A stretch of DNA of 64,000 nt from the sequence record NC_024142.2. One strand, given 5' to 3'. How positions within the stretch are numbered: position 1 is the stretch's first letter; each line of letters starts with the position of its first letter. The DNA comes from Escherichia phage Bp4. This document shows, piece after piece, positions 1 to 64,000 of this stretch. The notes below the pieces were generated by a model. The model was given only the letters and a program-made list of their open reading frames with translations. It had not been told where the DNA came from and ran no database searches. Both the position numbers and the translations under genes were made by a program.

Positions 1-268
1 CGTTCTCTGAATCCTTGCAGAATTCCTCGATACTTTTCTTACGCAGAGTCTCAGTCATAGCTGTTTCCTCTGCCAGTTTATTAACAAAGGTATGCATTTC
101 TAATTTAGTACGAATGGCTTGTTTCTCTGCCATAGTACTTACATATGAATTAAGCATACCTACTGCTTTAGTTGCTGTACCGAAGGTATCTGCAACAGTA
201 GTAGCAGCTGAGTTAACAGTACCAAGTAAAGTTCCTGCGGTCATACGTACAGTAGCTTGAGTAGTCAT
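1..268 (-). CDS. hypothetical protein, 3' end truncated by window edge
   Basis: Minus-strand frame opens with ATG at 268-266 (MTTQATVRMTAGTLLG...) and runs past position 1 without a stop; the plus ORF 15..260 is its antisense shadow. Confidence 0.35.
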   Translation of the reverse strand, partial: MTTQATVRMTAGTLLGTVNSAATTVADTFGTATKAVGMLNSYVSTMAEKQAIRTKLEMHTFVNKLAEETAMTETLRKKSIEEFCKDSEN

Positions 269-469
269 GATGATAGCTCCAATAGTTGATGATAGGACGA
301 CATGTCCATAACATGCGGAGCATGTGTAACGTGTAAGGTGGGGTAGGGTAGTGGCTACACCGTCAACATACCGGGGGGGATGGTTGAGTGTAAGGGTGTA
401 GCCCCAGCCACACCACTGTAGCCATACATAACTATGCTACTTTTCATATGCAAAAATATGATAGCTATC

Positions 470-796
470 CTACTTATAAGCAGTTAAATAGGAGGAAGGA
501 ATCTGGGAGAGGATGTAGTCATAGTAATAGCAATATGCTTCACTATTGGTAGAGTTTATAGGCATACCTATGTAGTCAAACACCCATAAACAGAAATGAT
601 TGAGTTCGTGGATGAGTGTATGTAAAGGTTCCTTGAAGATACCAATCAATACACGATTACCAGAGTAAGTAGTATACCCTTTACAACCTTCCAAGTCTGG
701 CTCATACCCTTTAAGTTTCTTGTACTTTTTAATGAAGGTATCCCGGTCGAGTACTACTTCTAACTGCACCGGATAGGGTGATGTGTTTAGTTTCAT
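470..796 (-). CDS. small HExxH-motif (zincin-like) protein; may be the 3' part of a frameshifted gene with 729..1004
   Basis: ORF contains HTLIHELNHF (HExxH); 68-nt overlap with upstream ORF 729..1004 in another frame. Confidence 0.45.
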   Translation of the reverse strand: MKLNTSPYPVQLEVVLDRDTFIKKYKKLKGYEPDLEGCKGYTTYSGNRVLIGIFKEPLHTLIHELNHFCLWVFDYIGMPINSTNSEAYCYYYDYILSQIPSSYLTAYK

Positions 797-1004
797 TGTC
801 TTTCCTTATAGATTGGGGTGTTATCCTCGAAGGATAGGATGTACTTGTCTGTATTGAGATGCCATGGACTGAATCTACCCTGCCAGGACATTGGTGTACC
901 TGGTTCAAGTAGATGTACTTCTGCTTTCTTATTGTGTAAGAAAAGCAATCCTTGTAGTTCATGCAAGGACTGTTCGTCTGGAACCAGGATAAGTATATCA
1001 GCAT
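729..1004 (-). CDS. hypothetical protein or 5' segment of the HExxH gene
   Basis: Only open minus-strand frame filling the gap between 796 and 1076; composition rather low-complexity. Confidence 0.25.
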   Translation of the reverse strand: MLIYLSWFQTNSPCMNYKDCFSYTIRKQKYIYLNQVHQCPGRVDSVHGISIQTSTSYPSRITPQSIRKDNETKHITLSGAVRSSTRPGYLH

Positions 1005-1075
1005 CTAGGTTAGCTACTTTTTATGGTGGGTGTATTCATCCCAAGGTATTTCTGAATAAATTTTACTGATAACCA

Positions 1076-1306
1076 TTAGCAGCTCTCGTCGCTAGATAAA
1101 TATGAGGTAGAAGGATACAGGGTAATTAGTCTACCTGTTAGGGTAGTAACTACCATAGGTTCACAAGAGGAGTAGATGTATACAACTACATTCTCTGGAA
1201 CTTCGATGGAAGTATCTATTTTAATAAAGGTAATAGGTACACCCAACATGAGGCAGGTTCCGATGAACTCATCTGCTTTTTCGCATTGTTCGTAGTACAT
1301 GGTCAT
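1076..1306 (-). CDS. small protein, paralog family member A
   Basis: Shares core motif ADEFIGTCLMLG with three downstream ORFs. Confidence 0.45.
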   Translation of the reverse strand: MTMYYEQCEKADEFIGTCLMLGVPITFIKIDTSIEVPENVVVYIYSSCEPMVVTTLTGRLITLYPSTSYLSSDESC

Positions 1307-1395
1307 AGGCGTGCTTATTCTAATCCAGTGAGATTTACCTACCCCAGATTAAGGGGACTGGTACTACGATAACTCAAACCATAGAAGCGCATACC

Positions 1396-1710
1396 TTACT
1401 TCCTTACATAGTAGTAACGGGATTCACCATCCTCATAGCGACAATCCCATTGGTAATCATCAGACACCATCATGTATGGGATAGGTTCCCCGGAGTTAAA
1501 GTTGGTATAGACAGATGGAGGAACAATACATACAACCTTACGGTCATTACCTGCTAAGAAGAGTTGACCCCTTACCTCATGGTAGTCCTCTAAAGTAGGA
1601 ACCAGGATTACTTGCTGGGGGTTGCTGTCCATGACTTCTTCTAAAGTGAAGTCTCCTGCATACATAGCCCCCCTTCCAGTAAAACTAGGGATGGTCATTA
1701 TGAATTTCAT
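1396..1710 (-). CDS. small protein, paralog family member B
   Basis: Core motif LEDYHEVRGQLFLAG; likely start at the internal Met (MTIPSF, about 1698). Confidence 0.45.
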   Translation of the reverse strand: MKFIMTIPSFTGRGAMYAGDFTLEEVMDSNPQQVILVPTLEDYHEVRGQLFLAGNDRKVVCIVPPSVYTNFNSGEPIPYMMVSDDYQWDCRYEDGESRYYYVRK

Positions 1711-2074
1711 GATTGGTTCTCCTTCCTTTAGGGATAGGTCTGAAGTAAATGGAAAGTGTTTTATTAAAGACGTTACGGGAAGCTATCAATTCCCAACCGG
1801 GTACTTTATAGAAGCGTATACCAGGGAAGAACTCTTTGAACCCGCCATAACGGGTGAGGTCATACACCTTTGGTTCGGTAAGTATCTCAGTATTGAGTTG
1901 TAGGTTTGATAAGAAAAGAGAGCCAACAATCTCATGGGACTCTTCACAGTTAGGTAAGAACACAGATTGCCAGGGAGCAATGAACTTACTTACTGTTTCT
2001 GGTTCCCCAAGTAGATAAGGTTCTTGCTTATGAAGTACTCCGGTAATATCAATATCAAAAGCGTAGATGCTCAT
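1685..2074 (-). CDS. small protein, paralog family member C
   Basis: Core motif CEESHEIVGSLFLSN. Confidence 0.45.
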   Translation of the reverse strand: MSIYAFDIDITGVLHKQEPYLLGEPETVSKFIAPWQSVFLPNCEESHEIVGSLFLSNLQLNTEILTEPKVYDLTRYGGFKEFFPGIRFYKVPGWELIASRNVFNKTLSIYFRPIPKGRRTNHEIHNDHP

Positions 2075-2273
2075 AATTGCATTCCTCCAGAAAAAGAAAT
2101 GGGGTAGAGCCTCTCGACTCTACCCTTACCGTTTTCAATCACGGGTCAGTTCATCACCCTAGATACATGTGTATCGTTAGCCTACTAGGTAGGAAAGGAG
2201 CCGGGCAACCCTGACTGTAGAAGTTATTAACTCTTTACGAGTACCGCCACTGTCTACTAGGCGGCATGACTAA

Positions 2274-2564
2274 TCACATCGTCACCGTCATCCGAACACT
2301 GTCTTTGCTTCGCCTGACGGAGACACTATGAGGTAATTTTGTGAAGAACACAATAGCTGAAGGGCGTTTTTCTAAAGAGTAAGTTTCTCTTGGTTCTAGG
2401 ATTTTAATGCCTGGACGATTCTCTAAAAGCATCATCCCAGCTAATTCATGGTAGGTATCTTCATCATGTGTGATGATAATATCATCTGAAAGGATACCTG
2501 CTTTGGTGTGGTCTATCTCTGCGTATTCATCTTTGGAGTCATGGACTCTCATATAGATTCTCAA
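2274..2564 (-). CDS. small protein, paralog family member D
   Basis: Core motif DEDTYHELAGMMLLEN. Confidence 0.45.
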   Translation of the reverse strand: MRIYMRVHDSKDEYAEIDHTKAGILSDDIIITHDEDTYHELAGMMLLENRPGIKILEPRETYSLEKRPSAIVFFTKLPHSVSVRRSKDSVRMTVTM

Positions 2565-2733
2565 AGGTTACTCCTTTTGGGAATAGGGTCATCGGAACAT
2601 TACATACTATTTAGTATCATGAACTTTTTCTATATCATGACTAAAGTGTAACTGTATGGTATCGTTTCTTCAAGGGTAACTCACCCCAAGAAAGAATCTT
2701 CTTTAATAGACATAACTTTGTAGCGAGATAAGT

Positions 2734-3423
2734 ATGAGTGAACTAACTAAGCAGCAGATTGTTAATGCCTTACCTGCTAACTTCAAAAACAGTGTGACCC
2801 AGGAGTTGGTAGACACGATCAACAACATAACCCAAGACCAACTGGTTGCTGAGTCTTTCCGTGAAAACTTTATCTCCTACTCTGGTGTAATGAAGGAAGG
2901 TAAGTTCAAGACACAGGACTACATGAATGCAGTTCAGTATGTGACTTATAAACACATGGGCTATTCAAATAAGGAAGCCTACTTCAAGACATTCCCTAAC
3001 CGACAAGCAGAACTTGTTGCACGAGGAACCAGCGAGAAAGATATTAGTGCTTATGTATCTGCATATCACAGAGGTAAGTTAGTTAACCTCATCATGGAAC
3101 AAAGTTTGGTTCCAGTGTGGATTGTGAACCAGGACAATTATCAGAAGGCAATCAATGTTCAGGTTGAACTGATGACTTCAGCAGCAAGTGAGAAGGTAAG
3201 ATGTGATGCAGCTAACTCTATCCTTACTCATTTGGCTAAACCAAAGGACCAGGTAACAAATATCAATCTGGATTTAAGAGAGAACTCTGGGTTAACTGAC
3301 CTCAAGGCAACACTTGCTGCATTAGCTGAACAACAAATCAATGCAATCAATAGTGGTGTACCCACCAAAGAGGTTGCTGGTTCTAAACTAGTACGTGCTG
3401 ATGAGGACATTACAGATGTCTGA
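2734..3423 (+). CDS. hypothetical protein, possibly terminase small subunit (position only)
   Basis: 229-aa ORF immediately upstream of and overlapping the large terminase start. Confidence 0.35.
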   Translation: MSELTKQQIVNALPANFKNSVTQELVDTINNITQDQLVAESFRENFISYSGVMKEGKFKTQDYMNAVQYVTYKHMGYSNKEAYFKTFPNRQAELVARGTSEKDISAYVSAYHRGKLVNLIMEQSLVPVWIVNQDNYQKAINVQVELMTSAASEKVRCDAANSILTHLAKPKDQVTNINLDLRENSGLTDLKATLAALAEQQINAINSGVPTKEVAGSKLVRADEDITDV

Positions 3424-5005
3424 GTTAATTAAACAGGAACTGGATGAATGGCTAGACCAGGTGGATTACTCCCACCTAAACTCTTCCAACTATGTTCCCA
3501 GTCAGTTTGCTCTTACCTTTGCCAACTTTATTAAGTTGGTTAATGGCAAAGAAGGTGAATCCAACAAAACACCCCCAGTTCACTTGAAGATGCTTGATAA
3601 GATGATTAGCCCGAACCAGTATGTAGTTAACCTGTGCTTCCGTGGTGCAGGTAAGACTGCTGTGTTTATGGAATACTTTACTTTGTTCCTGGCAGTGTTT
3701 GGTCACTTACCAAGTCTGGGTAAAGTAGAGGGAATGATTTACGTATCTGACTCAATGGATAACGGTGCTAAGTCTGCACGTAAGAACATTGAGTTTCGTT
3801 ATAAGAATAGTGAGTTCCTACAGCAATGGATACCTGAAGCTACTTTTACGGATAACCTACTGGAGTTCCGTAATGTAGAAGGGCATCGTCTTGGTGTTAA
3901 GCTGTTTGGTGCTAAGACAGGTCTTCGTGGTACGAAGATATATGGTAAGCGTCCAACACTCTGTGTACTAGATGACTTGATTAGTGATGGTGATGCTAAC
4001 TCCAAGACTAGCATGGAAGCTATTAAAGACACCGTTTATAAAGGTGTGAACCATGCTCTTGACCCAACTCGTCGTAAAGTAATCTTCAATGGTACTCCTT
4101 TTAATAAGGAAGACATTATCATTGAAGCAGTTGAGTCTGGTGCATGGGATGTCAACGTATGGCCTGTATGTGAGAAGTTCCCTTGTAGTAAAGAAGAATT
4201 TCAGGGTGCATGGGATGACCGTTTCTCTTACGACTACATTAAAGCCCAATATGACATGGCAGTTAAGACTGGTAAGTTGGCTGGCTTCTATCAGGAACTT
4301 ATGCTCCGTATTAGCTCTGAAGATGAGAGACTGGTTCAGGATAGTGAAATTAGATGGTATAGCAGACAGCAACTATTAAGGATGAAGTCCTGCTACAACT
4401 ATTATATTACAACTGACTTTGCTACATCGGAGAAACAGACCAGTGACTATAGTGTCATATCAGTTTGGGCTTATAGTTCTAATGGAGATTGGTTCTGGGT
4501 TGATGGTGTGGCTAATCGTCAGCTTATGGATAAAAACTTTGATGACCTGTTCCGTCTGGTTCAAGAATACCAACCACAAAACGTTGGTGTCGAAATCACA
4601 GGGCAGCAAGGTGGATTCATTTCGCTCCTTCAGAAAGAAATGATTAACCGTAATGTCTTCTTTAACTTTGCATCTTCTGAAGGTGGTAAGCCGGGTATAC
4701 GTCCTGTAACCTCTAAGCTGTCACGCTTTAACCTGGTAGTTCCATGGTTCAAAGCTGGTAAGATGTACTTCCCGGAAGAGTTGAGAGATTCAACTATTAT
4801 GGGTCTGTTCATGGGCCAGATTAAACTAGCTACCATTAATGGAATCAAAGGTAAGGATGACTGTATTGATACTATCTCCATGCTGGGTTATCTCAATCCT
4901 TGGAAACCACAAGCAGGTATGACTCTGGTGGATAACAAAGGTGACCCAATGTGGGATGATGAAGAAGAAGATAGTGTTAACCCACTTCGTTCATACATTG
5001 TGTGA
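3416..5005 (+). CDS. terL: terminase large subunit
   Basis: Walker A-like CFRGAGKTAV near N-terminus, ~530 aa, position at head of the structural module; ATG at 3416 (MSELIKQ). Confidence 0.85.
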   Translation: MSELIKQELDEWLDQVDYSHLNSSNYVPSQFALTFANFIKLVNGKEGESNKTPPVHLKMLDKMISPNQYVVNLCFRGAGKTAVFMEYFTLFLAVFGHLPSLGKVEGMIYVSDSMDNGAKSARKNIEFRYKNSEFLQQWIPEATFTDNLLEFRNVEGHRLGVKLFGAKTGLRGTKIYGKRPTLCVLDDLISDGDANSKTSMEAIKDTVYKGVNHALDPTRRKVIFNGTPFNKEDIIIEAVESGAWDVNVWPVCEKFPCSKEEFQGAWDDRFSYDYIKAQYDMAVKTGKLAGFYQELMLRISSEDERLVQDSEIRWYSRQQLLRMKSCYNYYITTDFATSEKQTSDYSVISVWAYSSNGDWFWVDGVANRQLMDKNFDDLFRLVQEYQPQNVGVEITGQQGGFISLLQKEMINRNVFFNFASSEGGKPGIRPVTSKLSRFNLVVPWFKAGKMYFPEELRDSTIMGLFMGQIKLATINGIKGKDDCIDTISMLGYLNPWKPQAGMTLVDNKGDPMWDDEEEDSVNPLRSYIV

Positions 5006-5011
5006 GGAACC

Positions 5012-5722
5012 ATGCAGAAATTATCGGAAGTATACCGTGGCTTGGCACTAAGTACCTTGAAGGGTACTGGTGCAGTCACTGATGACAAATTAGATATTGA
5101 ACCAGATAGTAAGCCAGAGATATTAGCTGCTATTAATGAAGGGCTGGTACGACTACATAGTCGTTTCCCTCTTAGAACTAATAGCTGCATTGTGGAGATG
5201 AAAGAAGGTCGTACTGATTACCCTCTTCAATCCAAGTATGCTTACTCCAGATTTACTAAGCCTACTCTTGAGATTCAATATCCATACATCATGGATGGGT
5301 TCATGAAACCTTTCCAGGATGACGTTATTAAAATCTTAAATGTGTTTGATAACTCGGGGAATCGCCGTAGACTTAACGACGACTCAGACCCTCATGCAAT
5401 TTTCACCCCTCGGCCTGATACTATTCAGTGTATGCGACCTCGACACTTCGAGGCACTTAACGTAACTTATCAAGCTAAGCACCCAGTACTTACTGGTGAT
5501 GAAGAACAGGAAGTTGACTTAGCAGACACACTAATGACAGCACTTCATAACTGGGTGGGTTATCGTTACCACACTGGTTTGAATACTCCGGAAGCTAATG
5601 CTAAGGCAGCAGAGTATCTGCAAACGTATGAAAGCATCTGTGGTGAGGTTGTTGATTACGACCTGGCTAATGGAAGTATTTCAATTACCGAAACTAAATT
5701 TGAACAACGAGGATGGCGATGA
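5012..5722 (+). CDS. virion structural protein (hypothetical)
   Basis: 236-aa ORF in the structural module, tightly packed. Confidence 0.45.
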   Translation: MQKLSEVYRGLALSTLKGTGAVTDDKLDIEPDSKPEILAAINEGLVRLHSRFPLRTNSCIVEMKEGRTDYPLQSKYAYSRFTKPTLEIQYPYIMDGFMKPFQDDVIKILNVFDNSGNRRRLNDDSDPHAIFTPRPDTIQCMRPRHFEALNVTYQAKHPVLTGDEEQEVDLADTLMTALHNWVGYRYHTGLNTPEANAKAAEYLQTYESICGEVVDYDLANGSISITETKFEQRGWR

Positions 5723-7515
5723 ACGCACACACTCCCTTTGATGCAAAACAGGATTGGACCAATCCATACTGCCAGAATAGTTCCAATGACCCTATGGTAG
5801 ATGCACTACTTGGTAATGCTTACCATGTGGTTCGTACTGTCTACTGTAACCTGGGTAACCTGAAACTTATCTATGACTTCCTTAACCAGTATGGAATGGT
5901 ACTTGGTGTACAGTCTGAAGCAGAACTTAAAGCATTAACTACTAAAGCTAAGTATGCACGTATCTACGGCTTCTCTCGTACAGGTGACCGTCAGGTAACT
6001 GACTACTTATACGTAGAGGGTGACCGTACAGGTATTTTACCCGATGACACTACTGCAACCGGTTCATGGATTACTGTTGCTACTTCTGGCTCTACTGGTG
6101 GTGGTGGTACTTCTTCCAGTGAAGGTGCTTATATTCCTTGGGTATACAGCAATGGTTCCGCTACTGGTGGTGAAACCACAATTAACGTACCTGACGGTAC
6201 TGTGGGTGTACCTTTTATCATTATTAATGGTGACATGCAGTATGTAGGGCGAGGCTTTGAGTTTAACGCAGATAACCTGTCCGTAACTCTGGCTCAGCCT
6301 CTGGAAGAGGGTGATGAAGTAGTATTCCTTCTGACTGGGGTTCCTGCTGTACCAGATAATCCTAACGTTAACGACTGGGTTCAGATTAATTGGTTATACA
6401 ACAATGGTGCTGCTGTAGGAGGTGAGCAGGTTATTGCTATCCCTTATACCTTCCAGTCTATTCCTGCCGTGTATAAGAATGGACTTCGTTTGTATAAAGG
6501 ATTAACTACTGAGTCCTATACTGCTGACCCGGATAGCCAACGTATACTTCTTACTGAACCACTGACAACCAATGACCGGTTGATTGTGCAAATTGGTGGG
6601 GAAGCACAGGTACTGGAAGCATCAGACCATACTCTTCAGGAAGTTGCTCGTGCTGCTAATGTTAAAGATAGTGAAGTAATCCTTAGTACTGATACTTCTC
6701 AGATACTTAATGGTAAAAAGGTAATTTTTGATGTAGCTACCCAACACTGCTATGCCTTACCTACTTTGCCCAGTAATGTTTATATTACGTCTGTTAATGA
6801 AGGTCAGTTAACATTTTCCCCGGGTAATATAACAGTTGATTTGTTACCACTGGTTGACTCAAAGGAAAACATTGTTGCTGTGGTTAAGGATATCTATTCA
6901 CAGTCAACTGGTTCGGTATCCGTTGGGCATGGTTCAAGAACTGTTGCTGACAATCTAGATGATATCAAGCATTCAGCTAACTACCCTGATTTACAAGCTG
7001 CAATTGACGCTACAAATCCACGTGATGATCTGCTCATTACAGCAGGTACATACCCAGGTGGGTATACTTCAGGTAATGCAAACCTAATCGGTGTAGGTTA
7101 TGGTGTCAATTTTACCCCGGGTATTGGTAAAACTTCTCTTACACTTTCCGAGTCTTCTCGTTTATGGCAATACCGCCATGCGGAAAACTTTCTAATAACT
7201 GGGTCAGTAGATGTACCACAGGGCATCGGCATTACTTTTGGTGGTTCGCCTACACCGAACCTGGATGGGCGTTGGAATTTTAAACACATTGCATTTGACG
7301 GGCTTGACATTGGTGTATTTAAACCTAAAGGGAATATTGGTAATACATACCAACACTGCAGCTATTTAGGGTGTAATTACGGGCATAAAACTGAGTCAGA
7401 TCCAAATATGCACGTGGGGCTGATACATGGAGGGATTGCCATTTTGCAGGCATCAATACTTATGGTATTTACCTTAACGGTTCTGTTGGTGGCCCTGCTC
7501 CAGGTGGTGGTCTAG
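5713..7515 (+). CDS. tail/appendage protein, N-terminal segment (frame broken at GGGG 7416-7419)
   Basis: Gly/Thr/Ser-rich beta-type composition; C-terminal ~30 residues are hydrophobic out-of-frame read-through; the protein continues in frame 0 from about 7395. Confidence 0.5.
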   Translation: MAMNAHTPFDAKQDWTNPYCQNSSNDPMVDALLGNAYHVVRTVYCNLGNLKLIYDFLNQYGMVLGVQSEAELKALTTKAKYARIYGFSRTGDRQVTDYLYVEGDRTGILPDDTTATGSWITVATSGSTGGGGTSSSEGAYIPWVYSNGSATGGETTINVPDGTVGVPFIIINGDMQYVGRGFEFNADNLSVTLAQPLEEGDEVVFLLTGVPAVPDNPNVNDWVQINWLYNNGAAVGGEQVIAIPYTFQSIPAVYKNGLRLYKGLTTESYTADPDSQRILLTEPLTTNDRLIVQIGGEAQVLEASDHTLQEVARAANVKDSEVILSTDTSQILNGKKVIFDVATQHCYALPTLPSNVYITSVNEGQLTFSPGNITVDLLPLVDSKENIVAVVKDIYSQSTGSVSVGHGSRTVADNLDDIKHSANYPDLQAAIDATNPRDDLLITAGTYPGGYTSGNANLIGVGYGVNFTPGIGKTSLTLSESSRLWQYRHAENFLITGSVDVPQGIGITFGGSPTPNLDGRWNFKHIAFDGLDIGVFKPKGNIGNTYQHCSYLGCNYGHKTESDPNMHVGLIHGGIAILQASILMVFTLTVLLVALLQVVV

Positions 7516-7520
7516 ATGGA

Positions 7521-8435
7521 TTGGCAATTCGTGATTGCATCATGGAGGCAAGCCCAGGTGGTGGCATTTATTTTAAAGGCAATGGATTAGCTCCTGTAGT
7601 ACCACCTACCATCAGCAATGTATGGTTCGAATTGGTAGCCACTGCAGACACAGTAACTGTTGACGGAGTTCCGCAAGCACCTAGACAGTTGAAACTAGAA
7701 AACGTTCCGGTAACTGTTGCAGAGGGATGCTATTTTAACAATATTGAGTTAATAAACTCTACTCTAGTGGCGAAAAACTGCAGGTTTGATAATGCGTCCG
7801 GTGTGTATGACATTAATGTCAATTCCGGTAGTCAAATCATTGCACATGACCTGATTGTTGGTGGCTCTGTTGGGCCAAAGGTTTTTGTAGAATCTGTATC
7901 GGATGTGTCATTCCCTGTTGCTAATAGTCTGGATTTATCCTTAAGAGGAACCTGTCTGAAAGGACGAATTAAGAGGCTTTCCAATGGTCAGGCAATGCTA
8001 TCTGAATCTTTCGCTGGTGCAGGTCCATGGCAGTTCCTGGGTACTTCTACTGTTGATGCAACTTCCGTAACGGATGGTGTATTGTCAGACACTTGCGGTC
8101 AAATAGTAGTACCAGCAGGAGCTACAGTAATGCTAAATGTACCCGCTAGTTTGGCTCAGTACTACACCCTAGTTTGGGGAGCAAGCCTGAAATTGGTATC
8201 CGGCGATGTAACAGCAACTCTATCGGATAGTATTAATATAGGTAGCTTGTATACCAGTACTGGTGAATGGGTGCACACCTTTGGGGTTGGGCAGTTAGGT
8301 ACTGCTGGTACAGTTAAACTAACCTTTTCCTCCGTGGCAGGTTGCGTTTTACGTATGAGTGATGTGTTTGTTGCTCAGTTTGCTAACAAGTATGATGCAT
8401 ATAATTTTGCTAACTCTCGTATGTCTATTGGCTAA
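7521..8435 (+). CDS. tail/appendage protein, C-terminal segment of the same gene
   Basis: Frame 0 is open from 7395 (…ARGADTWRDCHFAGINTYGIYLNG…); adding one G to the G4 run joins both ORFs into one ~900-aa protein. Confidence 0.5.
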   Translation: MAIRDCIMEASPGGGIYFKGNGLAPVVPPTISNVWFELVATADTVTVDGVPQAPRQLKLENVPVTVAEGCYFNNIELINSTLVAKNCRFDNASGVYDINVNSGSQIIAHDLIVGGSVGPKVFVESVSDVSFPVANSLDLSLRGTCLKGRIKRLSNGQAMLSESFAGAGPWQFLGTSTVDATSVTDGVLSDTCGQIVVPAGATVMLNVPASLAQYYTLVWGASLKLVSGDVTATLSDSINIGSLYTSTGEWVHTFGVGQLGTAGTVKLTFSSVAGCVLRMSDVFVAQFANKYDAYNFANSRMSIG

Positions 8436-8438
8436 ACA

Positions 8439-8456
8439 GACTGCCTTCGGGGCAGT
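8439..8456 (+). terminator. terminator-like hairpin after tail gene
   Basis: CTGCC-TTCG-GGCAG stem-loop followed by a T-rich stretch. Confidence 0.35.
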
Positions 8457-8483
8457 TCCTTATAGAAAAACAATGAGGTTTAT

Positions 8484-10598
8484 ATGAACGAAATGTTCTC
8501 ACAAGGCGGTAAAGGCTCTACTGGTATTCTTACCAATAAGCAAGCCATTGCCCGTAAGTTTGGTGTTAAGCAGAATGAAGTAGTCTATTTTTCTGTAGGT
8601 GTAGACTTGGGTGGATACAAAGTCATTTATGATAAGACTACTCAACGCGCTTACTCATTGCCCGTACTTCCAGTAGGAACCACTGCTGTAAGTCTTAGTG
8701 AACATGCAGTCTTGGTTCATTCGGCAGGTACAGTTGATTTGGGTGAACTGGCTGCTGCACGTAGAGAGTTTGTATGCTTATCTGATTCATTTACTACGGG
8801 CTTAGTAGTAAATACTCGAAATGAGCTTTTGATGCATAATGGTATTGGTTATACCTACTTAGGTTCTCTACCCGTAACTATTGTTGAAGGGGCCAACCCT
8901 GTTGGCAACACGGATTGGAAGTCCCAAACGGATCCTAATTTGCGTGCTCAGTTGGCATCTCAGGATGGTATGACTTTAATTGGTAGTGTACCCGACGTAA
9001 CTGCCCTGGCTTCTGTTGGAGCAACAGTAGGGTCTAGTATAATGCTAGATTCGTACTCAGGCTCTTCCGTTGGTGGGGGTATTATGATTGCGGTTCCTAA
9101 TACTACTCCTGTAGATGAAGTTGTAACTTTCACCGGTGCAGGAGTGGTCTGGAAGCGTAAGTTCTTTGATGGCACTGCTACGGTATACGATGCAGGTTAT
9201 ACTGGTACGGGGGATATTGCCCCATTCATTAACAAGGTAAACTCTGCCGGTTACGATTGTCTTGTACCTACATCAGGGACTATTAGTACACCTATCTTAC
9301 TGGATGTAGCTAAGGGGGCTTTAGTAGGAGCCAATAAGTGTACCCTTACGGAAATGGAAGGTGTAACAGGAGAGTATTATTTAACCGTAATCAATTCTAA
9401 TACAGATTACACAGCCCGTGATGCCATTAATGCTACTGCCCTATTAACAGGTATTTCCTTTGTAGGTAAAGGTACTCGAAAGATGTGCTTGGGCAGTAGT
9501 ACTGGAGGGGAGATAGCAGAATTACGTATATCTAACTGCGGGTTTATATCTACCGCAGGTATTGAGTTTAAAGATAATGCATACCGTATCCTGTTTGATA
9601 AGTGCACCATTTCTCGCAGTTTTACTAACTCTGTAATCTTTAATTCCCCGGTTAATGCTGGTGAGGTTATAAAATTCAACCACTGCTGGATGGTTGATAA
9701 TGGGGGTCCATTTACATTTGAGAATGGGCAGTTCATCTTTGATTCATGCTCATTACCAGCAGGTAAAAAGGCAGGCTACTTCGATCCAGTAGTGGCATTA
9801 AGTGATAATGCTACCTTAGTATTTGCTAACGGTAATATTGAGTATCAACCCGGGCAGAGTTTTGTAGGCTTTACTGTGAGTGGAAGCTCACGCCTCAGTA
9901 TTAAAGATTCTACTATTCTGCTTCCAGAAGGCTACAGTACAGTGCCTATTGTTAGTAATGGTGATGGGGTAGTTAGTTTAAATAACTGCTCATTGCCCCT
10001 CTACGGTAACACAACGATTGCTACTGGATTTGCTACAAGACAGTTGATAGGCGGTGCAAGTAAAAAAGTAATGTCCAGAGGGTGCTTCCCTCGTGCAGGA
10101 TTTATTACAACTAACTGGAATCTAGGGAGCATTGTAAGCCCATATATTAATAGTATTAGCAATGGCTCAGGACAGTTTGGAAATACATCTAACTGGACAC
10201 TCTCGCAAACTGGAACAGGTGCTGTCACTGCTACTACAGCAAATGATGTTCCTAACGATTTAATGTTTACAACTTCTTTTGTTTTATCTGTACCATCAGC
10301 AGATGCAGCAGCTAACTTCACTCAAACAATCATTGATTGTGAACCGGGTCGTTATTTTCAGTTTGGTTTTTGGGCTAAAAATACAACAACCACCTTGGCG
10401 TCAATTAGATTCCTGGACCAGCAAGGAAATGCTGTTGCGGATTCCATAGGATATATCATTCCAGTAGTAAACACGTTCAACTTTTACGCTTTGGTGGATT
10501 GCGTTCCTCCAGGAGCTTACAAAGCTGAAATTAATTTTAATGTTTCTTCAGTTGTTGGAGGCGTCGTAATACACAATGCAGTTTATGGATTGATTTAA
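8484..10598 (+). CDS. tail fiber/spike-like protein
   Basis: 704-aa Gly/Thr/Asn-rich ORF in the tail gene region. Confidence 0.5.
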   Translation: MNEMFSQGGKGSTGILTNKQAIARKFGVKQNEVVYFSVGVDLGGYKVIYDKTTQRAYSLPVLPVGTTAVSLSEHAVLVHSAGTVDLGELAAARREFVCLSDSFTTGLVVNTRNELLMHNGIGYTYLGSLPVTIVEGANPVGNTDWKSQTDPNLRAQLASQDGMTLIGSVPDVTALASVGATVGSSIMLDSYSGSSVGGGIMIAVPNTTPVDEVVTFTGAGVVWKRKFFDGTATVYDAGYTGTGDIAPFINKVNSAGYDCLVPTSGTISTPILLDVAKGALVGANKCTLTEMEGVTGEYYLTVINSNTDYTARDAINATALLTGISFVGKGTRKMCLGSSTGGEIAELRISNCGFISTAGIEFKDNAYRILFDKCTISRSFTNSVIFNSPVNAGEVIKFNHCWMVDNGGPFTFENGQFIFDSCSLPAGKKAGYFDPVVALSDNATLVFANGNIEYQPGQSFVGFTVSGSSRLSIKDSTILLPEGYSTVPIVSNGDGVVSLNNCSLPLYGNTTIATGFATRQLIGGASKKVMSRGCFPRAGFITTNWNLGSIVSPYINSISNGSGQFGNTSNWTLSQTGTGAVTATTANDVPNDLMFTTSFVLSVPSADAAANFTQTIIDCEPGRYFQFGFWAKNTTTTLASIRFLDQQGNAVADSIGYIIPVVNTFNFYALVDCVPPGAYKAEINFNVSSVVGGVVIHNAVYGLI

Positions 10599-10606
10599 TT
10601 AAAACT

Positions 10607-10631
10607 AAGGCCCAAACTGGGCCTTTTCTTA
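10607..10631. terminator. bidirectional intrinsic terminator
   Basis: AGGCCCA-AAC-TGGGCCT stem flanked by A-run upstream and TTTTCTT downstream, between convergent genes. Confidence 0.6.
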
Positions 10632-11282
10632 TATAGAGTTTACTGTTTGCATTACCTCAACCGATACTGCTGTTAGGGTAATTACTTGCCCGGATAAGTT
10701 AAACATACCCAACTGAATACCATCTACCATGAAAGGGTCAGATGAACCAAGTGTGTAAGTAGCTAGTACGTTATCCCTATTAGCTATGTCCGTACCCTGT
10801 ACCTTAACACTAGTGTCTGAACCAACTACTGTAGTTCCATTGGTTCGTCTTGTTTGTGTTCTCCATTCTCTTGCTGTACCAGCACCTCCTGTAATAGTTC
10901 CTGATATACGTACACTGAACATTACCTGGGTATTCCTGGTTCTAATAGGGAATTTAAGATTACCTCCTTCAATTGTTAATGCTGCTGTACCCCCAGGTGA
11001 TTTAGTTATCCATGGTAATGAAAAGTAATTGAGCCAGGACTGGTCATTTACTACCTGGCTCCCGGTCCATGTATACAAGTCCAGAAGGAAAGTATCTTCT
11101 AACTCTGTTGGTGGGATGGGTAGTAGTTCAGGGGGAAGCTCTGAAACGTTATTAGCAGAAACTATTCGTTCCCCATAGCTTCCCACGACCAACAAACCAC
11201 CCTTCATTTTGCACACAACATCCTTACCACTTTGGAAAATATCTTTAATAGACATAGATACCTCGTAGTTGATACCAGACAC
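10629..11282 (-). CDS. hypothetical protein on opposite strand inside the late module
   Basis: 217-aa beta-rich ORF, convergent with tail genes and divergent from the lysis cassette. Confidence 0.5.
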   Translation of the reverse strand: MSGINYEVSMSIKDIFQSGKDVVCKMKGGLLVVGSYGERIVSANNVSELPPELLPIPPTELEDTFLLDLYTWTGSQVVNDQSWLNYFSLPWITKSPGGTAALTIEGGNLKFPIRTRNTQVMFSVRISGTITGGAGTAREWRTQTRRTNGTTVVGSDTSVKVQGTDIANRDNVLATYTLGSSDPFMVDGIQLGMFNLSGQVITLTAVSVEVMQTVNSI

Positions 11283-11379
11283 TATGTCTGGATGTACTCC
11301 ATCATACTAAGTATTATCTAAGAGTCATCTTATGATACGACCCTATTGGGGTTTCTAACTTTACAACTACGGTAATATT

Positions 11380-11709
11380 ATGAATGAATCGGGTGAACTG
11401 CTCCTAGTCAGACTGGAGGAACGATTGAAGACTCTGTTTGAGAACCATACAAGGGAAAGGCAGGACCGTGAGAAACTGGAGGAAACTCTGGTGGAACTAC
11501 GGGATTCAATCAATGACATAGGCAATAGACTGAAAAATGTGGAGGATAGCTTAGCTAAGAATGAACCTACTATTGAAGAGTTCATCACCATTAAGCATAA
11601 AGTTGTTGGTGCTGGAATTTTTGGTAAGTGGGTGTGGGCTGGGGCAGGTGCAATTATTGGTGTATTGGCTGCTGCAAGACGGGAGATATTCGCATGGTTC
11701 GCAGGCTAA
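11380..11709 (+). CDS. membrane protein, holin-like candidate
   Basis: Coiled N-terminal region and a C-terminal hydrophobic segment (GIFGKWVWAGAGAIIGVLAAA); sits just upstream of the endolysin. Confidence 0.4.
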   Translation: MNESGELLLVRLEERLKTLFENHTRERQDREKLEETLVELRDSINDIGNRLKNVEDSLAKNEPTIEEFITIKHKVVGAGIFGKWVWAGAGAIIGVLAAARREIFAWFAG

Positions 11710-11954
11710 AAAGAAAGGTAGAGCTAGTACCTAACTGGAAAAGATGCTGGAAGTGGGCATCCATCCAGATTAGTACGCTCGGGTTAATTATGTTTTCTGC
11801 CATAGATATCATTCAACCAATGCTGACAGGATTACCTCGTCACATCCTGGAAGATATTCCCCATGGCTCCAATATTGTAATCGCACTGTTTGCCTTAAAC
11901 ATCATAGGCAGATTAATACGATTCCGACCAAAGGAAGATTCACATGAAAGCTAA
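11694..11954 (+). CDS. holin-like small membrane protein
   Basis: Two predicted TM segments (ISTLGLIMFSAIDII and IVIALFALNIIGRL); overlaps the endolysin start. Confidence 0.4.
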   Translation: MVRRLKRKVELVPNWKRCWKWASIQISTLGLIMFSAIDIIQPMLTGLPRHILEDIPHGSNIVIALFALNIIGRLIRFRPKEDSHES

Positions 11955-12579
11955 ACAGAAACTTGCTGCGAAAGGTGGTGCAGTGGGAGGGGTTGTCGCT
12001 GCTATCCTGGGGGCAGTGTTTTATATGGAAGGGGGATATGTAAATAATCCTCGTGACCCAGGTGGTGAAACCAATCATGGTATTACCCAAGCTGTAGCTA
12101 AATCTCACAAAGAAGTTCTGGCTACTGAATACGGCTGGGATGGTTCTATGAAGGGTTTATCTAAAGAGATGGCTGCTGAGATATACATTGATGACTACGT
12201 ACTTAAGCCTAACTTCGTAGCCTTCGCTGATATATCTCCTGCTGTAACACATAAGCTGGTAGATGCTGGTGTTAATACGGGTGTAACCCGTCCTGCTAAG
12301 TGGTTACAGTTGTCTCTTAATGAAATGTCACGTAATGGCAAAGACTACCCTAAAATACAGGTTGATGGTAAAGTTGGTACAAGTACTGTTAATGCATATA
12401 AAGCATTACAGAAAAAACGAGGCAAAGTTGCAGCATGTCAGGTAATGATTAAGTTACTCGATGCTAAACAACTGAACCACTACACCTCATTAAACATGCC
12501 AGACTTTACGTATGGTTGGGTAGCTAACCGAATAGGCAATGTGCCACTGGAGGCATGTAATGAAGATGCTAATCTCTAA
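11944..12579 (+). CDS. endolysin, GH108-type N-acetylmuramidase with peptidoglycan-binding region
   Basis: N-terminal EGGYVNNPRDPGGETNHGIT, the hallmark GH108 motif. Confidence 0.8.
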   Translation: MKAKQKLAAKGGAVGGVVAAILGAVFYMEGGYVNNPRDPGGETNHGITQAVAKSHKEVLATEYGWDGSMKGLSKEMAAEIYIDDYVLKPNFVAFADISPAVTHKLVDAGVNTGVTRPAKWLQLSLNEMSRNGKDYPKIQVDGKVGTSTVNAYKALQKKRGKVAACQVMIKLLDAKQLNHYTSLNMPDFTYGWVANRIGNVPLEACNEDANL

Positions 12580-13066
12580 AGGTTGGCCTTATCTTCTGGT
12601 GGTGGTCCTAGGGGCCACCATTTACTTTTGGGGTAATTCCAATGGGCAGTCTACTGTTCAAAAGAAGTGGGATGATCAAAAGGTTGAAGATCAAAAGGCA
12701 ATGCAAAAACTACAGGACAAATACAATGCTCTCCAAAGAAACCATAGTTATGAAGTCGGGTTACTCACTTCCCGGTTGCAGACGGCTGAGAGTAATTACG
12801 CAAGCGAGCTTGCTCGCGTTAGCAGTGATTATGACAGCCGGATGCAACAGTCTGAAAGACGAGCATCGGTATATAAACGTCAAGCCGAAGCCGGAACCTT
12901 TGAGTGCAGAAGTCTTGCAAGCCATGCAGCCAGACTCGACAACAGTCTTGAAGAAGGCAGACGTTTGGTTGAAGAACTCCGGGCAACTGTTAGACTCCGT
13001 GACAGCCAACTAATTGAGTTGGGTAAACAGATTCAGGCTGATCGTAAACTTTTTGAACAGGAATAA
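12560..13066 (+). CDS. i-spanin (Rz-like)
   Basis: N-terminal TM ([14 protein letters not shown]) then coiled-coil; directly after the endolysin. Confidence 0.55.
12750..13013 (+). CDS. o-spanin (Rz1-like) embedded in the i-spanin gene, alternate frame
   Basis: Signal-like [12 protein letters not shown] with Cys lipobox-like site, then Pro-rich KPKPEP; fully nested within Rz. Confidence 0.4.
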   Translation: MKSGYSLPGCRRLRVITQASLLALAVIMTAGCNSLKDEHRYINVKPKPEPLSAEVLQAMQPDSTTVLKKADVWLKNSGQLLDSVTAN

Positions 13067-13068
13067 CT

Positions 13069-15339
13069 ATGGAACACCAAGACACTTTTAAGCCTTTACC
13101 AGACCCGGTTCAATCAGAGAAGTTAACGGACTGGAAGAAGGAACCAAGTATCCAATTACTGAAGGGTGATTTGGAATCTGCTAAACCTGCTCACGATGCA
13201 ATCATGGCTCAGATTCGTGAGTGGAATGACTTGATGGAAGTCAAGGGTAAGGCTAAACCCCCAAAGGTTAAAGGTCGCTCACAAGTCCAACCTAGACTGG
13301 TTCGCCGTCAGGCAGAGTGGCGTTATGCACCATTATCTGAACCATTTCTCTCATCTAATAAACTCTTTAAGGTAACCCCTGTTACTTTTGAGGATGAGTT
13401 AGCTGCACGACAGAATGAATTAGTTCTTAACTACCAATTCCGTACCCAGCTTAATAAAGTAAAACTGGTGGATGATTACGTACATAGTGTCGTAGATGAT
13501 GGTACTGGTATTGCCCGTATTGGTTGGGAACGTAAGACCGTTAAGATTAAAACAGAAACACCAGTCTTCCAGTTGTATCCAATTGAGAACCAGGAACAAG
13601 CAGATATTCTTCAGCAGGCTTTACAGCTTCAGGCAGAAAATCCCCGTGAGTATGACGAAACAATGCCGGAAGATATTAAGGAAGCTGTTAACTACTTCAA
13701 TGAAACTGGAGAAGCTACTTATGCAATCCAGACTGGAGTTACTGAGATAGAGGTAGAGAAGGCACTGGTTAACAGACCTACTGTTGAAATGCTTAATCCT
13801 AATAACGTAGTTATTGACCCGAGTTGTAATGGTGATTTGGACAAGGCTCTGTATGCAGTTATCTCATTTGAGACGTGCAAAGCAGACCTCATGAAGAACA
13901 AAGACCGTTATCACAATTTGGATAAGATTGACTGGGAAAGTTCCAGTCCTATGACTGACCCAGACCATGAAAGTAAAACTCCTGGTGACTTCCAGTTTAA
14001 AGATGCACTACGTAAGAAAGTAGTCGCTTATGAATACTGGGGATTTTACGACATTAATGATGATGGTTCACTGGAACCGATTGTTGCTACCTGGATTGGT
14101 TCTACTCTTATTCGTATGGAGAAGAACCCATTCCCTGATGGTAAGTTACCTTTGGTAGTTGTTCCATACATGCCACGTAAACGTGAACTCTACGGTGAAG
14201 CAGATGCAGAATTGTTAGGAGATAACCAAGCAATTCTTGGTGCAACTATGCGTGGGATGATTGACCTGTTAGGTCGAAGTGCAAACGGGCAGCGTGGTTA
14301 TCCTAAAGGGATGTTAGATACTCTGAACCGACGTCGATATGATGACGGACAAGACTATGAGTATAACCCAATGCAGGGCAACCCTAGTCAGGCCATTATG
14401 GAACATAAGTTCCCTGAGTTACCTCAGTCGGCAATAGTTATGACTCAGATGCAGAACCAGGAAGCAGAAGCACTAACTGGTGTTAAAGCATTCTCTGGAG
14501 GTGTAACTGGTGCAGCTTATGGAGATGTGGCTGCTGGTATTCGTGGTGCACTCGATGCAGCATCCAAACGTGAGATGGCAATCCTTCGTCGATTAGCTAA
14601 GGGTATGGCAGACATTGGTACTAAGATTTGTGCAATGAATGCCGTATTCTTATCTGAGAAGGAAGTAGTACGTATTACCAATGAACAGTACGTAGAAATT
14701 AACCGTGAAGACCTTAAAGGTAATTTCGATATTGAGGTTGATATTAATACTGCTGAAATTGATAACCAGAAATCTCAGGACTTGAGCTTCATGGTTCAAA
14801 CGTTAGGTAATACAGTTGACCAGACTATTACATTATCTCTCGTAGCTAAAATTGCAGAACTTAAGCGTATGCCAGACCTTGCTCATGAATTACGTACCTG
14901 GCGACCACAACCAGACCCTATGGAAGAACAGCTTAAGCAATTGGCAATTCAAAAAGCACAGCTTGAGAATGAAGAGTTGAAAAGTAAGATTGCACTCAAT
15001 AATGCTAAGGCTAAAGAAGCTATTTCTAGTGGTGACCTTAAAGACCTGGATTATCTGGAACAGGAATCTGGTACTAAACATGCTCGTGATATGGAAAAAC
15101 AAAAAGCACAATCTCAAGGAAACCAGAACCTTCAAATAACTAAGGCGTTGACAACACCTACTAAAGAAGGTGAAACTACCCCCAACATATCTGCTGCTGT
15201 CGGATATAACGCTTTGACTAACGGGAACTCTTTACAGGAACGTGACTTAGCTGCACAGCAAGACCCGACTTATTCACTTAGTTCCCAACATTATGACCCT
15301 AGCCAAGACCCAGCATCGGCTCTTGGTATGAACTTATAA
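13069..15339 (+). CDS. portal protein
   Basis: 756 aa, between lysis cassette and scaffold/capsid genes; size and position match N4-type portal. Confidence 0.75.
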
Positions 15340-15352
15340 GGCAGACCTTCAC

Positions 15353-15697
15353 ATGAGTAAAGAATCAACAATCGCAGGACTGGAACATCGACTGGAAGCT
15401 GCTAAAGGTGCAGTTGCACACGCAGAGGATGTACGTAAACTTCTGGAGAATCCACTGTTCCGTAAAGTAATCCTTCGACAGTTCTGTGTAGAAGATTGTG
15501 CACGTTACGTGCAGGAGTCTGGTGACCCACTGCTTGAACCGAATAACCGTGCAGATGCACTTAACATGGCTCAAGCTGCTGGTCACTTACGTCGTTGGCT
15601 CGACCTCGCCATTCGTATGGGTGAAAATGAAGCTGACGTTATTCTTCAGGTAGAAGAAGAACTCGATGCAGTTCGTGCTGAACCCGAAGACGAATAA
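15353..15697 (+). CDS. hypothetical head-module protein
   Basis: 114-aa ORF between portal and scaffold-like gene. Confidence 0.5.
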   Translation: MSKESTIAGLEHRLEAAKGAVAHAEDVRKLLENPLFRKVILRQFCVEDCARYVQESGDPLLEPNNRADALNMAQAAGHLRRWLDLAIRMGENEADVILQVEEELDAVRAEPEDE

Positions 15698-15716
15698 TTA
15701 ACCGGAGATATTTCCT

Positions 15717-16937
15717 ATGACTACGGAAGCTGCAACCACAGCTTCCGACATTCTCGCAATGTCGGATGATGAGATTCTGAATATGGAAGCCCCAGCTATT
15801 ATTGCTGAGGAAGATACTTCCACTCAGAACAACCCAGAAACCAACGGCGTACAGACTCCTGATGAAGAAGTTGACACCCCTGCTGTTGAAGAACTACCAA
15901 CCGAAGAAACCTCCCCCGAAACTGACGCAGATGAAGATGATTCAGCAAATTCTTTAACTTCTGATAAAGTTGATGATAAAGTTGTTGACACAGAAGTTGA
16001 TAGTAACGGTAAGCCGATTACTGAAGCTGAACCTTCTACTGCTGAACCAGGCCAGGAACAGAAAGAAGAAGGCAAACAGTCTGAAGGTCTGCCTGCTGAC
16101 TTCAACTATAAGGAAGGTTATGAGAAGTTGATGGCTCCTTTTAAAGCTAACGGCAAAATGATTACTCCCCGTTCTCCGGAGGAGGCCATTAGCCTGATGC
16201 AGATGGGTGCTAACTATACTCGTAAGATGCAAGAACTTCAGCCGTACCGTAAGGTAATGCTGATGCTACAGAACAACGGTTTAATGGATGAGGAAAAACT
16301 TTCTTTCCTGATTGACCTGGATAAGAAGAATCCTGAAGCCATTAAAAAGTTGTTGAAAGACTCTGGTACAGATCCTCTGGACTTTAATCCAGAAGAGGAA
16401 ATTAACTACCAGGGTGGCAAACACCGTGTTACAGACACCGAAGCAGATTTTGCAACCGAAATTGACGACTTAAAGTCTACTCAAGAAGGACAAGCTACAT
16501 TAGGTGTTATTAGCTCGACATGGGATGCTGCCAGTAAAGATGCTCTTTATCAGAATCGTGGCTTACTCCACACCATTCACGAACAGCGTGAGAATGGTAT
16601 TTATGACACCATTGCTAATGAAGTGAATCGTCTTCAGGTGTTAGGTCAGATTCCGGTAGGTACTCCGTTTATTCAGGCTTATAACTACGTTGGTAACCTT
16701 CTTGCACAACAAGGAGCATTTAACCAAGTAGCTAAGCCTGAACCAGTACAAGCAGTTAAACCAGCAGTTCAGCCGGTAGTGCGTGTAGCACAACCTAAGC
16801 AGACTCTGGCTAACAGTGAGCAAGCTAAAGCAGCTTCCCTTAATCGGGCTGCTACACGTAAAGCAACACCTATTGTAAACCCACTCGCTATGAGTGATGA
16901 AGATTTCGCTAAACTCCCAGTACCGGGTAGTCTTTAA
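15717..16937 (+). CDS. scaffolding-like protein (acidic N-terminus)
   Basis: Asp/Glu/Thr-rich N-terminal ~120 aa, immediately upstream of the capsid gene. Confidence 0.45.
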   Translation: MTTEAATTASDILAMSDDEILNMEAPAIIAEEDTSTQNNPETNGVQTPDEEVDTPAVEELPTEETSPETDADEDDSANSLTSDKVDDKVVDTEVDSNGKPITEAEPSTAEPGQEQKEEGKQSEGLPADFNYKEGYEKLMAPFKANGKMITPRSPEEAISLMQMGANYTRKMQELQPYRKVMLMLQNNGLMDEEKLSFLIDLDKKNPEAIKKLLKDSGTDPLDFNPEEEINYQGGKHRVTDTEADFATEIDDLKSTQEGQATLGVISSTWDAASKDALYQNRGLLHTIHEQRENGIYDTIANEVNRLQVLGQIPVGTPFIQAYNYVGNLLAQQGAFNQVAKPEPVQAVKPAVQPVVRVAQPKQTLANSEQAKAASLNRAATRKATPIVNPLAMSDEDFAKLPVPGSL

Positions 16938-16953
16938 ACAGGAATGAGATGAT

Positions 16954-18156
16954 ATGTTAAACTATAACGCTCCAATTGACGGTCAGAAATCTAGCATTGA
17001 TGGTGCTGGTTCCGACCAGATGAATACCTATTACTGGCTGAAGAAGGCTATTATTCAGTCTCGTAAAGACCAGTATTTTATGCCTCTGGCTAACACCGTT
17101 AACATGCCGAAGAACTACGGTAAGACTGTTAAGGTGTACGAGTATGTTCCTTTGCTCGACGATAAGAACATTAACGACCAGGGTATTGATGCTAATGGTG
17201 CTACCATCGTTAACGGTAACCTTTATGGCTCTTCCAAAGACGTTGGTAACATCACTTCTAAACTGCCTCTGCTGTCAGAGAATGGTGGTCGTGTTAACCG
17301 TGTAGGCTTTACTCGTCTGGCTCGTGAAGGCTCTATTCATAAATTCGGCTTCTTCTACGAATTTACTCAAGAGTCCTTGGACTTTGATTCTGATGACCAA
17401 CTGAAAGAACACCTGTCTCGTGAACTGATGAACGGTGCTGTACAGTTGACTGAAGCTGTTCTCCAGAAAGACCTGCTGGCTGCTGCTGGTACTGTACTGT
17501 ATGCAGGTGCTGCCGTCTCTGATGCTACCATTACTGGTGAAGGTTCTACCCCGTCTGTAGTTTCTTATAAGAACCTGATGCGTCTTGACCAGATTCTTAC
17601 TGAGAACCGTACCCCGACCCAGACTACTATCATCACTGGTTCTAAACTGACAGATACCAAAGTACTCGGTGGTACTCGTGTAATGTACGTTGGTTCTGAA
17701 CTGGTTCCAGAACTGAAAGCGATGAAAGACCTGTTTGGTAATAAAGCATTCATCGAAGTTCAGCACTATGCTGATGCTGGTACTCTGATGAATGGTGAAA
17801 TTGGTTGTATTGATAAGTTCCGTATCATCCAGGTTCCAGAGATGCTGCATTGGGCAGGTGCTGGTGCTCAGGTTACTACTAACCCGGGTTACCGTACCTC
17901 TATGGTATCTGGTCAGGAACACTACGACGTATTCCCGATGCTGGTAGTTGGTGATGACTCCTTCTCTACCATTGGCTTCCAGACTGATGGTAAGTCTGTT
18001 AAGTTCACCATCATGACTAAGATGCCGGGTAAAGAAACTGCTGACCGTAATGACCCGTATGGCGAAACTGGCTTCAGTTCTATCAAGTGGTACTATGGTA
18101 TCCTGGTTAAACGTCCAGAACGTCTGGCTCTGATTAAGACTGTTGCTCCTCTGTAA
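16954..18156 (+). CDS. major capsid protein
   Basis: 400 aa, strong RBS AGGAATGAGAT, followed by a strong hairpin; position after portal and scaffold. Confidence 0.75.
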
Positions 18157-18174
18157 TAGTCCGAAATAAAACAA

Positions 18175-18200
18175 GGGGGACATAAGTCCCCCTCTTAATA
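18175..18200 (+). terminator. terminator hairpin after capsid gene
   Basis: GGGGGAC-ATAA-GTCCCCC then TCTTAATAAAA. Confidence 0.55.
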
Positions 18201-18223
18201 AAACTAAATGAACCACAGGAAAT

Positions 18224-18865
18224 ATGAACATGAGCATTAACGATAAACCGACCACTGACGTAGAAGTGAACGTACAGGGCAACGAAGATACCGTTAACGA
18301 TATTGCAATGCCTAGCGAACTTGAAGTTCTTAAGCAACGTGCAACGTTGATGAATATTAAGTTCTCTAACAACATTTCCGTTGAAAAGCTTCGTGAGAAG
18401 ATTGAAGCTGCACAAGTAAAAGATGAACCAGTAGTAGAAGAAGCTGCTGTTAACCCATTGGGTGCTAAGCAGGAAACTGGTGTTAAGAAGATGACCCTGG
18501 GTCAGAAGATTCGTGCAGAACAGACTCGACTGATTCGTGTACGTATCCAGAACCTTGACCCTAAGAAGAAAGACCTGCCGGGTGAAATTATCACCGTAGC
18601 TAACGAATATATGGGTACTGTACGTAAGTTTGTTCCGTTCGGTGAAGTAACCGACAATGGTTATCATATTCCGTACTGTATCTACGAGTTCCTTAAAGAA
18701 CGTAAGTTCATTAACATTACTACTCGTAAAGGTAAGAATGGCTTACCGGACATTCGTGCAACAGAAGCACGTGAGTTCTCCATTGAAGTACTGCCTCCGT
18801 TGACTGAAGCTGAATTGGCTCAGCTGGCTCAAGCACAGATTGCTGCTGGTAGCCTTAACGATTAA
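18224..18865 (+). CDS. virion structural protein (hypothetical)
   Basis: 213-aa ORF after the capsid gene. Confidence 0.5.
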   Translation: MNMSINDKPTTDVEVNVQGNEDTVNDIAMPSELEVLKQRATLMNIKFSNNISVEKLREKIEAAQVKDEPVVEEAAVNPLGAKQETGVKKMTLGQKIRAEQTRLIRVRIQNLDPKKKDLPGEIITVANEYMGTVRKFVPFGEVTDNGYHIPYCIYEFLKERKFINITTRKGKNGLPDIRATEAREFSIEVLPPLTEAELAQLAQAQIAAGSLND

Positions 18866-18885
18866 CGTATAAGCTACAGTTCAAC

Positions 18886-18924
18886 ACGGCTCACTGGGGT
18901 AACTCCGTGGGCCGTTTCTTTTTG
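18886..18924 (+). terminator. intrinsic terminator
   Basis: 9-bp stem ACGGCTCAC/GTGGGCCGT followed by TTCTTTTTG. Confidence 0.55.
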
Positions 18925-18935
18925 AACCAAGAGGA

Positions 18936-19778
18936 ATGATTATGTCTTGTTCTGCTGAGGTAGAAGCTAACCGACTCCTAGAAGAGTTAACTAAGGGTGA
19001 TGACTTTACCCTTCCTGATATTGATATGTCTGGTCCTGAATGGGATATCCCTGGTGGAGATGATTCTCCAATCTTTGGGGCTATTACTAAAATAACCAAT
19101 GAATCTCTTACTACCCGTGAAGTAGGAGGCAGTGGTACGTTTGATGCATTAATGGAATCTGCTCACAATCACCTTAAAGCTGAGTTTAAAGCTAACCGTA
19201 TTACTGGTGGTGAATATACCAAAGCATACATTGCTATGATGGAATCATGCATGAGTAATGCTGTTCAGTTCTTACTTGGACGTGACCAGGCATACTGGGC
19301 TGCTGCTATGGCACAGATTCAGGCAGTTACTGCTCGTGTTCAACTGGCTACTTCTAAGGCTCAGTTTGTACTGGCTAAGATTCAGGCATTGTCTGCTAAG
19401 AGTGAATACGCTCTTACTAAGATGAAGATTGCTACTGAGTCTGAGACGTATTGTGCTGCATTGTTTAATGCTAATCAGATGTTACCTCAACAGCTTAAGC
19501 TGATTACTGAGCAGACCGAAGCACAGCGTGCACAGACACTAGATACCCGTAGTGATGGTGCTACTGTTACTGGTTCTGTGGGTAAACAGAAAGAGTTGTA
19601 CTCTCAACAGATTACTTCTTACCAACGTGATGCAGAAGTTAAAGCATCTAAGTTGTTTACTGATGCATGGATTACACAGAAGACTATTGATGAAGGCTTG
19701 AATCCTCCTAATGGTTTCACTAACGCAAGTATTGATACCATTTTGACCAAGCTGAAGACTAACAACGGGCTGAACTAA
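18936..19778 (+). CDS. virion structural protein (hypothetical)
   Basis: 280-aa ORF with RBS GAGGAA. Confidence 0.5.
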
Positions 19779-19779
19779 T

Positions 19780-20916
19780 ATGGGCTTATTCAGTGGGAAG
19801 ACTAAAGTATACGTAGCATCCTCTGTCTATAACATGGCAGGGGATATACACAAACGTCCTAACTATATGAAGACTGTAGTCATCGGTAACATTGTTTCCA
19901 ATACAGGATTCACTATGGCAGACACTATCTCTGATAGTTATCTGAATGGACCTGGTATTCGTATGCGATTGTTCTCCAGCTGGAGTAAGAACCACTATGA
20001 TTCAGAAGTTGGTATGGCTGGTTCTTCGTTGGGTGTATTGGCTAAGATTGACCCTACTGTTATAGAGGGTCAAATTACACCACCTGCTGGAGAGTCTGTC
20101 TATGTTCAGGCAGCAGAAATTGGCTTTGCTGACTTTGAGCAATGGTGTGACCAATATCTTTATGAAAATGCTCCTAGTCGAATCATGGAACGATTCGACA
20201 TAGACATCAATGAAGATACTAATGAAATTACTATGACCTCCCTGGATGGTGGTTCTACTATTAAATTCACACCTACTAACTTTGAACCAGGTGCTTTGTA
20301 TCTCTATGCTGATTACTCATTCTATAAGTCCCCGTCTATCAATCCACCGGTAGAGGGACCGACTACTGTCTATGATGATGAGGATGACTTACCTTCTACT
20401 TTGTTATGGACTACTGTTTCAAGTGATACAACAGCTAATACAACTAATCTCACTAAGACTATACAGACTCATTCTGTTTATTCTGATGGTAGACCAGATG
20501 AAGACAGTACTGTCACCGAACCAAGTGTAGATAACTGGAACTCTTACATTAAGGTTTACCGTAGAGGATTCACTGAAAAACCTGATGACGTAACTGTAGT
20601 TGTATCTGACAGGGTAATGACTCATAAAAAGTTTGGTGAGATTCAATCCAGTACTTCTGTAACTACCAATGTAGTTGATATAGGTGGTGGTGTTACTCGT
20701 ACCGATACAATCACTACAACCACAGAGACACTGGTTCGTAAGTATTCCTCCCAGACTACTCGTACAGATACAGAGATGACTGCTGTTGGTACACCTAAGC
20801 TGCTTATCTATAAGCAGAACTCTGGTAACGTTGCACTAGACTCACTGTTCGATACCGAAGCTACTGATAACCGATTCTACCATTCATTCCAATCAGGAAT
20901 GATAAGCAATGGGTAG
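19780..20916 (+). CDS. virion structural protein (hypothetical)
   Basis: 378-aa Ser/Thr-rich ORF. Confidence 0.5.
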   Translation: MGLFSGKTKVYVASSVYNMAGDIHKRPNYMKTVVIGNIVSNTGFTMADTISDSYLNGPGIRMRLFSSWSKNHYDSEVGMAGSSLGVLAKIDPTVIEGQITPPAGESVYVQAAEIGFADFEQWCDQYLYENAPSRIMERFDIDINEDTNEITMTSLDGGSTIKFTPTNFEPGALYLYADYSFYKSPSINPPVEGPTTVYDDEDDLPSTLLWTTVSSDTTANTTNLTKTIQTHSVYSDGRPDEDSTVTEPSVDNWNSYIKVYRRGFTEKPDDVTVVVSDRVMTHKKFGEIQSSTSVTTNVVDIGGGVTRTDTITTTTETLVRKYSSQTTRTDTEMTAVGTPKLLIYKQNSGNVALDSLFDTEATDNRFYHSFQSGMISNG

Positions 20917-21107
20917 AGAATGACCCAATCTATCCATACTGTAAGAAAGCTCTTTATAAAGCTACCGGTGGAAAAATTGATAAGGTAGTAACAGAGCTTA
21001 AGAAGAATGATGATATAGGTGATATTCAGTACATTTATGGCACATTTGGCGTATCTCTTAATACTCCTGAAGATACTGCTAAGGAATACATCTACCGTTT
21101 CTTTCAG

Positions 21108-22433
21108 ATGGCTACTGAAGCATTCCCACCTGACCCAACCTATCCAACCTTGGAGGCAGTGATTGCAGGTTATCAGGCAGCTAATGATGCAGTTGATGCA
21201 TATGTAGAATGGTGGAATAGGACTGAAGGGCACACTATTGGAACTCCTCCACCACTGCCAGAATACCCAGTCATACCTAAGAGAGAATTTAGGGTACATA
21301 GTAATAAGCATTACAAGTATGACATGACCATTGGTTGGAATTACGTATCTGAAACTACCCACTCAGGGCAAGCATGGTCTGGTGCTAAGCAAGGACAACT
21401 TCGAGCCAGGTATGCAGGGGATATAACTCTTACTCGCAAGAACATACGAACTGCTAGTAACTCCGGTTCAGCTAAGAAGTTAGAGGTTACCACTACATTC
21501 TATTCTATGCAGGAGTATGAACTGCTTTGGCAGGATGGTAATAACACTTACCGTAAACTCAGAGTACTGGGTCTAAATCACAATAACAGGGTATATAAGA
21601 ATAAGTCAGTGCATATTGATGTTGCCGAAGCAATGGGTGATGCAGAGGAGAGTGGGTTCATTATTCCACTACATACTAACATCTATCGTTCAATGTCACT
21701 GATTCGAAGTACTCAGCTATCCACTGCCTGCTCCTACTTAGTGATGAACTCATATAAGAAGGTTAAGCAGAAGTGGTATCAAACATCTGCCTTTAAGATT
21801 GTGGTTGTTGTGGTTGCTGTCGTTGTATCCGTATTCACTATGGGTACTGGTGGTGCAGGTATACTTGGGGCATATGGAGCAGTTGGGGCGTCACTCGGTT
21901 TTGTTGGATTAGCTGCTGTAATAGTAGGTGCTGTAGCAAACGCCATTGCTGCAATGATTCTGGTATCTATTATCACTAAAGTATCCACTTCACTCTTTGG
22001 TGATAAGCTAGGTTTTATCATTGCTGCTGTTGCTTCAATGGTAGCTATGAATGTTGGTACTGCTCTATCTACTGGTTCATCCTTATCTACCTTAGCCAGT
22101 GAAATGATGAATGCTCAGAACATCATGCAGCTTACCAGTTCAGTAGGTAATGGTATTAGCCAGTATATTAATGCATCTACGGCTGCTACTATTCAGAAAG
22201 CAGAGAAAGTAATGCAGCAGTACAATACTGATATGATGGCAATCAATAAGCAGTATGAAGAGATGTTTGGTACTGCTGGGCAGGGTGTAATTGACCCTAT
22301 GCAATTTGTGTCAATGGAGTCGATGGATTCTTTCCTCTCACGTACTCTCATGACTGGTTCGGATATAGCTGACATGTCTTTAAACATGATTGGAAGCTAC
22401 TCTGATATGACTCTTAATACTGACCTTGTTTAA
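21108..22433 (+). CDS. virion protein with central multi-TM/Gly-Ala-rich region (ejection-protein candidate)
   Basis: ~100-aa hydrophobic block VVVVAVVVSVFTMGTGGAGILGAYGAVGASLGFVGLAAVIVGAV…. Confidence 0.5.
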   Translation: MATEAFPPDPTYPTLEAVIAGYQAANDAVDAYVEWWNRTEGHTIGTPPPLPEYPVIPKREFRVHSNKHYKYDMTIGWNYVSETTHSGQAWSGAKQGQLRARYAGDITLTRKNIRTASNSGSAKKLEVTTTFYSMQEYELLWQDGNNTYRKLRVLGLNHNNRVYKNKSVHIDVAEAMGDAEESGFIIPLHTNIYRSMSLIRSTQLSTACSYLVMNSYKKVKQKWYQTSAFKIVVVVVAVVVSVFTMGTGGAGILGAYGAVGASLGFVGLAAVIVGAVANAIAAMILVSIITKVSTSLFGDKLGFIIAAVASMVAMNVGTALSTGSSLSTLASEMMNAQNIMQLTSSVGNGISQYINASTAATIQKAEKVMQQYNTDMMAINKQYEEMFGTAGQGVIDPMQFVSMESMDSFLSRTLMTGSDIADMSLNMIGSYSDMTLNTDLV

Positions 22434-22446
22434 CAGGAGAATCCCT

Positions 22447-22890
22447 ATGGATTTGTCATTCTTAACAGGCAACCAAACCCCACAGCCAGCTGCTATGTCT
22501 TGGATGTCTAATAACAATCAGAATTTTAATACCCCAGCTATGAACTACAATCCGGGTGCAGCTATTGGTATGAATGCAGGTACAGGAGTAGCCTCCCCTA
22601 CTTCCTTCTTGTCTGGTTCAGCTAATCAGTTGGGTATGAATGTACCCACCTTCCAACTAGGACTCGGTGCACTTGGTTCCTTAGCTGGTATCTATAGTGG
22701 TTTCCAGGCTAACAAGTTAGCCAAAGACCAGCTGAACTTTACTAAGAGTGTTACTAACACTAACCTGAATAACCAGATTAAGTCTTATAACACTGCACTG
22801 GAAGACCGTGCTCGTAGCCGTGCTACAGCAGAAAATCGTGACCAGTCTTCGGCTGATGCTTATATTGCAGCCAATAAACTAACCCGTTAA
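22447..22890 (+). CDS. virion protein (hypothetical)
   Basis: ATG at 22447 preceded by AACAGGAGAA. Confidence 0.5.
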   Translation: MDLSFLTGNQTPQPAAMSWMSNNNQNFNTPAMNYNPGAAIGMNAGTGVASPTSFLSGSANQLGMNVPTFQLGLGALGSLAGIYSGFQANKLAKDQLNFTKSVTNTNLNNQIKSYNTALEDRARSRATAENRDQSSADAYIAANKLTR

Positions 22891-22902
22891 TAGGAAACCA
22901 CC

Positions 22903-23769
22903 ATGGCTCAGATAACGTGGAGAAATGTTGATGCACCTAACTTCTCTGGAGTTGGTGACAGCATTCGCACATTTGGTAGCATGATTGGTAACGCCACCTC
23001 CGGCTTAAGTGATGCACTGGGTAATTTCCAGAACGCTGCCAAGCAGGAGGCTGGCAATGCCGTCATGATGAATGCTATGCAGTACCAAGACCCGAATGAG
23101 TACCGTAATGCTTTGGCATCTGGTGCACTGTTTCAGGGGGTTGATCCTTCACTGGTAAATCAGCGTACCCTCCAAAACCTGGATGAACGAGCAGGTACAT
23201 TACTGACACAACAAGGACAGCAGGGAACCAATGACTACATTGCTTATCGCTTTGGTCGTTTACAGGATACTAACACTGCATTAGATAATGCTTCCCCGGC
23301 TATTCGTTTACTGTCTGAGGCTTATCAGTCCGGTGACCAGAACCGTATTAATGCTGCATTAAGTCAGACCCGTGATGCACTGTCTGCACTCCCTGCTGAC
23401 CAACAACTGGAGATGATGGGTCGTCTACAAGGTCAGGGTGGTCAGGCTATTAATCAGGCACAGAATCGTTTTGATTTAGGTGTTGCTCAACGTAATGATG
23501 CTGACAGTCAGGCAGCTATGGGTGTAATGTCACAGATTACCCGTGGTGCTGAGAACCTAATGATGCCCGTCTGTTGGCAGAAGCATACAGTAAGAACTTG
23601 TCCCCAGTTGCACAGGCACGTTTACAGAGTTTACTGGCTAGTACTTACCGGTGTATACGGCAATGGCGTAGGTGCTGCGTCTGCTCCTGGTACTGCTGGT
23701 ACTCGTCAGGGTTCCCCTTACGATGTTACTTACCAGTTTGCCGGTACATCTACCCTATTACTCAAATGA
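22903..23769 (+). CDS. internal virion protein (hypothetical); about 30 codons read out of frame between 23555 and 23650
   Basis: Open frame, but an alternate frame reads protein-like (EPNDARLLAEAYSKNLSPVAQARLQSLLASTY) where the annotated frame reads Cys/Trp/His-rich. Confidence 0.45.
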   Translation: MAQITWRNVDAPNFSGVGDSIRTFGSMIGNATSGLSDALGNFQNAAKQEAGNAVMMNAMQYQDPNEYRNALASGALFQGVDPSLVNQRTLQNLDERAGTLLTQQGQQGTNDYIAYRFGRLQDTNTALDNASPAIRLLSEAYQSGDQNRINAALSQTRDALSALPADQQLEMMGRLQGQGGQAINQAQNRFDLGVAQRNDADSQAAMGVMSQITRGAENLMMPVCWQKHTVRTCPQLHRHVYRVYWLVLTGVYGNGVGAASAPGTAGTRQGSPYDVTYQFAGTSTLLLK

Positions 23770-24029
23770 GTATTGGTGATGTAATTAAACACCAGGATGG
23801 TATGAAGTCGAATCAAGGTGCTTCACCTGTTGGTGCATTCCAGATTAACCAAGCTACTCTGAAAGACTTCGCTCCCAAAGTTCTTGGTTCAGATTGGCAA
23901 AGCCAGCCTCTTTCTCCTGAGAACCAGGATAAGATTGGTAAGGCTATCTTCGAGTCTCGTAAGAACGGTAACCTTAAAGATACTTGGGCTGCTCTGCCTA
24001 ACTCTACCCAGGTGCTTATAAGGATATGA
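23766..24029 (+). CDS. hypothetical protein, ATGA-coupled to neighbours
   Basis: ATG overlaps the upstream stop (ATGA); 87 aa. Confidence 0.4.
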   Translation: MSIGDVIKHQDGMKSNQGASPVGAFQINQATLKDFAPKVLGSDWQSQPLSPENQDKIGKAIFESRKNGNLKDTWAALPNSTQVLIRI

Positions 24030-24862
24030 CTTGGGAACAGATTAAACCTGTTATTGCTCAAGCTGAAGTAGGGGCTGACCCACTTGCTATGGTTCAGAAT
24101 AATCAAGGTAATCAGGCAGTATCTACTCTGGCTCAGGGTATGATTGGTACTCGTTCTATGCAGGATAACACTGGTAGTCTTAACACAGACTTCCTTGGTA
24201 CTGTCACTGATAATACCCCAGTAGGTGAGATTGCTAATCGTTTGCTGGAGGGTGATTTTAAAGGTGCTGACCGTAACTGGGTACTGAATCGACTGAACGA
24301 TATTTCTCAACGTGGGAATATGTCACCTGCTATGGCTGCTGCTGTTATGCAACGTGCACAGACTGGTGTACCAGAGGGTTATATTAGTCGTGCTATTGAT
24401 GCAGTTAATCCATTCATTACCAATGAAGCAGGTAATGGTATGCGTCTTAATGACCGTCAGGTAGAACAGTTAATCGAGGGTGTGAAACGGGGTGAACCAC
24501 TGGAAGGTAGTGTTCGTAACCTTGGTCGTGCTCAAGCTATGCAGAATATTCAGGCGGCACAGACTGCATATGATGCTGCTGTAGCTGCACTGGCAAATAC
24601 CCAGAATAAGATTAACACCGGACAAAGCGGTCTTACTGCTCTTTTACCTGCACGTCAGGAGGCTGTTACTAAAGCTGCTGCAATGCTCCAAGCTGCACAG
24701 GCACAAGTACAGGCTGACCCAGCTAACCTGGCTCCAAGAGGTTTCCAGTCACAGGCTAGTGTGGATAGAGCACGAGCCAAGGAAGATGAAGAACGTGCTG
24801 CACGGTACTTACGTCAGGCACAAGGACTGCCTGAGTATATGCAACCCAGACAAAATCGGTAA
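24026..24862 (+). CDS. internal virion protein (hypothetical)
   Basis: 278-aa Ala/Gln-rich ORF, ATGA-coupled. Confidence 0.5.
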   Translation: MTWEQIKPVIAQAEVGADPLAMVQNNQGNQAVSTLAQGMIGTRSMQDNTGSLNTDFLGTVTDNTPVGEIANRLLEGDFKGADRNWVLNRLNDISQRGNMSPAMAAAVMQRAQTGVPEGYISRAIDAVNPFITNEAGNGMRLNDRQVEQLIEGVKRGEPLEGSVRNLGRAQAMQNIQAAQTAYDAAVAALANTQNKINTGQSGLTALLPARQEAVTKAAAMLQAAQAQVQADPANLAPRGFQSQASVDRARAKEDEERAARYLRQAQGLPEYMQPRQNR

Positions 24863-24872
24863 TACTAATAAA

Positions 24873-24895
24873 AGCCCTACGGGGCTTTTTCTTTA
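24873..24895 (+). terminator. intrinsic terminator upstream of the giant ORF
   Basis: AGCCC-TACG-GGGCT followed by TTTTTCTTT. Confidence 0.6.
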
Positions 24896-24955
24896 ACTGG
24901 CTTACTGTAGAGTAAGTTACCTATATACGATATAAGTTTGAACAGGAAACATGCT

Positions 24956-27900
24956 ATGTCAACATTTGACCGTCTGGCAGGTTTCGCAGACAGCATCACT
25001 AATGCTAAGCAAGTCGATGTCTCTACTGCAACCTCTCAGAAGCAAGCTGCACAAGGGCAAAGCCCTTTCCAATTAACCCCAGAGAATGCTTACAATCTCC
25101 AGACTGGACGAGTAGGTAATCTTGGAATCGGTGCATTCGAACCAGGTTCACTTCAGGCAGATTTCACTCAAGCCTCCCCATTAGAAATCATTAATAAGTA
25201 CGGTAATGAGCAAGGTTTACAAATTCTTAATAGCCGAGCTAATGCTGCTGATGTTGTACGTCAGGACTTATCTAAACAACGTACTAACGCAGAAGCATTT
25301 GGCGATACTCTTTCTGGTGTTGGTCTTGGTGTTGCTAATACCCTTGGGGGCATTGCTGCTCTTGGTACAGGCTTGGTCAATGATAATGCCGGGGCATCCA
25401 TTGCTTCCGGTCTTGACTGGTTGAATAAAGGTGTACACAACCTACAGTCTGATGCACTGAATGCTCGTCGTAATGTAGTACAGAACCAGAACGTAATATC
25501 TGCTCAAGAGAATGAGAAACTCTATAAGCAAGATATTGCTAAAGGAGAAAGTGAACTCGTTGCTTCTCTGTCTCGTATTGGACGAGATGCCTATGATTCT
25601 GTTGCTAACACCCTGTCTAATGACATGGCTGCTACAGATGGCCTGGCTGAAGGTGTTGGTTCATTCTTTACTGGCGGTCCACTTATCCGTGGTGTATCTG
25701 CACTTGGTAAAGTAATGGTAGGTGGTGATAAAGCTGTTAAGGGTATTACCTTAGCTGCTGAATTAGGTTATCGTCCTGCACGTATTGCACAGACTGCTGG
25801 TCGTGTTGCTGCACCTGCTATAGCAATTGGTGGTATGGAAGCTGGTGGTGCATACCAACAGACTGCTAATGAAATTATGGAAATGCCATTCAGTGAACTG
25901 GCTGCTAAATCTCCTGTATACCAACAGCATATTAAAGACGGTCTGTCTCCTGAAGAAGCACGTCGCCAGACTGCATCTGAAACAGGTATCACTGCTGCTG
26001 GCTTAACTGCTCCAGTTGCTGCTCTTACTGCTCCACTGGTATCCAAGTTTGAACTTAACCCACTTAAGGTAGGTTCACTGGCTGGTGCTGGTTCTAACAT
26101 GCTGCGTGAGACTGTAGAAGAAGGTATCCAGTCTGGTACAAGTCAGTTTGCACAAAACAAGGCAATTCAGGGCAATGTAGATGCTGAGCGTGATTTGCTT
26201 AAAGGTGTGGGTGAACAAACTGGTCTGGGTGCATTGTATGGCTTCGGTTCTGCTGGAGTTGCTCAAGCTCCTGGTGCAACTGTTAAGGCTGCTGGTGCTG
26301 CCGTTGGTCCTGCTGTACGTACTACCCTGGCTGGTGCTTCTTTGGCTGGTAAGGCACTAGCAAAAGTAGCTTCACCTATTACTAACATCCTGGTTCAACG
26401 TGGGGAAGAAGTTGCTAAGCGTAATGAACAAGCATCCCCCGTATCTGATGCTACGGTTAACGCTGCTGCACAAGAAGCTACTGCTCAGGCAGAACAAGCT
26501 CAAGCAACTGTTCAGGAAGCAGTGGATGCAATGGATATTTCTCCAGAAGAGAAAGCTGCTGCTACCCAGTATGCTGCTGACTTAACTCAGGCAATGAAGT
26601 TTGACCCGGTAGAATTGGAACAAACTAACCCAGCAATCCGTGAAGCTGTTTCTGGTTCCACTAACCGTGTAGAAGCTATTCAGAAGATGGCTGACTTGGT
26701 TAATACTGCCGAAGACCCTAACGTTCAAATGGAAGCTGCAATCCAGATGTATGACAATATCATGTCTATGGATAGCTTCATTAACCGTGACCCGGGTGCT
26801 TTGGCTAATCTGGAACAAGGTTCCCCTGCTGCTGCAATCGTAGACCAATTCTCCGGCCTGATGGCTAACGTACAGAATACCCCTAAAGTACTCCGTGCAT
26901 TTCGTGCCATCCATTCCATGATTCAGGAACAGGCTGAAGCGGGTAAGCTGAAAGCTACTGAAGAAGCTAATCAAGCCCAAGCAAACAACATTGCTATGGC
27001 TGCTGATGTATCTCCAGAAGTGCTGGATGCAGATTCAGTGAACATGGTTCTGAAACATGCAAGTGAAGGTAAGATTACACTGGGGAATCGTCAACGTGCT
27101 GCCCTGCAATCTGCTGCTGCCTTATTACAGGGTGCACGAGAGTTCGACGCTAAAGCAGAAGAACTAGGCTTACGTCCTCAAGATATTGTTAGTAAACAGA
27201 TTAAAACCGATGAGTCTCGTTCTAATGAAGGACAGTACTCTGCGTTGCAACATGCGAAACGCATTCGTTCTGCGTATAACTCTGGTAACTTCGATTTGGC
27301 CTCCGCTTATCTGAGCGATTTTATGAAGTTCGCCCAGCACATGCAGAATAAGGTCGGAGCGTTGAATGAGCATCTGATTTCGGGGAATGCGGATAAGAAT
27401 AAGTCTGTTCATTATCAGGCTCTCTCGCCTTCCCGTGAATGGGTACGTAGTCGTACTGGCCTCGGTGTCAATCCTTACGATACCAAGTCTGTTAAGTTTG
27501 CCCAGCAAGTAGCACTGGAAGCTAAGACCGTAGCTGACATTGCTAACGCACTTGCTACGGCTTACCCGGAGCTTAATGTTTCTCATGTGAAAGTTACCTC
27601 GTTGGATTCACGTCTGAACAAGCCAGCTGCCCAGGTAGTTAAAGAGTTCCGTCAAGGTGGTCTTGATGCCACTCAGTCTCAACAGACTAATGAACCAGTG
27701 AATCAGGTTGATGAAACTCCTGCACTAGTGCAAGAGGACACCACTACTGTACAGCCTAAAGATAAACTAGTGGTAGAAAATAAGACTGCTCCTACTAAAG
27801 AGACTAGTCCAAAAGCAGAAGAAGTCTCTACTACTGAATCTGAAAGAGATGCTTATGTGAAAGAAAATACTATTTCACAGGAAATTCTTAATAAGAATGG

Positions 27901-30900
27901 TGACCGTAGAGAAAGCCCTTGGTTGTTTGCTGATGGTACTGTGGTTGGTTCTAATGGCGACCATATCAGCCTGTCCGACGTATTTGGGCATGATGGTTAT
28001 CGTGATATGTCTCTGGATACTGGTGCTATTCGCTCTACCTTCTATAAAGGTAGTGAGCAACCATTTGTATCTCTGCAACTGTTTGATAATCAGAAACTGA
28101 CTGCTGAACAATTCAATACTGTTCAATCTTTCGTTGAAGCAAACAATGCACTGATTCAGGTTGGTGTAGATACGTCTGGGCGTAATACCAATAATGTTGA
28201 GAAGGAAGAAGTATCACTAGCTCAACTGAAAGCAGACTATACCGTCGGTGGTAAACCTCTATCGGAAATGGAAACAGTGTTCCCTGTTTATAACAATGAC
28301 AAGACACCGAACCAGTTCATTAAATCATTCTCTCTTCCAGAAGAACCTAAGTCTCGTACCATTGGTTCCGAATCTCCTTTGACTGATGTTAAGAAAGCAC
28401 TGTCTTCTGCTGCTCGCTTTGAAGCATTTACTCAAAAAGAAAATAACGCTCTCACAAGTGATGTGATTAAGCGTTACCAGGACTTATTTGAGTTTGGTGA
28501 AACTCTGAAGACTACTCTGTCTGACCGTCTGGCTAAGTTCCTTGCTAACAAGAACGTTGGTAAACGTTTTGCGGAAGGTACTGAGGCTAACCGTTGGGTA
28601 GGTGGTAAGTTACTTAACATCGTAGAGAAAGATGGTGACACCTTTAAGTTCAATGACCAGCTATTAGAAACTGCTGTACTTGCTGGTCTGCAATGGCGAT
28701 TGACTGCTACACAGAATGCTGCTGTTAAAGACATGAAAGACGTAGCTGCTATTACTGGTGTGGAAGCATCTCTGCTACCAGAAGGTATTCTGGCTGACTT
28801 CGAGAATGCTCAGACCCTGGTTGAAGCTACTAACTCACTAGCTCAAAAGATTGAATCCTATTGGGGTTTGAATCGTAATCCTAATGCACCTTTGGGGTAT
28901 ACCAAGGGTATCCCAATGGCAATGGCTACAGAGATTCTGTCTTCCCTTATTGAGATGGGTGAAGTTAAAGAGTCCATGTTAGATGTGTCTGAGATTGACC
29001 CAGAATCTAATAAGACTGTTGGTCTGTATACCATTGAGAAGCTGGATGATAACGATGCCATTAATAAATTCCCTACTGCTATTGAGGAAACTGTCCTTTT
29101 AGAACCAGTAGAGAAATTGTATCTGGGTGATGACATTCCTTCCGTGGCTCAAACTCAGTTACGTAACCCGGCTGTTAAGAATACCCCGGAACAGAAAGCT
29201 GCTCTCAAAGCAGAACAAGCTACTGAGTTTCGTGTACATATGCCGATGGTTAATTTCTATGAAGCATTGGGTCGTGACAACATTCTGGAGTTAATGGGTG
29301 CTGGTGCTCTTAATCCAGAATTGCTGAATGTGAATACTGCTAAGTCTCTGGAAGGTAAAAACCTGTCCGTGTCCATGGCGTATGATTCCTTGTTTGGTGT
29401 AATCAATCAAATTAAGGAACAGGAGAATGGACTGGATACACCTATTCACTATGGCTACAACATGACCCGTGTAGGTCGTATGCAGATGCTTGGTAAGAAC
29501 AACCCACAGTCCAGCAAACTGGTACGTGAAGCAATCTTACCAACCTTCTCTACCATCGACTTGAGTAATGAAAACAGTCAAACGTTCTCTGACTTCCAGT
29601 TAGGTCTGGCTCAGGCATTGGGCATCAAAGTTCATAAAATGTCCCGTGAAGTTATGTCGGATGAGCTGACTAAAGCTCTGGAAGGTAAATTGAAACCTGC
29701 CGTTGATATGATGGTCGAGTTTGATAAGTCTGGTCACTTACCTGCTGATGCAGTGGATATTCTGAAGACTTCCTTGGGGAATGATAAATCATTCGTAGCT
29801 CTTATGGCCCTGATGGAATATGCCCGTTACCTGAATAGTGATGATCGTGCCAACTTTAATACCCCACTGTACGTTGAAGCCGATGGTGTAACCAATGGAC
29901 CAATTAACGCAATGGTATTAATGACTGGTGGTAAGTTTACTTCAGACTGGATTAAGAATACTGCTAAGGGTGGTTTGTTCTTTGGTAAAGCTGGCAAGAC
30001 TATGAACGAACACCATTCGCACGAGGATAGTGTTGACCTGTATGAAGCATCCACTAATAGTCTGCAACAGGCACTGAATGAATTACGTAATAATTACCGT
30101 AACAACGTTCCTGTTACGAATCAGATGAAGCATCTTCAGAAGTTAATGGACCTGTTCATTAAAGACTTCAATCTTAATGAAGATGGTACTCTGGACCTGA
30201 AACGTGGTATCGCTAAAAACCCACTGACCATTACCATCTATGGTTCTGGTGCTCGTGGTATTGCTGGCAAAATGGTAAGTGCAATTACTGATACCATCTA
30301 CGAACGCTTCAGTGACGTTCTACAAGCCCGTGCTGCTGACCCTAGCATTTCCCCAGCTATGGCTATGTTTGGTAAGGAGGCTGCGTCTGAGGCTGATGCT
30401 CAGGCTATGCTGGATACTTTCCTTACTTCTATGGAAGCACTAACTGGTAATGTTCCGGTTATGCGTAAAGGTGAGTTGTCTATTCAGCAGGTAGATGGTG
30501 CTCTGACTGGTAAGTTAGACCCTCAGAAGTTTACTGTATCCGGTAATGCTCTGAAGAACTTACAAGAGAACATGCTTCATCTGTTCGTTGAACCAATGCG
30601 TACTGGTATCCGAAATACCGTGGGTGAAGGTCTGATGTACTCTACTGAGAACTTGCAGAAAGCTACCCAGATTCAATCTCTGGTTCTGCAAGACATGTTC
30701 CAGCAACGTGTTCAGGAGAAACTGGCAGAAAAAGAAAAAGACCCAACATGGAAGAAGGGTGATTTCTTAACACAGAAAGAACTGAATGAAATCCAGGCTT
30801 CATTATCTCCACTGGCTCCAATGATTGAGACTGGTTCACAGACTTTCTACATTGCTGGTAGTGAGAATACTGATGTTGCTAACCAAGTATTGGCTACCAA

Positions 30901-33900
30901 CTTAGATGACCGTATGCGTGTGCCAATGAGCATCTATGCTCCTTCACAGGCAGGTGTAGCAGGTATTCCATTTATGACCATCGGTACAGGTGATGGCATG
31001 ATGATGCAGACCCTTTCTACTATGAAAGGTGCTCCGAAGAATACCCTGAAAATCTTTGATGGTATGAACATTGGTATTAATGACATTACTGATGCAAGCC
31101 GTAAAGCTAATGAGGCTGTATATACTTCCTGGCAGGGTAACCCTATCAAGAATGTTTATGACTCCTTTGCTAAGTTCATGAAGAACGTAGACTTCAGCAA
31201 ACTGTCTGATGAAACCAAACAAGCTATCGCTAAATCTGCACTGGAATACGACCAACGTGAGGGTGCTACTGATGACCTGTTACGTGTTGGTGCTGAACAG
31301 ATTGAACGTAATCTGCGTAACATTGCTCTGGGTGTGGATATTCGTCATAAGGTAATGGACCAGGTACAGGTCACTGTTGACCAGATGGCTGCTGTTGGTG
31401 CTCCTTATGTGAACAACGGTAAAATCTCTCTGGAAGGTCTGACTGTAGACCAGCAAGTAGCTAAGCTGAACGAACTGTTTGATGCTGAATTAAACAAGCG
31501 TCGTGATGCAGTACGTGCTGCTAAAGCAGAACCAGTGAAAGAAGTGCCAGCAATGGAACAGGTCGGTCGTGTACTGAAGTCTGGTGTACGTCTGCTGTCT
31601 AATGCTGCCATTACTAAACTGGCTAAAGAGATGTCCCCTGAACAACAAGCAGTACTGAAAGAAATACAGAAATCTCTTGCTGCTAAAGACTATAAGGTTG
31701 TTTATGGTACGCCTTCTCAACTGGATGCCTATGCTATTGAGAAGAACATTACTCGTCCAGCACCGGAAGATATTGAAGCTGCTGAAGCAGGTAATGCATA
31801 TGGCTGGACTAACTTTGAAGATAAAACCATCTACTTAGTTACCCCTTCCTTAGAGACTCTGGTTCATGAATTGGTACATGCCTCTACTTTTGAATCTGTA
31901 CTAGCTCACTACGAGGGTACTCCTAACGAAGCAGTCCAGAATATTGAAGACCTGATGAACCAGTTCCGTGCTCTTGATGTTAAGAATGAATCTCCGGCAG
32001 TACGTGAAGCATATGCCGATGCACTCAATACCATTAATGGCCACTTGTCCAATGGCTTTATTGAACCAGCAATGGCTAAAGCTGCTGCACTGAATGAGTA
32101 CATGGCTTGGGGTTTAACTAACCGTGAACTTATAAGTAAGCAGAAGAAAACCACTGCACTTAAAACTATGGTTCAGGCTGTATATGAAGCAATCAAACGT
32201 CTGGTATTCGGACGTAAGAAAGCTCCTGCTAATGCAGATGATATGTTCTCTGGCTTACTGTTTAACTCTGCTGTAGTAATGCGTGGGCAGGCTCCTACTG
32301 CTGCTGTAGCCAAAGATACTACCTTGTTCCATAACAAAGCATACGGTGACAATACTCGTCTGGAAGAGCTAGGGAAAACCTTCGATAAGCTGATTACTAA
32401 CTACATTGGTTCAGAACCAGTACAGCAAGTAATTCGTAAAGGTAAGTTCTCTGATGCAGTAGTAAAAGCAACTAAAGTAACTCGTGATGTTCAGGCTCAT
32501 GGCTTCACCATGAATATGCAGGAACAGCGTCTCTTCACTAACATTGTTGCTGCACTAGCTACTGAGGCTGCTATTAACCCTGCTGCTATGGCTCGTGCAC
32601 AGGAATACTACACGCATGTTACTAAGAACCTGACTGTTGAAGCGTTCATGGCTGACCCGGATAGTACTAACCCTGCTGACCGTTACTATGCACAGCAGAA
32701 GTTCGATACCATCATGGGTGCTAATAACATTGAGTTTGATGCACAGGGTCGTTCTTCCTTACTACCTACCTTTGTTGGTCTGGTAATGGTAAGTGAAGAA
32801 GTACGTAAGGTGCTGGCTGATATTTCTGTTATGAAAGCAGATAAAAAATCTGGCAATACTGTTGATGCAATGCTGACTAACATCGGTACTGCTGCAATGG
32901 CTAGTCTGAATGCTCGTGTAGCAGGTGATACTAAAGCCACTAACGTACAGGAAGGTATGGATGCACTGGCTCAGACAATCATGCAGACCAGTCTTAACGC
33001 AGAATCCTTCTATGATTCCGTTGCTACTCCTACCGGTAATGCTATCGACCGTGCTAACCAGTATTTGGTGGACTCTATTGATGCATTGTCTACCCGTGCT
33101 TTAGAAGGTGCTCGTGAAGTTGCAGCTAATACCAAGAATCCATTGGTCAAAGGTGCTGCTCATGCTGCACAACTGGTAGCTGCTATTGCTACAGAGAAGA
33201 ATGGTGCAATCGTAGCCGAAGGTGTTATGGCTGCAATGAACCAGGGTAAAGTATGGCAACCTTTCCATGACCTGGTTAATGACATAATTGGACGTACTAA
33301 GAGCAATGCTTCTGTATATGATTTGATTAAAGCAGTACGAGCACAAGTGCAGGCTGACCGTCAACAGTTCCGTGAACACTTGCCTACCACTATCGCATCC
33401 AAGTTCAGCCGTAAACTGACTAATGATGAGTGGAAAGCAATGCATACCGGTATGGGTAAAACTGACTTAGCTGTTCTGCGTGACACTATGTCTTTGGATG
33501 AAATCCGTGACCTGCTGACTGACCAGAAGAATGTTGACCGTGAGGTTAATAAACTGGAAGCAGATTTGCAGAAACAAGCAGGACGTAACTGGCCCCTGAT
33601 TAACCGTAAATCTAAGCAACTGGCTCAGTATATGATTAACGGTACAGTCGGTAATAACCTGCTGCGTAATGCTACTGCAATTTCTCGTTTACTGGGTGAA
33701 CGTAAGACTACACGTTCTGTTGTAGATGTAGCTCAGCTGGATAAACTGATTACCCTGTATGCACTGGAAGCAATGAGTAAGACTGACCGTGAGGTGTTAT
33801 CTTCACTGGCTCAGACAGAAGTTGAAGGCATGGACTTTGCTACTTCTTACCTGGTTGGTCAGCGTAAAGACGAAATGGCTAAAGCCAAGTCTGATAGCCG

Positions 33901-35668
33901 TGCAACCTTGAACCAGTACAAAGGATACATCCCAACTGAGAACAAACAGGGTGTTAACCTGATTGTTGCTGAAGATAATCAGTTTGCTGATTTGATTGAG
34001 AAATCCTATGTACGTCTTGGTACTTATCAGGGTAGCTCTGCTAACCGGGGTCCAGCACGTAGTTACTACTTTGCACCGGTACAGGCACAGGCTCCGTTCT
34101 CACAAGGTATCCTACAGAACGTTCGAAATACTGCTGGTGGTGTAGACCTTGGTACAGGCTTTACGATGGGAACCATGGTAGCTGGTCGTATTACTGACAA
34201 GCCTTCCGTAGACCGTATCACTAAAGCACTGGCTCGTGGTGAACGTGGCAATGAACCACTGCTGCCTGTATATGATGCTAATGGTAATGTAGTTGCTTAT
34301 GAGCAATCTATTGACCCTAACATGCTGAAGCACATTGAGGGTGAGAATCATCTTGCTCGTGCAATCGGTGTATGGCGTGGTCGTCAGGTGGAAGAAGCTA
34401 AGGCTCAGCGTTTCAACGATATGCTAATTGAGAACCTGCATAGCATGTATGAGAACGACATTAAGATGTCTGCTTCTAATAAGTCCCAGTACGTTAACCT
34501 TCTTGGTTCTAAACTGGACCCAGTAACTGCCGATGCCCTTAAGCTGATGAACAGTGAAACTCGTCAGAAAGCAGAAAGTCTCTTTGGTCCAGGTGAATTG
34601 TGGGTGCGTCGTGACATGCTTAATGATGCTCTGGGTTATCGTGCAGCTTCTGTAGGAGATGCCTGGTCTGGTAATTCTCGTTGGTCACCAGAAACACTGG
34701 ATACCTTCAAGAAAGCTATGTTGGGTGTATTCGGCAACCGTGCCTATAAGTATGTAATGGGTGGTGAGAACCTGGTTCAGAACTTAGTTAAAGAAGCTAA
34801 GACCCTGATTGTAGTTAAGTCAGTAGTTGTACCTGCTGTTAACTTCCTGGCTAACCTTTACCAGATGGTTGCTCGTGGTGTACCTGTTAAGAACATTGCT
34901 AAGAGCATCCCACAAAAAACTGCTGAGATTAACCAGTATCTGAAATCTCGTCTGCGTCAGGTAGATGCAGAAGCAGAATTACGTGCAGCTACTAACCCGA
35001 ACCAGATTCGTAAACTCAAGGCTGAGATTCAGTCCATCTCTGATAGCCATAAACGTTTGAGTATCTGGCCTCTGTTGGAAGCTGGTGAGTTCTCTTCAAT
35101 TGCAGATGCTGGTATTGGCCGTGATGACATCCTGATTACTGAAGGTAAACTCCACGAATACATGGAAAAGCTGGCTGATAAGCTGCCTAAGTCTGTTCGT
35201 AACGCAGGTCGCTATGCACTTATCACTAAGGATACTGCTCTCTTCCAGGGTATTCAGAAGACGGTTGAGTACTCTGACTTTATTGCTAAAGCAATCATCT
35301 ATGATGAACTGACTCAGCGTAAAGGTAAGACTCGTGAAGAAGCACTGGGGCGTGTAACGGAAGAGTTCATTAACTATGACCGTCTGCCTGGTCGATTCCG
35401 TGGGTATATGGAAAGTGTTGGTTTGATGTGGTTCTACAACTTTAAGATTCGTTCTGCAAAAGTTGCAGTGTCCATGATTCGTAATAACCCAGTACATGCT
35501 GCTATGGCTATGTTGGCTCCAACCCCTACCATGTTTGGTAACGTTGGTCTTCCTATTCAGGACAACATCTTTAGTATTGCTGCACAAGGCAATCTTGGTT
35601 ACTCCTTTGGTTTCGGTCAAGGCTTACGTGCCCACAACCTGAACCCTTGGCTCAACCTTACTAACTAA
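24956..35668 (+). CDS. giant virion-encapsidated RNA polymerase (N4 vRNAP-like)
   Basis: Single uninterrupted ~3570-aa ORF in the virion module; size and position are diagnostic of N4-like phages; ATG at 24956 with RBS AGGAAAC. Confidence 0.8.
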   Translation: MSTFDRLAGFADSITNAKQVDVSTATSQKQAAQGQSPFQLTPENAYNLQTGRVGNLGIGAFEPGSLQADFTQASPLEIINKYGNEQGLQILNSRANAADVVRQDLSKQRTNAEAFGDTLSGVGLGVANTLGGIAALGTGLVNDNAGASIASGLDWLNKGVHNLQSDALNARRNVVQNQNVISAQENEKLYKQDIAKGESELVASLSRIGRDAYDSVANTLSNDMAATDGLAEGVGSFFTGGPLIRGVSALGKVMVGGDKAVKGITLAAELGYRPARIAQTAGRVAAPAIAIGGMEAGGAYQQTANEIMEMPFSELAAKSPVYQQHIKDGLSPEEARRQTASETGITAAGLTAPVAALTAPLVSKFELNPLKVGSLAGAGSNMLRETVEEGIQSGTSQFAQNKAIQGNVDAERDLLKGVGEQTGLGALYGFGSAGVAQAPGATVKAAGAAVGPAVRTTLAGASLAGKALAKVASPITNILVQRGEEVAKRNEQASPVSDATVNAAAQEATAQAEQAQATVQEAVDAMDISPEEKAAATQYAADLTQAMKFDPVELEQTNPAIREAVSGSTNRVEAIQKMADLVNTAEDPNVQMEAAIQMYDNIMSMDSFINRDPGALANLEQGSPAAAIVDQFSGLMANVQNTPKVLRAFRAIHSMIQEQAEAGKLKATEEANQAQANNIAMAADVSPEVLDADSVNMVLKHASEGKITLGNRQRAALQSAAALLQGAREFDAKAEELGLRPQDIVSKQIKTDESRSNEGQYSALQHAKRIRSAYNSGNFDLASAYLSDFMKFAQHMQNKVGALNEHLISGNADKNKSVHYQALSPSREWVRSRTGLGVNPYDTKSVKFAQQVALEAKTVADIANALATAYPELNVSHVKVTSLDSRLNKPAAQVVKEFRQGGLDATQSQQTNEPVNQVDETPALVQEDTTTVQPKDKLVVENKTAPTKETSPKAEEVSTTESERDAYVKENTISQEILNKNGDRRESPWLFADGTVVGSNGDHISLSDVFGHDGYRDMSLDTGAIRSTFYKGSEQPFVSLQLFDNQKLTAEQFNTVQSFVEANNALIQVGVDTSGRNTNNVEKEEVSLAQLKADYTVGGKPLSEMETVFPVYNNDKTPNQFIKSFSLPEEPKSRTIGSESPLTDVKKALSSAARFEAFTQKENNALTSDVIKRYQDLFEFGETLKTTLSDRLAKFLANKNVGKRFAEGTEANRWVGGKLLNIVEKDGDTFKFNDQLLETAVLAGLQWRLTATQNAAVKDMKDVAAITGVEASLLPEGILADFENAQTLVEATNSLAQKIESYWGLNRNPNAPLGYTKGIPMAMATEILSSLIEMGEVKESMLDVSEIDPESNKTVGLYTIEKLDDNDAINKFPTAIEETVLLEPVEKLYLGDDIPSVAQTQLRNPAVKNTPEQKAALKAEQATEFRVHMPMVNFYEALGRDNILELMGAGALNPELLNVNTAKSLEGKNLSVSMAYDSLFGVINQIKEQENGLDTPIHYGYNMTRVGRMQMLGKNNPQSSKLVREAILPTFSTIDLSNENSQTFSDFQLGLAQALGIKVHKMSREVMSDELTKALEGKLKPAVDMMVEFDKSGHLPADAVDILKTSLGNDKSFVALMALMEYARYLNSDDRANFNTPLYVEADGVTNGPINAMVLMTGGKFTSDWIKNTAKGGLFFGKAGKTMNEHHSHEDSVDLYEASTNSLQQALNELRNNYRNNVPVTNQMKHLQKLMDLFIKDFNLNEDGTLDLKRGIAKNPLTITIYGSGARGIAGKMVSAITDTIYERFSDVLQARAADPSISPAMAMFGKEAASEADAQAMLDTFLTSMEALTGNVPVMRKGELSIQQVDGALTGKLDPQKFTVSGNALKNLQENMLHLFVEPMRTGIRNTVGEGLMYSTENLQKATQIQSLVLQDMFQQRVQEKLAEKEKDPTWKKGDFLTQKELNEIQASLSPLAPMIETGSQTFYIAGSENTDVANQVLATNLDDRMRVPMSIYAPSQAGVAGIPFMTIGTGDGMMMQTLSTMKGAPKNTLKIFDGMNIGINDITDASRKANEAVYTSWQGNPIKNVYDSFAKFMKNVDFSKLSDETKQAIAKSALEYDQREGATDDLLRVGAEQIERNLRNIALGVDIRHKVMDQVQVTVDQMAAVGAPYVNNGKISLEGLTVDQQVAKLNELFDAELNKRRDAVRAAKAEPVKEVPAMEQVGRVLKSGVRLLSNAAITKLAKEMSPEQQAVLKEIQKSLAAKDYKVVYGTPSQLDAYAIEKNITRPAPEDIEAAEAGNAYGWTNFEDKTIYLVTPSLETLVHELVHASTFESVLAHYEGTPNEAVQNIEDLMNQFRALDVKNESPAVREAYADALNTINGHLSNGFIEPAMAKAAALNEYMAWGLTNRELISKQKKTTALKTMVQAVYEAIKRLVFGRKKAPANADDMFSGLLFNSAVVMRGQAPTAAVAKDTTLFHNKAYGDNTRLEELGKTFDKLITNYIGSEPVQQVIRKGKFSDAVVKATKVTRDVQAHGFTMNMQEQRLFTNIVAALATEAAINPAAMARAQEYYTHVTKNLTVEAFMADPDSTNPADRYYAQQKFDTIMGANNIEFDAQGRSSLLPTFVGLVMVSEEVRKVLADISVMKADKKSGNTVDAMLTNIGTAAMASLNARVAGDTKATNVQEGMDALAQTIMQTSLNAESFYDSVATPTGNAIDRANQYLVDSIDALSTRALEGAREVAANTKNPLVKGAAHAAQLVAAIATEKNGAIVAEGVMAAMNQGKVWQPFHDLVNDIIGRTKSNASVYDLIKAVRAQVQADRQQFREHLPTTIASKFSRKLTNDEWKAMHTGMGKTDLAVLRDTMSLDEIRDLLTDQKNVDREVNKLEADLQKQAGRNWPLINRKSKQLAQYMINGTVGNNLLRNATAISRLLGERKTTRSVVDVAQLDKLITLYALEAMSKTDREVLSSLAQTEVEGMDFATSYLVGQRKDEMAKAKSDSRATLNQYKGYIPTENKQGVNLIVAEDNQFADLIEKSYVRLGTYQGSSANRGPARSYYFAPVQAQAPFSQGILQNVRNTAGGVDLGTGFTMGTMVAGRITDKPSVDRITKALARGERGNEPLLPVYDANGNVVAYEQSIDPNMLKHIEGENHLARAIGVWRGRQVEEAKAQRFNDMLIENLHSMYENDIKMSASNKSQYVNLLGSKLDPVTADALKLMNSETRQKAESLFGPGELWVRRDMLNDALGYRAASVGDAWSGNSRWSPETLDTFKKAMLGVFGNRAYKYVMGGENLVQNLVKEAKTLIVVKSVVVPAVNFLANLYQMVARGVPVKNIAKSIPQKTAEINQYLKSRLRQVDAEAELRAATNPNQIRKLKAEIQSISDSHKRLSIWPLLEAGEFSSIADAGIGRDDILITEGKLHEYMEKLADKLPKSVRNAGRYALITKDTALFQGIQKTVEYSDFIAKAIIYDELTQRKGKTREEALGRVTEEFINYDRLPGRFRGYMESVGLMWFYNFKIRSAKVAVSMIRNNPVHAAMAMLAPTPTMFGNVGLPIQDNIFSIAAQGNLGYSFGFGQGLRAHNLNPWLNLTN

Positions 35669-35675
35669 ATGAAAA

Positions 35676-35705
35676 AGCCCCTCTAATGAGGGGCTTTTAT
35701 TTTTA
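35676..35705. terminator. bidirectional intrinsic terminator
   Basis: 8-bp stem AGCCCCTC/GAGGGGCT, loop TAAT, A-run upstream and TTTTATTTTT downstream; between convergent genes. Confidence 0.75.
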
Positions 35706-36194
35706 CTGAGCTAACACCCAATCTTCTGCTAATACATCTGATTGAGATGGAACCCATGGCATAAACTGGTTATCAACGGTTTTAATACCCAGCCAATCCC
35801 GTTTCTCACAAACGGTATTTTCATGTTTATCCATGGCCCAATTTTCACCAGATACTAAGGTGATATACATTCCTTTTCCGTTCCAACCTTTACGGGTCAT
35901 TCTAAAGCCTGATTTGAGAATCTCTACTGCATGACCAAAGGTACAACCTTTTTCTACGTCACGGTATGCAGCTTCGAATGTAGCTTTAGGTGACCAGCTA
36001 ATATAGCCACGGAATTGGGGATGGTTGGACTTAGAGTCTGGATACTCGACTAAGTAGCCTTCTTCTAGCGGGTCTTCATCTGCTGGTACATCCCAACCAC
36101 GAAGTTTGCAGTATGTTTCTTTGCTCATCGGGAAACCATTTACACACTTGGTTCCAATGTAGTTGGTGAAATGGACTTTAATTTCTTCTGACAT
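35703..36194 (-). CDS. DUF2829/Tad2-like domain protein (candidate anti-Thoeris sponge) with N-terminal extension
   Basis: C-terminal ~80 aa: AVEILKSGFRMTRKGWNGKGMYITL … PWVPSQSDVLAEDWVL matches my recollection of the DUF2829 motif; start taken at MSEEIKV with GAGG RBS. Confidence 0.45.
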   Translation of the reverse strand: MSEEIKVHFTNYIGTKCVNGFPMSKETYCKLRGWDVPADEDPLEEGYLVEYPDSKSNHPQFRGYISWSPKATFEAAYRDVEKGCTFGHAVEILKSGFRMTRKGWNGKGMYITLVSGENWAMDKHENTVCEKRDWLGIKTVDNQFMPWVPSQSDVLAEDWVLAQ

Positions 36195-36211
36195 AACTAC
36201 CTCAAATGAGA

Positions 36212-36240
36212 AAGCCCTCACTAGGAGGGCTTGTTTTGTT
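36212..36240. terminator. terminator-like hairpin between two minus-strand accessory genes
   Basis: AGCCCTC-ACTAG-GAGGGCT followed by TGTTTTGTTTT on plus and TTTCTCATTT on minus. Confidence 0.4.
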
Positions 36241-36312
36241 TTGGCTTCATGAGCTTACTACTTTGTCGGGTAGTTCAGTACCTTTCGGTAAAAACTACCA
36301 TACACCTTTGAA

Positions 36313-36693
36313 TCAAATTGTACAACCACCACCATCACAGGTATTGTTTTCTGCAAAGGAAGCCAAAGCTTTAGCAGTCTCTTCCTTCTCATGCAGTGCC
36401 TGACGTAGTAGGTAGCCCTCTAATTCCCAAATCTTATTGAATGCATTTTCATATGCATACTGGCGACCTAACTGCTCATCATAGATAGTTGGGTCTACGC
36501 AAGCAGATACACCTTCAACTTTAAAATTGTTTTCCAGAATGATAACACAATAGGTTACCAGACCCAGGTTAGCCAAATCATCTGCCGGGAGTGCAGAAGG
36601 ATCAACGAATGCAGATTTCACTGCATCAGCACCATTAAAATAGTAAACGCTCTTAATCTTAGCTTCGATTGCTTCTTTACTTACTGTTGCCAT
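36313..36693 (-). CDS. hypothetical accessory protein
   Basis: ORF with start at MATVSKEA; contains YYFNGADAV … ENAFNKIWELEGY; no confident family. Confidence 0.5.
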   Translation of the reverse strand: MATVSKEAIEAKIKSVYYFNGADAVKSAFVDPSALPADDLANLGLVTYCVIILENNFKVEGVSACVDPTIYDEQLGRQYAYENAFNKIWELEGYLLRQALHEKEETAKALASFAENNTCDGGGCTI

Positions 36694-36751
36694 TATTAGC
36701 CTCATAGAGTGGTTTGAATTTGTACTTAAGCATGATTGCGTTCATCAATAC

Positions 36752-36783
36752 TCAAATAAAAAAGTCCCTCCGAAGAGGGACTT
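36752..36783 (-). terminator. intrinsic terminator ending the tRNA-region transcript
   Basis: Minus strand stem GTCCCTC-TTCG-GAGGGAC followed by TTTTTTATTTG. Confidence 0.7.
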
Positions 36784-37009
36784 AGTAGCTTTAACGCAGC
36801 TAACGAGGCTAGGCCAGTTAACTATTACCACCGGTGCTTGTACCAGCAAACAGGATTGATAGTCCGATAATAGTTAACTGTAATTGAGCATTATAGTCTG
36901 CTCATACTCACACCGTTAGGTATGTTTTCAATAATTAGAGTGCCGGACTGTCTCACCGGCATTGTCTTTAGAGTGCAATGCAATCAGGACTATGTTCTCT
37001 ATTAATAAG

Positions 37010-37083
37010 TACCCACTACTGGATTTGAACCAGTGACCTTCCGATTATTAGTCGGTTGCTTTCCCCGTCTAAGCTAAGTGGGC
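37010..37083 (-). tRNA. tRNA, canonical cloverleaf; anticodon loop CUAAUAA, isotype uncertain
   Basis: Hand fold: acceptor GCCCACU/AGUGGGU, D-arm GCUU/AAGC, anticodon stem with one mismatch, T-arm ACUGG-UUCAAAU-CCAGU; no encoded CCA. Confidence 0.5.
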
Positions 37084-37457
37084 ATAAATGAGTGAGTCAT
37101 GCCAGACTTTAACTGGCTCCTTCTTCGCAATCCTTACATACCCCTACATAATTATTGCGTTAAGCTTATATTGTTTAAGTTTAAGTGAAGGCGTTCTTGC
37201 TGACTCATAATAGGGTGGGCGTTTGACGAATGACTAGTTCGTTACTACCCGTTTGCCATAAGTACCTGGCGACTTTGGTTTGAGGCGGGAGTCCGAGTCC
37301 TGTACAGCCTTACCGTTCACACATTGGCAGCGTATCTAGAATAGCACTTCCGGCAACTGGATTTAACTGTTACACCCCAAATCTGGTAGGGGCGTCCAGA
37401 AGTCTCATCTGGTACTTACGCCGTCGTATGGTTACGACTTACCCCCATAATCTTTCT

Positions 37458-37529
37458 AATTCAAAGTAGCACTGCTCCATGTTTGGCCTTTGAACTCCGG
37501 GATGGATTAGTGCAATGCTACTTTGAATT
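37458..37529. repeat. 14-bp perfect inverted repeat with 44-nt spacer
   Basis: AATTCAAAGTAGCA at 37458-37471 and TGCTACTTTGAATT at 37516-37529, abutting a tRNA-like 3' end. Confidence 0.6.
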
Positions 37530-37615
37530 GGTTACCAGTGAGGGATTCGAACCCCCGGTTGGAGTCTATAGCTTACCGCAGCAGCTCTCCAATCTAGCGG
37601 TGTCACACTTAGTCC
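37529..37615 (-). tRNA. tRNA-like element (T-arm, 3' acceptor strand and encoded CCA; no canonical 5' half found by eye)
   Basis: GGGGG-UUCGAAU-CCCUC then ACUGGUA-A-CCA; upstream region does not fold into D or anticodon arms. Confidence 0.3.
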
Positions 37616-37653
37616 AAACTTGAACATATCAAGCTATCTCGTGCAACTGATAA

Positions 37654-37719
37654 TTGGTTCCGGCGTCTGGACTCGAACCAGAACACTTATGCCGTGCACG
37701 ACACTAGTACCTACACCGG
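37654..37719 (-). tRNA. tRNA-like minihelix (7-bp acceptor, T-arm, CCA; about 10 nt too short for a cloverleaf)
   Basis: Acceptor UCCGGUG/CGCCGGA, T-arm UCUGG-UUCGAGU-CCAGA, A-CCA; internal 29 nt have no stems. Confidence 0.3.
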
Positions 37720-37795
37720 AATTAATTGCCAGGGATTCCACCTGGTCCATCTGTTTTTATAGTCACTCAGATATCGTCTGGACTGTAGGCATGGG

Positions 37796-37871
37796 TGGGA
37801 ATCGAACCCACAAACCATTCAGCACTGTAGCCTCACGCTCTACCTATTTGAGCTATCACACACCATTGATT
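37796..37871 (-). tRNA. tRNA-like element (canonical D-arm and T-arm; acceptor and anticodon stems not pairable)
   Basis: D-arm UAGCUCAAAUAGGUAGAGC and T-arm GUGGG-UUCGAUU-CCCAC present. Confidence 0.3.
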
Positions 37872-38156
37872 AACTCCCCGTTTCTAATACACGGACGAGG
37901 ACACTCCATGGTCGTTTGATAATCAGGACGACTCACTCCCGACTGACGCTTGGCTTATTAGGCTGCCATCAGAACAACATCATCGTTTGCATTTATGTTA
38001 TTGGTTCGTTTCTAAAAAACCGCATAATCGCTTACGAAAACTATCAAAGAGTACACTAAGCACAGGTAGCTACCCTGCCGTCTTCTCCACCTACACCGGC
38101 TACAGTGTAAACCTCCGCACGTTAGCTTAATGTACTCATTGATAGGATGTCAGTAG

Positions 38157-38226
38157 GTCGGGGGCTGGATTCGAACCAGCGAGAGAAGTAGCGACCATCT
38201 GCACATGCCTACGTGCTACCTCGACC
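38157..38226 (-). tRNA. tRNA-like element (acceptor with one mismatch, D-arm, T-arm; anticodon region 2-3 nt short)
   Basis: GUCGAGG/CCCCGAC, D-arm GCAC-GUAGGCAU-GUGC, T-arm GCUGG-UUCGAAU-CCAGC. Confidence 0.3.
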
Positions 38227-38401
38227 ATTATAATAGGAGGGAGGGGACGAGTCCTCCCTTTATACCCTATATTGCATGTAAGACCTAACAATTCGATGCT
38301 GTAGGTAGCTATGCTATCCGACATTTAACCCAGCCATATAGGGCTTATGTGATTAAAATGCTCAACATTGAGCGGTTAGTTTGATAAGGGATCTGAAGCC
38401 T

Positions 38402-38429
38402 TATCCCAAAGATACTAACCTTTGGGATA
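38402..38429. other. 10-bp stem hairpin in non-coding region
   Basis: TATCCCAAAG-ATACTAAC-CTTTGGGATA. Confidence 0.5.
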
Positions 38430-38610
38430 TAGCCTATCATTCAGAAATGGCCCCTATAGGGAGAGGCCATTGATTAACCCGAATGTTGCTTTACATTTTC
38501 TGTGATAACCCATTCTTAAAATAGTTTACCTGACGGATGGGGGCCACCCCTAGCGTCAGTGCCATACGGCAAAGATTAAGTTAAGAAAGGTTATGATAGG
38601 AGTTCCTATC

Positions 38611-38811
38611 TCAAAGGATTCTAACAGAACCCTTCACGATATTAACTACTCTTTTTAATGCTTCTACTTCACCCTCTCTATACCAAGCATATGGTACTAA
38701 GATTTTGCAGCCTTCTGATTCAATGTGAAATGCTTTCTTTCCTTCAACGGGTTCTCCACCCATGAAAGAACTAACCTTTCCATTGAGCCAGTGAATAGTA
38801 AATTTGTTCAT
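38611..38811 (-). CDS. hypothetical small protein
   Basis: 66-aa ORF (MNKFTIHWLNGK…) with upstream GAGA RBS-like element. Confidence 0.45.
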   Translation of the reverse strand: MNKFTIHWLNGKVSSFMGGEPVEGKKAFHIESEGCKILVPYAWYREGEVEALKRVVNIVKGSVRIL

Positions 38812-39045
38812 ATTAGTCTCAGTTGAACCAATGGACTTCGGAGAGTATTAAAGTCCACTGGTTCGGTTGTTGTTGTTACTCTGGCGGCTTGTCACCACCG
38901 TGTTTACCACTGCATTTCCACAGGATAATGACAGTGATGATAAAAGCTATGTATGGAGCCGACACGTCTATAATCCTGACCAGTAGTAGCATTAGGACTA
39001 TAAACACTACCACACCTAGCAGCAGCTTCTGAGCCACCTACCAGA

Positions 39046-39486
39046 TTAACTACGTTTAAGGCCAGCGAACAGTGAAGGCTTAGTAGCAGGTTTCTCTGCT
39101 GGTTCTTCAGCCTTAGCCTCTTCCTGCACAACTTCTTCTTGTGCTTCTGGTTCAGATACTGCTTCTTCTTCAGGTTCCGGCGTAGAACTCTCGTTCTGAC
39201 CACCAGTAGAGGTCTGGGTTTCTTCTACCTTTACCTCTTCAACTACTTCTTCCGGCTCTGGTTCTACCGGACGATGTTTAGCTTCCTGTGGGTTCTTACG
39301 AGAACGACGAGTTTTCTTCTCTACTCCCACGGGTGGAGTATCTTCATGAACCTCTTCGTTGATACCAACGGAAGCTGTACCGTCTGCATTGATGACAATA
39401 TTGATGTCACCAGCAAGATTGATTTGATCATCGACATAAGCCTGTACAGCAGCTTCTACTTCGGACTGGTTCAAAATGATTTGCAT
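39046..39486 (-). CDS. acidic protein with Glu/Pro-rich tail
   Basis: C-terminal ~70 aa are E/P/V-rich (EPEPEEVVEEVKVEETQ…). Confidence 0.5.
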   Translation of the reverse strand: MQIILNQSEVEAAVQAYVDDQINLAGDINIVINADGTASVGINEEVHEDTPPVGVEKKTRRSRKNPQEAKHRPVEPEPEEVVEEVKVEETQTSTGGQNESSTPEPEEEAVSEPEAQEEVVQEEAKAEEPAEKPATKPSLFAGLKRS

Positions 39487-39487
39487 G

Positions 39488-40042
39488 TTACGCCTTTATT
39501 AAATTAAGGAGGTTTTGGAAAGCTGGGAGATTTACACCAGCATGGATTGCACCGATTGCATCAGCTAAGTGCTCATTCTTATTCAGAAGTTTGCCCTTCT
39601 TATCTGTGAGCCAGTTGGCTTCAGGATAGATGGCATGAGCAGCACGAATCATCGTGTCCTTAGATGCAGTTTTATCACCGACCAGTGCAAGTTTGTTTTC
39701 AATTGGGGATACTTCAAAGATTGGACAACCCAATGCACGAAATGCACCTATTAATCCTACGCATACGCCATAGGATTTCATACCGTTAGCAGACTGAGAG
39801 CCTACTGGTACTTCTACGAATACTGCTTTAGCAGACCGTAACCATTCCTCACAACCAAGAAACAAATCGTGAGCGGCTTGTATATCTTTGGAGTTGGTTC
39901 GAACTTGTTTGTTGTGGTCAACTTCAGTTTGAACCAGTTTAAGTTCGACCTGCTCGAAGACGCCGGACTCAATGTCCAGCATCCCACGAGCTAAACCCCA
40001 ATTGCGGAGACTAATGTCTGCACCGACAATTGGGATTTTCAT
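39488..40042 (-). CDS. RuvC-like Holliday junction resolvase
   Basis: N-terminal IVGADISLRNWGLA, FVEVP, C-terminal HLADAIGAIHAG, paralleling RuvC catalytic motifs. Confidence 0.7.
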   Translation of the reverse strand: MKIPIVGADISLRNWGLARGMLDIESGVFEQVELKLVQTEVDHNKQVRTNSKDIQAAHDLFLGCEEWLRSAKAVFVEVPVGSQSANGMKSYGVCVGLIGAFRALGCPIFEVSPIENKLALVGDKTASKDTMIRAAHAIYPEANWLTDKKGKLLNKNEHLADAIGAIHAGVNLPAFQNLLNLIKA

Positions 40043-40845
40043 TAACGTTTACCGAACAGTGATTTACCACTAGCAGGAGTAGTACCAGTGCCAGCACCTG
40101 CACCTGGTTTAGGAGGCAAGCCACCTTTACCATTACCACCAGCAGAACTCTTAGTCTTGTCACGAGTTTTGCCTTTGTTCTTTTCCAGCCATGCTGCATA
40201 GAATACAGCCAGTTCTGGGGTTAGTTCTTTTTCAGCCTTCTCTGCTTCCTGAGCCTCGACGACTGTGACCAGCAGTTCCGGGTGAAACACTTTCTGAATC
40301 TCGTTTACTTCACGAGTTTCGTCAGAGTCTACATAACCGTTGTCGCCTTTAACCTGCTTGTTTTCCAGAACTTTTTCCAGAGCGAAGGTAACAGTCTGGC
40401 CTACCAGGTCAACTGGAACCATGACAGATTTATTAACTTCTGCTTTAGCGTCGTAGTCGTAGACTTTAACAATCTTCTCTTCGAAGTCTGCTTCAGGCAG
40501 TTCAGTACCAGTAGCCATCAGCATCATGTCGTTAATGACAGTGTAGCCAGGCAGGAAGTACTCTTTACCATTTTTCTCGTAAGTCGGCTTGTTGCCTTTA
40601 GCATTACCAGAAGTGAAGTACACCTGAGCACGGAACTCGCCAGCAGGCACGCCATCAGAGTTTTTCAGGTCTTCAATAATTAACTGCATCCAGTCTGCAC
40701 CAGAATCAGCTTTGCCTACGTAAGCTACTTTTACAGTACCAGTGTAGATATCGGTTTCTTTTGCACCGAAGCCACCACCACCCAGAGAGTCTTTAGCAGC
40801 TTCAACGTTTTTGGTTTTTTCTTTCAGATTACTGAACAATGACAT
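40042..40845 (-). CDS. single-stranded DNA-binding protein (N4 SSB-like, by size and position)
   Basis: 267 aa with Gly-rich C-terminal tail, next to resolvase and ATPase. Confidence 0.45.
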   Translation of the reverse strand: MSLFSNLKEKTKNVEAAKDSLGGGGFGAKETDIYTGTVKVAYVGKADSGADWMQLIIEDLKNSDGVPAGEFRAQVYFTSGNAKGNKPTYEKNGKEYFLPGYTVINDMMLMATGTELPEADFEEKIVKVYDYDAKAEVNKSVMVPVDLVGQTVTFALEKVLENKQVKGDNGYVDSDETREVNEIQKVFHPELLVTVVEAQEAEKAEKELTPELAVFYAAWLEKNKGKTRDKTKSSAGGNGKGGLPPKPGAGAGTGTTPASGKSLFGKR

Positions 40846-40884
40846 ATGATTTTCCTAATAAGTGATTAACAACCAGACAAACGC

Positions 40885-41637
40885 TTAAGCGTAGTATTCA
40901 GCCAGGTGGTCTAAGAGTTTCTGGGCATCGTTATCAATGTAAGTCTCGGACTTATCGAACATACCCATAGGAGAACGAAGTCGTTTACCAACAGACTTCT
41001 TGGTTGGACGGGTCTGGAATACATGTTTATAGCCTAAATCACGTTCTTCCTCCGTAATTTCAAGCATCTTGTTTCCATACTTCTCCAGTTCTTTAATGTC
41101 TACACGTTCTGCGTAAACCACTGTAGAGAAGTAGGCTTCAAGCCCGTTATTCTTCAGAGAGCCTTTCACTGGGATGAACGTTTTCATCACACCAGCAGCT
41201 TCATCCAGTTCGTCTTTAGCATGAGCAGTAATGATTACTGGCTTACCAAACTTAACGACTTTTTGTTGCAGCAGTATCTTAAAGAACTGTGCAAAATCCC
41301 CCCATGCCTTTTGCGTGTTTGCAGAAGGCAGAACATACTGGGATTCCAGCATATCCATCATAAAAGTTGCTGAGTCAATGATGATACCATCAACATCATC
41401 TGCCATTTCTCCACCAGGAGATGCAACATCAAATGCTTCCCAGATTTGGTATGGGTCTTCGATGTTGTAGGTATTGAACTTGTTACGGAAAGGTAGACGT
41501 TTACCTGCCTCAGTGTTCAGATAGAGCCAGCGTTCCTGGTTCCTGATGTTACGCAGTGATGCTGATTTACCACTCGCTGAGAATCCTGCAATCAGGATTA
41601 GCTGAGTGTTCATATCATTGGGAATTACTTCGGACAT
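40885..41637 (-). CDS. P-loop ATPase (RecA/Sak4-like core)
   Basis: Walker A LILIAGFSASGKS and Walker B-like IIIDSATFMMD. Confidence 0.55.
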   Translation of the reverse strand: MSEVIPNDMNTQLILIAGFSASGKSASLRNIRNQERWLYLNTEAGKRLPFRNKFNTYNIEDPYQIWEAFDVASPGGEMADDVDGIIIDSATFMMDMLESQYVLPSANTQKAWGDFAQFFKILLQQKVVKFGKPVIITAHAKDELDEAAGVMKTFIPVKGSLKNNGLEAYFSTVVYAERVDIKELEKYGNKMLEITEEERDLGYKHVFQTRPTKKSVGKRLRSPMGMFDKSETYIDNDAQKLLDHLAEYYA

Positions 41638-41693
41638 TATTTTTCCTCATTTAATTTAGGAGTCCTTCAAACCAAAGAAAGACTCCTGTTTGC

Positions 41694-43586
41694 TTATTTG
41701 CCAGCGAAGCGTTTAGCCACGGTGACCATTACGGTTGCATTCAATTCATCATCTGGTAATGGATTAGCCAGTTTCTTATTGAATGAGTGGACGGCTTGCT
41801 GTACTTGGGCAAAATCCCAACCACTGTCAACCAATGCCAGTGCGTACTTAATCATTTGATTATTACGATTACCGGTAGCAATACGACTAGCGAACCAACG
41901 CTCCAGATTATCCAACGACTGTACTTCCTTCATCTGGTTCTGGAACTGCTCGTTCTTACTAGTACGAGGAATAAAGTCACGCACGTCCAACAGATTTGCT
42001 TCAAGATTGTAATGATAGGAACCAGTCTCACAGGACATCCATTTCTTGGCTCGCTGGTTAGCAGATTCATCCGTTTCGAACGGTAGCCAAGACATAACGT
42101 TATTCATAAACTCTTTGTATTCCTCAGTGTCGAGGTGTAACTCATAGTTCATTGGAATAATCAGTCGGAAGCGGTTCTCTTCATCAGAATGACGTTTAGT
42201 GGTATAGGTCATGAACTTATATTCCTTCATCAGTTCATGGCACGTATGCAGTGGTACTCCACCATCACAGTCAATAACAATCATGTTAAATCCTGGAATA
42301 ACGTTCTCTTCAGAACGATGTCCATTCTTCATGTGATGGTTTACCCAGTGCATACCGGGAGCTTGGGTTAATACATGCAACTGGTCGAACGGTACACGTT
42401 CACCAATGTAGTCATAAGCAAAGCTATCACTATATGCCACTATCATCTCATTGATGTCAGTTTCTTTCAGAGTCTCACCACGGAAGAACTCAATACCTTC
42501 ATTAAAAGTCTTCTTAATGATGATGTGCTGTTTGTAGCCCCATGCTGTAGCAAGAGTCATCATCTCATTACGAGCTGCATTGCCACTCTTATAGAATGGC
42601 AATGACTCCACCAAGTCAGCATGAGTTACTTCTTTACCTACAGAAGCAATGTATTTAGCCAGCTTCACATAAGCCTTCTCACGATTGAGGATTGTCTGGA
42701 ATGCTGCTCCAGATTCTTCTACAAGCAGAATTGCTTGTTTAAGGTGAGTCATCTCAATGAATGAACTCTGGTCAACAAACGCCAGTGCTCCTGCCAGTTT
42801 AAGTGCTTTGAAATAACGGTGGGAAATTTCAGCTTTACGAATTTCTTCGTGGTCAGCCATAGCTTCTGCTTGTTTCTCACAATCAATTTTGTAAGCAATC
42901 AGAGCAATACCCACTGCATCTTCCACAACCATCTTAAAACCAAACAGGTTTGGATCAGCCAGACTATGGAAATGGTTAGCCCACTTACCAAGAGTCTGTA
43001 CGTTATCTTGTTTAATCAAGTTACGGTAGATTTCTTCCGGGGTTAGTGTTGCATGTGCTCTTTTGTCTAAGTGACCAGTGGCAAACAGACAGCGACGTGC
43101 ATACCCTATATCAAGAAAGCCATAGAACTGGTCTTCAGTCTGACCACCATCCAGTAGCTTACTTGGTGTACCAAACAGCAGCAGGTTAGTTGGAGTTTTG
43201 CCATCCAATTCTTCACCACGAACGCTTTCAGCAGTATTCTTGGTTAGCTTCTGTTTTACTTTTCCCTGGTCATATAACTCCAGGAACAGGGTTAGTACAT
43301 CCATGTTAGCCAACAGGTTCGAACCAATTTCATCAATCTGAAGATTGATTGAACCACATCCAGCCATTAATAGTTTATGGCGTAGTTGTTTAACTGCTGG
43401 TGGAGTACCTGAGTCAAACGTAAACGGATATGCCCCTGCACGTTTATACTCTGCCTCAACTTTATCAAACTCTTCCTGCTGGTCAGTACCCTGCCGTGCA
43501 GAGCGTTCGTTAGCAATCTTCCATAGACGATCATTTGCAATGACGGGCATGGTGTCTTCCATAAAGCGTTTACGGAAGCCAGTCAT
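41694..43586 (-). CDS. primase-like replication protein (DxD motif)
   Basis: 630 aa, MIVIDCDGG resembles the hhhDhD primase motif; position in the replication module. Confidence 0.4.
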   Translation of the reverse strand: MTGFRKRFMEDTMPVIANDRLWKIANERSARQGTDQQEEFDKVEAEYKRAGAYPFTFDSGTPPAVKQLRHKLLMAGCGSINLQIDEIGSNLLANMDVLTLFLELYDQGKVKQKLTKNTAESVRGEELDGKTPTNLLLFGTPSKLLDGGQTEDQFYGFLDIGYARRCLFATGHLDKRAHATLTPEEIYRNLIKQDNVQTLGKWANHFHSLADPNLFGFKMVVEDAVGIALIAYKIDCEKQAEAMADHEEIRKAEISHRYFKALKLAGALAFVDQSSFIEMTHLKQAILLVEESGAAFQTILNREKAYVKLAKYIASVGKEVTHADLVESLPFYKSGNAARNEMMTLATAWGYKQHIIIKKTFNEGIEFFRGETLKETDINEMIVAYSDSFAYDYIGERVPFDQLHVLTQAPGMHWVNHHMKNGHRSEENVIPGFNMIVIDCDGGVPLHTCHELMKEYKFMTYTTKRHSDEENRFRLIIPMNYELHLDTEEYKEFMNNVMSWLPFETDESANQRAKKWMSCETGSYHYNLEANLLDVRDFIPRTSKNEQFQNQMKEVQSLDNLERWFASRIATGNRNNQMIKYALALVDSGWDFAQVQQAVHSFNKKLANPLPDDELNATVMVTVAKRFAGK

Positions 43587-43846
43587 GAACCCGTCTTCAA
43601 TGATATTACTGAGTGACCTTTACCGAAACCAGATGTAGCCAACGCTATAGCGTAGATGTTTACCGGCAGGTCACCACGATCTTTAGTTACGATGGTTGCA
43701 CCCATGCAGGATGCCATTTTAGCCAAGAAGTAGGCTACTTCGACACGGAAAAATCCCCGGTCATTATTCTGGGTTTTATTGCAGAGCACATCTACGATTT
43801 CTTCAATCGCCGGATGATGCACTACTCCGGTAAGGTCAATACTCAT
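43583..43846 (-). CDS. hypothetical small protein
   Basis: Start at MSIDLTG overlaps the upstream stop; end overlaps the next start. Confidence 0.3.
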   Translation of the reverse strand: MSIDLTGVVHHPAIEEIVDVLCNKTQNNDRGFFRVEVAYFLAKMASCMGATIVTKDRGDLPVNIYAIALATSGFGKGHSVISLKTGS

Positions 43847-44823
43847 GATGGAAAATATCTCTCTCTTTGTTTGCAAATGGACGCGACAGGGCAGTATAGA
43901 CAACGCTTAACCTGCCCCTCCACGACCTTGATAGCACCCTTGCCACCTTTTTCAGCCATGAAGATACGAGCAGATGCCATATCGTCAAATTTTTTGGTAC
44001 TTCTGGCTCCAGGTACATCTACCTTAGAAGCATCAGAGAAGTATTTGAACTGTGGCTCTGTTCGCCACAACTCCTCATCAGTACATTCAGGAATTTCCTC
44101 TTCTGGTGCATTCCAGTACTTCTCAATGAGGTGAATCTTCTCTTCTACCCAACGTTCAGTCTTCTCAACAGATAGCAACGGAATATCCTTATGCATAATA
44201 CGATTAGCAGGATAGTTTGGATTGCTATTAGCCATATGCTTCATGAAGTCAGTGAAGATGTAGTTAATACGGATTACATCCTCGGTAATGATGTCGTTGT
44301 GAATCCAACGGTACAAGCTGCCTTGCATCTTGTGTTCATCATCACGGGAACCAGCAACCCAGGAATAGGTTGAGGTAGACTTAAAGTCCTGCAACAGACC
44401 TTCTGTTACGATGTCGAACTTACCACCGATAGTCCAACCCTTAACTACCCTGGTTCCACGCTGTTCAATGTAGATTGGGATAAGGTCAGGGTTAGCATCA
44501 AAGTCTGCTTTGGTTGGGTTAATAACTACTGCATCAATTACTCGTTGAGGATAACCCAACTTCTTCAATGCAGTCTTATGACCCAGCTTCCAGGCTTTCT
44601 CGATAGAATCATGTAAACCAGTACCCATTGATGTGGAGACGAAATCCATAACATCAATTGACTGATCACTTAAATCTACACGATGCTTCATGACGATTTG
44701 CTTAATGGGCTTAAGCAATGTGGTAACAGACAGATACTTAGGGTTATCTACATAGTCATAATCATCCGTTACAAGCCATACAGCTAGTGCAAGACTAACG
44801 TCGTGTTTGTTGGTAAGTTTCAT
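43843..44823 (-). CDS. PD-(D/E)xK family nuclease with C-terminal Cys cluster
   Basis: GKFDIVTEGLLQDFK (D…E…K arrangement) and C-terminal CLYCPVASIC. Confidence 0.45.
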   Translation of the reverse strand: MKLTNKHDVSLALAVWLVTDDYDYVDNPKYLSVTTLLKPIKQIVMKHRVDLSDQSIDVMDFVSTSMGTGLHDSIEKAWKLGHKTALKKLGYPQRVIDAVVINPTKADFDANPDLIPIYIEQRGTRVVKGWTIGGKFDIVTEGLLQDFKSTSTYSWVAGSRDDEHKMQGSLYRWIHNDIITEDVIRINYIFTDFMKHMANSNPNYPANRIMHKDIPLLSVEKTERWVEEKIHLIEKYWNAPEEEIPECTDEELWRTEPQFKYFSDASKVDVPGARSTKKFDDMASARIFMAEKGGKGAIKVVEGQVKRCLYCPVASICKQRERYFPS

Positions 44824-45317
44824 AACAGTCCCAATTGCTTATTAGTTTTAGCAAACTCACCATAATGAGTTATAGCAGCTTCATCATAGAGAACAGCAGC
44901 TTCTCTTGGGTCATCTGTAAAACCTAATGTAATTGGTTTACTGTTAACCCAAATAGTTGCTCTGTATTTACCTAAATTCTTTGAAAAGGATACCCCCTTA
45001 AATCCAGATGTGTTTGTTTTAGATAAAACAGCACTCTGGTTATTCTGCTTGTGGGTCGCTTCTCTGAGGTTATCTATCCAGTTGTGATGGCGAATATTGT
45101 CCTTATGGTCAATCCTATCCGTAGGCCATACACCGTGCACATAGAACCATGCAAGGATATGCCCATAGTACAACACACTATCTACACGGAGTTGAACGTA
45201 ACCACTCTTCATTAGGTAACCAGATACCTTTCCGGTATTCCTACGAGTAAAAATCCCGGAAATAGGGTCATAACTAACAAGCTGTAAAAGCCTGTCATGG
45301 GCAATCCTCTGTTTCAT
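44820..45317 (-). CDS. HNH homing endonuclease with AP2 DNA-binding domain
   Basis: HNH core RIDHKDNIRHHNWIDNLREATHKQNN, then AP2-like SGFKGVSFSKNLGKYRATIWVNSKPITLGFTDD. Confidence 0.8.
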   Translation of the reverse strand: MKQRIAHDRLLQLVSYDPISGIFTRRNTGKVSGYLMKSGYVQLRVDSVLYYGHILAWFYVHGVWPTDRIDHKDNIRHHNWIDNLREATHKQNNQSAVLSKTNTSGFKGVSFSKNLGKYRATIWVNSKPITLGFTDDPREAAVLYDEAAITHYGEFAKTNKQLGLL

Positions 45318-45388
45318 AATTAGTTACTCGTCATGCAATAGCCATACAGCCAGGGCCAGTGATACATCATGGTTGTTGGTTATCTTCA

Positions 45389-45865
45389 TTAGTAAGTAAT
45401 CCTGTATCTGTGAACCCAGTTCCACTTAATTTCACTTAGCTGATTGAAGTTATACGAGTAAATTTCATCTCGTTCATCTTTATAAACAATCTCAATGAAT
45501 GAAAATTCTTTAGTGAAGTGAGGTTTACCATTGTTTGTATGGTGCCAATAACTACCAACGGTATTTACATTCGTAGCAGGATCCGGAAATAACTCACTAG
45601 CTAACTTCTCCTTAGCAAGAATACGATTAGCATAATGAACCAGCTTCTCTGCATCGTAAACAGCAGTGTTTCCAGGTTTACCATTACCCATACGGGCAGC
45701 AGCATTTCGCCATAGAGCTTTAAAGGCACAACCTTCATCGAAGGTCATGCCCAGTGCTTGGATAATATCCTCACACTCTGCTTGGTATGGCTCTTGCTCT
45801 TTCCGTTGAGGGTGCTTAACTGGTACTACATACCAGTTATTCAATCCACCGGAGAGCTTAGCCAT
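45389..45865 (-). CDS. hypothetical protein
   Basis: 158-aa ORF in the replication module. Confidence 0.45.
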   Translation of the reverse strand: MAKLSGGLNNWYVVPVKHPQRKEQEPYQAECEDIIQALGMTFDEGCAFKALWRNAAARMGNGKPGNTAVYDAEKLVHYANRILAKEKLASELFPDPATNVNTVGSYWHHTNNGKPHFTKEFSFIEIVYKDERDEIYSYNFNQLSEIKWNWVHRYRITY

Positions 45866-46170
45866 TATTTCTCCTTGGGAATCATGTTTGCCTGGAACTC
45901 TGGTTCAGACATCAGACCCAGGTTGCTAAGAGACAGATAAACGATGTCTTTCAAGTCAACTGAAGTGTCGAAACGCTGGTCCAGACTGATTTTCAGAGAG
46001 TGATTGGCACGAGCCAAATCTTTATAGGTCACGTAAGGTTCATCTGTGAGCAACATTGTGTTCATGGTAAGCAGGGAACCATCATCCACTTTAGGGAGTT
46101 GGAAGACTACCTGTGCTGCTACCATCCAATGATATTTTCTGACTACAGTTTCTTTAGTACTTTTGGTCAT
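45865..46170 (-). CDS. hypothetical protein
   Basis: 101-aa ORF, start overlaps upstream stop. Confidence 0.4.
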   Translation of the reverse strand: MTKSTKETVVRKYHWMVAAQVVFQLPKVDDGSLLTMNTMLLTDEPYVTYKDLARANHSLKISLDQRFDTSVDLKDIVYLSLSNLGLMSEPEFQANMIPKEK

Positions 46171-46661
46171 GCGAATGCCTTTTGAATTATTTGATGAACT
46201 TCTTCTGGGGTAGCGTGATTTGGAATTTCAATCTCGTTAGCCCACGTTGGGTAAAACAAGGATAGTTCCCCACCCAAACCAACTTCTGGGTGAGCAATAT
46301 CAGGATGGTCTTGCCAGTTAACGGCTTCAACCAAGTGCTTGTTCGTGAATTGCAAAGTATCCATGTTGTCACGAATCATGAAGTACTGAGCATCATGAAT
46401 ATGAATACTAGGACGAATATCTAACCTGAACTCACTGGCTCTGACTTTACGCATAAACTCTGAACCAGCACGGTTATTTAGTAGACACCAGCTTTGCCCT
46501 AAAGCATTACCAGCAGTTCTGCCTTCTGCTTCTGCTTCATACGGAGTCTTACATGTCCCACGTAATACTTGAGCCAGTAAAGGAGTACGCACTCTCAAAC
46601 CGAATGCGGCAGTAACATAACCAGTTTTGGCAGCTTCGTCTAGCTTAGCCTGAACCCACAT
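46167..46661 (-). CDS. DNA polymerase, family A, C-terminal segment (motif C)
   Basis: Frame continues upstream as …YGLMENCGFSEEKAKTTEKRYHDLYVVSDMWVQ…; contains HIHDAQYF; separated from the middle segment by a T4/A4 indel at 46732-46735. Confidence 0.75.
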   Translation of the reverse strand: MWVQAKLDEAAKTGYVTAAFGLRVRTPLLAQVLRGTCKTPYEAEAEGRTAGNALGQSWCLLNNRAGSEFMRKVRASEFRLDIRPSIHIHDAQYFMIRDNMDTLQFTNKHLVEAVNWQDHPDIAHPEVGLGGELSLFYPTWANEIEIPNHATPEEVHQIIQKAFA

Positions 46662-46669
46662 GTCGCTAA

Positions 46670-47143
46670 CTACATAGAGGTCGTGATAACGTTTCTCTGT
46701 AGTCTTAGCCTTCTCTTCTGAGAAGCCACAGTTTTCATTAAGCCCATATATGTACCACCATAGGTAAGCAGGAAGGTTGGAGCCTTCGAGTCACTACGCA
46801 ATGATTTGTACTTATGCTGAATGGAGTTAATGGATTCTACCGTGTCTTCTATGTCCGGCATCTGCTCACCAAAGTAAGCATATGCACGAAGACTGTGACC
46901 ATCATAACCATCGGTATATACCTTGAGCTTCTGCGGATCTTTAGTAGTTAAAGCTGAGATACGGTCTTCAAGGCTTGCAAAGTCCAGTCCACAAAAGATC
47001 CAACCCGGTGGTGCTTCGAAGCATTTCTTAATCTTCTTGGCGTATTTGGAACCAGATGGAATGGTTTGCAGGTTTGGCTCAGAGGCAGATAATCTACCAG
47101 AAACCGTTCCCCCAAATTGAGGTTGCCGAATAGGTAGTGCCAT
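46670..47143 (-). CDS. DNA polymerase, family A, middle segment (motifs A and B)
   Basis: GRLSASEPNLQTIP and GLDFASLEDRI correspond to Pol A motifs. Confidence 0.75.
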   Translation of the reverse strand: MALPIRQPQFGGTVSGRLSASEPNLQTIPSGSKYAKKIKKCFEAPPGWIFCGLDFASLEDRISALTTKDPQKLKVYTDGYDGHSLRAYAYFGEQMPDIEDTVESINSIQHKYKSLRSDSKAPTFLLTYGGTYMGLMKTVASQKRRLRLQRNVITTSM

Positions 47144-48633
47144 CCATCCGGACCAGGTTGGGCATTTCTAAAGGCCGGGATGAAGCTAGTGATAATCTTA
47201 TCCACAAGCTTATAGTCGATAAGCGCATTGAGCAGTTCCTTAACATCTTCGCTCTGCGTATGTGTACGCAGTGCTTTAATGGTGTCACCATCAGTAGCAG
47301 GTTGCTTACTCTTAGTAAGACCAAGAACCGGTAAGCCAATATAGTCAAATAACAGCTTCTGTAATTGTGGACCGGAGTTAGGATTAAACTCGATGTCACA
47401 ATCAGCAAGCGTTACCTGTTTCTTCTTGAGCTTAGCATTCTTATCATCTACCCATTCCTGACGAAGCATCAGGGTGAAGTTCTTCATGAGCTTAGACTCA
47501 CGAATAGTTTTCAGAGCCTGGTTCCTGTCAGTTTCCATCTCCTTAGCTACTTGGTTAACGGTATCCATATTCATGGGCATACCGGTTAACTGCATCTGGA
47601 TTATGTCTTCACATGCTGGTTTAAAGATGTTGTTGTAAACATCTAATTGGTCATCAGCAATGAGAGTATCCCAGTGCTTCTCATAGGTGTACCAGGTACA
47701 CAAACCGTCAATGAGGTTGTAGCGTAACAGTTGCTCATTAGGAATAAGACGAATGTCTTTAATGTCATCCTGAGCATAGTTACCAGCATACTCCTGAGCC
47801 TGGTCTTTTAGACTAAGGTGATTACCAGCACAACTGTTAGTAGCCAGGTAGGTGATTAACTTAGTACAGTCCCAGTTGCGTAGCATGATTTCCATACCAT
47901 GCAGTAAGCCTTCTGTATCAATCAGGTTATCCATGAATAACTGATAGATAAGCACATACACGTCGTAGCTAATGTTGTGATACATCTGCCGTTGAGTGTA
48001 CTTAATGAAGAACTCACGAAGAAGATTTCGAACAACATCATTTCTGTTGATACGCCCGTATGGTGCTTCAGTAGCTCCAGGAATCGGCTCGTAGTCCACA
48101 TTAAAGGCTATGCCTTGTGTCTTACTCCAACAGAACGTAATTGTTCCTATACCTGCGTTATAGTGCTTTAAACCGAATGCCTCGATGTCTATAGCCAGTG
48201 GCTTATTCATCTCAAGCAGTTGGTCTAGCCAGGCTTTAATCTTCTCTGGGGTATCTGGATAAGCCTCAAACTCAATGATTCCCTGACCTGGTTCTGCATA
48301 CTGCCCACGTATGTGGTTAAGTAATGCATCCATACCCTGAGCAATCTTAGATTTCACTACAGGAGGGTCATAAAAGACCTGTCTGTAGCTAGGTGCATAG
48401 ATAACCTTCTGCTTACCCCATACTGAATCACAAACGTAGCCGAGGTTAGCCTCTGCTTTTGCTTCTTTAGTCAGTATTTTGAAGTAGTCAGAATCGGTAC
48501 AGATAATGTATTGAGTCTCTGCATCGTCCAGTACTTGTTGCAACTCCTGCTGTATGAACTCCTTAATCTCCCTTGCAGGAGTCTTCTTCTTGCCGGGGGC
48601 AGAATGAAGTTCGATGAAGATGAAATCTTCCAT
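46948..48633 (-). CDS. DNA polymerase, family A, N-terminal segment with 3'-5' exonuclease domain
   Basis: Exo I-like LAIDIEAFGL; true frame ends near 47110, where a C5/G5 run shifts into the middle segment. Confidence 0.8.
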   Translation of the reverse strand: MEDFIFIELHSAPGKKKTPAREIKEFIQQELQQVLDDAETQYIICTDSDYFKILTKEAKAEANLGYVCDSVWGKQKVIYAPSYRQVFYDPPVVKSKIAQGMDALLNHIRGQYAEPGQGIIEFEAYPDTPEKIKAWLDQLLEMNKPLAIDIEAFGLKHYNAGIGTITFCWSKTQGIAFNVDYEPIPGATEAPYGRINRNDVVRNLLREFFIKYTQRQMYHNISYDVYVLIYQLFMDNLIDTEGLLHGMEIMLRNWDCTKLITYLATNSCAGNHLSLKDQAQEYAGNYAQDDIKDIRLIPNEQLLRYNLIDGLCTWYTYEKHWDTLIADDQLDVYNNIFKPACEDIIQMQLTGMPMNMDTVNQVAKEMETDRNQALKTIRESKLMKNFTLMLRQEWVDDKNAKLKKKQVTLADCDIEFNPNSGPQLQKLLFDYIGLPVLGLTKSKQPATDGDTIKALRTHTQSEDVKELLNALIDYKLVDKIITSFIPAFRNAQPGPDGWHYLFGNLNLGERFLVDYLPLSQTCKPFHLVPNTPRRLRNASKHHRVGSFVDWTLQALKTVSQL

Positions 48634-48705
48634 GCTTAGGTCATTAGGCAGCAGGTAGGTTTAATCATCTCCTCCCTTCGGATTTGATGACCGAGGATAG
48701 CAATA

Positions 48706-48723
48706 GGATACTTACCCGTATCC
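48706..48723. promoter_or_regulatory. hairpin in the DNA polymerase upstream region
   Basis: GGATAC-TTACCC-GTATCC in the 120-nt gap upstream of the pol start. Confidence 0.3.
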
Positions 48724-48752
48724 TGAGAGGTGATGTAACGCATAGCCTTACC

Positions 48753-49283
48753 TTAGAAAATCAGATGGGAAGCTGCATAGTACTCAATAGAGGGAAGAAT
48801 CTTCTCATACTGTTTTATTGCCATAGGATCACCAGCAAGTGTCCAGGCTGCTTCACGAGTACGTGGCAGTTCCTTGTACTTACCAGTCTGGTCCTGGGCT
48901 ACCAGGCATTCAGGTAAAGCATCACGTACATCCTGATAGGACATACAACCACGAACCAGGCGATATACAGTCTGGTTCACAAGGTGTACTTCCATAATCA
49001 GGCGACTGGAGGCTTTCAGATACTTGTCCATTGCAGGCCAAAGTTCTGGATTAAGTGTTAATCGTTCACCGTAGGTTGGAGGTCTGGCAGCATTAGAACG
49101 CTGATAGAACTCCCCTTGATAAAGAAATCCAGCCGATATATCAATACCATTGATACGGTCGTTCTTATCAATGATACCGTTTAACACACTATCAAGACGA
49201 ACCAGTTCTGCTAAGAACAGGTGTTTGACTATCTCACTGCTATTGGCAACCTGACCAATAGTCGCTGAACCAATCTGAGGCAT
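48753..49283 (-). CDS. hypothetical protein
   Basis: 176-aa ORF between helicase and polymerase. Confidence 0.45.
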   Translation of the reverse strand: MPQIGSATIGQVANSSEIVKHLFLAELVRLDSVLNGIIDKNDRINGIDISAGFLYQGEFYQRSNAARPPTYGERLTLNPELWPAMDKYLKASSRLIMEVHLVNQTVYRLVRGCMSYQDVRDALPECLVAQDQTGKYKELPRTREAAWTLAGDPMAIKQYEKILPSIEYYAASHLIF

Positions 49284-49293
49284 ATATCCTCCC

Positions 49294-50604
49294 TTAGAAA
49301 GTTAGACCACCATACTTACTGGCAAGATTGCCATAAAACACTACTCGCTTACGGGCACGAGACACAGCGACGTAAAGCAGACGAGCAACCATATCCGGTT
49401 GGCGACAGCTTGAGAGGTCATCTGCATCAATGAAGATTGTGTCGTAAGTAGAGCCTTGTGATTTATGGACAGTACATGCATGAGTAGCACGTAGGTCTGG
49501 AATGGTTTCTTTAAGACGGAAGTAAGGTTCCCAGTTCTTCTCCTTACCTAGCCACTTAACCAAACGGTTGAAGTATTCTGGGTCGGTAGGTACTGGGACT
49601 TCACTTACAATACCACCATAGCCAAGGTCCAGAGTACTATCACGGACTTCCAGTTCCAGGTCACCTGTAACCTGAATCATGCGAGTACTGCTATCCTGGT
49701 CGATGAGTTTTACGTCTTGCTCGATAGACAGACGGTCTTCCACACCTAAGCGAACAGCAGAGTTAGAAACTAACTGTTCACCGATGGAGTACTCACCCAC
49801 GTAACCATTGGCTTCACGAATGTAGTTATTGTAATTAATAACCTGGTCATTTGTGTAAGCAACAATACGGCTGTTGGTGGGTTGAGTGAAGTGACTGAGA
49901 ACCAGTTTCTCCATCTCTTCTCCCTGTACCCAGTCAATAATGCCTGGAATACACTTAATAGGCAGGAAACCTGTCTTACCTTCCACCGTATCACGTAATT
50001 GTTGGTTCAATGCTTTGAGTTCAGGTACATCGGTACGCATCTGTTCAGTCAGATAGTGTGTTGGGATATTACCTGCATATACCGGAGACTTATTCTCTTT
50101 AACAGGCAGAAGCTGAGAAGCATCACCTACGAATACCAGCTTACACTGGTGAGTACCTTCACGAGCATACTTAAGTAACTGACGGTCAATCATGGATGCT
50201 TCGTCTACGAAGATGATTTTGTTCTTCTTAATATTGAATGATTTGGACGGTACGACATTAGCCTCACCAGTCTTAAAGTCATTCTTAACAATCAATCCCT
50301 GGAAGGAATGATAGGTAGATGTTGGACGCCCAGTAGCTTGAGCCAGAACTTCAGCAGCCTTGTTCGTGGTCGCAGTCATAACGACTTCGTTATACAGGGG
50401 CTTGGTTCCCATAAGGGAGCAAGTTTCCATATATGCAGGCATAGTGTCATCAATGAGGTGCGACATCAGGAATGTCTTGCCAGTTCCCCCTGGGCCACTA
50501 ATATTGAATTCGGTAGCATTAGGGTCGAGCAGGAAGTCGAAGAACTTCTTCGCAACCGCTTCTTGCCCCTTGTTCAGTGGGGCTTTGGTAGGTTTGGAAA
50601 ACAT
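49294..50604 (-). CDS. Dda/RecD-like SF1 DNA helicase
   Basis: Walker A GPGGTGKT, Walker B FVDEASM, HKSQGST and VAVSRAR. Confidence 0.8.
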   Translation of the reverse strand: MFSKPTKAPLNKGQEAVAKKFFDFLLDPNATEFNISGPGGTGKTFLMSHLIDDTMPAYMETCSLMGTKPLYNEVVMTATTNKAAEVLAQATGRPTSTYHSFQGLIVKNDFKTGEANVVPSKSFNIKKNKIIFVDEASMIDRQLLKYAREGTHQCKLVFVGDASQLLPVKENKSPVYAGNIPTHYLTEQMRTDVPELKALNQQLRDTVEGKTGFLPIKCIPGIIDWVQGEEMEKLVLSHFTQPTNSRIVAYTNDQVINYNNYIREANGYVGEYSIGEQLVSNSAVRLGVEDRLSIEQDVKLIDQDSSTRMIQVTGDLELEVRDSTLDLGYGGIVSEVPVPTDPEYFNRLVKWLGKEKNWEPYFRLKETIPDLRATHACTVHKSQGSTYDTIFIDADDLSSCRQPDMVARLLYVAVSRARKRVVFYGNLASKYGGLTF

Positions 50605-50615
50605 TAAAATCTCCA

Positions 50616-50639
50616 GTAAAAAACCCTCCGTAGAGGGTT
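50616..50639 (-). terminator. intrinsic terminator
   Basis: Minus strand AACCCTC-TACG-GAGGGTT followed by TTTTTTACT. Confidence 0.5.
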
Positions 50640-51105
50640 AGATGTAAGGGGTTAAATCCGGGGGAGTGTAGTCTTTCCCTTTCATAACTTTCTTATTCTC
50701 ATTGAAGACAGGTTCACCATCTTCAAACTTAGAATAGTTTGAGCGATTGACTTCAGCCAATGCTCCAGGGACATTCATCCCAAGGAAAGTACCGACGCCA
50801 GTTGCTGTAACAATCTGGTCTGCCAGTGAATCCAGCAAAGCCAAGCGATTGCTATTTGCTGGGAAGATAGCCATGTGGTCTGCTTTCATCAGCAGAGATA
50901 ATTTACCCAAAGCAGCCTGTGCATCGGCTAACACTTGCATACTATCCTCGCAGGATGGGGTCAACTCATCTAACATTTCACATACTTCTTCCAGATGACA
51001 ACCAATCTGGGTACTAATGTTCTTACTTGTTGGATTTGCTACTGCTTTCCGGAACCAGGCTTCCGTATTTGCCAGCGTACAAACGGATGAACTTGTCATG
51101 CTCAC
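50638..51105 (-). CDS. MazG-like nucleotide pyrophosphohydrolase candidate
   Basis: HLEEVCEMLDEL and DSLADQIV acidic helix pair; 83-nt overlap with the upstream ORF. Confidence 0.35.
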   Translation of the reverse strand: MSMTSSSVCTLANTEAWFRKAVANPTSKNISTQIGCHLEEVCEMLDELTPSCEDSMQVLADAQAALGKLSLLMKADHMAIFPANSNRLALLDSLADQIVTATGVGTFLGMNVPGALAEVNRSNYSKFEDGEPVFNENKKVMKGKDYTPPDLTPYI

Positions 51106-51418
51106 TCTCTTGGTTAAGGTGGCGATTATTATATGCCTCCAGAATCAAGTCTCTTACATATGAGCGAATCTCATAAGCAGGACCAACTTGTTCTGACAGC
51201 CAATCAGCCACATGGGTTGGTAAAGGTCGTAATACGTTTTCCATGAACGTCCGACGTGTGTCGGCTGGTTCAATGTTTAGAGAACGCAATCGCAAAGTGA
51301 CTGTGGTTGGGTGAACCCCCAACGTCTTAGCGATAGTTGCGAGGGACAGACCAACAGCATTCATACGAATGATGTCTTCATCAGTTGCTTTGCGATTACT
51401 TCTGAATACTTTAGACAT
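51023..51418 (-). CDS. helix-turn-helix DNA-binding protein
   Basis: GLSLATIAKTLGVHPTTV HTH-like segment. Confidence 0.45.
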   Translation of the reverse strand: MSKVFRSNRKATDEDIIRMNAVGLSLATIAKTLGVHPTTVTLRLRSLNIEPADTRRTFMENVLRPLPTHVADWLSEQVGPAYEIRSYVRDLILEAYNNRHLNQESEHDKFIRLYAGKYGSLVPESSSKSNK

Positions 51419-51436
51419 AGCTTATTTCCTCTTCAA

Positions 51437-51470
51437 AGATAGCCTCACTTTATTATAAGTGAGGCTATTT
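51437..51470. promoter_or_regulatory. 12-14 bp perfect hairpin between rIIB-like and HTH genes
   Basis: ATAGCCTCACTT-TATTAT-AAGTGAGGCTAT. Confidence 0.5.
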
Positions 51471-51480
51471 GAACAGGCTA

Positions 51481-53529
51481 TTACTTAAGGTGGTGCTTCA
51501 GCTTATCAATGGCTTTGCACTCTTCTTCAGTAAGACCCATAGCAGCATAAGACTTCTTAGCTGCATGTTTCAGGTCATGAATGGAGTGGGCTTTCTGATA
51601 ATCAGACATACCACTATCTGCTAGATAACCTCTGATGATGTTGGCATTAGTACTATTAATAGCAGGCTTAGATTTAGTAGGTTTAACTGTCTTATCCTGC
51701 TTAACAGCTTTAGGTTTACCAATAGGCTTAGCTGTATAGGTAGCACGTACATCAGCAATCTTAGCTACTACATCATTACCCACATCGAATGCAGCCCAAG
51801 GCTTACGAGCTTTACCACGCAGTTCTACCAGAAGGTCAGCAGCAGCTAACTTATCTTCTGGGGTTGTTGCAGTAAGGAACTCTTTGACCAGTTCCTGGAT
51901 TTGTTCTTTCACAGTAGGAGCCTTCTTAATAACAGGTTTAAGGTCAGTAGCCTTCACTGGTTCAGCAGCTACAGCTTCATTCAGTGACTCTTCCATGTTC
52001 AGTGCTTCTTTGCTAGCAACTGTACGGAATTGTTCTACAGAACCAGATGTGAGATTAGTGTATTTGAGGTTAGTACCATAATGACCCCCAACCATAATAA
52101 GTGTGGTAGGTGAGCTATGGTTCCCAACGATGGCATCATTAAGCAATTTCTTACCTACTTCTGTCTTAGACAGGTAGATACCATTATTAACATTATTACG
52201 TTCCTCTTCCGGTAGTTCAGCAATAATATGATATGCAGATACACGCATTTTATTGGTGCTGTACTGAGGAACAGCAAATACATCTTCCGGTGCTACTTTA
52301 CCAAGGATGGTCACATTACCACCGAAGCCACGTAGATAGCTCATGGATGCTACGTGCAGACCGTTAGAGCAATCCTGACGACGGTCAGGGTCTACCAGGT
52401 CTTCACGTACCTGCACTTTACAGCCTACCCATTGACGAATGTTACCCGAGTGACAGTCAACGAATACACGTTTACCGTTTTCTATACCACTAGACTTAAG
52501 GCGTTTGAGGAACAGGATTGAACCATCATCGGCAATAGGCAGTTCAGCAGTTTCCATGAACTTCATCAGGTCTTCTACTGAGTGCAGACGGTCTTTAATA
52601 ACCGGAGCCAGACGTTCAAGGAACTTAGTAAAGCCCTTGTAGTCTTTCAGCTTGGCAGACTGACGTAAGTGACGTTGCAGGTTCTCAACTCCGGGGATAA
52701 CCCCATTGTTGGTAACAGCAACAACCACTTCATCTTCCTTCACATCGGTGTGGAAGTTAGCGTTATCAGTACTAATAGCACCCAATGCAGCTAGTTTCTC
52801 CGAGGCAGCAGCCAGCTTATCCTGGTTCGTAACTTTAGTTACTTCAATGTAAGGTGGTGGGGTATGTTTACGACTGGTGAATACAACATGAACCCCTTTG
52901 ATGTGTTCGGCTTGTTTAGCAAACTCACCCATTTCATCATCAGATACTGCACGAACTGCAACAGGCCATTCTTGTTTGAGCATGGTGTTAGTATGTTCAT
53001 ACCCACAACCCATTACGTCGTTAATAAAACGAACCAGTGCAGGATGGTTATGGTCTTTGTCCCAGCCAGTAACCCACATCAGGTTGTCACGTTTGTCGTA
53101 ATAACCATCTGTTACAGTTACTTCTGGTTCATTAGCCTGTACAGCCAGGAAGGTATCCATAGCTTTAGACACTAATGTTTTGGTTGGATTGCCTAGCTTA
53201 ATATCAGAAATGATACGGTCAGGTTGAGTACCTGTACCATCCTGGAAGAACTCTTTCAGTTTAGCTTTAGCTACCTTGAAGAAACGGACGAATCCGTTAG
53301 TGTTCTTCTCTGCTTCCAGATATTCAGTACGCAGGTTTACTTCTGGTGCAATGTTTACTTCTATCTGGTCTTTGGTAGTTCCCAGACCTTTGGTTTGTGC
53401 TTCAGATACAATACGAGCAACCCGTGGGTCGCTCTGAGGATATACAATCGTGGAGCCATCAGGCTTCCACAGTGTAAGGTTACGACTGTCAACTGCCAGT
53501 GCGATGATAGAAATCAGTTCGATTTTCAT
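51481..53529 (-). CDS. large hypothetical protein, possibly rIIB-like (position only)
   Basis: 682-aa ORF downstream of the rIIA-like gene. Confidence 0.3.
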   Translation of the reverse strand: MKIELISIIALAVDSRNLTLWKPDGSTIVYPQSDPRVARIVSEAQTKGLGTTKDQIEVNIAPEVNLRTEYLEAEKNTNGFVRFFKVAKAKLKEFFQDGTGTQPDRIISDIKLGNPTKTLVSKAMDTFLAVQANEPEVTVTDGYYDKRDNLMWVTGWDKDHNHPALVRFINDVMGCGYEHTNTMLKQEWPVAVRAVSDDEMGEFAKQAEHIKGVHVVFTSRKHTPPPYIEVTKVTNQDKLAAASEKLAALGAISTDNANFHTDVKEDEVVVAVTNNGVIPGVENLQRHLRQSAKLKDYKGFTKFLERLAPVIKDRLHSVEDLMKFMETAELPIADDGSILFLKRLKSSGIENGKRVFVDCHSGNIRQWVGCKVQVREDLVDPDRRQDCSNGLHVASMSYLRGFGGNVTILGKVAPEDVFAVPQYSTNKMRVSAYHIIAELPEEERNNVNNGIYLSKTEVGKKLLNDAIVGNHSSPTTLIMVGGHYGTNLKYTNLTSGSVEQFRTVASKEALNMEESLNEAVAAEPVKATDLKPVIKKAPTVKEQIQELVKEFLTATTPEDKLAAADLLVELRGKARKPWAAFDVGNDVVAKIADVRATYTAKPIGKPKAVKQDKTVKPTKSKPAINSTNANIIRGYLADSGMSDYQKAHSIHDLKHAAKKSYAAMGLTEEECKAIDKLKHHLK

Positions 53530-53533
53530 CAGA

Positions 53534-53779
53534 TTAGTTACCTTTCAGTTTATTTAGACGATTACGGTAGAGGGACTTAAACCCAGGAATATCCTCTGGA
53601 TTCTTCTTAAGGTGTTTGACCAAACTACCTAAGTCCAGCGTCTGTAGGATGTCATTTTTATTCCAGCTATAACTGAATAATTCTTTGTAATCATTAAGTA
53701 TTTTAAAGTACTTATGATTACGCGGATTAGTCATTATTGCATATGGCTCTAAGTCATCCACTGACTTAATACAACCCAT
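53534..53779 (-). CDS. hypothetical small protein
   Basis: 81-aa ORF. Confidence 0.4.
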   Translation of the reverse strand: MGCIKSVDDLEPYAIMTNPRNHKYFKILNDYKELFSYSWNKNDILQTLDLGSLVKHLKKNPEDIPGFKSLYRNRLNKLKGN

Positions 53780-53880
53780 TTCAACAAGTTTTTCTTTGTT
53801 GTCGTGTGGTCGATTCCGTAGAAAGTCATATGCCCATTCATATTCTGGTTTAAAAATCAGATTCTGTAATGGTTTGAAGG

Positions 53881-55263
53881 TTAGACCAGTATGTCTAGGA
53901 TTTCCCAGTATTCCCTGTCATCCAGTCCTACGTATTCCAGAATACCAATACGGTGTTCAGTAACATATTTCTTGAAGCCTTTACTGGTAATAACTGGCAT
54001 CAGCTCCATAAAGCGAACATCATCAATGTGGATAGCACCTCTCCGTTTGGCCTTGTTAGCTTCGATTTGATTACGGCAGACAACAGTCTCTGCTCTCATC
54101 TCATCAGATAACTCATACCATTTCCACATGGTTCCAATTCGAGCAGTTACTGGGCTACCTGAACCAACCTGATTGGCTAGTACGTAGTACTTAGGTTGCT
54201 CTACTTCAACGAAACCAGACTTATCATGGCGACTTGGGTCTGCAAATTCCTTCTGAATATAAGGCTTTGGTTCCCAATCCCCATTTTTATTCCGTATTTG
54301 GGTAGCACCAAGAACTGCATTCAATGAAATCAGAGAATTAGTTTTACCTCCTGCCTTGGTTTTATTGGCAGCGATTGTCTTAGACCGTTTCTCAGCAGCT
54401 ATCTTAGCTTTCTCTCTACGGAAGTTAGTTGGTTTGTCCCACTCATTATATTGAGTAAGGTCGATTACCCGATAACCCATAGCAGTGAACTTAGCCACAG
54501 CTTCTTCTGCTGCACCCTTCTTAGGTCCAACGACGTGAACAAAAGCTGTACGCTCCAGGTCACCTCGATCGTACTCAGGGAAGTACGAGAAAGAGTCTGC
54601 ACAGTCAGACAAACGTCGGGTAACTACAACGTTTTTGGTAGTGAATATGCCAATACTTTGGTGGGAGTTATTGTATATCCTAAAGTAGTCAGTAAGTTTA
54701 CCTTTTACCAAGTCAACACGGTTACCTTGATTCATTATGTAACCAGACCACTTAATACCAGAGGTTTTCAAAGCAGCCAGCTGAGGTAAGTGCAGATGGC
54801 GATATACTAATTCCGAGAATGGGGAGTATGTACTTTCTTCACGAGTATCCTTAAGAGCACGCATAGCCTTACCATACAGTTTCTTAAGACCTGCGTATTC
54901 AGGACGAGCTAATAATGCCTTATTGGATAAATTACGCCAGTGCTTGATGTAATGCTTACGTTGCTTAGCCCACAAACTAGAGGACATATAGCGTTGAACA
55001 GTTCTGTCTGTAACAGCACCCAGGAATGATGGATACTCCCAGAAGCGAGTAGAGGATTTAGAAGCATATTCTTCAACCTGCTTAATGGCTTCAGGAATCT
55101 TAGCCTTAATCTCTTTCTCCATACGGTCTACTAAATCTACACATAGAGTAGTAATACCATCGTCGGTTAACTTCTGGTTAGACAGCGTTTCTCGACTAGG
55201 AGCAATAGCTAAAGTGTCTGGTGCAGCCTGAACTACTAGATTAGAAGCACCAATAATATTCAT
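53881..55263 (-). CDS. rIIA-like protein, C-terminal segment
   Basis: Frame is open upstream of the ATG and joins the N-terminal segment once one TACAT unit is removed. Confidence 0.5.
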   Translation of the reverse strand: MNIIGASNLVVQAAPDTLAIAPSRETLSNQKLTDDGITTLCVDLVDRMEKEIKAKIPEAIKQVEEYASKSSTRFWEYPSFLGAVTDRTVQRYMSSSLWAKQRKHYIKHWRNLSNKALLARPEYAGLKKLYGKAMRALKDTREESTYSPFSELVYRHLHLPQLAALKTSGIKWSGYIMNQGNRVDLVKGKLTDYFRIYNNSHQSIGIFTTKNVVVTRRLSDCADSFSYFPEYDRGDLERTAFVHVVGPKKGAAEEAVAKFTAMGYRVIDLTQYNEWDKPTNFRREKAKIAAEKRSKTIAANKTKAGGKTNSLISLNAVLGATQIRNKNGDWEPKPYIQKEFADPSRHDKSGFVEVEQPKYYVLANQVGSGSPVTARIGTMWKWYELSDEMRAETVVCRNQIEANKAKRRGAIHIDDVRFMELMPVITSKGFKKYVTEHRIGILEYVGLDDREYWEILDILV

Positions 55264-55280
55264 GAAGTTGAGGATAAGGC

Positions 55281-56099
55281 CTACAGCTTCTTCACTAGCT
55301 GGGCTGGATACAATTGGTACATTACATTACCGTAGCGAACGTATATGTTACTGCTACCCATATAGCCTTGATACCATCTATCAGACATATCATATGAACC
55401 AGGTTCAAATGGCATGCCTAGTGTATCCAGTAGAGTGTAGTCGCCTTGTTGAATACTATTACTCTCGTCTGTTCTAATGAGTTTGGGAGTACTTAGCTCA
55501 GCTTTAATTTCACCGTTAAACACAATTGATTTGATGTAATGAATAAAGGTATTTAAATCATGTTTGCCTAACTGGAATTTAACTTCCAGACCAGATTCCT
55601 CAGTAGGAATACCAGTAATAATAGGAACAATACCAGGCTTACCATCATTCTCAATTGCAGCCTTAGCTACGTTATATACCGACATCTTCCCCTGGTTCCA
55701 TGAAGTAACCTGGAAGCTATCTGTATAAGCGAATGGAGATTTACATCCCAGACCAAAGCCACCAGTAGCACTACTGTTGGCTTTCTTAGTAGATGCACCA
55801 TAGACACCATAAATGGAACCAATGAGTTCATCTGGAATACCACTACCGTAATCACGGAAGGTAATAAAGTTGTCTGTATCAATGGTGATACGAATAGGGG
55901 TATCAGTTTTACCTGCCTCAATATGAGCATCCCAGCTGTTACATATAGTCTCACGAACTACTGCCAGAGTAGGATTGTTATACAGGGAAGTACTTAATAC
56001 ATGGAAGAATGCCGGGTCATCAGAGATGCCAAAGGCAATTGTTTCTTTGCCACCCAGTGTCGCTGAGGTAGCTATTTCGTTGGTATCTGCAACTAACAT
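55281..56099 (-). CDS. rIIA-like protein, N-terminal GHKL-type ATPase segment
   Basis: ICNSWDAH, FRDYGSGIPDE and GGFGLGCKS match the histidine-kinase-like ATPase fold found in rIIA. Confidence 0.55.
   Translation of the reverse strand: MLVADTNEIATSATLGGKETIAFGISDDPAFFHVLSTSLYNNPTLAVVRETICNSWDAHIEAGKTDTPIRITIDTDNFITFRDYGSGIPDELIGSIYGVYGASTKKANSSATGGFGLGCKSPFAYTDSFQVTSWNQGKMSVYNVAKAAIENDGKPGIVPIITGIPTEESGLEVKFQLGKHDLNTFIHYIKSIVFNGEIKAELSTPKLIRTDESNSIQQGDYTLLDTLGMPFEPGSYDMSDRWYQGYMGSSNIYVRYGNVMYQLYPAQLVKKL
55318..55327. repeat. 5-bp tandem duplication (TACAT x2) that frameshifts the rIIA-like gene
   Basis: Plus strand TACATTACAT; removing one unit gives a continuous …RYGNVPIVSSPASEEAVGLILNFMNIIGAS… frame. 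Confidence 0.6.
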
Positions 56100-56126
56100 T
56101 TATTTACTCTCCAGATTAAATGTTGC

Positions 56127-56375
56127 TTACATTAGAACTTGTTTACACTTATCAAAAATAGCTTTACGAAGTTCAGCTTCTTCCCGTGGTTCATCATTAG
56201 GATGGTGACCTACAGGACTATTTTGAAAAGCATTCATTAGGAATAAGACCTGATACTCGGTTAAACCATTAATCTGAATGCTATACGTTTTCTCTGAGGC
56301 GATATTTACATTAGCCATTGCGTTTACCTGCCATTGCTTGTAATACAAACACAGCCATATCTGATGCCATGTCAT
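56127..56375 (-). CDS. hypothetical small protein
   Basis: Likely start at MANVNIASEK. Confidence 0.35.
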   Translation of the reverse strand: MTWHQIWLCLYYKQWQVNAMANVNIASEKTYSIQINGLTEYQVLFLMNAFQNSPVGHHPNDEPREEAELRKAIFDKCKQVLM

Positions 56376-56685
56376 CTGTTATATCGTTGACCGTTCCATA
56401 TGGTAGTGGGCCGTTCTCTTCCCAGTTATCTAACGTGTTTTGTACTTCAGCTAAACCAGCCTGAATCATTTCCTTGCTTGGTTCCAGCCATAACTTACGT
56501 TCCTCTGCTAGTGCAGCGATGCATATGCATAGAGAGGCAATGTTAGCTGGACAAGCAGCAATATCACCAGTTACTGCAATCTCACTGAGTGGGACAGCCT
56601 TACCGGTTTTACTATGAATTACTTCAGGGTTAATCATGAATTTGCTCCAGGTTATGGGCAGGAATAGGGAAGCATGGATAGTCAC
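56311..56685 (-). CDS. hypothetical small protein
   Basis: Tightly packed minus-strand ORF. Confidence 0.4.
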   Translation of the reverse strand: MTIHASLFLPITWSKFMINPEVIHSKTGKAVPLSEIAVTGDIAACPANIASLCICIAALAEERKLWLEPSKEMIQAGLAEVQNTLDNWEENGPLPYGTVNDITDDMASDMAVFVLQAMAGKRNG

Positions 56686-56842
56686 CGGTAGGGTCCAGTG
56701 TTACTGACACATGCAGTGTATTTGTCATTTGGGTTAGCATCTGAGCAGCATTGAAATCATCCTGGATACAGGCATATACAATGTCGCCCTTCTCACCCTC
56801 ACACATTACGGGTGTGTCTTTGATACGGTATTTAGCAGGCAT
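56630..56842 (-). CDS. hypothetical small protein
   Basis: 70-aa ORF. Confidence 0.35.
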   Translation of the reverse strand: MPAKYRIKDTPVMCEGEKGDIVYACIQDDFNAAQMLTQMTNTLHVSVTLDPTGDYPCFPIPAHNLEQIHD

Positions 56843-56870
56843 ATGCCCTCCTGAAAGAGTTAATTGAAAC

Positions 56871-56896
56871 CAAAAAAGACCTCCCGGAGGAGGTCT
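56871..56896 (-). terminator. intrinsic terminator
   Basis: Minus strand AGACCTCC-loop-GGAGGTCT followed by TTTTTTGG. Confidence 0.55.
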
Positions 56897-56901
56897 TAGG
56901 T

Positions 56902-57156
56902 TTACTTACGATTTTGTTCTACAAATCGTATCATTTGTTTTTTCACTTCTTCTTGCTCACGAATTGCTTCGTAGTCACGAGCAAAGTAGTAAACACACCA
57001 TAAACCAATCTCGCTTACAAAGAACAGAATACTAGCTCGAATGAACTGCATATCTGTTTCTACGACAAAGGCAACTTTGTATGCGTAGGTCAGTGTTAGT
57101 AGGGTACTAATTAGCATTGCGTATAGAGCTAGTTTTTCATTCAGTAATAGTCTCAC
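56902..57156 (-). CDS. small membrane protein
   Basis: Two hydrophobic segments (LALYAMLISTLLTLTYAY and ILFFVSEIGLWCVYYF). Confidence 0.4.
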   Translation of the reverse strand: MRLLLNEKLALYAMLISTLLTLTYAYKVAFVVETDMQFIRASILFFVSEIGLWCVYYFARDYEAIREQEEVKKQMIRFVEQNRK

Positions 57157-58081
57157 CAGGAATTAATTTACGGAATTGGATAAAGTGGAGCAGGTTACCT
57201 GAGTACAGATTCCCTTCTTTATCCATGGATGTAACACCTTGTTCCCAGGTAACTGGGTTCATGTTATTCACATACTTCTCACCAAGGTTCATAGGCGTAG
57301 CTTGATGTTCCGTTGGGGAAGCATGAATAGGTTGGTTTTCCACTAACTTAGCAAATAAGCCAAGGTCTTCCTCAATAGTAGAGGGACGTCCCTCAAAGTT
57401 GTTATAGGAAGCACGAGCACAGCGTGCAGCACTTACCTTGAGAAGTAGTCCATGCACTTCTGCATCACTTGGTTCATCGCGTGTAATTCGATTACGTTTG
57501 CAGAAATTGTAAGCCCCAACACGGTCAATATGAGCAATATATGGCAAATGCCATTGCCCATACGGTAATGCTCTTGGTGTGCTTTCTTCGTGTGCCTTAC
57601 GCATTGCTTGAGCCAGTTCACGAATCTCCGGTTGTGCATCTTTGTGGTCACGCAGTCCATAGAAATTAGCCCAGCTAGTTGAAGTTACCACTACACGGAT
57701 ATGTGTGAATGGTTCCAGAATACGGTTAACAATTTGCTTATGTACTTGCCCACGACGAAGGATTTCAGCATAGATAGCTGCACTTGTGGCAGCTTGTTGC
57801 CATGCAAATGTAGCGTCTACAATCTCCAAAGGGGTGAGTTCTTCCTCTGCTTGCATACCTTTCTGGTTCTTACCCCAGTGACTTGGCATCACTGGTTCAT
57901 TACGAACCTGTTCGATGAACTTAGCGGTAGGGATAGCACGACTACTTGAAGCATTGCGGTTGAATACACGGTGAGTCATAAACTCACTGTGAATGAATCG
58001 GGGATAAACCAATTCAAAAGTTGTGATACGAGTTCCTGTTTCTGGATGAACGGAATCTGCAATTACTGATGCCTTAATCAT
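57137..58081 (-). CDS. thyX: flavin-dependent thymidylate synthase (ThyX-like)
   Basis: THRVFNRNASSSRA resembles the ThyX RHR…S…R signature; sits in a nucleotide-metabolism cluster. Confidence 0.5.
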   Translation of the reverse strand: MIKASVIADSVHPETGTRITTFELVYPRFIHSEFMTHRVFNRNASSSRAIPTAKFIEQVRNEPVMPSHWGKNQKGMQAEEELTPLEIVDATFAWQQAATSAAIYAEILRRGQVHKQIVNRILEPFTHIRVVVTSTSWANFYGLRDHKDAQPEIRELAQAMRKAHEESTPRALPYGQWHLPYIAHIDRVGAYNFCKRNRITRDEPSDAEVHGLLLKVSAARCARASYNNFEGRPSTIEEDLGLFAKLVENQPIHASPTEHQATPMNLGEKYVNNMNPVTWEQGVTSMDKEGNLYSGNLLHFIQFRKLIPGETITE

Positions 58082-58524
58082 TAGAATGACCTTAGATAGT
58101 TGGTGATACCACTTCTCGTCTCTGTGATTCTCTTAACCTGAACATATACCAGCTTAAACTCACTACGAGGTAGTTCTTGTAATACTGCTACACCTTCAGT
58201 AAGAGCCACAGAACACGCTACAGCGGTTTCTTCTTTAAAGGAGTACAAGTCTTCATACATGAGGGCTTCATACTCTTTACGGAGCATACAGAGAGCATTT
58301 CTTGCTTTATCACTTACTTCTTGTGAACCAGCAGACATAGCTAAGCTGTATATGATAAAGACTTGTTCAAAAACAAAGTCCAGTAATCTATCAGGGTTGT
58401 TAGCCCCCATAAATAATTTTGTTGTGTAGGAACGAGCTTTACGGTTGAGTTCATACTCATCCTCTATGCCTTTATTATACAGAACAGGATTTCGTTTCCT
58501 TTTTCTTAGGAATGGGATACGCAT
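58081..58524 (-). CDS. hypothetical protein
   Basis: 147-aa ORF, start overlaps upstream stop. Confidence 0.45.
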   Translation of the reverse strand: MRIPFLRKRKRNPVLYNKGIEDEYELNRKARSYTTKLFMGANNPDRLLDFVFEQVFIIYSLAMSAGSQEVSDKARNALCMLRKEYEALMYEDLYSFKEETAVACSVALTEGVAVLQELPRSEFKLVYVQVKRITETRSGITNYLRSF

Positions 58525-58904
58525 TAGTATTTACTACCTCTTCTATACCAGGGGTAGTGATGAGTAGTGCTCTTACCTTTGAACACATCCTTGGTATAAG
58601 GATTCTTTTGTATTTGAGCCAAGTAAAGATGCATTTCGTCATAACACGGGCTAAGCCAGAACTTATCTATGATTCGGTCTACCTTAGATTTCAGATGGGG
58701 TTCTGGAGGAATGTATGAATGAAAAGGTCTGCTAGTAACCCATCCTTTCTGAACAAGAGCCTGCATTGTTGTGTAAAGATCTAATTCAATTTCATTATCT
58801 ACTTGATCATGTACAGCTTTACCTAAGGTGAGCATTGCAGTTTGTTCCAGCTTACCGAAGTCCAGTCCTTGTAGGATAGACTTACCATTTCGTCTGTTTG
58901 ACAT
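58524..58904 (-). CDS. hypothetical protein
   Basis: 126-aa ORF. Confidence 0.45.
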   Translation of the reverse strand: MSNRRNGKSILQGLDFGKLEQTAMLTLGKAVHDQVDNEIELDLYTTMQALVQKGWVTSRPFHSYIPPEPHLKSKVDRIIDKFWLSPCYDEMHLYLAQIQKNPYTKDVFKGKSTTHHYPWYRRGSKY

Positions 58905-58916
58905 AAGAGTACCTAT

Positions 58917-58946
58917 AATTAAAAAAGCCCACGGGTTAGGTGGGCT
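58917..58946 (-). terminator. intrinsic terminator
   Basis: Minus strand GCCCAC-CTAACCC-GTGGGC followed by TTTTTTAATT. Confidence 0.55.
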
Positions 58947-59059
58947 TGGGTTAGGAGATGGATAAGCAATGAGCTGGAAGCAACTTCCACAAGCATCACT
59001 ATGTAATGATGCTTAGGTTAGTTACTCTGCTTTACTACCACCGTTGGTTTGTACAACAG

Positions 59060-59263
59060 TTACATTTGTAACCTGGTTCTGCCTTTGTTGGACAGTGACC
59101 AAATCAGTGCTACTACCCAGAATACCAGTGACCAGCCTAATACTATATTAAGCACGCCAATGCCCCACTTAGAGGCATGGCCTCGTGCAAAAGCAATGAT
59201 AGTAGGGATAAGGTATACAGCTAATATAAACAACATAACAAGGATTGCTGCTAAAGATTCCAT
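59060..59263 (-). CDS. superinfection immunity (Imm-like) small membrane protein
   Basis: YLIPTIIAFARGH … VLNIVLGWSLVFWVVALIWS matches the Imm-type two-TM motif; likely start at MESLAAIL. Confidence 0.55.
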   Translation of the reverse strand: MESLAAILVMLFILAVYLIPTIIAFARGHASKWGIGVLNIVLGWSLVFWVVALIWSLSNKGRTRLQM

Positions 59264-59336
59264 GATGGTTCCTATGTGGGGTTGAGTTAGTTTCTTCACA
59301 AATAGCCCAACAATGCTGGGCTATTTAGGCAGCTAC

Positions 59337-59546
59337 TTACTCAGCGTCTTTGCTTGCAGGAGCAAGAGCTTTCTTCAGGTAATTACGTACTGAACGATAG
59401 GTTTCTTTGGTATCCATAGTACTATCATTTACGAATGTGATACGTGCACAATCAGACAGTGGAATTTGTTCCACTCCTACTACATTTGCAGCATTAATGG
59501 TTACACGTACATCTGAGGTTGCATGAGTTACTTGAAATACTGACAT
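59337..59546 (-). CDS. hypothetical small protein
   Basis: 69-aa ORF. Confidence 0.4.
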   Translation of the reverse strand: MSVFQVTHATSDVRVTINAANVVGVEQIPLSDCARITFVNDSTMDTKETYRSVRNYLKKALAPASKDAE

Positions 59547-59555
59547 GTTGTTTCC

Positions 59556-60062
59556 TTATTTACTGCTTCTTGCAGCTACTGGTTTGTTTTCCTGGTTCTG
59601 ATACTTGCCATTGTAATTAGCAGGTTCCTGAACCAGATGAAATAATACTTGAGCTATCCCAGAACCAGCCGGGATATGCAGTTTCTTACGACCGTGATAG
59701 ACAAGTTCGAGGGTAAGATACCCTTTCCATCCTGGTTCTATTACGGTATTGAACACAGATAATGCACGTCTTGCCCAGGTAGACTTATCGTGAACGATGG
59801 CTACACAGGAAGGAGACATGTTGAACTTCTCAATTGCTGAAGCCAATGTGAACTTACCGAGATGGCGTGATACTTGATTTCCATCAACGACTTTCACCAT
59901 TGGAATCAACCCAAATAAGCGATAGAAGGTAATATCTTGTTTGATACGAATATCATAACCAGCTTCACCCAATCCATAGCTTACACCATGCTCGGATACC
60001 TTACGGTCTGGGACATCCAGCAACTGAGATGAACGATAAAGAGAATTACCATTAACAACCAT
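59556..60062 (-). CDS. dcd: dCTP deaminase (Dcd/dUTPase superfamily)
   Basis: GYDIRI and STWARRALSVFNTVIEPGWKGYLTLELVYHG … AQVLF parallel E. coli Dcd motifs. Confidence 0.7.
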   Translation of the reverse strand: MVVNGNSLYRSSQLLDVPDRKVSEHGVSYGLGEAGYDIRIKQDITFYRLFGLIPMVKVVDGNQVSRHLGKFTLASAIEKFNMSPSCVAIVHDKSTWARRALSVFNTVIEPGWKGYLTLELVYHGRKKLHIPAGSGIAQVLFHLVQEPANYNGKYQNQENKPVAARSSK

Positions 60063-60580
60063 TATTTCATTCCTTTAGGGATATGAACTACCTCCCCAAA
60101 AGGTACGGTAGCATTAGGATTATTCAGAACACACCAGATGATAGGAATATCAAATGGTAATTCTTTCATTGGGCGAACATACATATCGGAGAATATGATT
60201 GCAGCGGTTGGCTTATTCTTAATAATCCAATCACGTACTGGTTCAAGGCTTGTACCACCACGACCAGTAATCTTAATCTCTTCAAAAGTATCTTCTTCAG
60301 TGATGTCTATTTCTTCCTGGATAATATCGTCGAAGGTAATTAGTGACATCTTCTTAGGATTGAACTGACTTTTAACGTAGGCGACTTCTGAGTTAAAACG
60401 CAGAGAGTCAGCACTACTAATAGAACCAGATACATCCTCAAAGTAGGCTAAGTGACGTAGACGTCCTTCATCATCTTCTAAGGAAGGTAGATAGATGTCA
60501 GTGTAACGACGGTTGGGTCTGGCCCACGTATAATGTGTGTCATCAATGTCGGTAAAAAGTTCATCAGAACTTCCTGCCAT
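60062..60580 (-). CDS. vWA-domain protein, C-terminal segment
   Basis: MIDAS-like DVSGSIS…TGRGGTS; upstream part of the gene lies in other frames. Confidence 0.55.
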   Translation of the reverse strand: MAGSSDELFTDIDDTHYTWARPNRRYTDIYLPSLEDDEGRLRHLAYFEDVSGSISSADSLRFNSEVAYVKSQFNPKKMSLITFDDIIQEEIDITEEDTFEEIKITGRGGTSLEPVRDWIIKNKPTAAIIFSDMYVRPMKELPFDIPIIWCVLNNPNATVPFGEVVHIPKGMK

Positions 60581-60675
60581 GGAACCACTGGTTTAAGGAA
60601 TTGGGTAATAACCTCTTCCATACGACCAGCACCTTTACCAGGCATCTGTCCACCAGCCATTTTCTGGCTCTGCAT
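60478..60675 (-). CDS. vWA-domain protein, middle segment (frame-shifted)
   Basis: Frame open upstream: HFGQSQGAVVNNVVRAMQSQKMAGGQMPGKGAGRMEEVITQF. Confidence 0.45.
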   Translation of the reverse strand: MQSQKMAGGQMPGKGAGRMEEVITQFLKPVVPWQEVLMNFLPTLMTHIIRGPDPTVVTLTSIYLP

Positions 60676-61234
60676 TGCACGTACTACGTTGTTGACAACA
60701 GCACCCTGGGACTGCCCGAAGTGGGGATTTCATGTCGCCAGCAAGACCTGCTCCAGCACCCCCTGACGGCTTCTGCCTTTTCTGAGGGTTCTTCATCAGG
60801 TCATCGTAGATGTCTTCTTCGACCCATCCTTTATATTGAGGGTCTTTGCAAATGCCTTCATCAATGCCAGTGAACTTGTAACCATCTTCTTCTAACTGAA
60901 GGTTAATGAAGTGGTCACAAGCCTGGTTCCAGACTTCTGGGTCACGGCTTCCACGTCGGATGTCGTGTAGATATGCCACATGCCATAATTCATGCATAAG
61001 CACTGTTTCTCTTACATCTGGACACATCCAGATAAAGAAATCTGGGTTGAAATGGAGTTCTATCCCATCAGTACATGCAGTGGGACAATCCTCACGTTTC
61101 CATGAGAATTTAAGACTACACAGTAATGAACCAAAGAAGGCTGCGCTGCGACCTAAAAAAGCCTGCGCTTGGATTCTATCGTACTCCCTCATTAGCTGCT
61201 CATCTGTGAGACTATGCGTAGGTATACTGTTCAT
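60635..61234 (-). CDS. vWA-domain protein, N-terminal metallopeptidase-like segment
   Basis: HELWHVAYLH motif; C-terminal ~30 residues Cys-rich out-of-frame; removing one C from the CCCC run (plus GGGG 60723-60726) restores the frame. Confidence 0.55.
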   Translation of the reverse strand: MNSIPTHSLTDEQLMREYDRIQAQAFLGRSAAFFGSLLCSLKFSWKREDCPTACTDGIELHFNPDFFIWMCPDVRETVLMHELWHVAYLHDIRRGSRDPEVWNQACDHFINLQLEEDGYKFTGIDEGICKDPQYKGWVEEDIYDDLMKNPQKRQKPSGGAGAGLAGDMKSPLRAVPGCCCQQRSTCNAEPENGWWTDAW

Positions 61235-61566
61235 TAGGGTGCTCCATGATTGGGGTGATAGCCATACAGTTTTTCAGCCGCTTTTCTGGCGTCTATGGCA
61301 TCTTGCTTGTCTGCAAAAGTGCCCAAACTTACCAGACGTGTTCCATCAGATATAGCTGCATACCAGATGGAATCACGCTTGTGCCAGTACACACCAGTAA
61401 CACCACTGGAATTAGTTACCCGTTTCTTTTGGTTTCTGGTGTTAGTTCTGCTGTCTACTAATCTAAAGTTACTTAGAAGGTTATTAACCCTATTGTGGTC
61501 TAGGTGATCAATCTGCATACCTTTCGGGATAGGTCCATTGTGCATTTCCCATATGACACGGTGCAC
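61234..61566 (-). CDS. HNH homing endonuclease with AP2 domain (annotated ORF is the 3' two-thirds; gene likely 61234..61713)
   Basis: IDHLDHNRVNN HNH core and SGVTGVYWHKRDSIWYAAISDG AP2-like; the N-terminus (MNWNDILVYINGELFW) lies in another frame, rejoined by adding one T to the T5 run at 61628-61632. Confidence 0.75.
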   Translation of the reverse strand: MHRVIWEMHNGPIPKGMQIDHLDHNRVNNLLSNFRLVDSRTNTRNQKKRVTNSSGVTGVYWHKRDSIWYAAISDGTRLVSLGTFADKQDAIDARKAAEKLYGYHPNHGAP

Positions 61567-61719
61567 TTTGTAACTTTTGCCCTTATAGTTGAAGCATAAA
61601 TAACCATCGCTATTTAGATTACCTACCTTTTTCCAGCAATGCCTCTGGAGGCTACTGTAACTTTCCAGAATAGCTCCCCATTTATGTAAACGAGTATGTC
61701 ATTCCAGTTCATGTTGTGA

Positions 61720-62220
61720 TTACCCGTGAATGTAGCGAGAGATATTAGCAGCAGCCTTACGCCATTCAGGGGTAGCCTGAAGATCTGGTAATGCATTGCC
61801 TACTGTACGGAAGTACAGAATCTTATGGGTGAACGTTTTAAAGCGTTCAATATACTGAAGAACATCAGCAAAGTTTTCTTCAGTAGTTTTGTTAGCCAGA
61901 TGGTTAACGGTAGCCCAACACAGGTTGTTATCTTCTGGTAGTGCACAACCCATAGGGTCTTTGACTACTTTTTCAATCGTAATGATACGATTGTATACCT
62001 GAGTGAACTGAACAAACTCTGTAGCCTTACCAGCAGTAACGTGACCTGAATAGTAGATAGAATCTTCATCAGGAAGAGCACCTTCTGGTAAGTTCTTGAG
62101 GTCTTTATTAACAAAGTCCCAAGTACGAGGGCAACAGAACGTTTTGTTCTTATGTGCTGGGTCGAAGTCATGCAGATAACCAGGGTTAGCATGTAAGAAT
62201 GCAACCAGACGTTCATCCAT
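61720..62220 (-). CDS. MoxR-like AAA+ ATPase, C-terminal segment
   Basis: In-frame continuation of the upstream ATPase after a 1-nt frameshift near 62225-62245. Confidence 0.55.
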   Translation of the reverse strand: MDERLVAFLHANPGYLHDFDPAHKNKTFCCPRTWDFVNKDLKNLPEGALPDEDSIYYSGHVTAGKATEFVQFTQVYNRIITIEKVVKDPMGCALPEDNNLCWATVNHLANKTTEENFADVLQYIERFKTFTHKILYFRTVGNALPDLQATPEWRKAAANISRYIHG

Positions 62221-62771
62221 TGCTGAGGAATCATTACATCTTCAACAAAGATGTCGAAGTTAAGTTCCATTTCAAAGTGAACCACACGAGACTGCATTGC
62301 AGTACCCAGTGGGTTAACAATGGCACGGTCAGTAGCTTTGTTACCAGCACAGACAATCATCACATTAGGATGAAGTTTTTTCTGACCAGTCATACGGTCT
62401 AGAATCAGTTTATATGCAGCAGCTACTACTTCTTTCTTAGCTGAGTTGAACTCATCAAGGAATAAGAGCCAGCCATTATACCCTTCTGGTAATTCATCTC
62501 CCTCAATTGGGAATAAGTCAGCGAATGGAATAAACTCTGCACGGTCACCATTACGGAATGGTAAGCCAGAAAGGTCTTCCGGGGCAGAAGTTGACAGACG
62601 ATGGTCTATCAACTTCATACCAAATTCTTCTGCAATAGAACGAATGATTGCAGATTTACCCATGCCAGGTGATGAAGTCAGGAACGGTACGTTACCTGCT
62701 TTCAAAGCACGGATAATAAAGTTACGAGCTTGACGTGAATTACATACGGTCAAGGAGTCAATGCTTGCCAT
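61965..62771 (-). CDS. MoxR-like AAA+ ATPase, N-terminal segment
   Basis: Walker A SSPGMGKS, Walker B LLFLDEFNSA; last ~80 residues are out-of-frame read-through. Confidence 0.65.
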   Translation of the reverse strand: MASIDSLTVCNSRQARNFIIRALKAGNVPFLTSSPGMGKSAIIRSIAEEFGMKLIDHRLSTSAPEDLSGLPFRNGDRAEFIPFADLFPIEGDELPEGYNGWLLFLDEFNSAKKEVVAAAYKLILDRMTGQKKLHPNVMIVCAGNKATDRAIVNPLGTAMQSRVVHFEMELNFDIFVEDVMIPQQWMNVWLHSYMLTLVICMTSTQHIRTKRSVALVLGTLLIKTSRTYQKVLFLMKILSTIQVTLLLVRLQSLFSSLRYTIVSLRLKK

Positions 62772-62805
62772 TTACTTACTCTCCTAAAGCTAATGGAATT
62801 ACTGA

Positions 62806-63135
62806 TTAAGATTTAGTGCAGGGATAGGCCTTGTGTACTGAGTACACAACAATTTGAGATGTATTCTTCATCTTGAGGATTGCAGAGTCATAAATAACCA
62901 CTTTGGCAATCTTAGGCAGAATGACCGAATATTTAATACCTTCTGGAACACAGTTATCTGTGCTCTCGATGTAAGAGATCATACTGCCCATGAAGAAACC
63001 TTGTCCGAACGCATCACGAGTGTCATCCAGGTAAGCCTGAGCACCTTCCAGAATTGGTTCTGGTTCAATTGCTTGTGCACTTGGGGCTAAAGCTATCAGT
63101 GCAGCTACTGCAATACCTTTAAGTAAAGTTTTCAT
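62806..63135 (-). CDS. secreted/periplasmic small protein
   Basis: Sec-type signal peptide MKTLLKGIAVAALIALAPSAQA with AQA cleavage site. Confidence 0.5.
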   Translation of the reverse strand: MKTLLKGIAVAALIALAPSAQAIEPEPILEGAQAYLDDTRDAFGQGFFMGSMISYIESTDNCVPEGIKYSVILPKIAKVVIYDSAILKMKNTSQIVVYSVHKAYPCTKS

Positions 63136-63321
63136 TTAGTTACCTTTCATTTCATTGAGTTTAAGTACACCGATAGGGGTTAATGACCACCCAAGACCAG
63201 CATTGAACTGAACTAAGCCCAGCTTCTTAAGAGACTGTGCGGTTTTGTTATTACGGTTGCTGGTGGCAGAACCACCTTGAACCATACGAAGGAAGATTGC
63301 TTGGGACTGAGTTAATTTCAA
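63136..63321 (-). CDS. hypothetical small protein
   Basis: 61-aa ORF abutting neighbours. Confidence 0.35.
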   Translation of the reverse strand: MKLTQSQAIFLRMVQGGSATSNRNNKTAQSLKKLGLVQFNAGLGWSLTPIGVLKLNEMKGN

Positions 63322-63527
63322 AGGTAATATCCTTCCAGGTTTATTGGTGTTACAAATGTATTTGCTGATAGATAGAATGATTTACCAGTTTCTACAGCAA
63401 CAGCAGCAGGTTTGCCTTCAGGTAGGTGAATCTTTAAACACACTGTCTGGTTATAAATAAAACCATTAGCAGGCTCTACATCACCGAAAGTTACTTCATT
63501 GTTCTCAGAACGATTTGTTACTTTCAC
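63318..63527 (-). CDS. hypothetical small protein
   Basis: 69-aa ORF, overlapping stop/start. Confidence 0.35.
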   Translation of the reverse strand: MKVTNRSENNEVTFGDVEPANGFIYNQTVCLKIHLPEGKPAAVAVETGKSFYLSANTFVTPINLEGYYL

Positions 63528-63784
63528 TCATCTTCTCCTTCATCCGGTAGCGGTGATAAATCTACACCTAAATGCTTCAGGCGTTTCTCTAAGTCATCTA
63601 CCTTATTTTGATAAAATGACAGTAGCTCAGGTAGTATTCTTGTACGAGCTTGCGGTCCTAAATCCTTATCGTAAAAGGATACTTTCACCATATGTGGAGC
63701 TTTCTTCAAACTAGCTAATTGCTGTCGGTTGTCGTTGTATTCTTCATACAATTTCTCAACCAAATGTAGATTGTGGATATTCAT
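63524..63784 (-). CDS. hypothetical small protein
   Basis: 86-aa ORF with acidic C-terminus. Confidence 0.4.
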   Translation of the reverse strand: MNIHNLHLVEKLYEEYNDNRQQLASLKKAPHMVKVSFYDKDLGPQARTRILPELLSFYQNKVDDLEKRLKHLGVDLSPLPDEGEDE

Positions 63785-63969
63785 TTCTTCTCCGGTACGA
63801 ACTGCATTACACAGCTTTGATTACGAGGGATATTAAGTTCACATTCATGCTTGAGGGTTTGTGTTACAGAGTTTGGAGTAGAACCAAAATAGGTATTGGA
63901 GATAGCTACGAATCCTGCACCTATTAAACCACCTAGTAAGAATGAGAAGAATGCAATCTCTTTATACAT
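63781..63969 (-). CDS. small membrane protein
   Basis: Single TM segment FFSFLLGGLIGAGFVAI. Confidence 0.4.
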   Translation of the reverse strand: MYKEIAFFSFLLGGLIGAGFVAISNTYFGSTPNSVTQTLKHECELNIPRNQSCVMQFVPEKK

Positions 63970-64000
63970 TTCCTGGCTCCAGATGTAGAAAACCCAGTCA

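What the first reader, a model, noticed from the sequence alone, without database searches (positions are those of the whole stretch)
470..1004. Small HExxH (zincin-like) protein, possibly one frameshifted gene
ORF 470..796 carries HTLIHELNHF, a minimal metallopeptidase-type motif, in a ~100-aa protein. The only upstream ORF (729..1004) overlaps it by 68 nt in another frame, so the two may be a single ~190-aa gene. Small phage zincins can act as host-takeover or anti-repressor proteases.
Basis: partly seen in the sequence, partly recalled or inferred. Interest (0 to 1): 0.45.

Follow-up and report, generated by a model that had tools for sequence, protein, structure and literature searches.

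The report
Intact small phage zinc-peptidase-like gene
ORF 470..796 is a complete, conserved 108-residue gene of an N4-like coliphage that has the signature of a minimal zinc protease of unknown target; it is not half of a frameshifted gene, and the real frameshift is a sequencing-type error in the gene next door.

Summary
The ORF (470..796, minus strand, 108 aa) and its HTLIHELNHF motif are real. The protein is 100% identical to Escherichia phage Bp4 EpBp4_0002 and to PD38 AXY81365.1. It matches PHROG phrog_1365 (function unknown) over its full length.

It is not a fragment. ORF 729..1004 is a spurious alternate frame with stops or no ATG in relatives. The true upstream gene is 793..1076, whose stop overlaps the ATG (ATGA). 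That gene is broken in this window by a one-base homopolymer deletion at 1018-1022. This is one of 36 such deletions against PD38 over 64 kb; none lies in 470..796.

In 130 divergent relatives (565 clusters at E<=1e-3), H63, E64, H67 and E86 are invariant, and Y90, G40 and Y8 are at least 90% conserved. This gives HExxH-x18-E, a Glu-zincin signature. AlphaFold2 (pLDDT 93) predicts beta-alpha-beta-beta-alpha(HExxH)-alpha(E86)-alpha, the mini-zincin layout. Fold searches against solved structures were not significant, and no Pfam family matches.

Neighbouring genes vary but often include lysis and terminase genes near the genome end.

Best reading: a stand-alone minimal Glu-zincin metallopeptidase whose substrate is unknown. 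This is an ordinary but uncharacterised member of a known superfamily.

The parts
470..796 (-). Complete gene for a 108-aa, 12.7-kDa, pI 6.8 mini Glu-zincin-like protein (phrog_1365). ATG at 796..794, TAG stop at 472..470.
   Evidence: It is 100% identical to Bp4 EpBp4_0002 and PD38 AXY81365.1. dN/dS against PD205 is 0.16, from 11 nucleotide differences.
596..610 (-). HELNH (H63 E64 L65 N66 H67). Proposed as two zinc ligands plus the catalytic general base, on the predicted active-site helix (residues 57-76).
   Evidence: H63, E64 and H67 are invariant in 130 divergent representatives and in 83 sequences.
539..541 (-). Codon of E86, the proposed third zinc ligand, at the start of the predicted 'glutamate helix' (residues 85-97). 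It lies 19 residues after H67 (HExxH-x18-E).
   Evidence: E86 is invariant.
527..529 (-). Codon of Y90, one helical turn after E86. A possible auxiliary active-site residue (inference).
   Evidence: 98% conserved.
677..679 (-). Codon of G40, at the start of predicted strand 40-45. This may be the substrate-binding edge strand (inference).
   Evidence: 97% conserved.
803..807 (-). Shine-Dalgarno-like AAGGA, 6 nt before the ATG and inside the 3' end of the upstream gene. With the ATGA overlap at 796..793 it suggests translational coupling.
   Evidence: Read directly from the sequence.
793..1076 (-). True upstream neighbour (phrog_16338; 94 aa in PD38). In this window it is split into two frames by a one-base deletion in the T5 run at 1018-1022. 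It is not part of the zincin gene.
   Evidence: The PD38 version matches phrog_16338 at positions 1-97 of 108, E 1.5e-41.
729..1004 (-).
   Evidence: No family match. It is interrupted or lacks a start codon in five relatives.

Best explanation
ORF 470..796 is an intact, separately translated gene of a Gamaleyavirus (G7C/Bp4-like, N4-like Schitoviridae) coliphage. It encodes a stand-alone minimal Glu-zincin.

Proposed mechanism (inferred from the zincin paradigm, not shown here):
- H63 and H67 on the active-site helix, and E86 on the following helix, bind one zinc ion.
- E64 acts as the general base that activates the zinc-bound water.
- Strand 40-45, which starts with the near-invariant G40, would bind the substrate backbone.
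- Y90 may assist catalysis or position a ligand.

The protein has no signal peptide or membrane segment and is near neutral, so it should act in the cytoplasm of the infected cell. It is an accessory gene with no fixed partner. In many lineages it lies next to lysis and terminase/packaging genes, or at the right end of the linear genome. I therefore infer a peptidase of narrow specificity that cuts a host or phage protein, probably late in infection. The substrate is unknown.
For: Gene is real and complete:
- Full-length match to phrog_1365, E 1.9e-30.
- 100% identical protein in Bp4 and PD38.
- Annotated as its own CDS in PD38, PD205, ZQ2, PGN829.1, IME11 and KP8.
- dN/dS 0.16.
- No difference from PD38 inside the gene.

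Catalytic signature:
- 565 cluster representatives at E<=1e-3, typically 100-130 aa.
- All 148 distant ones carry HExxH.
- H63, E64, H67 and E86 are invariant; Y90 is 98%, G40 97% and Y8 90% conserved.

Fold:
- AlphaFold2 mean pLDDT 93.3, pTM 0.85.
- Predicted elements: strand 11-15, helix 18-29, strands 40-45 and 48-53, helix 57-76 (HExxH), helix 85-97 (E86), helix 101-105.
- This is the three-stranded minimal zincin layout described for mini-zincins of about 110 aa (PMC3890501).

- Sub-threshold Pfam hits: SprT-like in 14 of 83 members, DUF4344 in 10 of 83, plus Astacin, eCIS_core and Peptidase_M78.
- PDB sequence hits: BMP1, Spartan, thermolysin.
- Foldseek: SPRTN at rank 2.
- BFVD neighbours annotated PolyVal metallopeptidase, SprT-like, BepA and IrrE.

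Context:
- In isolate phages the gene lies between terS and terL (Possum) and between endolysin and Rz spanin (Axy21).
- In 79 IMG/VR loci the zincins form 12 clusters at 50% identity. Lysozyme or Rz lies upstream, or terminase or portal downstream, in 8 of the 12.
- In PD38 it is the last gene before the genome end.
Against: - No Pfam or NCBIfam family reaches threshold.
- The zincin assignment therefore rests on motif, spacing and predicted secondary-structure order. I could not inspect model coordinates to confirm that H63, H67 and E86 converge.
- The structurally closest described class, mini-Glu-zincins, had no detectable activity when first described (PMC3890501).
- Two close relatives carry HALNH (P0089) and YELNH (P0098). 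These could be inactive variants or sequencing errors.
- Expression timing, metal content, activity and substrate are all untested.
- The lysis/terminase association is not universal. phiEap-2 and Det7 lack it, and the IMG/VR sample is dominated by one lineage (51 of 79 loci).
Confidence: 0.6

Rival explanations
1. The protein is a zincin-fold metal-binding protein that is not a protease. It would act as a binder, inhibitor or scaffold for a host or phage protein, with the metal site being structural.
For: Mini-Glu-zincins of the same size showed no detectable activity when described (PMC3890501). Two natural variants have lost E64 or H63. No significant match to any active peptidase.
Against: The general-base glutamate E64 is invariant across 130 divergent representatives, together with all three putative ligands. 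That is hard to explain if only metal binding or only protein binding mattered.
Confidence: 0.15
2. The protein is a metal-dependent hydrolase acting on a non-peptide substrate, for example a YbeY-like RNase or an amidase acting on a small molecule or nucleotide signal.
Confidence: 0.1
3. The protein is an ImmA/IrrE-type (M78) anti-repressor protease that cleaves a repressor.
Against: Peptidase_M78 was matched by only 1 of 83 members, at E 0.14. No repressor was annotated or recovered among the neighbours examined, although several of them remain unannotated. The host phage and most isolate carriers belong to groups generally regarded as virulent, which is my own knowledge and not tested here. 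At about 108 aa the protein is also smaller than the ImmA/IrrE proteases I know of (my own knowledge).
Confidence: 0.05
4. The protein is a SprT/Wss1/Spartan-like protease that removes DNA-protein crosslinks or acts on DNA-bound proteins, for example during packaging.
For: SprT-like is the Pfam family hit by most members (14 of 83, best E 0.036). Spartan appears in the PDB sequence search (E 0.73) and in the Foldseek search (rank 2, E 0.75). The gene often lies near terminase genes.
Against: All of these hits are below threshold. The SprT/WLM third ligand, the histidine in HExxHxxxxxH, is absent; residues 68-75 are FCLWVFDY. There is no zinc ribbon or basic DNA-binding region, and pI is 6.8.
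Confidence: 0.05
5. ORFs 470..796 and 729..1004 are two halves of one frameshifted gene of about 190 aa.
For: The window does carry many homopolymer deletions (36 in 64 kb), so frameshifted genes do occur in it.
Against: No indel lies in 470..1004 relative to PD38. The alternate-frame ORF has stops or no start codon in five relatives and no family match. The 108-aa ORF is a full-length family member. The region 793..1076 is occupied by a different conserved gene.
Confidence: 0.01

Closest known systems
Mini-zincins and mini-Glu-zincins (Acel_2062/DUF1025; proabylysin/projannalysin, provisional MEROPS M95)
   Same: About 100-110 residues. Three-stranded sheet, backing helix, HExxH active-site helix, then a very short C-terminal part carrying the third ligand, which is Glu in the mini-Glu-zincins (PMC3890501).
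Thermolysin/M1-type Glu-zincins (HExxH-x18/19-E)
   Same: The spacing between the second His and the Glu ligand is the same: E86 is 19 residues after H67. A conserved residue lies four positions after the Glu, Y90 here. The spacing in M1 and M4 enzymes and the Asp at that position in thermolysin are from my own knowledge. Thermolysin is a weak hit (E 1.3).
   Different: Those enzymes are much larger, with big N- and C-terminal domains and further motifs such as GxMEN (my own knowledge). The similarity here is limited to the motif region.
SprT-like / Wss1 / Spartan (PF10263)
   Same: A small HExxH protease core. It is the most frequent sub-threshold Pfam hit, and SPRTN is Foldseek rank 2.
   Different: The third ligand is His in HExxHxxxxxH, which is absent here. 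All scores are below threshold. No DNA-binding module.
ImmA/IrrE/CapP (Peptidase_M78, COG2856)
   Different: No Pfam match, different His-to-Glu spacing (my own knowledge), no partner repressor gene, and this protein is much smaller.
Other HExxH elements of the same phage: virion RNA polymerase C1 subdomain and the DUF2201_N protein
   Same: The profile hits share the pattern 'G...hairpin...TL(V/I)HELxHA'. hhalign against a vRNAP C1 alignment gave probability 88.8%. N4 vRNAP C1 is reported to carry a conserved HExxH (PMC13434306).
   Different: The hhalign signal collapses to P 0.07-0.22 when the HExxH block is masked; shuffled controls score at most 14.0. The Glu aligned to E86 is not conserved in vRNAPs. 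The similarity is therefore motif-level, not specific homology.

Membership tests
PHROG phrog_1365 (function unknown) | Significant full-length match to the family profile. | tested here: met
   E 1.9e-30, residues 1-102 on profile positions 6-115 of 127. All 83 divergent relatives also match.
Zincin superfamily (clan MA) | HExxH on an alpha-helix, conserved across the family. | tested here: met
   H63, E64 and H67 are invariant. They lie in predicted helix 57-76.
Zincin superfamily (clan MA) | A mixed beta-sheet and backing helix preceding the active-site helix, with significant fold similarity to known zincins. | tested here: inconclusive
Glu-zincin subclan | [quoted passage not shown] | tested here: met
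   E86 is invariant, lies at the start of helix 85-97, and is 19 residues after H67. That it ligates zinc is inferred.
Zincin metallopeptidases (function) | Binds one catalytic zinc and hydrolyses peptide bonds. | not testable with these tools
   Needs biochemistry.
Mini-Glu-zincins (M95: proabylysin, projannalysin) | Detectable homology to the solved members. | tested here: not met
ImmA/IrrE (Peptidase_M78, PF06114) | Match to PF06114 and an adjacent HTH repressor substrate gene. | tested here: not met
   No match for the window protein; 1 of 83 relatives at E 0.14. No repressor was annotated or recovered among the neighbours examined, though several of them remain unannotated.
SprT-like / WLM (PF10263) | HExxHxxxxxH (third His) and a match above the Pfam threshold. 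| tested here: not met
   No His at residues 68-75 (FCLWVFDY). The best member E-value is 0.036, below threshold.
PhageMetallopep (PF18894) | Homology to the family; its members are adjacent genes in some prophage loci. | tested here: not met
   hhalign probability 3.8% against neighbours from 16 loci (11 distinct sequences) that carry PF18894.
aKG-HExxH peptide hydroxylases (TIGR04267) | Match to the family model. | tested here: not met
   8 of 83 members only, at E>=0.058.

The most novel reading that the evidence does not exclude
phrog_1365 could be a phage-specific family of minimal proteases expressed with the lysis and packaging genes. They would cleave a conserved host factor late in infection, for example an abortive-infection sensor triggered by terminase, portal or capsid proteins. 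That would explain both the recurrent position beside terminase and lysis genes and the spread across unrelated phage groups: Schitoviridae, Ackermannviridae, Autographiviridae, Guernseyvirinae, and contigs that may be prophages. It would be a new anti-defence protease class built on the smallest known zincin scaffold.
Probability: 0.12. Interest if true: 0.65.

Novelty: new member of a known kind. Interest (0 to 1): 0.3.

Why it matters
The result gives a testable functional label, minimal Glu-zincin (HExxH-x18-E), to a widespread phage family that is everywhere annotated 'hypothetical'. The family has 565 clusters at 50% identity and occurs in about 90 isolate phage genomes per search, including phages of E. 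coli, Klebsiella and Salmonella, hosts for which phage therapy is being explored.

If the protein is active, it would be among the smallest proteases known, and its substrate could reveal a host-takeover or anti-defence step.

Practically, the work shows that this window's assembly carries systematic homopolymer deletions. Apparent frameshifts in it should be checked against PD38 before they are interpreted.

Tried and rejected
1. Fusion of 470..796 with 729..1004: rejected.
2. Programmed -1 frameshift at the A5G run of the upstream gene (CAT AAA AAG TAG): rejected in favour of a sequencing-type error. PD38 has A6 in frame. All 36 indels between the window and PD38 are window deletions in homopolymers, including non-coding ones.
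3. Sequence search of the PDB with the close-family profile found nothing. With the broad profile it found only motif-level hits at E>=0.17.
5. Pfam, NCBIfam and PADLOC on 83 members: nothing above threshold.
6. Specific homology to the vRNAP C1 HExxH subdomain: hhalign gave 88.8%, but the signal is driven by the motif block and disappears on masking.
7. Homology to the neighbouring PhageMetallopep: rejected.
8. Search for a conserved partner gene: none. Neighbours differ between lineages.
9. Scan of bacterial genomes: the broad alignment was too divergent to search with. The narrower alignment gave 600 pattern matches but none confirmed, so presence in cellular genomes was not established that way.
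10. Literature searches for a characterised homologue or for small phage HExxH anti-defence proteases found nothing relevant.

Full report
**What the window is.** Window 411..3400 is collinear with the right end of Escherichia phage PD38 (MH669274.1; Gamaleyavirus Bp4; Schitoviridae, i.e. N4-like), at 99.8% identity by megablast. The only differences there are five one-base homopolymer deletions. Window 1..410 matches the other end of that circularly written record. In PD38 orientation, the early and middle genes run rightward and the late genes (virion RNA polymerase through terminase) run leftward. A cluster of six small rightward genes fills the extreme right end. The finding's ORF is the last of these, 59 bp from the record end.

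Over the whole 64 kb, the window differs from PD38 by 36 single-base deletions and 3 substitutions. All deletions lie in homopolymer runs, and there are no insertions. This is the pattern of systematic homopolymer under-calling.

**Checking the observation.**
- ORF 470..796 (minus strand, 108 aa) and the HTLIHELNHF motif are as described.
- ORF 729..1004 exists and overlaps by 68 nt, but it is not the only upstream ORF.
- A third-frame ORF, 793..966, ends with a TGA that overlaps the ATG of the HExxH gene (ATGA at 796..793). It matches phrog_16338.
- In PD38 that gene is 94 aa (MVISKIYSEIPWDEYTHHKKVANLDADILILVPDEQSLHELQG...). In the window its first 20 codons are in another frame, because the T run at 1018-1022 has 5 bases rather than 6. 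The intact PD38 protein matches phrog_16338 end to end.
- The next gene upstream (1076..1392) is broken the same way at the C run 1342-1345.
- ORF 729..1004 has no family match. Its equivalent lacks an ATG in PD205 and ZQ2 and carries internal stops in PGN829.1, IME11 and KP8. In the same loci the 108-aa frame is intact, as is the true upstream frame where that gene is present.
- No PD38 difference lies in 470..1004.

The HExxH ORF is complete. An AAGGA sequence 6 nt before its ATG, together with the ATGA overlap, indicates translational coupling to the upstream gene.

**The gene is real and conserved.**
- The protein is identical to Bp4 EpBp4_0002 and PD38 AXY81365.1.
- It matches phrog_1365 over its whole length.
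- It is annotated as a separate CDS of 104-110 aa in every relative examined.
- dN/dS against PD205 is 0.16, from 11 differences.
- A profile search of 1.84 billion cluster representatives found 565 relatives at E<=1e-3. Nearly all of the 150 listed are 100-130 aa and match end to end.
- tblastn finds the family in about 85-95 isolate phage genomes per query. These include Gamaleyavirus, Kaypoctavirus and Cbunavirus (Schitoviridae), Kuttervirus (Ackermannviridae), Krylovirinae and other podoviruses, Guernseyvirinae, and the lambdoid mEp021. It is nearly everywhere annotated 'hypothetical'.

**Is the motif meaningful?**
- A single HExxH is weak evidence: about 1 is expected by composition in the window's ORFs, and 4 are seen.
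- Conservation is strong evidence. All 148 distant representatives carry HExxH.
- In an alignment of 130 representatives with at most about 50% mutual identity, H63, E64, H67 and E86 are 100% conserved. Y90 is 98%, G40 97% and Y8 90%. The 83-sequence alignment A3 agrees.
- Among 124 close relatives, only two clusters deviate: HALNH and YELNH.
- The spacing HExxH-x18-E is the classical Glu-zincin arrangement (my own knowledge of M1 and M4 enzymes).

**Fold.**
- AlphaFold2 with a 122-sequence alignment gave mean pLDDT 93.3 and pTM 0.85.
- Predicted elements: strand 11-15, helix 18-29, hairpin 40-45/48-53, helix 57-76 (HExxH), helix 85-97 (starting at E86), helix 101-105.
- This is the layout described for minimal zincins of about 110 residues: a three-stranded sheet, backing helix, active-site helix and a very short C-terminal part (PMC3890501).
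- Against predicted viral structures there were 21 matches at E<=1e-3 with TM up to 0.82. Of these, 20 are uncharacterised or unnamed phage proteins and one is annotated PolyVal metallopeptidase. Weaker hits are annotated SprT-like, BepA and IrrE.
- No Pfam, NCBIfam or PADLOC model reaches threshold. The most recurrent sub-threshold Pfam hits are zincin families.
- I could not inspect coordinates, so convergence of the three ligands is inferred from helix positions only.

**Context.** No neighbour is conserved across lineages.
- Possum: the gene lies between terS and terL.
- phiEap-2: between an endonuclease and a Lar-like/HNH protein.
- Det7: beside an NrdA-like fragment.
- Achromobacter phage Axy21: between the endolysin and the Rz spanin.
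- In 79 IMG/VR loci the zincins form 12 clusters at 50% identity, and one cluster holds 51 loci. The commonest arrangement is lysozyme, Rz, zincin, then PhageMetallopep or DUF2560, then terS and terL.
- Other clusters show zincin-PhoH-terL, zincin-portal, or lysozyme upstream. Two clusters sit in unrelated contexts.
- Together with the right-end position in Gamaleyavirus, Axy21, RSJ5 and Lolek, this suggests an accessory gene that tends to sit in the late region next to the genome terminus. The association is recurrent but not universal, and the sample is phylogenetically uneven.
- No repressor was annotated or recovered among the neighbours examined, although several of them remain unannotated. 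This, together with the lack of an M78 match, argues against an ImmA-like anti-repressor.
- The protein has no N-terminal hydrophobic stretch and a pI of 6.8, so it is probably cytoplasmic and is not an obvious DNA binder.

**Side lead tested.** The family profile weakly hits two other HExxH proteins of this phage.
- One is the virion RNA polymerase at residue ~2319 of ORF 24911..35665, in the C1 subdomain. C1 is reported to carry a conserved HExxH in N4 (PMC13434306).
- The other is a DUF2201_N 'putative metallopeptidase' at 60638..61273.
- hhalign of A3 against 13 vRNAP C1 segments gave probability 88.8% and P 2.5e-6.
- Masking the 5-10 columns around HExxH dropped this to P 0.07-0.22. Column-shuffled controls scored at most 14.0, against 43.9 for the real comparison.
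- The Glu aligned to E86 is not conserved in vRNAPs. The similarity is therefore motif-level only.

**Verdict.**
- Observation: partly confirmed.
- Zincin interpretation: supported at the level of sequence signature and predicted topology.
- Frameshift interpretation: refuted.
- The most likely mechanism is a stand-alone, cytoplasmic, zinc-dependent minimal Glu-zincin peptidase with an unknown host or phage substrate. I put about 0.8 on a zincin-type metal site, about 0.55 on an active peptidase, and about 0.2 or less on any particular biological role.
- It is a new, uncharacterised member of a well-known superfamily. It is of moderate-to-low interest unless a substrate is found.

Noticed in passing
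Whole window (e.g. 1017, 1341, 2122, 2673, 2690, 7415, 8443, 20879, 23555-24885, 36253-38651, 43605-63995): Relative to PD38, the window has 36 one-base deletions, all in homopolymer runs. There are no insertions and only 3 substitutions. This is the pattern of systematic homopolymer under-calling, so many apparent frameshifts or truncated ORFs in this window are probably artefacts.
   Followed up: yes
793..1076 (-) and 1076..1392 (-): Two small genes upstream of the finding (phrog_16338, 94 aa; phrog_12099, 105 aa in PD38) are each split by one of these deletions: the T5 run at 1018-1022 and the C4 run at 1342-1345.
   Followed up: yes
793..2564 (-): At least four of the small right-end genes look like distant paralogues. 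PHROGs 16338, 11661, 9160 and 7213 cross-hit at E 2.7e-4 to 0.24. They share a motif of the type 'ILVP..(D/E)..HE(L/V).G.LFL'. Function is unknown.
   Followed up: partly
24911..35665 (+), residue ~2319 (about nt 31865): The virion RNA polymerase carries HELVH in its C1 subdomain, conserved as HE..H in 12 other Schitoviridae. A conserved NEF(M)AW motif lies about 75 residues downstream and could supply a Glu ligand. Similarity to the small zincin is motif-level only.
   Followed up: partly
60638..61273 (-): A third HExxH protein of the phage: DUF2201_N 'putative metallopeptidase domain' (Pfam E 2e-35). Homopolymer deletions at 60717 and 60722 lie inside this ORF's range.
   Followed up: partly
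2102..2125 (-): A terminator-like hairpin (10-bp stem followed by a T-rich tail) lies between the first and second genes of the right-end cluster. PD38 has one more G-C pair, because one of the window's deletions falls in the stem.
   Followed up: no
1..270 (-) and about 300..410: The gene starting at 270 and running off the window is the N4 gp1-like left-end gene; IME11 annotates its homologue as Gp1. The G-rich stretch around 370-410 contains the TGGGGCT-like sequence used to define the G7C-type left end (bioRxiv 10.1101/542787). The window therefore spans the junction between the right and left genome ends.
   Followed up: partly
IMG/VR loci, e.g. L057 3316..3954: In 15-16 related loci from IMG/VR (possibly prophages), the mini-zincin gene is immediately followed by a second HExxH gene of the Pfam family PhageMetallopep (PF18894). 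This gives two putative metallopeptidases in tandem upstream of the terminase. No homology between the two was detected.
   Followed up: partly
Relatives P0089 and P0098: Two close homologue clusters carry HALNH (catalytic Glu lost) and YELNH (first His lost). They could be inactive variants or sequencing errors.
   Followed up: no

What the first reader, a model, noticed from the sequence alone, without database searches (positions are those of the whole stretch)
1076..2564. Tandem array of four paralogous small proteins at the genome end
Four consecutive minus-strand ORFs share a core block: ADEFIGTCLMLG, EDYHEVRGQLFLAG, EESHEIVGSLFLSN, DTYHELAGMMLLEN, each preceded by a hydrophobic beta-like stretch and followed by K/T-[IV]-[IL]. 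Tandem paralog expansion of small proteins in a terminal accessory region is typical of rapidly evolving host-interaction or anti-defence genes.
Basis: seen in the sequence. Interest (0 to 1): 0.65.

Follow-up and report, generated by a model that had tools for sequence, protein, structure and literature searches.

The report
Phage paralog gene array with RNA
The cluster of related small genes at the end of this N4-like phage genome is real, though its membership differs from the first description. It belongs to an uncharacterised protein family found only in N4-like phages, and it encloses a strongly conserved pseudoknotted RNA that matches no Rfam family.

Summary
The window is an N4-like coliphage (Gamaleyavirus, 99.9% identical to phage PD38). 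The four ORFs exist, but the paralog set is not the one first described.

- **Clear homologs:** ORFs B (1396-1710), C (1685-2074) and D (2274-2564). Shuffle z-scores are 3-10 and HHalign probabilities 74-94% through a hub subfamily.
- **Missed copy:** F (793-1076) is a fourth copy, inactivated by a 1-nt deletion.
- **ORF A:** this is the 3' remnant of a separate 105-aa gene (1076-1392), also frameshifted. Its membership is plausible but unproven (HHalign 2-67%, and the structure model failed).
- **Orthologs:** D matches N4 gp70 and C matches N4 gp71.
- **Distribution:** the family occurs only in Schitoviridae. It has no Pfam, NCBIfam, PADLOC or PDB relative and a confident but orphan alpha+beta fold.
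- **Evolution:** copy number varies, dN/dS is about 0.2-0.3 against 0.03 for the neighbouring gene, and copies are pseudogenised.

Function is unknown. I infer non-enzymatic binding proteins with an accessory role.

The 199-nt D-C spacer is more conserved than its flanking genes. It encodes a pseudoknotted RNA with strong covariation, followed by an intrinsic terminator. A covariance model finds it in 38 further loci, and Rfam 15 has no match.

The parts
2274..2564 (-). Gene D. It is a 96-aa ortholog of N4 gp70 (phrog_7213) with a TTG start preceded by AAGGAG. It is the first gene of the block and is divergent from the TerS-like gene at 2734-3423.
   Evidence: The D-family HMM hits N4 gp70 at 78 bits. 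HHalign D-F is 94%. The AF2 model has pLDDT 85 and pTM 0.72. tblastn finds it in 92 of 50,697 phage genomes, all N4-like.
2145..2265 (-). Core of a conserved pseudoknotted RNA, starting 9 nt after the stop codon of D. It comprises hairpin H1 (GCCGCC/GGCGGU), variable hairpin H2 and single-stranded UAAUAAC. The linker UCUAC pairs with the H1 loop GUAGA, forming the pseudoknot. A long-range helix P3a (GUCAG/CUGAC) plus P3b carries an apical ACUCCUU.
   Evidence: The spacer is 95% identical among relatives, against 87% and 83% for the flanking genes. Covariation was measured. Covariance model R1 gives one hit in the 64-kb window at 115 bits, plus 38 other loci in that search, all on the same strand relative to TerS, and 4 reference genomes. 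Rfam has no match.
2102..2125 (-). Intrinsic-terminator hairpin (10-bp stem) followed by CAUUUCUUUUU. It lies immediately upstream of the ribosome-binding site of gene C (GGAGG).
   Evidence: Terminator scan. The hairpin is conserved in all Gamaleyavirus spacers, with analogous terminators in N4 and KP8; JWAlpha has an annotated one. A terminator follows the RNA within 50 nt in 16 of 29 distinct instances.
1685..2074 (-). Gene C. It is a 129-aa ortholog of N4 gp71 (phrog_9160).
   Evidence: The C-family HMM hits N4 gp71 at 28 bits. B-C z=9.6. HHalign B-C is 74%.
1396..1710 (-). Gene B, a 104-aa paralog (phrog_11661). It overlaps the 3' end of C by 26 nt.
   Evidence: The wide database search returns more than 100 B-family clusters, none with a Pfam domain.
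1076..1392 (-). Gene A (phrog_12099), 105 aa when intact. Here a 1-nt deletion in the G-run at 1342-1345 disrupts it, giving a stop at 1339-1341. Membership of the family is possible but unproven.
   Evidence: The DNA alignment to the intact genes in PD205 and others shows the deletion, which Uz-1 shares. The PHROG hit covers only profile positions 31-105 of 106. The structure model failed.
793..1076 (-). Gene F (phrog_16338), 94 aa when intact and a clear family member. Its ATG overlaps the stop codon of A. A 1-nt deletion at the A-run 1018-1022 disrupts it here, giving a stop at 1014-1016.
   Evidence: D-F z=10.6 and B-F z=8.2.
470..796 (-). Gene E (phrog_1365). It is a 108-aa protein unrelated to the family, with a conserved HELNH (HExxH) motif, and is the last gene of the block. 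Its ATG overlaps the stop codon of F.
   Evidence: It shows no similarity to the family. It is conserved inside the arrays of KP8 (gp065) and of the metagenomic contig L020. Pfam, NCBIfam and PADLOC give no match.
2565..2733 (.). Divergent intergenic region between D and the TerS-like gene. It presumably holds the promoters for both directions, but these were not identified.
   Evidence: Gene layout. No sigma-70-like site was found here.

Best explanation
**What it is (shown).** Window 470-2564 (minus strand) is the right-end gene block of an N4-like phage. It holds a Schitoviridae-specific multigene family, here called N4 gp70/gp71-like.
- The proteins are small (about 90-130 aa), soluble and mostly acidic.
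- They share one alpha+beta domain. A hydrophobic strand leads into a single helix carrying the [DE]xx[H][E]hxGxh[FL]Lx[NG] motif, followed by a second strand ending in EP and then a beta-meander.
- This phage has three intact copies (D, C, B), one frameshifted copy (F) and one frameshifted gene (A) that may be a very divergent copy.
- One unrelated HExxH gene (E) closes the block.
- The genes are co-oriented with the early and middle genes and divergent from the late terminase operon.
- C-B-A-F-E are packed with overlapping start and stop codons.
- A conserved pseudoknotted RNA ending in an intrinsic terminator separates D from the rest.

**How it most likely works (inferred).** The proteins are non-enzymatic binding modules made inside the infected cell. 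They act on host or competing-phage factors. Duplication and divergence supply different target specificities, and individual copies are dispensable in a given host. I infer that D is transcribed together with the RNA as its 3' extension. I also infer that the terminator, and possibly the RNA fold, sets how much transcription continues into the downstream paralogs.
For: **Family and paralogy:**

**Restriction to N4-like phages.**
- Only 20 cluster representatives out of 1.84 billion proteins reach E<=1e-3.
- The wide search returns 258 clusters, almost all from contigs of about 70 kb.
- D homologs occur in 92 of 50,697 phage genomes, all in Escherichia/Shigella, Klebsiella, Achromobacter or Pseudomonas N4-like phages.
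- Every significant BFVD structural match is an uncharacterised small protein from a Schitoviridae phage, with several per genome.

**Real coding genes with a relaxed, accessory character.**
- dN/dS is 0.17-0.30, against 0.03 for the TerS-like gene.
- Copy number varies between relatives.
- Two frameshifted copies are shared with a second isolate.

**Non-enzymatic.**
- The His and Glu of the motif are replaced in many members (YNETRGQ, LDYIRG, FHYISG, ADSTRG), while Gly and the hydrophobic pattern persist.
- No catalytic-family match appears in Pfam, NCBIfam or PDB.

**Soluble and cytoplasmic.** There are no hydrophobic segments, and pI is mostly 4.7-6.2.

**Fold.** The D model is confident and has one helix on one face of the sheet only. 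I read the uncovered face as a likely interaction or oligomerisation surface; this is inference from the secondary-structure summary.

**RNA plus terminator between gene 1 and gene 2.** Searches show it conserved in N4, KP8, JWAlpha and inbricus at the same position.

**Timing by analogy.** In the N4-like phage LUZ7, mid-infection transcripts from the early/middle strand cover the right-end small-ORF block (PMC9163698).
Against: - There is no direct functional evidence of any kind and no target is known. No anti-defence library was available to search; PADLOC covers defence systems only.
- D/gp70 is conserved in position across two subfamilies. This fits a phage-internal role at least as well as a host-directed one.
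- From my own knowledge of N4, not tested here: the right genome end enters the cell last. Products of this block therefore cannot act at the very start of infection, when many anti-restriction proteins are needed.
- The promoters and the transcript ends were not determined.
- The RNA also occurs in distant phages whose flanking ORFs are not recognisable family members. Its role may therefore be independent of the array.
Confidence: 0.45

Rival explanations
1. Phage-internal role at the genome end. The gp70/71-like proteins would bind phage DNA, RNA or replication/packaging proteins, for example in end protection, concatemer processing or regulation of the neighbouring terminase/late operon. 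They would not target host factors.
For: - The block always abuts the TerS-like/TerL genes and the physical right end, in four genera of two subfamilies.
- The gp70-like gene is the most conserved member: JWDelta TM-score 0.85 and 92 genomes.
- The LUZ7 authors suggested a replication-related role for the mid-transcribed right-end ORFans.
Against: - The proteins are mostly acidic (pI 4.7-6.2), which does not favour direct nucleic-acid binding.
- Copy number is highly variable and copies are pseudogenised, which is atypical of core replication or packaging factors.
- No helicase motifs and no Pfam Helicase_C match were found.
Confidence: 0.2
2. The proteins are small enzymes whose conserved His-Glu, together with the preceding acidic residues, forms a catalytic or metal-binding site.
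For: In the 95-sequence superfamily alignment H and E are the commonest residues at their columns (86 and 83 of 95), preceded by acidic positions.
Against: - H and/or E are substituted in bona fide members, including N4 gp70 (FHYISG), N4 gp71 (THALLG), the G8 subfamily (ADSTRG) and several representatives (YNETRGQ, YNFAQG, LDYIRG).
- No enzyme family matches by sequence or fold.
Confidence: 0.05
3. The conserved functional unit of this locus is the RNA, not the proteins. The pseudoknotted RNA would be a trans-acting small RNA, or a 3'-UTR-derived RNA, with its own role in infection. The paralog genes would merely be neighbours.
For: - The RNA is more conserved than its flanking genes.
- It is found in 38 further loci, many from very distant metagenomic Schitoviridae whose flanking ORFs are not recognisable family members.
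- It is often followed within 2-6 nt by an intrinsic terminator, as in stand-alone sRNAs.
- Abundant small non-coding RNAs have been seen in another Schitoviridae phage (LUZ7).
Against: - In all five characterised genera it lies exactly between the gp70-like and gp71-like genes. In at least L049 and L099 weak family members flank it.
- It starts only 9 nt after the stop codon of D, leaving no room for its own promoter outside the coding sequence.
- The model does not hit LUZ7, so the LUZ7 sRNAs are not evidence for this element.
- This rival is compatible with the protein family being functional as well.
Confidence: 0.25
4. The block is decaying, functionless filler: remnants of old duplications being lost.
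For: Two of the six genes are frameshifted in this phage and in Uz-1. Gene content varies among close relatives.
Against: - dN/dS is well below 1 for every subfamily.
- Orthologs are retained from E. coli phages to Achromobacter and Pseudomonas phages.
- Intact copies are present in most relatives.
Confidence: 0.05

Closest known systems
Escherichia phage N4 gp70 (YP_950548) and gp71 (YP_950549)
   Same: They are direct orthologs of D and C. They occupy the same position (last 1.1 kb of the genome, divergent from gp69/gp68) and have the same roughly 200-nt structured spacer between them.
   Different: N4 has only these two copies plus a 42-aa gp72, whereas this phage has 4-5. The record annotates neither N4 protein with a function, and I found no functional study.
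PHROG families phrog_7213, phrog_9160, phrog_11661, phrog_16338 (all 'unknown function'), and phrog_12099 for gene A
   Same: Each window gene matches one of these families at E of 1e-27 to 1e-63.
   Different: PHROGs keeps them as separate families. The analysis here links the first four, plus a further local subfamily G8, into one superfamily. phrog_12099 remains only tentatively linked.
Right-end small-ORF cluster of Pseudomonas phage LUZ7 (gp87-gp115)
   Same: Position and orientation are the same: it starts next to the N4 gp69-like gene and runs to the genome end. It likewise consists of many tiny genes of unknown function. Mid-infection transcripts cover it.
   Different: The LUZ7 ORFs are 40-75 aa and show no detectable similarity to the gp70/71 family. 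The RNA model does not hit LUZ7.
RecA-like lobe 2 of SF2 helicases (e.g. Prp28 5dtu, Hef 1wp9)
H-type pseudoknot cis-regulatory RNAs followed by a terminator (e.g. preQ1-type riboswitches; the put antitermination RNAs of phage HK022). This comparison is from my own knowledge.
   Same: The element has a compact pseudoknot with an A-rich connecting loop, invariant single-stranded bases and an intrinsic terminator directly downstream, and it sits upstream of a gene block.
   Different: It matches no Rfam family. It has an additional long-range helix with a variable apical domain. It follows a coding gene rather than a promoter. No ligand, antiterminator alternative or polymerase interaction is known or was tested.

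Membership tests
N4 gp70/gp71-like superfamily (defined here; PHROGs 7213/9160/11661/16338) | Significant profile match over the core strand-helix-strand block (hhh[VT]P..E..HEh.G.h[FL]L.[NG]....h.h.EP) | tested here: met
   D, C, B and the F remnant score 125, 94, 126 and 73 bits against the superfamily HMM and are the only hits in the 64-kb window.
   Shuffle z <= 2.3. HHalign gives 4%, 1.7% and 67% depending on the target alignment, always in the same register. It gives 15% against the G8 subfamily, which itself joins at 86%. The AF2 model is unusable at pLDDT 40.
N4 gp70/gp71-like superfamily (defined here) | The same profile match, applied to gene E (470-796) | tested here: not met
   z is about 0 against all copies and HHalign probability is 0.2%. 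E is a different family (phrog_1365) with an HExxH motif.
N4 gp70/gp71-like superfamily (defined here) | Location in a co-oriented block between the TerS-like gene and the right genome end of a Schitoviridae genome | tested here: met
   Window layout; N4; KP8, JWAlpha and inbricus; 16 Gamaleyavirus loci.
SF2 helicase C-terminal RecA-like domain | Helicase motifs IV-VI, a Pfam Helicase_C match and strong structural similarity | tested here: not met
Known anti-phage defence proteins / known anti-defence proteins | Sequence match to a curated model | tested here: not met
   PADLOC-DB gives no hit for B, C, D, E, an intact A homolog or an intact F homolog. No dedicated anti-defence library was available, so the anti-defence half was not testable with these tools.
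Any Rfam 15 RNA family (riboswitches, ribozymes, sRNAs, leaders) | Covariance-model match | tested here: not met
   Nothing at E<=1 over the element in the window or in seven diverse loci.
Terminator-coupled riboswitch / attenuator (the kind of element the RNA works like) | A conserved structured domain with covarying helices and invariant unpaired bases | tested here: met
   With 29 distinct sequences, 94.6% of cells are paired, 12 of 15 pairs have compensatory changes, and covariation is 0.62 against 0.19 in shuffles (0/500) and <=0.07 with slid partners. The pseudoknot pairs, which were not in the model, give 94.4% paired and 0.63 against 0.30.
Terminator-coupled riboswitch / attenuator | An intrinsic terminator immediately downstream, followed by regulated genes | tested here: met
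   Window 2125-2102. 16 of 29 distinct instances pass a strict heuristic. JWAlpha has an annotated terminator.
Terminator-coupled riboswitch / attenuator | A mutually exclusive antiterminator pairing, and a ligand or factor that shifts it | not tested
   No convincing alternative pairing was established. Ligand binding cannot be tested with these tools.

The most novel reading that the evidence does not exclude
The pseudoknotted RNA between the first and second paralog would be a new class of phage cis-regulatory RNA, of the riboswitch or antiterminator type. It would sense a cellular or phage signal and gate read-through of the terminator into the accessory paralog array. The array itself would encode a new fold of host-takeover or counter-defence binders. 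Together they would form a conditionally expressed accessory cassette common to N4-like phages.
Probability: 0.2. Interest if true: 0.85.

Novelty: new variant of a known kind. Interest (0 to 1): 0.55.

Why it matters
N4-like phages (Schitoviridae) are abundant, are used in phage therapy, and serve as a classic model for transcription. Their right-end genes have never been assigned a function.

Four or more separate 'hypothetical protein' families turn out to be one expanding superfamily with an orphan fold. That gives a defined target for host-range and counter-defence genetics.

The RNA may matter more. It is a strongly covarying pseudoknotted element conserved from E. coli phages to Achromobacter and Pseudomonas phages and to environmental Schitoviridae. 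It matches no Rfam family and is not mentioned in the papers I could search. It is a concrete candidate for a new functional RNA class in phages. Transcript mapping and compensatory mutagenesis in N4 can test it directly.

Tried and rejected
**Searches for a known relative, all negative.**
- Pfam, NCBIfam and PADLOC gave nothing, and PHROGs gave only 'unknown function' families.
- The PDB profile search gave one chance-level hit at E=0.24. Foldseek against the PDB gave best E=0.62.

**Gene A.** I attempted a structure prediction of an intact homolog to settle membership. The model failed at pLDDT 40, so no fold search was run on it.

**Technical dead end.** I anchored on the TerS-like gene instead.

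**Hypotheses rejected.**
- *One frameshifted larger gene:* the ORFs are separate and conserved as such.
- *tRNA or a known RNA in the spacer:* none found.
- *The pseudoknot 9 nt after the UGA of D stimulates stop-codon read-through or frameshifting:* N4 has TGA immediately followed by in-frame TAA, the distance to the upstream ORF varies from -9 to more than 200 nt, and there is no slippery site.
- *LUZ7 sRNA1-3 are the same element:* the model gives no hit in LUZ7 at E<=10.
- *The LUZ7 right-end ORFans are the same protein family:* no hit.

**Literature.** The papers found use gp70/gp71 numbering for other phages. The G7C-set comparative preprint and the enterobacteriophage accessory-gene screen do not cover these genes.

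**Promoters.** No sigma-70-like promoter was found upstream of D. N4-type hairpin or middle promoters could not be assessed reliably.
Full report
**Identity of the window.** Megablast places the first 6 kb in the N4-like genus Gamaleyavirus (Schitoviridae). It is 99.9% identical to Escherichia phage PD38 and 90-96% identical to G7C/ECBP1-type phages. The finding lies in a block of minus-strand ORFs (470-2564) that diverges from the TerS-like gene (2734-3423) and the large terminase gene (3395-5005). In the linear N4 record the equivalent genes gp70-gp72 fill the last 1.1 kb, so 'genome end' is correct.

**Checking the observation.** The four ORFs exist.
- On the window's own sequences, Smith-Waterman scores against 2000 shuffles give B-C z=9.6, B-D 3.1 and C-D 3.0.
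- ORF A is at chance against everything (z <= 2.3).
- PHROG cross-hits and the raw sequence revealed a further copy, F. Its frame reads ...ADILILVPDEQSLHELQGLLFLHNKKAEVHLLEP. It is the best-connected member: D-F z=10.6, B-F 8.2, C-F 5.0.
- With subfamily alignments from 18 related loci, HHalign gives D-F 94%, B-F 93% and B-C 74%. Another subfamily, G8, is absent from this phage and joins at 86%.
- In this phage F is inactivated by a 1-nt deletion (AAAGAA to AAAAA at 1018-1022). Intact relatives encode 94 aa starting at an ATG that overlaps the stop codon of A.
A G5-to-G4 deletion at 1342-1345 breaks it.
- The independently sequenced phage Uz-1 shares both deletions, so they are real.
- Relatedness of A to the family remains open. 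An AlphaFold model of an intact homolog failed at pLDDT 40.
- Gene E (470-796) is unrelated and carries an HExxH motif.
- The ORFs are not pieces of one larger gene. Each is conserved as a separate ORF in relatives.

**What the family is.**
- D is the ortholog of N4 gp70 (78 bits) and C of N4 gp71 (28 bits).
- A profile search of 5.8 billion proteins returned 258 clusters. None has a Pfam domain, and almost all come from contigs of about 70 kb.
- An exhaustive HMMER scan of 1.84 billion cluster representatives found only 20 at E<=1e-3, all 54-132 aa.
- tblastn finds D homologs in 92 of 50,697 phage genomes. All are N4-like phages of Escherichia/Shigella, Klebsiella, Achromobacter or Pseudomonas.
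- Arrays recur in other phages. KP8 has five members plus an E-type gene, JWAlpha at least three and inbricus two. A metagenomic contig has five in tandem, and a divergent IMG/VR phage has three or four.
- No other copy exists elsewhere in the 64-kb window.

**Structure.** AlphaFold2 on D with a 57-sequence alignment gives pLDDT 85 and pTM 0.72. The order of elements is a beta-hairpin, strand 3, one helix (residues 35-47, carrying the HE..G..LL motif), then five strands.
- Against BFVD, every significant hit is an uncharacterised small protein from a Schitoviridae phage. JWDelta reaches TM-score 0.85, and KP8 contributes four proteins.
- Against the PDB, Foldseek finds nothing (best E=0.62).
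- A PDB sequence-profile search is empty.
- The fold is effectively an orphan.

**Evolutionary behaviour.**
- dN/dS is 0.17-0.30 for the block, against 0.03 for the adjacent TerS-like gene, and dS is also higher.
- D-C-B-A are present in all 16 Gamaleyavirus loci examined. F, G8 and E come and go.
- The His and Glu of the motif are frequently substituted, while Gly and the hydrophobic periodicity persist. This argues against catalysis.
- The proteins have no transmembrane segment and are mostly acidic.

**Mechanism.**
- *Shown:* this is a phage-family-specific, duplicating, fast-evolving, partly dispensable set of small soluble single-domain proteins. They are co-oriented with the early and middle genes and tightly packed.
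- *Inferred:* they are non-enzymatic binders acting in the infected cell on host or competitor targets, with the paralogs diversified for specificity.
- *Main rival:* a phage-internal role at the genome end or in replication and packaging. The conserved position of gp70 next to the terminase genes in two subfamilies favours this.
- *Missing evidence:* I found no functional evidence. In LUZ7 an analogous right-end block is transcribed at mid-infection, but those ORFs are not homologous.

**An embedded conserved RNA.** The 199-nt D-C spacer (2075-2273) is 95% identical among relatives, against 87% and 83% for its flanking genes. It folds better than shuffled sequence (z=-3.1). It ends in an intrinsic terminator (2125-2102) just before the ribosome-binding site of C. 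N4, KP8, JWAlpha and inbricus have a homologous spacer at the same place.

The consensus architecture, 5' to 3', is:
- hairpin H1;
- an optional variable hairpin H2;
- single-stranded (U)AAUAAC;
- a 5-nt linker that pairs with the H1 loop, forming an H-type pseudoknot;
- a long-range helix P3a/P3b with an apical ACUCCUU, whose 3' strand is preceded by (U)GA;
- a terminator.

Evidence for this architecture:
- On a MAFFT alignment of 14 representatives, with a structure I named by eye, 92.5% of cells pair (31-58% when partners are slid). Eight of 15 pairs show compensatory changes. The covariation score is 0.43 against 0.23 in shuffles (0/500).
- A covariance model built from that alignment finds one hit in the 64-kb window (2145-2265, 115 bits) and hits in 38 other loci. 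All are on the same strand relative to TerS and upstream of it, and many come from distant environmental Schitoviridae.
- On that alignment, 12 of 15 pairs are compensatory and covariation is 0.62 against 0.19 in shuffles.
- The pseudoknot pairs were not in the model. They are 94.4% paired, with 4 of 5 compensatory and covariation 0.63 against 0.30. This is a check independent of the fitted structure.
- Rfam 15 has no match, and I found no literature on the element.
- A terminator follows within 50 nt in at least 16 of 29 distinct instances.
- Flanking ORFs in the distant loci are mostly not recognisable family members, although L049 and L099 are weak ones.
- LUZ7 is not hit.
- The RNA starts 9 nt after the stop codon of D. 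It is therefore probably transcribed as the 3' extension of D.

The function of the RNA is unknown. Candidates are a read-through gate for the downstream paralogs, a 3'-UTR-derived sRNA and an mRNA-stabilising element. I considered recoding and rejected it, because N4 has TGA followed immediately by in-frame TAA.

**Verdict.** The reading as a tandem paralog expansion in an accessory region is supported. The anti-defence idea is untested. The protein array is a new superfamily grouping of already-annotated hypothetical proteins. The embedded RNA is the more novel element.

Noticed in passing
window 2075-2273 (minus strand); core 2145-2265; terminator 2102-2125: The D-C spacer encodes a pseudoknotted structured RNA followed by an intrinsic terminator. 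It is more conserved than its flanking genes and has strong covariation in H1, the pseudoknot and helix P3. A covariance model finds it in 38 other Schitoviridae loci, always on the same strand upstream of TerS. Rfam 15 has no match.
   Followed up: yes
window 1342-1345 and 1018-1022 (minus-strand genes A and F): Two single-base deletions in homopolymer-type runs (G5 to G4; AAAGAA to AAAAA) inactivate two adjacent genes of the block. Phage Uz-1 shares both, while PD205, ECBP1 and others are intact. These are real lineage-specific pseudogenisations rather than sequencing errors.
   Followed up: yes
window 470-796 (minus strand): Gene E is a 108-aa protein with a conserved HELNHFCLWVFDYIGMP.NS.NSEAYCYYYDY block containing an HExxH motif. 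It is unrelated to the paralog family but embedded in the same array in this phage, in Klebsiella phage KP8 (gp065) and in a metagenomic contig. Pfam, NCBIfam and PADLOC give no match, and phrog_1365 has unknown function. It may be a minimal zincin-like protein.
   Followed up: partly
C-termini of E (window 470-490) and of F2-type, A-type (L014) and G8-type (L004) genes in related loci: Unrelated genes in the array end with the same peptide...(P)SYLTAYK (N4 gp71 ends ...KIPAYK). This suggests a conserved junction sequence at which gene modules are swapped by recombination.
   Followed up: no
window 1-3000: Only one sigma-70-like promoter match occurs in 3 kb, against 6.8 +/- 2.6 expected from shuffles, and none lies in the divergent region 2565-2733. 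This fits a phage that relies largely on its own RNA polymerases, so the promoters of this block remain unidentified.
   Followed up: no
proteins P0141, P0210, P0291 (database hits): Near-identical copies of D and of gene A are annotated as Enterococcus faecium proteins on a 2.76-Mb contig. An N4-like coliphage block in an Enterococcus chromosome assembly looks like contamination or a chimeric assembly.
   Followed up: no
L103 (LUZ7) 38699-44346; and 12645-13042: LUZ7 has 29 tiny ORFs at the position equivalent to the array, but they are not homologous to it. Its published sRNA hotspot (orf69-orf70) is a different locus, and the RNA model does not match it.
   Followed up: yes
window 1396-1785 region; relatives L001, L002, L004, L009, L013: In several relatives the B reading frame is open for about 25 codons upstream of the conserved MKFIM start (125-129-aa ORFs), overlapping the 3' end of C. 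Annotated starts differ between records. The conserved MKF start with its GGAGA ribosome-binding site is the likely true start.
   Followed up: no

What the first reader, a model, noticed from the sequence alone, without database searches (positions are those of the whole stretch)
5713..8435. Tail/appendage gene split at a G4 homopolymer (7416..7419)
ORF 5713..7515 ends in a hydrophobic out-of-frame tail, while frame 0 reads a credible continuation (…ARGADTWRDCHFAGINTYGIYLNG…) from 7395 into ORF 7521..8435. Adding one G joins them as …DPNMHVGADTWRDCHF…, giving one ~900-aa protein.
Basis: seen in the sequence. Interest (0 to 1): 0.4.

Follow-up and report, generated by a model that had tools for sequence, protein, structure and literature searches.

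The report
Tailspike gene split by sequencing error
The two reading frames are one ordinary phage tailspike gene that looks broken because the deposited genome is missing one G, one of 36 single-base homopolymer dropouts in this assembly, so there is no biological frameshift to explain.

Summary
A G4 run sits at 7416-7419. ORF 5713-7515 ends in 32 hydrophobic out-of-frame residues. The -1 frame carries the real continuation into ORF 7521-8435, and one extra G gives a 905-aa protein.

The window is a G7C-like N4-type podophage (Gamaleyavirus). Both ORF products are identical to the Escherichia phage Bp4 proteins. The split gene is the homologue of G7C gp66, the virion-anchored branching tailspike. 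It has a C-terminal beta-helix depolymerase module, and the break falls inside that module.

The near-identical phage PD38 has G5 and one intact gene. Over 64 kb the window differs from PD38 by 3 substitutions and 36 single-base gaps. All 36 are deletions in the window, and 34 lie in runs of 3 or more bases. They also break DNA polymerase I (3 times), primase, rIIA and two large structural genes. Independent genomes side with PD38 wherever they can be aligned.

Four independent assemblies have five bases at this site. One reads GGGAG, so the G run itself is not conserved. Uz-1 is the only other record with G4, but it is a zero-indel copy of the Bp4 scaffold and so is not independent evidence.

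Verdict: homopolymer under-calling artefact. It is not programmed frameshifting, phase variation or two natural proteins. Interest is low.

The parts
5012..5722 (+). Upstream neighbour: homologue of G7C gp67, a 236-aa virion structural or adaptor-like protein. Context only; it is intact.
   Evidence: Pfam SU10_adaptor, E 4.8e-6. phrog_2125 virion structural protein, E 3.5e-92. Same position as G7C gp67.
5713..6861 (+). Conserved N-terminal module of the gp66-type tailspike (virion anchor plus branching domains). This is roughly residues 1-381 of the repaired protein.
   Evidence: 76-95% DNA identity to the 5' ~1.0-1.1 kb of the gp66 homologues of many Gamaleyaviruses. phmmer hit to PDB 9d80_D 'Tail fiber protein' over residues 1-381, E 3.5e-154, and to 6w4q and 7rej. 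phrog_12242 covers residues 1-432.
6862..7419 (+). First part of the variable C-terminal receptor-binding module (start of the beta-helix), read in the ORF1 frame up to the Gly codon in the G run.
   Evidence: Homologues align continuously through here. The AlphaFold model of the 97%-identical P0001 is confident beta structure from about residue 290 onward.
7416..7419 (+). The G4 run. The true sequence is most likely five bases (GGGGG), so one G is missing.
   Evidence: GGGGG in PD38, in Logan SRR28559706 and in GCA_053862665.1; GGGAG in Logan SRR31054953.
7420..7515 (+). Spurious out-of-frame tail of ORF1 (31 residues, LIHGGIAILQ...VVV, then a stop). It is not real coding sequence in this frame.
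   Evidence: It has no counterpart in any homologue.
7419..8435 (+). Remainder of the receptor-binding module in the -1 frame: the rest of the beta-helix and a C-terminal beta-sandwich. The annotated ORF2 (7521..8435, TTG start) is only the part after the ORF1-frame stop.
   Evidence: frame open from 7395. Pfam Beta_helix on residues 571-719 of the repaired protein, E 0.0021, below the curated cut-off..
8484..10598 (+). Downstream neighbour: the second tailspike (704 aa), in the position of G7C gp63.1. Context only; it is intact.
   Evidence: Annotated 'tail spike protein' in PD38 and Uz-1. phrog_4217 tail protein, E 1.7e-290. G7C gene order.

Best explanation
The region 5713-8435 is a single gene for the gp66-type tailspike of a G7C-like (Gamaleyavirus) podophage. 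Its conserved N-terminal ~380 residues anchor it to the virion and carry the docking domains for the second tailspike. A horizontally exchangeable C-terminal beta-helix module binds, and probably cleaves, the host surface polysaccharide. The apparent split exists only in the deposited sequence: a G5 run was under-called as G4 during sequencing or assembly. The same systematic error removed 35 other bases from homopolymer runs elsewhere in this window. The phage itself almost certainly makes one ~905-aa protein by ordinary translation. Shown here: the anatomy, the G5 or equivalent in independent relatives, the genome-wide one-sided homopolymer deletion pattern, and the non-independence of Uz-1. 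Inferred: that the cause was the sequencing platform or assembler, since no reads could be inspected.
For: (1) PD38 differs from the window across 5713-8435 only by having GGGGG, and it encodes one 905-aa CDS.
(2) Over 64 kb the window and PD38 differ by 3 substitutions and 36 gap positions. All 36 are deletions in the window (sign test p 3e-11). 34 of the 36 lie in PD38 runs of 3 or more bases, although only 13% of bases lie in such runs (binomial p 7e-28).
(3) 23 of the deletions fall in 14 PD38 CDSs: DNA polymerase I (3), primase (1), rIIA (2), a 654-aa structural protein (5) and an 884-aa structural protein (1), among others. The window's polymerase is left in pieces. A viable phage cannot carry all of these.
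(4) At the 10 deletion positions between 36 and 49 kb, ECBP1, ShWW44 and UE-S5b carry the extra base wherever they can be compared. Only the window and Uz-1 lack it.
(5) Independent assemblies read GGGGG at the G run (Logan SRR28559706; GCA_053862665.1) or GGGAG (Logan SRR31054953), all in frame. The 90% cluster holds five full-length 904-906-aa proteins, and the split form occurs only in Bp4 and Uz-1.
(6) Uz-1 has the same length as Bp4 (72,583 bp). It shows 3,822 substitutions but no indel against the window over 64,000 positions. A natural relative at 93.6% identity shows 15 gap openings in 8.7 kb. At 47109 Uz-1 carries UE-S5b-like substitutions with one base missing. It is therefore a reference-constrained consensus.
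(7) The junction MHVG|ADTWRDCHF lies in a block conserved down to 31% identity. It sits in the middle of a confidently modelled beta-helix (P0001 residues 433/434, pLDDT 76-94) with tailspike depolymerase fold matches. Neither half could be a sensible stand-alone protein.
Against: No reads or platform information could be examined. The Bp4 genome paper is not in the library. The G4 is present in two database records, although one search shows they are not independent. One real frameshift could in principle hide among 35 artefacts.
Confidence: 0.93

Rival explanations
1. A genuine one-base deletion in the phage stock that was sequenced. The gp66-type tailspike would be truncated within its beta-helix, and the phage would rely on the second tailspike (8484-10598) for adsorption on its laboratory host.
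For: G7C-like phages carry two tailspikes, so loss of one receptor-binding domain might be tolerated on some hosts. The N-terminal anchor and docking module (residues 1-381) would still be made.
Against: The deletion has the same character as 35 others in the assembly, and these also break DNA polymerase, primase and structural genes. The near-identical PD38 has the gene intact. There is no independent record with G4.
Confidence: 0.04
2. Programmed -1 ribosomal frameshifting, or transcriptional slippage, on the G run. This would yield both a 600-aa truncated product and a 905-aa full-length product.
For: A P-site tRNA-Gly slipping from GGG (7417-7419) to GGG (7416-7418) would produce exactly the PD38 protein sequence. 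This follows from reading.
Against: There is no X XXY YYZ heptamer; the sequence is C GTG GGG CTG. The 101 nt downstream fold no better than shuffles, z -0.82. The arrangement is not conserved: relatives are in frame, and one uses GGA, which destroys the run. The zero-frame product would end in the middle of the beta-helix with a nonsense hydrophobic tail. Four Gs are far too few for efficient polymerase slippage (general knowledge).
Confidence: 0.01
3. A phase-variable (contingency) homopolymer that switches the tailspike on and off in the phage population.
For: The indel lies in a homopolymer inside a host-range gene.
Against: The tract is only 4-5 bases long. Three independent assemblies have G5 and one has GGGAG. 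The only G4 records are the error-laden assembly and its derivative.
Confidence: 0.01
4. G4 is the true state, the two ORFs are naturally separate proteins, and PD38 and the others carry insertion errors.
For: None beyond the annotation of two CDSs in Bp4 and Uz-1.
Against: At least five independent assemblies, and more than 38 phage records from other families, have one continuous protein. ORF2 has only a TTG start, 6 nt after the ORF1 stop. Homology continues upstream of it in the -1 frame from 7419.
Confidence: 0.005

Closest known systems
Escherichia phage PD38 tail fiber protein AXY81356.1 (905 aa)
   Same: Apart from the missing G, the DNA is the same across 5713-8435 (the only difference one search lists in that span), so the repaired window protein has the same sequence. 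The flanking genes are the same.
   Different: PD38 has GGGGG where the window has GGGG.
G7C gp66, the virion-anchored branching tailspike of the Gamaleyavirus two-tailspike host-recognition complex with gp63.1
   Same: Same genomic position, between the gp67 homologue and the second tailspike and downstream of terminase. The 5' ~1.1 kb (roughly the first 375 codons) is homologous at 77% DNA identity. The literature describes an N-terminal anchor followed by XD2 and XD3 domains, with XD3 docking gp63.1 (PMC8825819).
   Different: The C-terminal receptor-binding module is unrelated at the DNA level; only 41% of the query is covered. This is usual in the genus: St11Ph5 also has 'completely different' receptor recognition units (PMC5764931).
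Beta-helix tailspike depolymerases: P22-type head-binding-domain tailspikes of E. coli prophages, tail fibres of Kayfunavirus LM33_P1 and Golestan-type siphophages, and solved K2-2 TSP, CBA120 TSP2, Sf6 and HK620 tailspikes
   Same: The C-terminal 505 aa are 97% identical to a 772-aa protein on a Salmonella-labelled contig. They are 62-80% identical to proteins carrying PF09008 head-binding domains, and about 40% identical to LM33_P1 and Golestan tail fibres. In every case the match is one continuous piece. The fold matches are to tailspike depolymerases.
   Different: The N-terminal attachment modules differ, each being specific to its phage family. No solved structure matches the C-terminal module by sequence. 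Enzymatic activity and receptor were not tested.

Membership tests
Homopolymer-length sequencing/assembly artefact | The indel lies within a homopolymer run | tested here: met
   G4 in the window against G5 in PD38.
Homopolymer-length sequencing/assembly artefact | The same kind of error recurs across the assembly with a one-sided bias | tested here: met
   36 of 36 indels against PD38 are deletions in the window, and 34 of 36 lie in runs of 3 or more bases.
Homopolymer-length sequencing/assembly artefact | The errors break essential genes that are intact in independent close relatives | tested here: met
   DNA polymerase I (3 deletions), primase, rIIA and structural genes are broken. ECBP1, ShWW44 and UE-S5b agree with PD38.
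Homopolymer-length sequencing/assembly artefact | Raw reads or orthogonal sequencing show the longer run | not testable with these tools
   There is no read access, and the Bp4 paper is not held.
G7C gp66-type branching tailspike (Gamaleyavirus) | Gene sits between the gp67 homologue and the second tailspike gene, next to terminase | tested here: met
G7C gp66-type branching tailspike (Gamaleyavirus) | Conserved N-terminal ~380-aa anchor/XD module | tested here: met
   9d80_D, residues 1-381, E 3.5e-154; phrog_12242.
G7C gp66-type branching tailspike (Gamaleyavirus) | C-terminal right-handed beta-helix receptor-binding domain | tested here: met
   The Pfam Beta_helix match is below cut-off, but homologues carry PF13229, the model is beta-rich, and its fold matches are to tailspikes. 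The model is of the 97%-identical P0001, not of the window protein itself.
G7C gp66-type branching tailspike (Gamaleyavirus) | Forms a trimer, attaches to the virion and docks the second tailspike | not testable with these tools
   Known for G7C from the literature only (PMC8825819).
Programmed -1 ribosomal frameshift | Slippery heptamer X XXY YYZ in the zero frame | tested here: not met
   The sequence is CAC GTG GGG CTG. Only a single-tRNA slip on G GGG is possible.
Programmed -1 ribosomal frameshift | Downstream stimulatory RNA structure | tested here: not met
   MFE -30 kcal/mol against a shuffle mean of -27.3, z -0.82.
Programmed -1 ribosomal frameshift | The two-frame arrangement is conserved among relatives | tested here: not met
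   All independent relatives are in frame, and one has GGGAG.
Phase-variable homopolymer (contingency locus) | A long tract whose length varies among independent isolates | tested here: not met
   The tract is 4-5 bases. Independent assemblies have G5 (three) or GGGAG (one), and G4 occurs only in Bp4 and its derivative Uz-1.

The most novel reading that the evidence does not exclude
The G4 is real in the sequenced phage stock. This G7C-like phage would then carry a tailspike gene knocked out, or restored at low level by single-tRNA slippage on G GGG. That would make a natural case of host-range modulation through a frameshift in the anchoring, branching tailspike while the N-terminal docking module is still produced.
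Probability: 0.04. Interest if true: 0.3.

Novelty: not a real feature. Interest (0 to 1): 0.06.

Why it matters
As biology it does not matter: the gene is an ordinary, already annotated gp66-type tailspike. The practical value is in curation. The window's genome is apparently Escherichia phage Bp4, cited in the literature under a RefSeq accession (NC_024142.2) and giving its name to the species Gamaleyavirus Bp4 (taxonomy line). It contains at least 36 single-base dropouts that split the tailspike, DNA polymerase, primase, rIIA and structural genes. These errors have already spread into a second public record (Uz-1), apparently through reference-guided assembly. Any frameshift, pseudogene or 'split gene' signal from this window should be discounted unless PD38 or another independent relative shares it.

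Tried and rejected
I looked for the sequencing platform in the literature. The Bp4 genome paper (PMC8193434) is not held. Papers that mention Bp4 or Uz-1 say nothing about frameshifts or methods for those genomes.

Pfam on the two separate halves gave nothing. Only the fused protein gave a sub-threshold Beta_helix hit.

I tested for a frameshift-stimulating RNA structure downstream of the run and found none.

I first counted Uz-1 as an independent second observation of G4. I rejected that after finding zero indels against the window at 94% identity, and an identical genome length.

I considered that PD38 might be the erroneous record. I rejected this because three further genomes at ten sites, and four further assemblies at the G run, agree with PD38.

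The sequence search of solved structures found relatives only for the N-terminal module. The fold of the C-terminal module was therefore assessed on an AlphaFold model of the 97%-identical homologue P0001. In that model residues 1-286 are low confidence and only residues from about 290 to 772 are usable.
Full report
**Observation**

The sequence at 7410-7425 is GCACGTGGGGCTGATA, so G occupies 7416-7419. ORF 5713..7515 (600 aa) and ORF 7521..8435 (304 aa, TTG start) are both listed. Because 7521-5713 = 1808 = 2 mod 3, the second ORF lies in the -1 frame of the first.

After ...SDPNMHVG the first frame reads LIHGGIAILQASILMVFTLTVLLVALLQVVV and then a stop. The -1 frame is open from 7395 and reads VRSKYARGADTWRDCHFAGINTYGIYLNG... 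into ORF2.

**What the locus is**

Megablast places the window in the genus Gamaleyavirus, the G7C-like N4-type podophages of the family Schitoviridae. The translations of both ORFs are identical to proteins AHN83356.1 and AHN83357.1 of Escherichia phage Bp4, which lie on a 72,583-bp contig. The window is therefore very probably the Bp4 genome.

The gene order is terminase, a 236-aa gp67-like virion protein (5012-5722), the split gene, and then a 704-aa second tailspike (8484-10598). This matches gp68-gp67-gp66-gp63.1 of G7C.

- **N-terminal module.** The first ~1.0-1.1 kb of the split gene is conserved at 76-95% DNA identity across the genus. Residues 1-381 match the N-terminus of the solved chain 9d80_D 'Tail fiber protein' (E 3.5e-154; one search gives no source organism for it) and, more distantly, 6w4q (CBA120 TSP2, named) and 7rej 'Tailspike protein'. 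In the literature this is the virion anchor plus the XD2/XD3 branching domains. In G7C, XD3 docks gp63.1 (PMC8825819).
- **C-terminal module.** The C-terminal ~500-600 residues form a different, exchangeable module. They are 97% identical to a 772-aa protein on a 153-kb contig labelled Salmonella. They are 62-80% identical to E. coli prophage proteins carrying a P22-type head-binding domain. They are about 40% identical to the tail fibres of LM33_P1-like Kayfunaviruses and Golestan-like siphophages.
- **Fold.** An AlphaFold model of the 97%-identical homologue is confident from about residue 290 to 772. It is a run of short beta strands followed by a beta-sandwich. Its best PDB fold matches are tailspike depolymerases: K2-2 TSP, Kp7 gp52, CBA120 TSP2, Sf6 and HK620.

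**Is it one gene?**

Yes. PD38 differs from the window across 5713-8435 only by having GGGGG, and it encodes one 905-aa protein. The 90%-identity protein cluster contains that protein plus four Logan-assembled proteins of 904-906 aa.

In tblastn, 39 of 40 phage records cover at least 80% of the C-terminal 505 aa, and every listed record except Uz-1 does so in a single piece. The junction MHVG|ADTWRDCHF sits in a block conserved down to a 31%-identical homologue, which reads KMHAGCDTFRDCQF. One PHROG profile spans residues 296-904 in one stretch.

In the model the junction (P0001 residues 433/434) lies in the middle of the beta-helix, at pLDDT 76-94. A protein ending there with a nonsense hydrophobic tail, or one starting at the TTG of ORF2, would be half a fold.

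**Why it is split here**

I aligned the whole window to PD38. The two differ by 3 substitutions and 36 gap positions, and all 36 gaps are bases missing from the window.

- 34 of the 36 lie in PD38 homopolymer runs of 3 or more bases. Only 13% of PD38 bases lie in such runs, giving a binomial p of 7e-28. The one-sidedness alone gives p 3e-11.
- 23 of the deletions fall within 14 PD38 CDSs. These include DNA polymerase I (3), primase (1), rIIA (2), a 654-aa structural protein (5) and an 884-aa structural protein (1).
- In the window, the polymerase and both structural genes are left as strings of short ORFs.
- At the ten deletion positions between 36 and 49 kb, three further genomes (ECBP1, ShWW44, UE-S5b) carry the extra base wherever they can be compared. 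Each of the three has an intact 2,580-bp polymerase gene.

A phage with three frameshifts in its DNA polymerase is not viable. These differences are therefore errors of the assembly, and the G4 is one of them.

At the G run itself, independent assemblies read GGGGG (PD38; Logan SRR28559706; GCA_053862665.1) or GGGAG (Logan SRR31054953), all in frame. The GGA variant shows that a Gly codon is what is conserved, not a G run.

**The apparent second witness**

Phage Uz-1 (OP312987) also has G4 and the same two-CDS annotation. But Uz-1 is exactly 72,583 bp long, and compared position by position with the window it shows 3,822 substitutions and no indel over 64,000 bases. A genuine relative at 93.6% identity shows 15 gap openings in only 8.7 kb.

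Uz-1 shares the window's missing bases at all ten deletion positions checked between 36 and 49 kb, and zero indels over 64 kb means it shares the rest as well. At 47109 its own substitutions resemble UE-S5b (GCCTCCCA), yet one base is absent (GCCTCCA). Its annotation shows the same broken polymerase, primase, rII and structural genes. Uz-1 is best explained as a consensus forced onto the Bp4 scaffold, so it adds no independent support for G4.

**Rival mechanisms**

- **Programmed -1 frameshifting.** A single tRNA-Gly slip on G GGG would give the right protein. However, there is no X XXY YYZ heptamer, no downstream structure (z -0.82) and no conservation of the arrangement.
- **Phase variation.** This needs a longer tract whose length varies among isolates. 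Here the tract is 4-5 bases, and G4 appears only in the faulty assembly and its derivative.
- **A real knockout in the sequenced stock.** This cannot be excluded without reads. It would have to be hiding among 35 artefacts of identical kind.

**Verdict**

The cause is a homopolymer under-call, so this is not a biological feature. The gene itself is an already known kind, a gp66-type Gamaleyavirus tailspike with a mosaic beta-helix receptor-binding module. I could not establish the sequencing platform, because the Bp4 paper is not in the library and other papers are silent on it.

Noticed in passing
window 1018, 1342, 2123, 2674, 2691, 8444, 20880, 23556, 23650 (2 bases), 23753, 24007, 24886, 36254, 37746, 38336, 38341, 38539, 38652, 43606, 46732, 47109, 48660, 53886, 55316, 56872 (2 bases), 57133, 59082, 60554, 60718, 60723, 61628, 62217, 63996: There are 35 further single-base deletions relative to PD38, nearly all in homopolymers. 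They split DNA polymerase I (about 46167-48700, minus strand), primase (43606), rIIA (53886, 55316), a 654-aa structural gene (22903-24862) and an 884-aa structural gene (19780-22433), plus several small ORFs. Any other 'split gene' finding in this window is probably the same artefact.
   Followed up: partly
L005 and L006 (OP312987.1, Escherichia phage vB_EcoS_Uz-1), whole record: The Uz-1 record has the same length as Bp4 (72,583 bp). It differs from the window by 3,822 substitutions and no indel over 64 kb, and so inherits the window's homopolymer deletions and broken genes (checked directly at ten of the positions). It looks like a reference-guided consensus rather than a de novo assembly.
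   Followed up: yes
L010 751-3069 (GCA_053862665.1, contig DBLANE010000007.1, 153,619 bp, labelled Salmonella enterica): A 772-aa protein here shares 97% identity with the receptor-binding module of the window's tailspike, and about 94% DNA identity over 2.2 kb, but has a different N-terminus. It sits among genes with P22-tail, Tail_spike_N and DUF4815 domains. I have not tested what the contig is; one untested possibility is a large multi-tailspike phage genome rather than a bacterial chromosome. The near-identity suggests recent exchange of the module between different phage types.
   Followed up: partly
window about 6600-8435 (C-terminal module): The same receptor-binding module, at 62-80% identity, is fused to P22-type head-binding domains (PF09008) in E. 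coli prophage proteins. At about 40% identity it is found in tail fibres of LM33_P1-like Kayfunaviruses and Golestan-like siphophages. This is a clear case of tailspike module shuffling across phage families.
   Followed up: partly
window 9641: One of only three substitutions relative to PD38 (T here, A in PD38) lies inside the second tailspike gene (8484-10598). The other two are at 35119 and 63470. I did not check whether it changes the protein.
   Followed up: no
PMC11654681, Fig. 1 legend: The Moo19/B2 paper lists Bp4 as a phage of Enterobacter cloacae. The title of the Bp4 genome paper, and the database names, give chicken-pathogenic Escherichia coli as host. This is a minor inconsistency in the literature.
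   Followed up: no

Follow-up and report, generated by a model that had tools for sequence, protein, structure and literature searches.

The window analysed here is a 64,000-nucleotide stretch of Escherichia phage Bp4 (sequence record NC_024142.2), and the locus of interest is one uninterrupted open reading frame on its + strand, with an ATG start, 3570 codons and a stop codon at 35666-35668 (Table 1). Although the longest mechanical ORF at the locus starts at a TTG at 24938, the ATG at 24956 is preferred because the match with N4 gp50 runs from the ATG, as the N-termini of the window protein (MSTFDRLAGFADS) and of N4 gp50 (MSVFDRLAGFADS) show; the sequence AGGA lies 9-12 nt upstream of this ATG. 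The product, at 3570 aa, falls within the range of about 3,400-3,800 aa for N4-like virion RNA polymerases (vRNAPs). By megablast the gene was found with 100% coverage in Escherichia phage PD38 (MH669274.1; Schitoviridae, Enquatrovirinae, Gamaleyavirus Bp4), with 10,712 of 10,713 bases identical and a C/T substitution at 35119 as the sole difference, and the PD38 coding sequence AXY81341.1 is annotated "virion RNA polymerase". PD38 was the sole record in the phage collection to reach a match of at least 99%. It was also found in 56 further records at a coverage-wide similarity of at least 90%. The gene is therefore already known, as an ordinary annotated vRNAP copy in an already sequenced phage type.

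Labels given to the orthologues in GenBank vary. The gene is mislabelled 'DNA polymerase' in the records of PD205, HK2, U1G, PBM-2/3 and UE-M6 and 'gram positive anchor domain protein' in ECBP1 (JX415535), and in pSb-1 (KF620435) it is split into three 'hypothetical proteins'.

Table 1. Coordinates of the vRNAP gene, its domains and motifs, neighbouring features, and single-base deletions relative to PD38. N4 numbers of catalytic residues follow mini-vRNAP numbering as given in PMC2784036.
Feature	Nucleotides	Residues	Strand	Basis
vRNAP-type early promoter, P1-like	306..324		+ (template strand)	CCATAA, 5-bp stem CATGC/GCATG, loop GGA
gp52 homologue	22447..22890		+	58% identity to N4 gp52; coordinates mapped from PD38
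gp51 homologue	22903..24862		+	PD38 version 49% identical to N4 gp51; three ORFs here via 5 deleted bases
Upstream terminator-like hairpin	24870..24889		.	Between gp51 homologue and vRNAP; 8-bp stem, -12 kcal/mol, z -3.7, then T-run
vRNAP gene (N4 gp50 orthologue)	24956..35668		+	ORF; PD38 CDS with 1 mismatch; full-length N4 match
N-terminal domain	24956..27658	1-~901	+	60.7% identity to N4 residues 1-906
Extra folded domain in NTD-Pol linker	27908..28255	985-1100 (~116 aa)	+	Absent from N4; AF2 model
Polymerase (mini-vRNAP) domain	28307..31522	1118-2189	+	phmmer to 2po4/3c2p/3q0a; four Pfam domains
Promoter -11G contacts (N4 mini-vRNAP R119, W129)	28565..28597	R1204, W1214	+	Conserved in alignment
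vRNAP_dom_2		1412-1527		Pfam
T/DxxGR arginine (N4 R424)	29477..29479	R1508	+	Context MTRVGRMQMLG
vRNAP_plug		1544-1625		Pfam
Motif A catalytic aspartate (N4 D559)	29882..29884	D1643	+	Context LYVEADGVTNG
N4_RNAP_helical		1703-1919		Pfam
Motif B (N4 R666, K670, Y678)	30203..30241	R1750, K1754, Y1762	+	Context KRGIAKNPLTITIYG
vRNAP_dom		2001-2145		Pfam
Motif C catalytic aspartate (N4 D951)	31058..31060	D2035	+	Context TLKIFDGMNIG
C-terminal domain	31562..35665	2203-3570	+	63-71% identity to N4 CTD C1/C2; covered by PDB 11fw/9pnr
HExxH motif HELVH, CTD-C1	31865..31879	2304-2308	+	N4 HELVH at 2228
Bidirectional terminator hairpin	35673..35698		.	11-bp stem, -19.6 / -18.5 kcal/mol on the two strands, z -6, T-run
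Deletion	1023			vs PD38
Deletion, tail fibre gene	7416			vs PD38
Deletion, gp53-like gene	20880			vs PD38
Deletions, gp51 homologue	23556, 23650 (two bases), 23753, 24007			vs PD38; 5 bases in 452 bp, densest
Deletion, T-run of upstream terminator	24886			vs PD38
Deletion, primase homologue	43606			vs PD38
Deletions, DNA polymerase	46732, 47109, 48660			vs PD38
Deletions, rIIA	53886, 55318			vs PD38

The vRNAP gene comes after structural genes that share its strand, and a strand switch follows it at about 35.7 kb; both GC skew and gene orientation flip just past it, which makes it the gene that ends the + strand block. The gene order gp52-gp51-gp50 is syntenic with N4, with vRNAP closing the late/virion operon. 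In N4, gp52 is the periplasmic tunnel and gp51 the outer-membrane complex, and both are ejected ahead of vRNAP (PMC13434306). Two G+C-rich hairpins followed by T-runs bracket the gene, the T-run of the upstream one being a base shorter than in PD38. The downstream hairpin sits where two transcription units converge, is strong on both strands and therefore could act in both directions; PhAPEC5 (KF192075.1) has an annotated terminator at the corresponding site. Flanking genes and terminators are shared with PD38. A preliminary description of this DNA, made from the letters alone, had spoken of a single intact 10.7-kb ORF of ~3570 aa beside virion genes and flanked by strong terminators, and each of these points agrees with what was found. 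A scan for the sigma-70 consensus in the 66-bp spacer that precedes the ATG gave no convincing promoter, a result that says little because N4 late promoters are weak and are activated by SSB.

The same description had noted that the vRNAP gene stayed intact while several replication genes carry frameshifts, and had taken the errors to be localised rather than uniform. Comparison of the whole window with PD38 revealed 36 single-base deletions at 34 sites, all outside the vRNAP gene, with no insertions and 4 substitutions; 34 of the 36 deleted bases fall within PD38 homopolymer runs of 3-8, and the density of homopolymer deletions is about 0.56 per kb. No deletion site lies inside 24956-35668, where 5.7 would be expected if the sites were uniform (P about 0.002). 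With homopolymer runs of at least 3 as the base, the probability is about 0.007, and with runs of at least 5, in which the gene is target-poor (9 of 102), it is about 0.07. The interval 8444-20880 (12.4 kb), which includes the portal and coat genes among others, is just as free of deletions, and two deletion-free stretches of 11-12 kb have a probability of about 1e-4 under uniformity. The localisation of the errors thus stands, and DNA polymerase, the primase homologue and rIIA are indeed hit, as are several small ORFs that are split; however, virion genes are hit as well (tail fibre, gp53-like and gp51), and the deletions are clustered, but not by gene function.

This pattern is most likely a sequencing or assembly error (base-calling, uneven polishing or coverage) rather than biology, because deletions that come without insertions and are bound to homopolymers destroy essential genes; there is therefore nothing special about vRNAP in this respect. 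That the deletions might instead be real mutations of a decaying or defective phage, in which selection has preserved only vRNAP intact, would draw on the deletion-free 10.7 kb and its low probability under uniformity, both overall and for runs of at least 3. Such a history is nevertheless very unlikely, since single-base deletions alone, nearly all of them in homopolymer runs, are a base-calling signature, a genome with DNA polymerase, primase and gp51 broken is not viable as written, the equally clean interval 8444-20880 deprives vRNAP of any special standing, and long runs are rarer in the vRNAP gene to begin with.

Two further loci of the window, both on the - strand, were recorded. The interval 36705-38650 (~2 kb) holds no ORF of at least 70 aa and no annotated CDS in PD38, and it contains four of the homopolymer deletions; N4 has a similar gap of 1.5 kb between gp47 and gp48. 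Within it, 37010-37083 is a solid tRNA (Rfam, 64.8 bits; called by ARAGORN as Ile, anticodon aat), and 37785-37863 and 38155-38226 are tRNA calls by ARAGORN alone. At 44820-45317, between exonuclease-like and gp41-like replication genes, lies an ORF whose annotation in PD38 is homing endonuclease; in the equivalent interval of N4 no gene bears that annotation.

The vRNAP protein was compared with N4 both by phmmer search and end to end. Searches of PDB sequences with phmmer gave E = 0 to the full-length N4 vRNAP (11gp, 9pnq-9pnw; 3500 aa) over query residues 1-966 and 1118-3569, and E = 0 to the crystallised N4 mini-vRNAP (2po4, 3c2p, 3q0a) over 1118-2189. End-to-end alignment with N4 gp50 (YP_950528.1, from NC_008720) showed 67% identity overall, with 60.7% in the N-terminal domain (NTD), 71.6% in the polymerase domain and 63% and 71% in parts C1 and C2 of the C-terminal domain (CTD). 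Four vRNAP-specific Pfam domains (PF21624, PF21894, PF21769, PF21867) were found with scores of 94-337 bits (cutoff 27) and E values from 6e-27 to 5e-101. The protein contains no cysteine in its 3570 residues, as in N4, for which the absence has been noted (PMC2784036). The proposal that this is a virion RNA polymerase-like gene, the signature of N4-type phages, was thereby supported, and it passed its suggested check, the alignment of the central ~1100 residues to the N4 mini-vRNAP, in which polymerase motifs T/DxxGR, A, B and C are all present; a central domain lacking such motifs, the outcome named beforehand as refuting it, was not what was observed.

The catalytic residues of N4, in mini-vRNAP numbering, are given as R424, K670, Y678, D559 and D951 in PMC2784036, citing Kazmierczak et al. 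2002. In the alignment, the equivalents of all five are retained in a local context identical to N4, and K437, R440 and R666 are also conserved. Arg119 and Trp129, which in N4 read the -11G of the hairpin promoter (PMC13492108), are likewise kept. On either side of the polymerase lie domains with known roles in N4: the NTD is membrane-associating and needed for injection, and the CTD is autoinhibitory and needed for encapsidation (PMC13434306, PMC13492108). The HExxH of CTD-C1 belongs to a zincin-like subdomain (PMC5512222, PMC13434306). Judged by sequence, the protein has every defining feature of the N4-like vRNAP family that can be tested in this way.

A matching hairpin promoter for the enzyme lies at 306-324, at the far-left end of the window, ahead of the first early ORF (268 downwards, - strand) and syntenic with the hairpin that precedes gp1 in N4 (P1). 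Its architecture is the same as that of N4 P2 (CCAAAA-GAAGC-GGA-GCTTC) and P3 (CCAAAA-GCTGC-GGA-GCAGC). In the first 5 kb of PD38, the template strand has three GCGGAGC hairpins where 0.53 would be expected, and these precede the gp1-, gp2- and RNAP1-like genes, a placement as in N4; the other two PD38 promoters (record positions about 567 and 4723) lie outside the window. With this hairpin and the conserved vRNAP, enzyme and cognate promoters are therefore both present.

Taken with the full-length homology, the conservation of the catalytic and promoter-contact residues examined, the cognate promoter hairpin and the synteny, the gene product is almost certainly the N4 gp50 orthologue, a putatively virion-encapsidated, single-subunit, T7-like DNA-dependent RNA polymerase of a Gamaleyavirus (G7C/Bp4-type) coliphage essentially identical to PD38. 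No evidence against orthology with gp50 was found in this analysis. The alternative, a giant virion protein, polyvalent or structural, whose RNA polymerase activity has been lost, has no specific support beyond the placing of N4-like vRNAPs in the polyvalent class (PMC5512222) and the extra non-polymerase domain described below, and it is extremely unlikely given catalytic residues and local motifs all identical to N4, a polymerase domain conserved at the level stated above and cognate hairpin promoters. For the gp50 orthologue, packaging, ejection, activity and autoinhibition would follow the scheme worked out for N4. The protein would be made late, with its gene closing the virion operon, and it would be packaged into the head in a few copies, a step requiring the CTD. 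At infection it would be ejected after gp52 and gp51 with its domains loosely linked, as beads on a string (PMC13434306, PMC13492108), and the NTD would remain anchored at the membrane. The Pol domain would then bind promoters that supercoiled phage DNA extrudes as hairpins (5-bp stem, GGA loop, with -11G contacted via R1204 and W1214) and transcribe the early genes, the CTD presumably keeping the enzyme autoinhibited until promoter binding (PMC13434306, PMC13492108).

Several known systems may be set beside the window protein. N4 gp50 shares with it the NTD, the T7-like Pol and a CTD with HExxH, the absence of cysteines, the position as final gene of the late operon, behind gp52/gp51, and hairpin promoters with a GGA loop; it differs in that the window protein is 70 aa longer, a difference concentrated in linker 1, where N4 has ~100 low-complexity residues and the window protein an added folded domain of ~116 aa. 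T7-like single-subunit RNA polymerases share motifs T/DxxGR, A, B and C, verified here, and, from the N4 literature, the right-hand fold. The window protein and N4-type vRNAPs are, however, 3-4x larger, and by analogy with N4 would be virion-packaged and would recognise their promoter as a DNA hairpin and not as a duplex (PMC13492108). Large polyvalent proteins, known from phages and conjugative elements (e.g., the P1 DarB-like methylase-helicase), are alike in being giant, multidomain, encoded beside virion genes and delivered with DNA (Iyer et al. 2017, PMC5512222). The window vRNAP has the corresponding features, namely a zincin-like HExxH domain, a virion gene neighbourhood and the linker insert, which is common to LPD38, LPD39, SLT and MTase-helicase proteins; the polyvalent proteins that carry the insert differ from it in having no RNAP module.

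The insert lies in the linker between NTD and Pol. Residues ~967-1117 are the sole part of the vRNAP that does not align with N4 by phmmer, and in the alignment the protein is ~97 aa longer than N4 at linker 1. The N4 linker, residues 907-1006, consists of ~100 low-complexity residues joining NTD and Pol that are invisible by cryo-EM (PMC13434306). For the insert, an AlphaFold2 (AF2) prediction from a 19-sequence alignment gave pLDDT 91.2 and pTM 0.85, a confident prediction of a folded domain; a single-sequence model of residues 913-1155 was unusable (pLDDT 44.5), and the alignment-based model was used instead. Its invariant residues are S-P-x-L, G, D-H, R and Q. Comparison with Pfam (E up to 10) and PHROGs found no family, and the subset of the 40 LPDs that Pfam contains gave no match at the same threshold. 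Iyer et al. 2017, who class N4-like vRNAPs as polyvalent proteins, name ART, lysozyme and PBECR as accessory domains, and the insert is not among the vRNAP accessory domains named there (PMC5512222).

The distribution of the insert is narrow. In 50,697 phage records searched by tblastn it was found only in Gamaleyavirus vRNAPs (27 records, 92-100% identity), and an HMMER scan of 1.84 billion representative proteins returned just 21 relatives. Some of them are fragments of vRNAPs; others are metagenomic proteins of giant size with SLT transglycosylase, ResIII/helicase, methyltransferase, ddrB-ParB, LPD22, LPD38 or LPD39 domains, which correspond to the DarB-like polyvalent proteins of Iyer et al. 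2017 (PMC5512222); the polyvalent-protein matches are all metagenomic, with 61-69% identity. One relative is a standalone protein of 166 aa, and a very divergent vRNAP (P0011, 23% identical elsewhere) has the domain at the same position ahead of the polymerase. Seen by carrier, the domain occurs in Gamaleyavirus vRNAPs and one or more very divergent vRNAPs, in P22/SU10-like phages as part of DarB-like polyvalent proteins, and in small proteins that stand alone. One polyvalent relative (P0004) is 61% identical to the window vRNAP over 136 aa, with no similarity detectable outside the insert, which suggests a fairly recent domain exchange; its gene lies downstream of virion genes on a contig that also has P22-type antirepressor and Arc genes.

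A metagenome contig of a P22/SU10-like temperate phage (L006, ERZ22349082 NODE_43) encodes at 10001-19762, directly 3' of virion genes, a 3253-aa polyvalent protein with ddrB-ParB, the adenine-MTase motif NPPF and LPD39, which resembles the window vRNAP only in the linker insert domain.

The insert is a real but minor variant feature of Gamaleyavirus. A bolder reading, put forward tentatively and regarded as rather unlikely, is that it may be an undescribed, horizontally exchanged domain of virion-injected proteins and more than a passive filler of the linker, serving as an extra effector during the first minutes of infection (for instance in counter-defence or in the handling of DNA/RNA).

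In summary, the vRNAP gene is a textbook hallmark of Schitoviridae and serves here as a confident taxonomic anchor, placing the window as a Gamaleyavirus genome almost identical to PD38. The analysis also carries a warning that homopolymer deletions in the source assembly fragment real genes, namely those for DNA polymerase, primase, rIIA, gp51 and the tail fibre. As the sole residual novelty, the linker insert is a small lead: N4 structures of 2026 gave rise to a beads-on-a-string ejection model with a disordered linker of ~100 residues (PMC13434306), and this genus has an extra folded bead common to DarB-like injected proteins. Comparison with the N4 linker would help to test what the tail channel lets pass and whether extra effectors are carried on vRNAPs.
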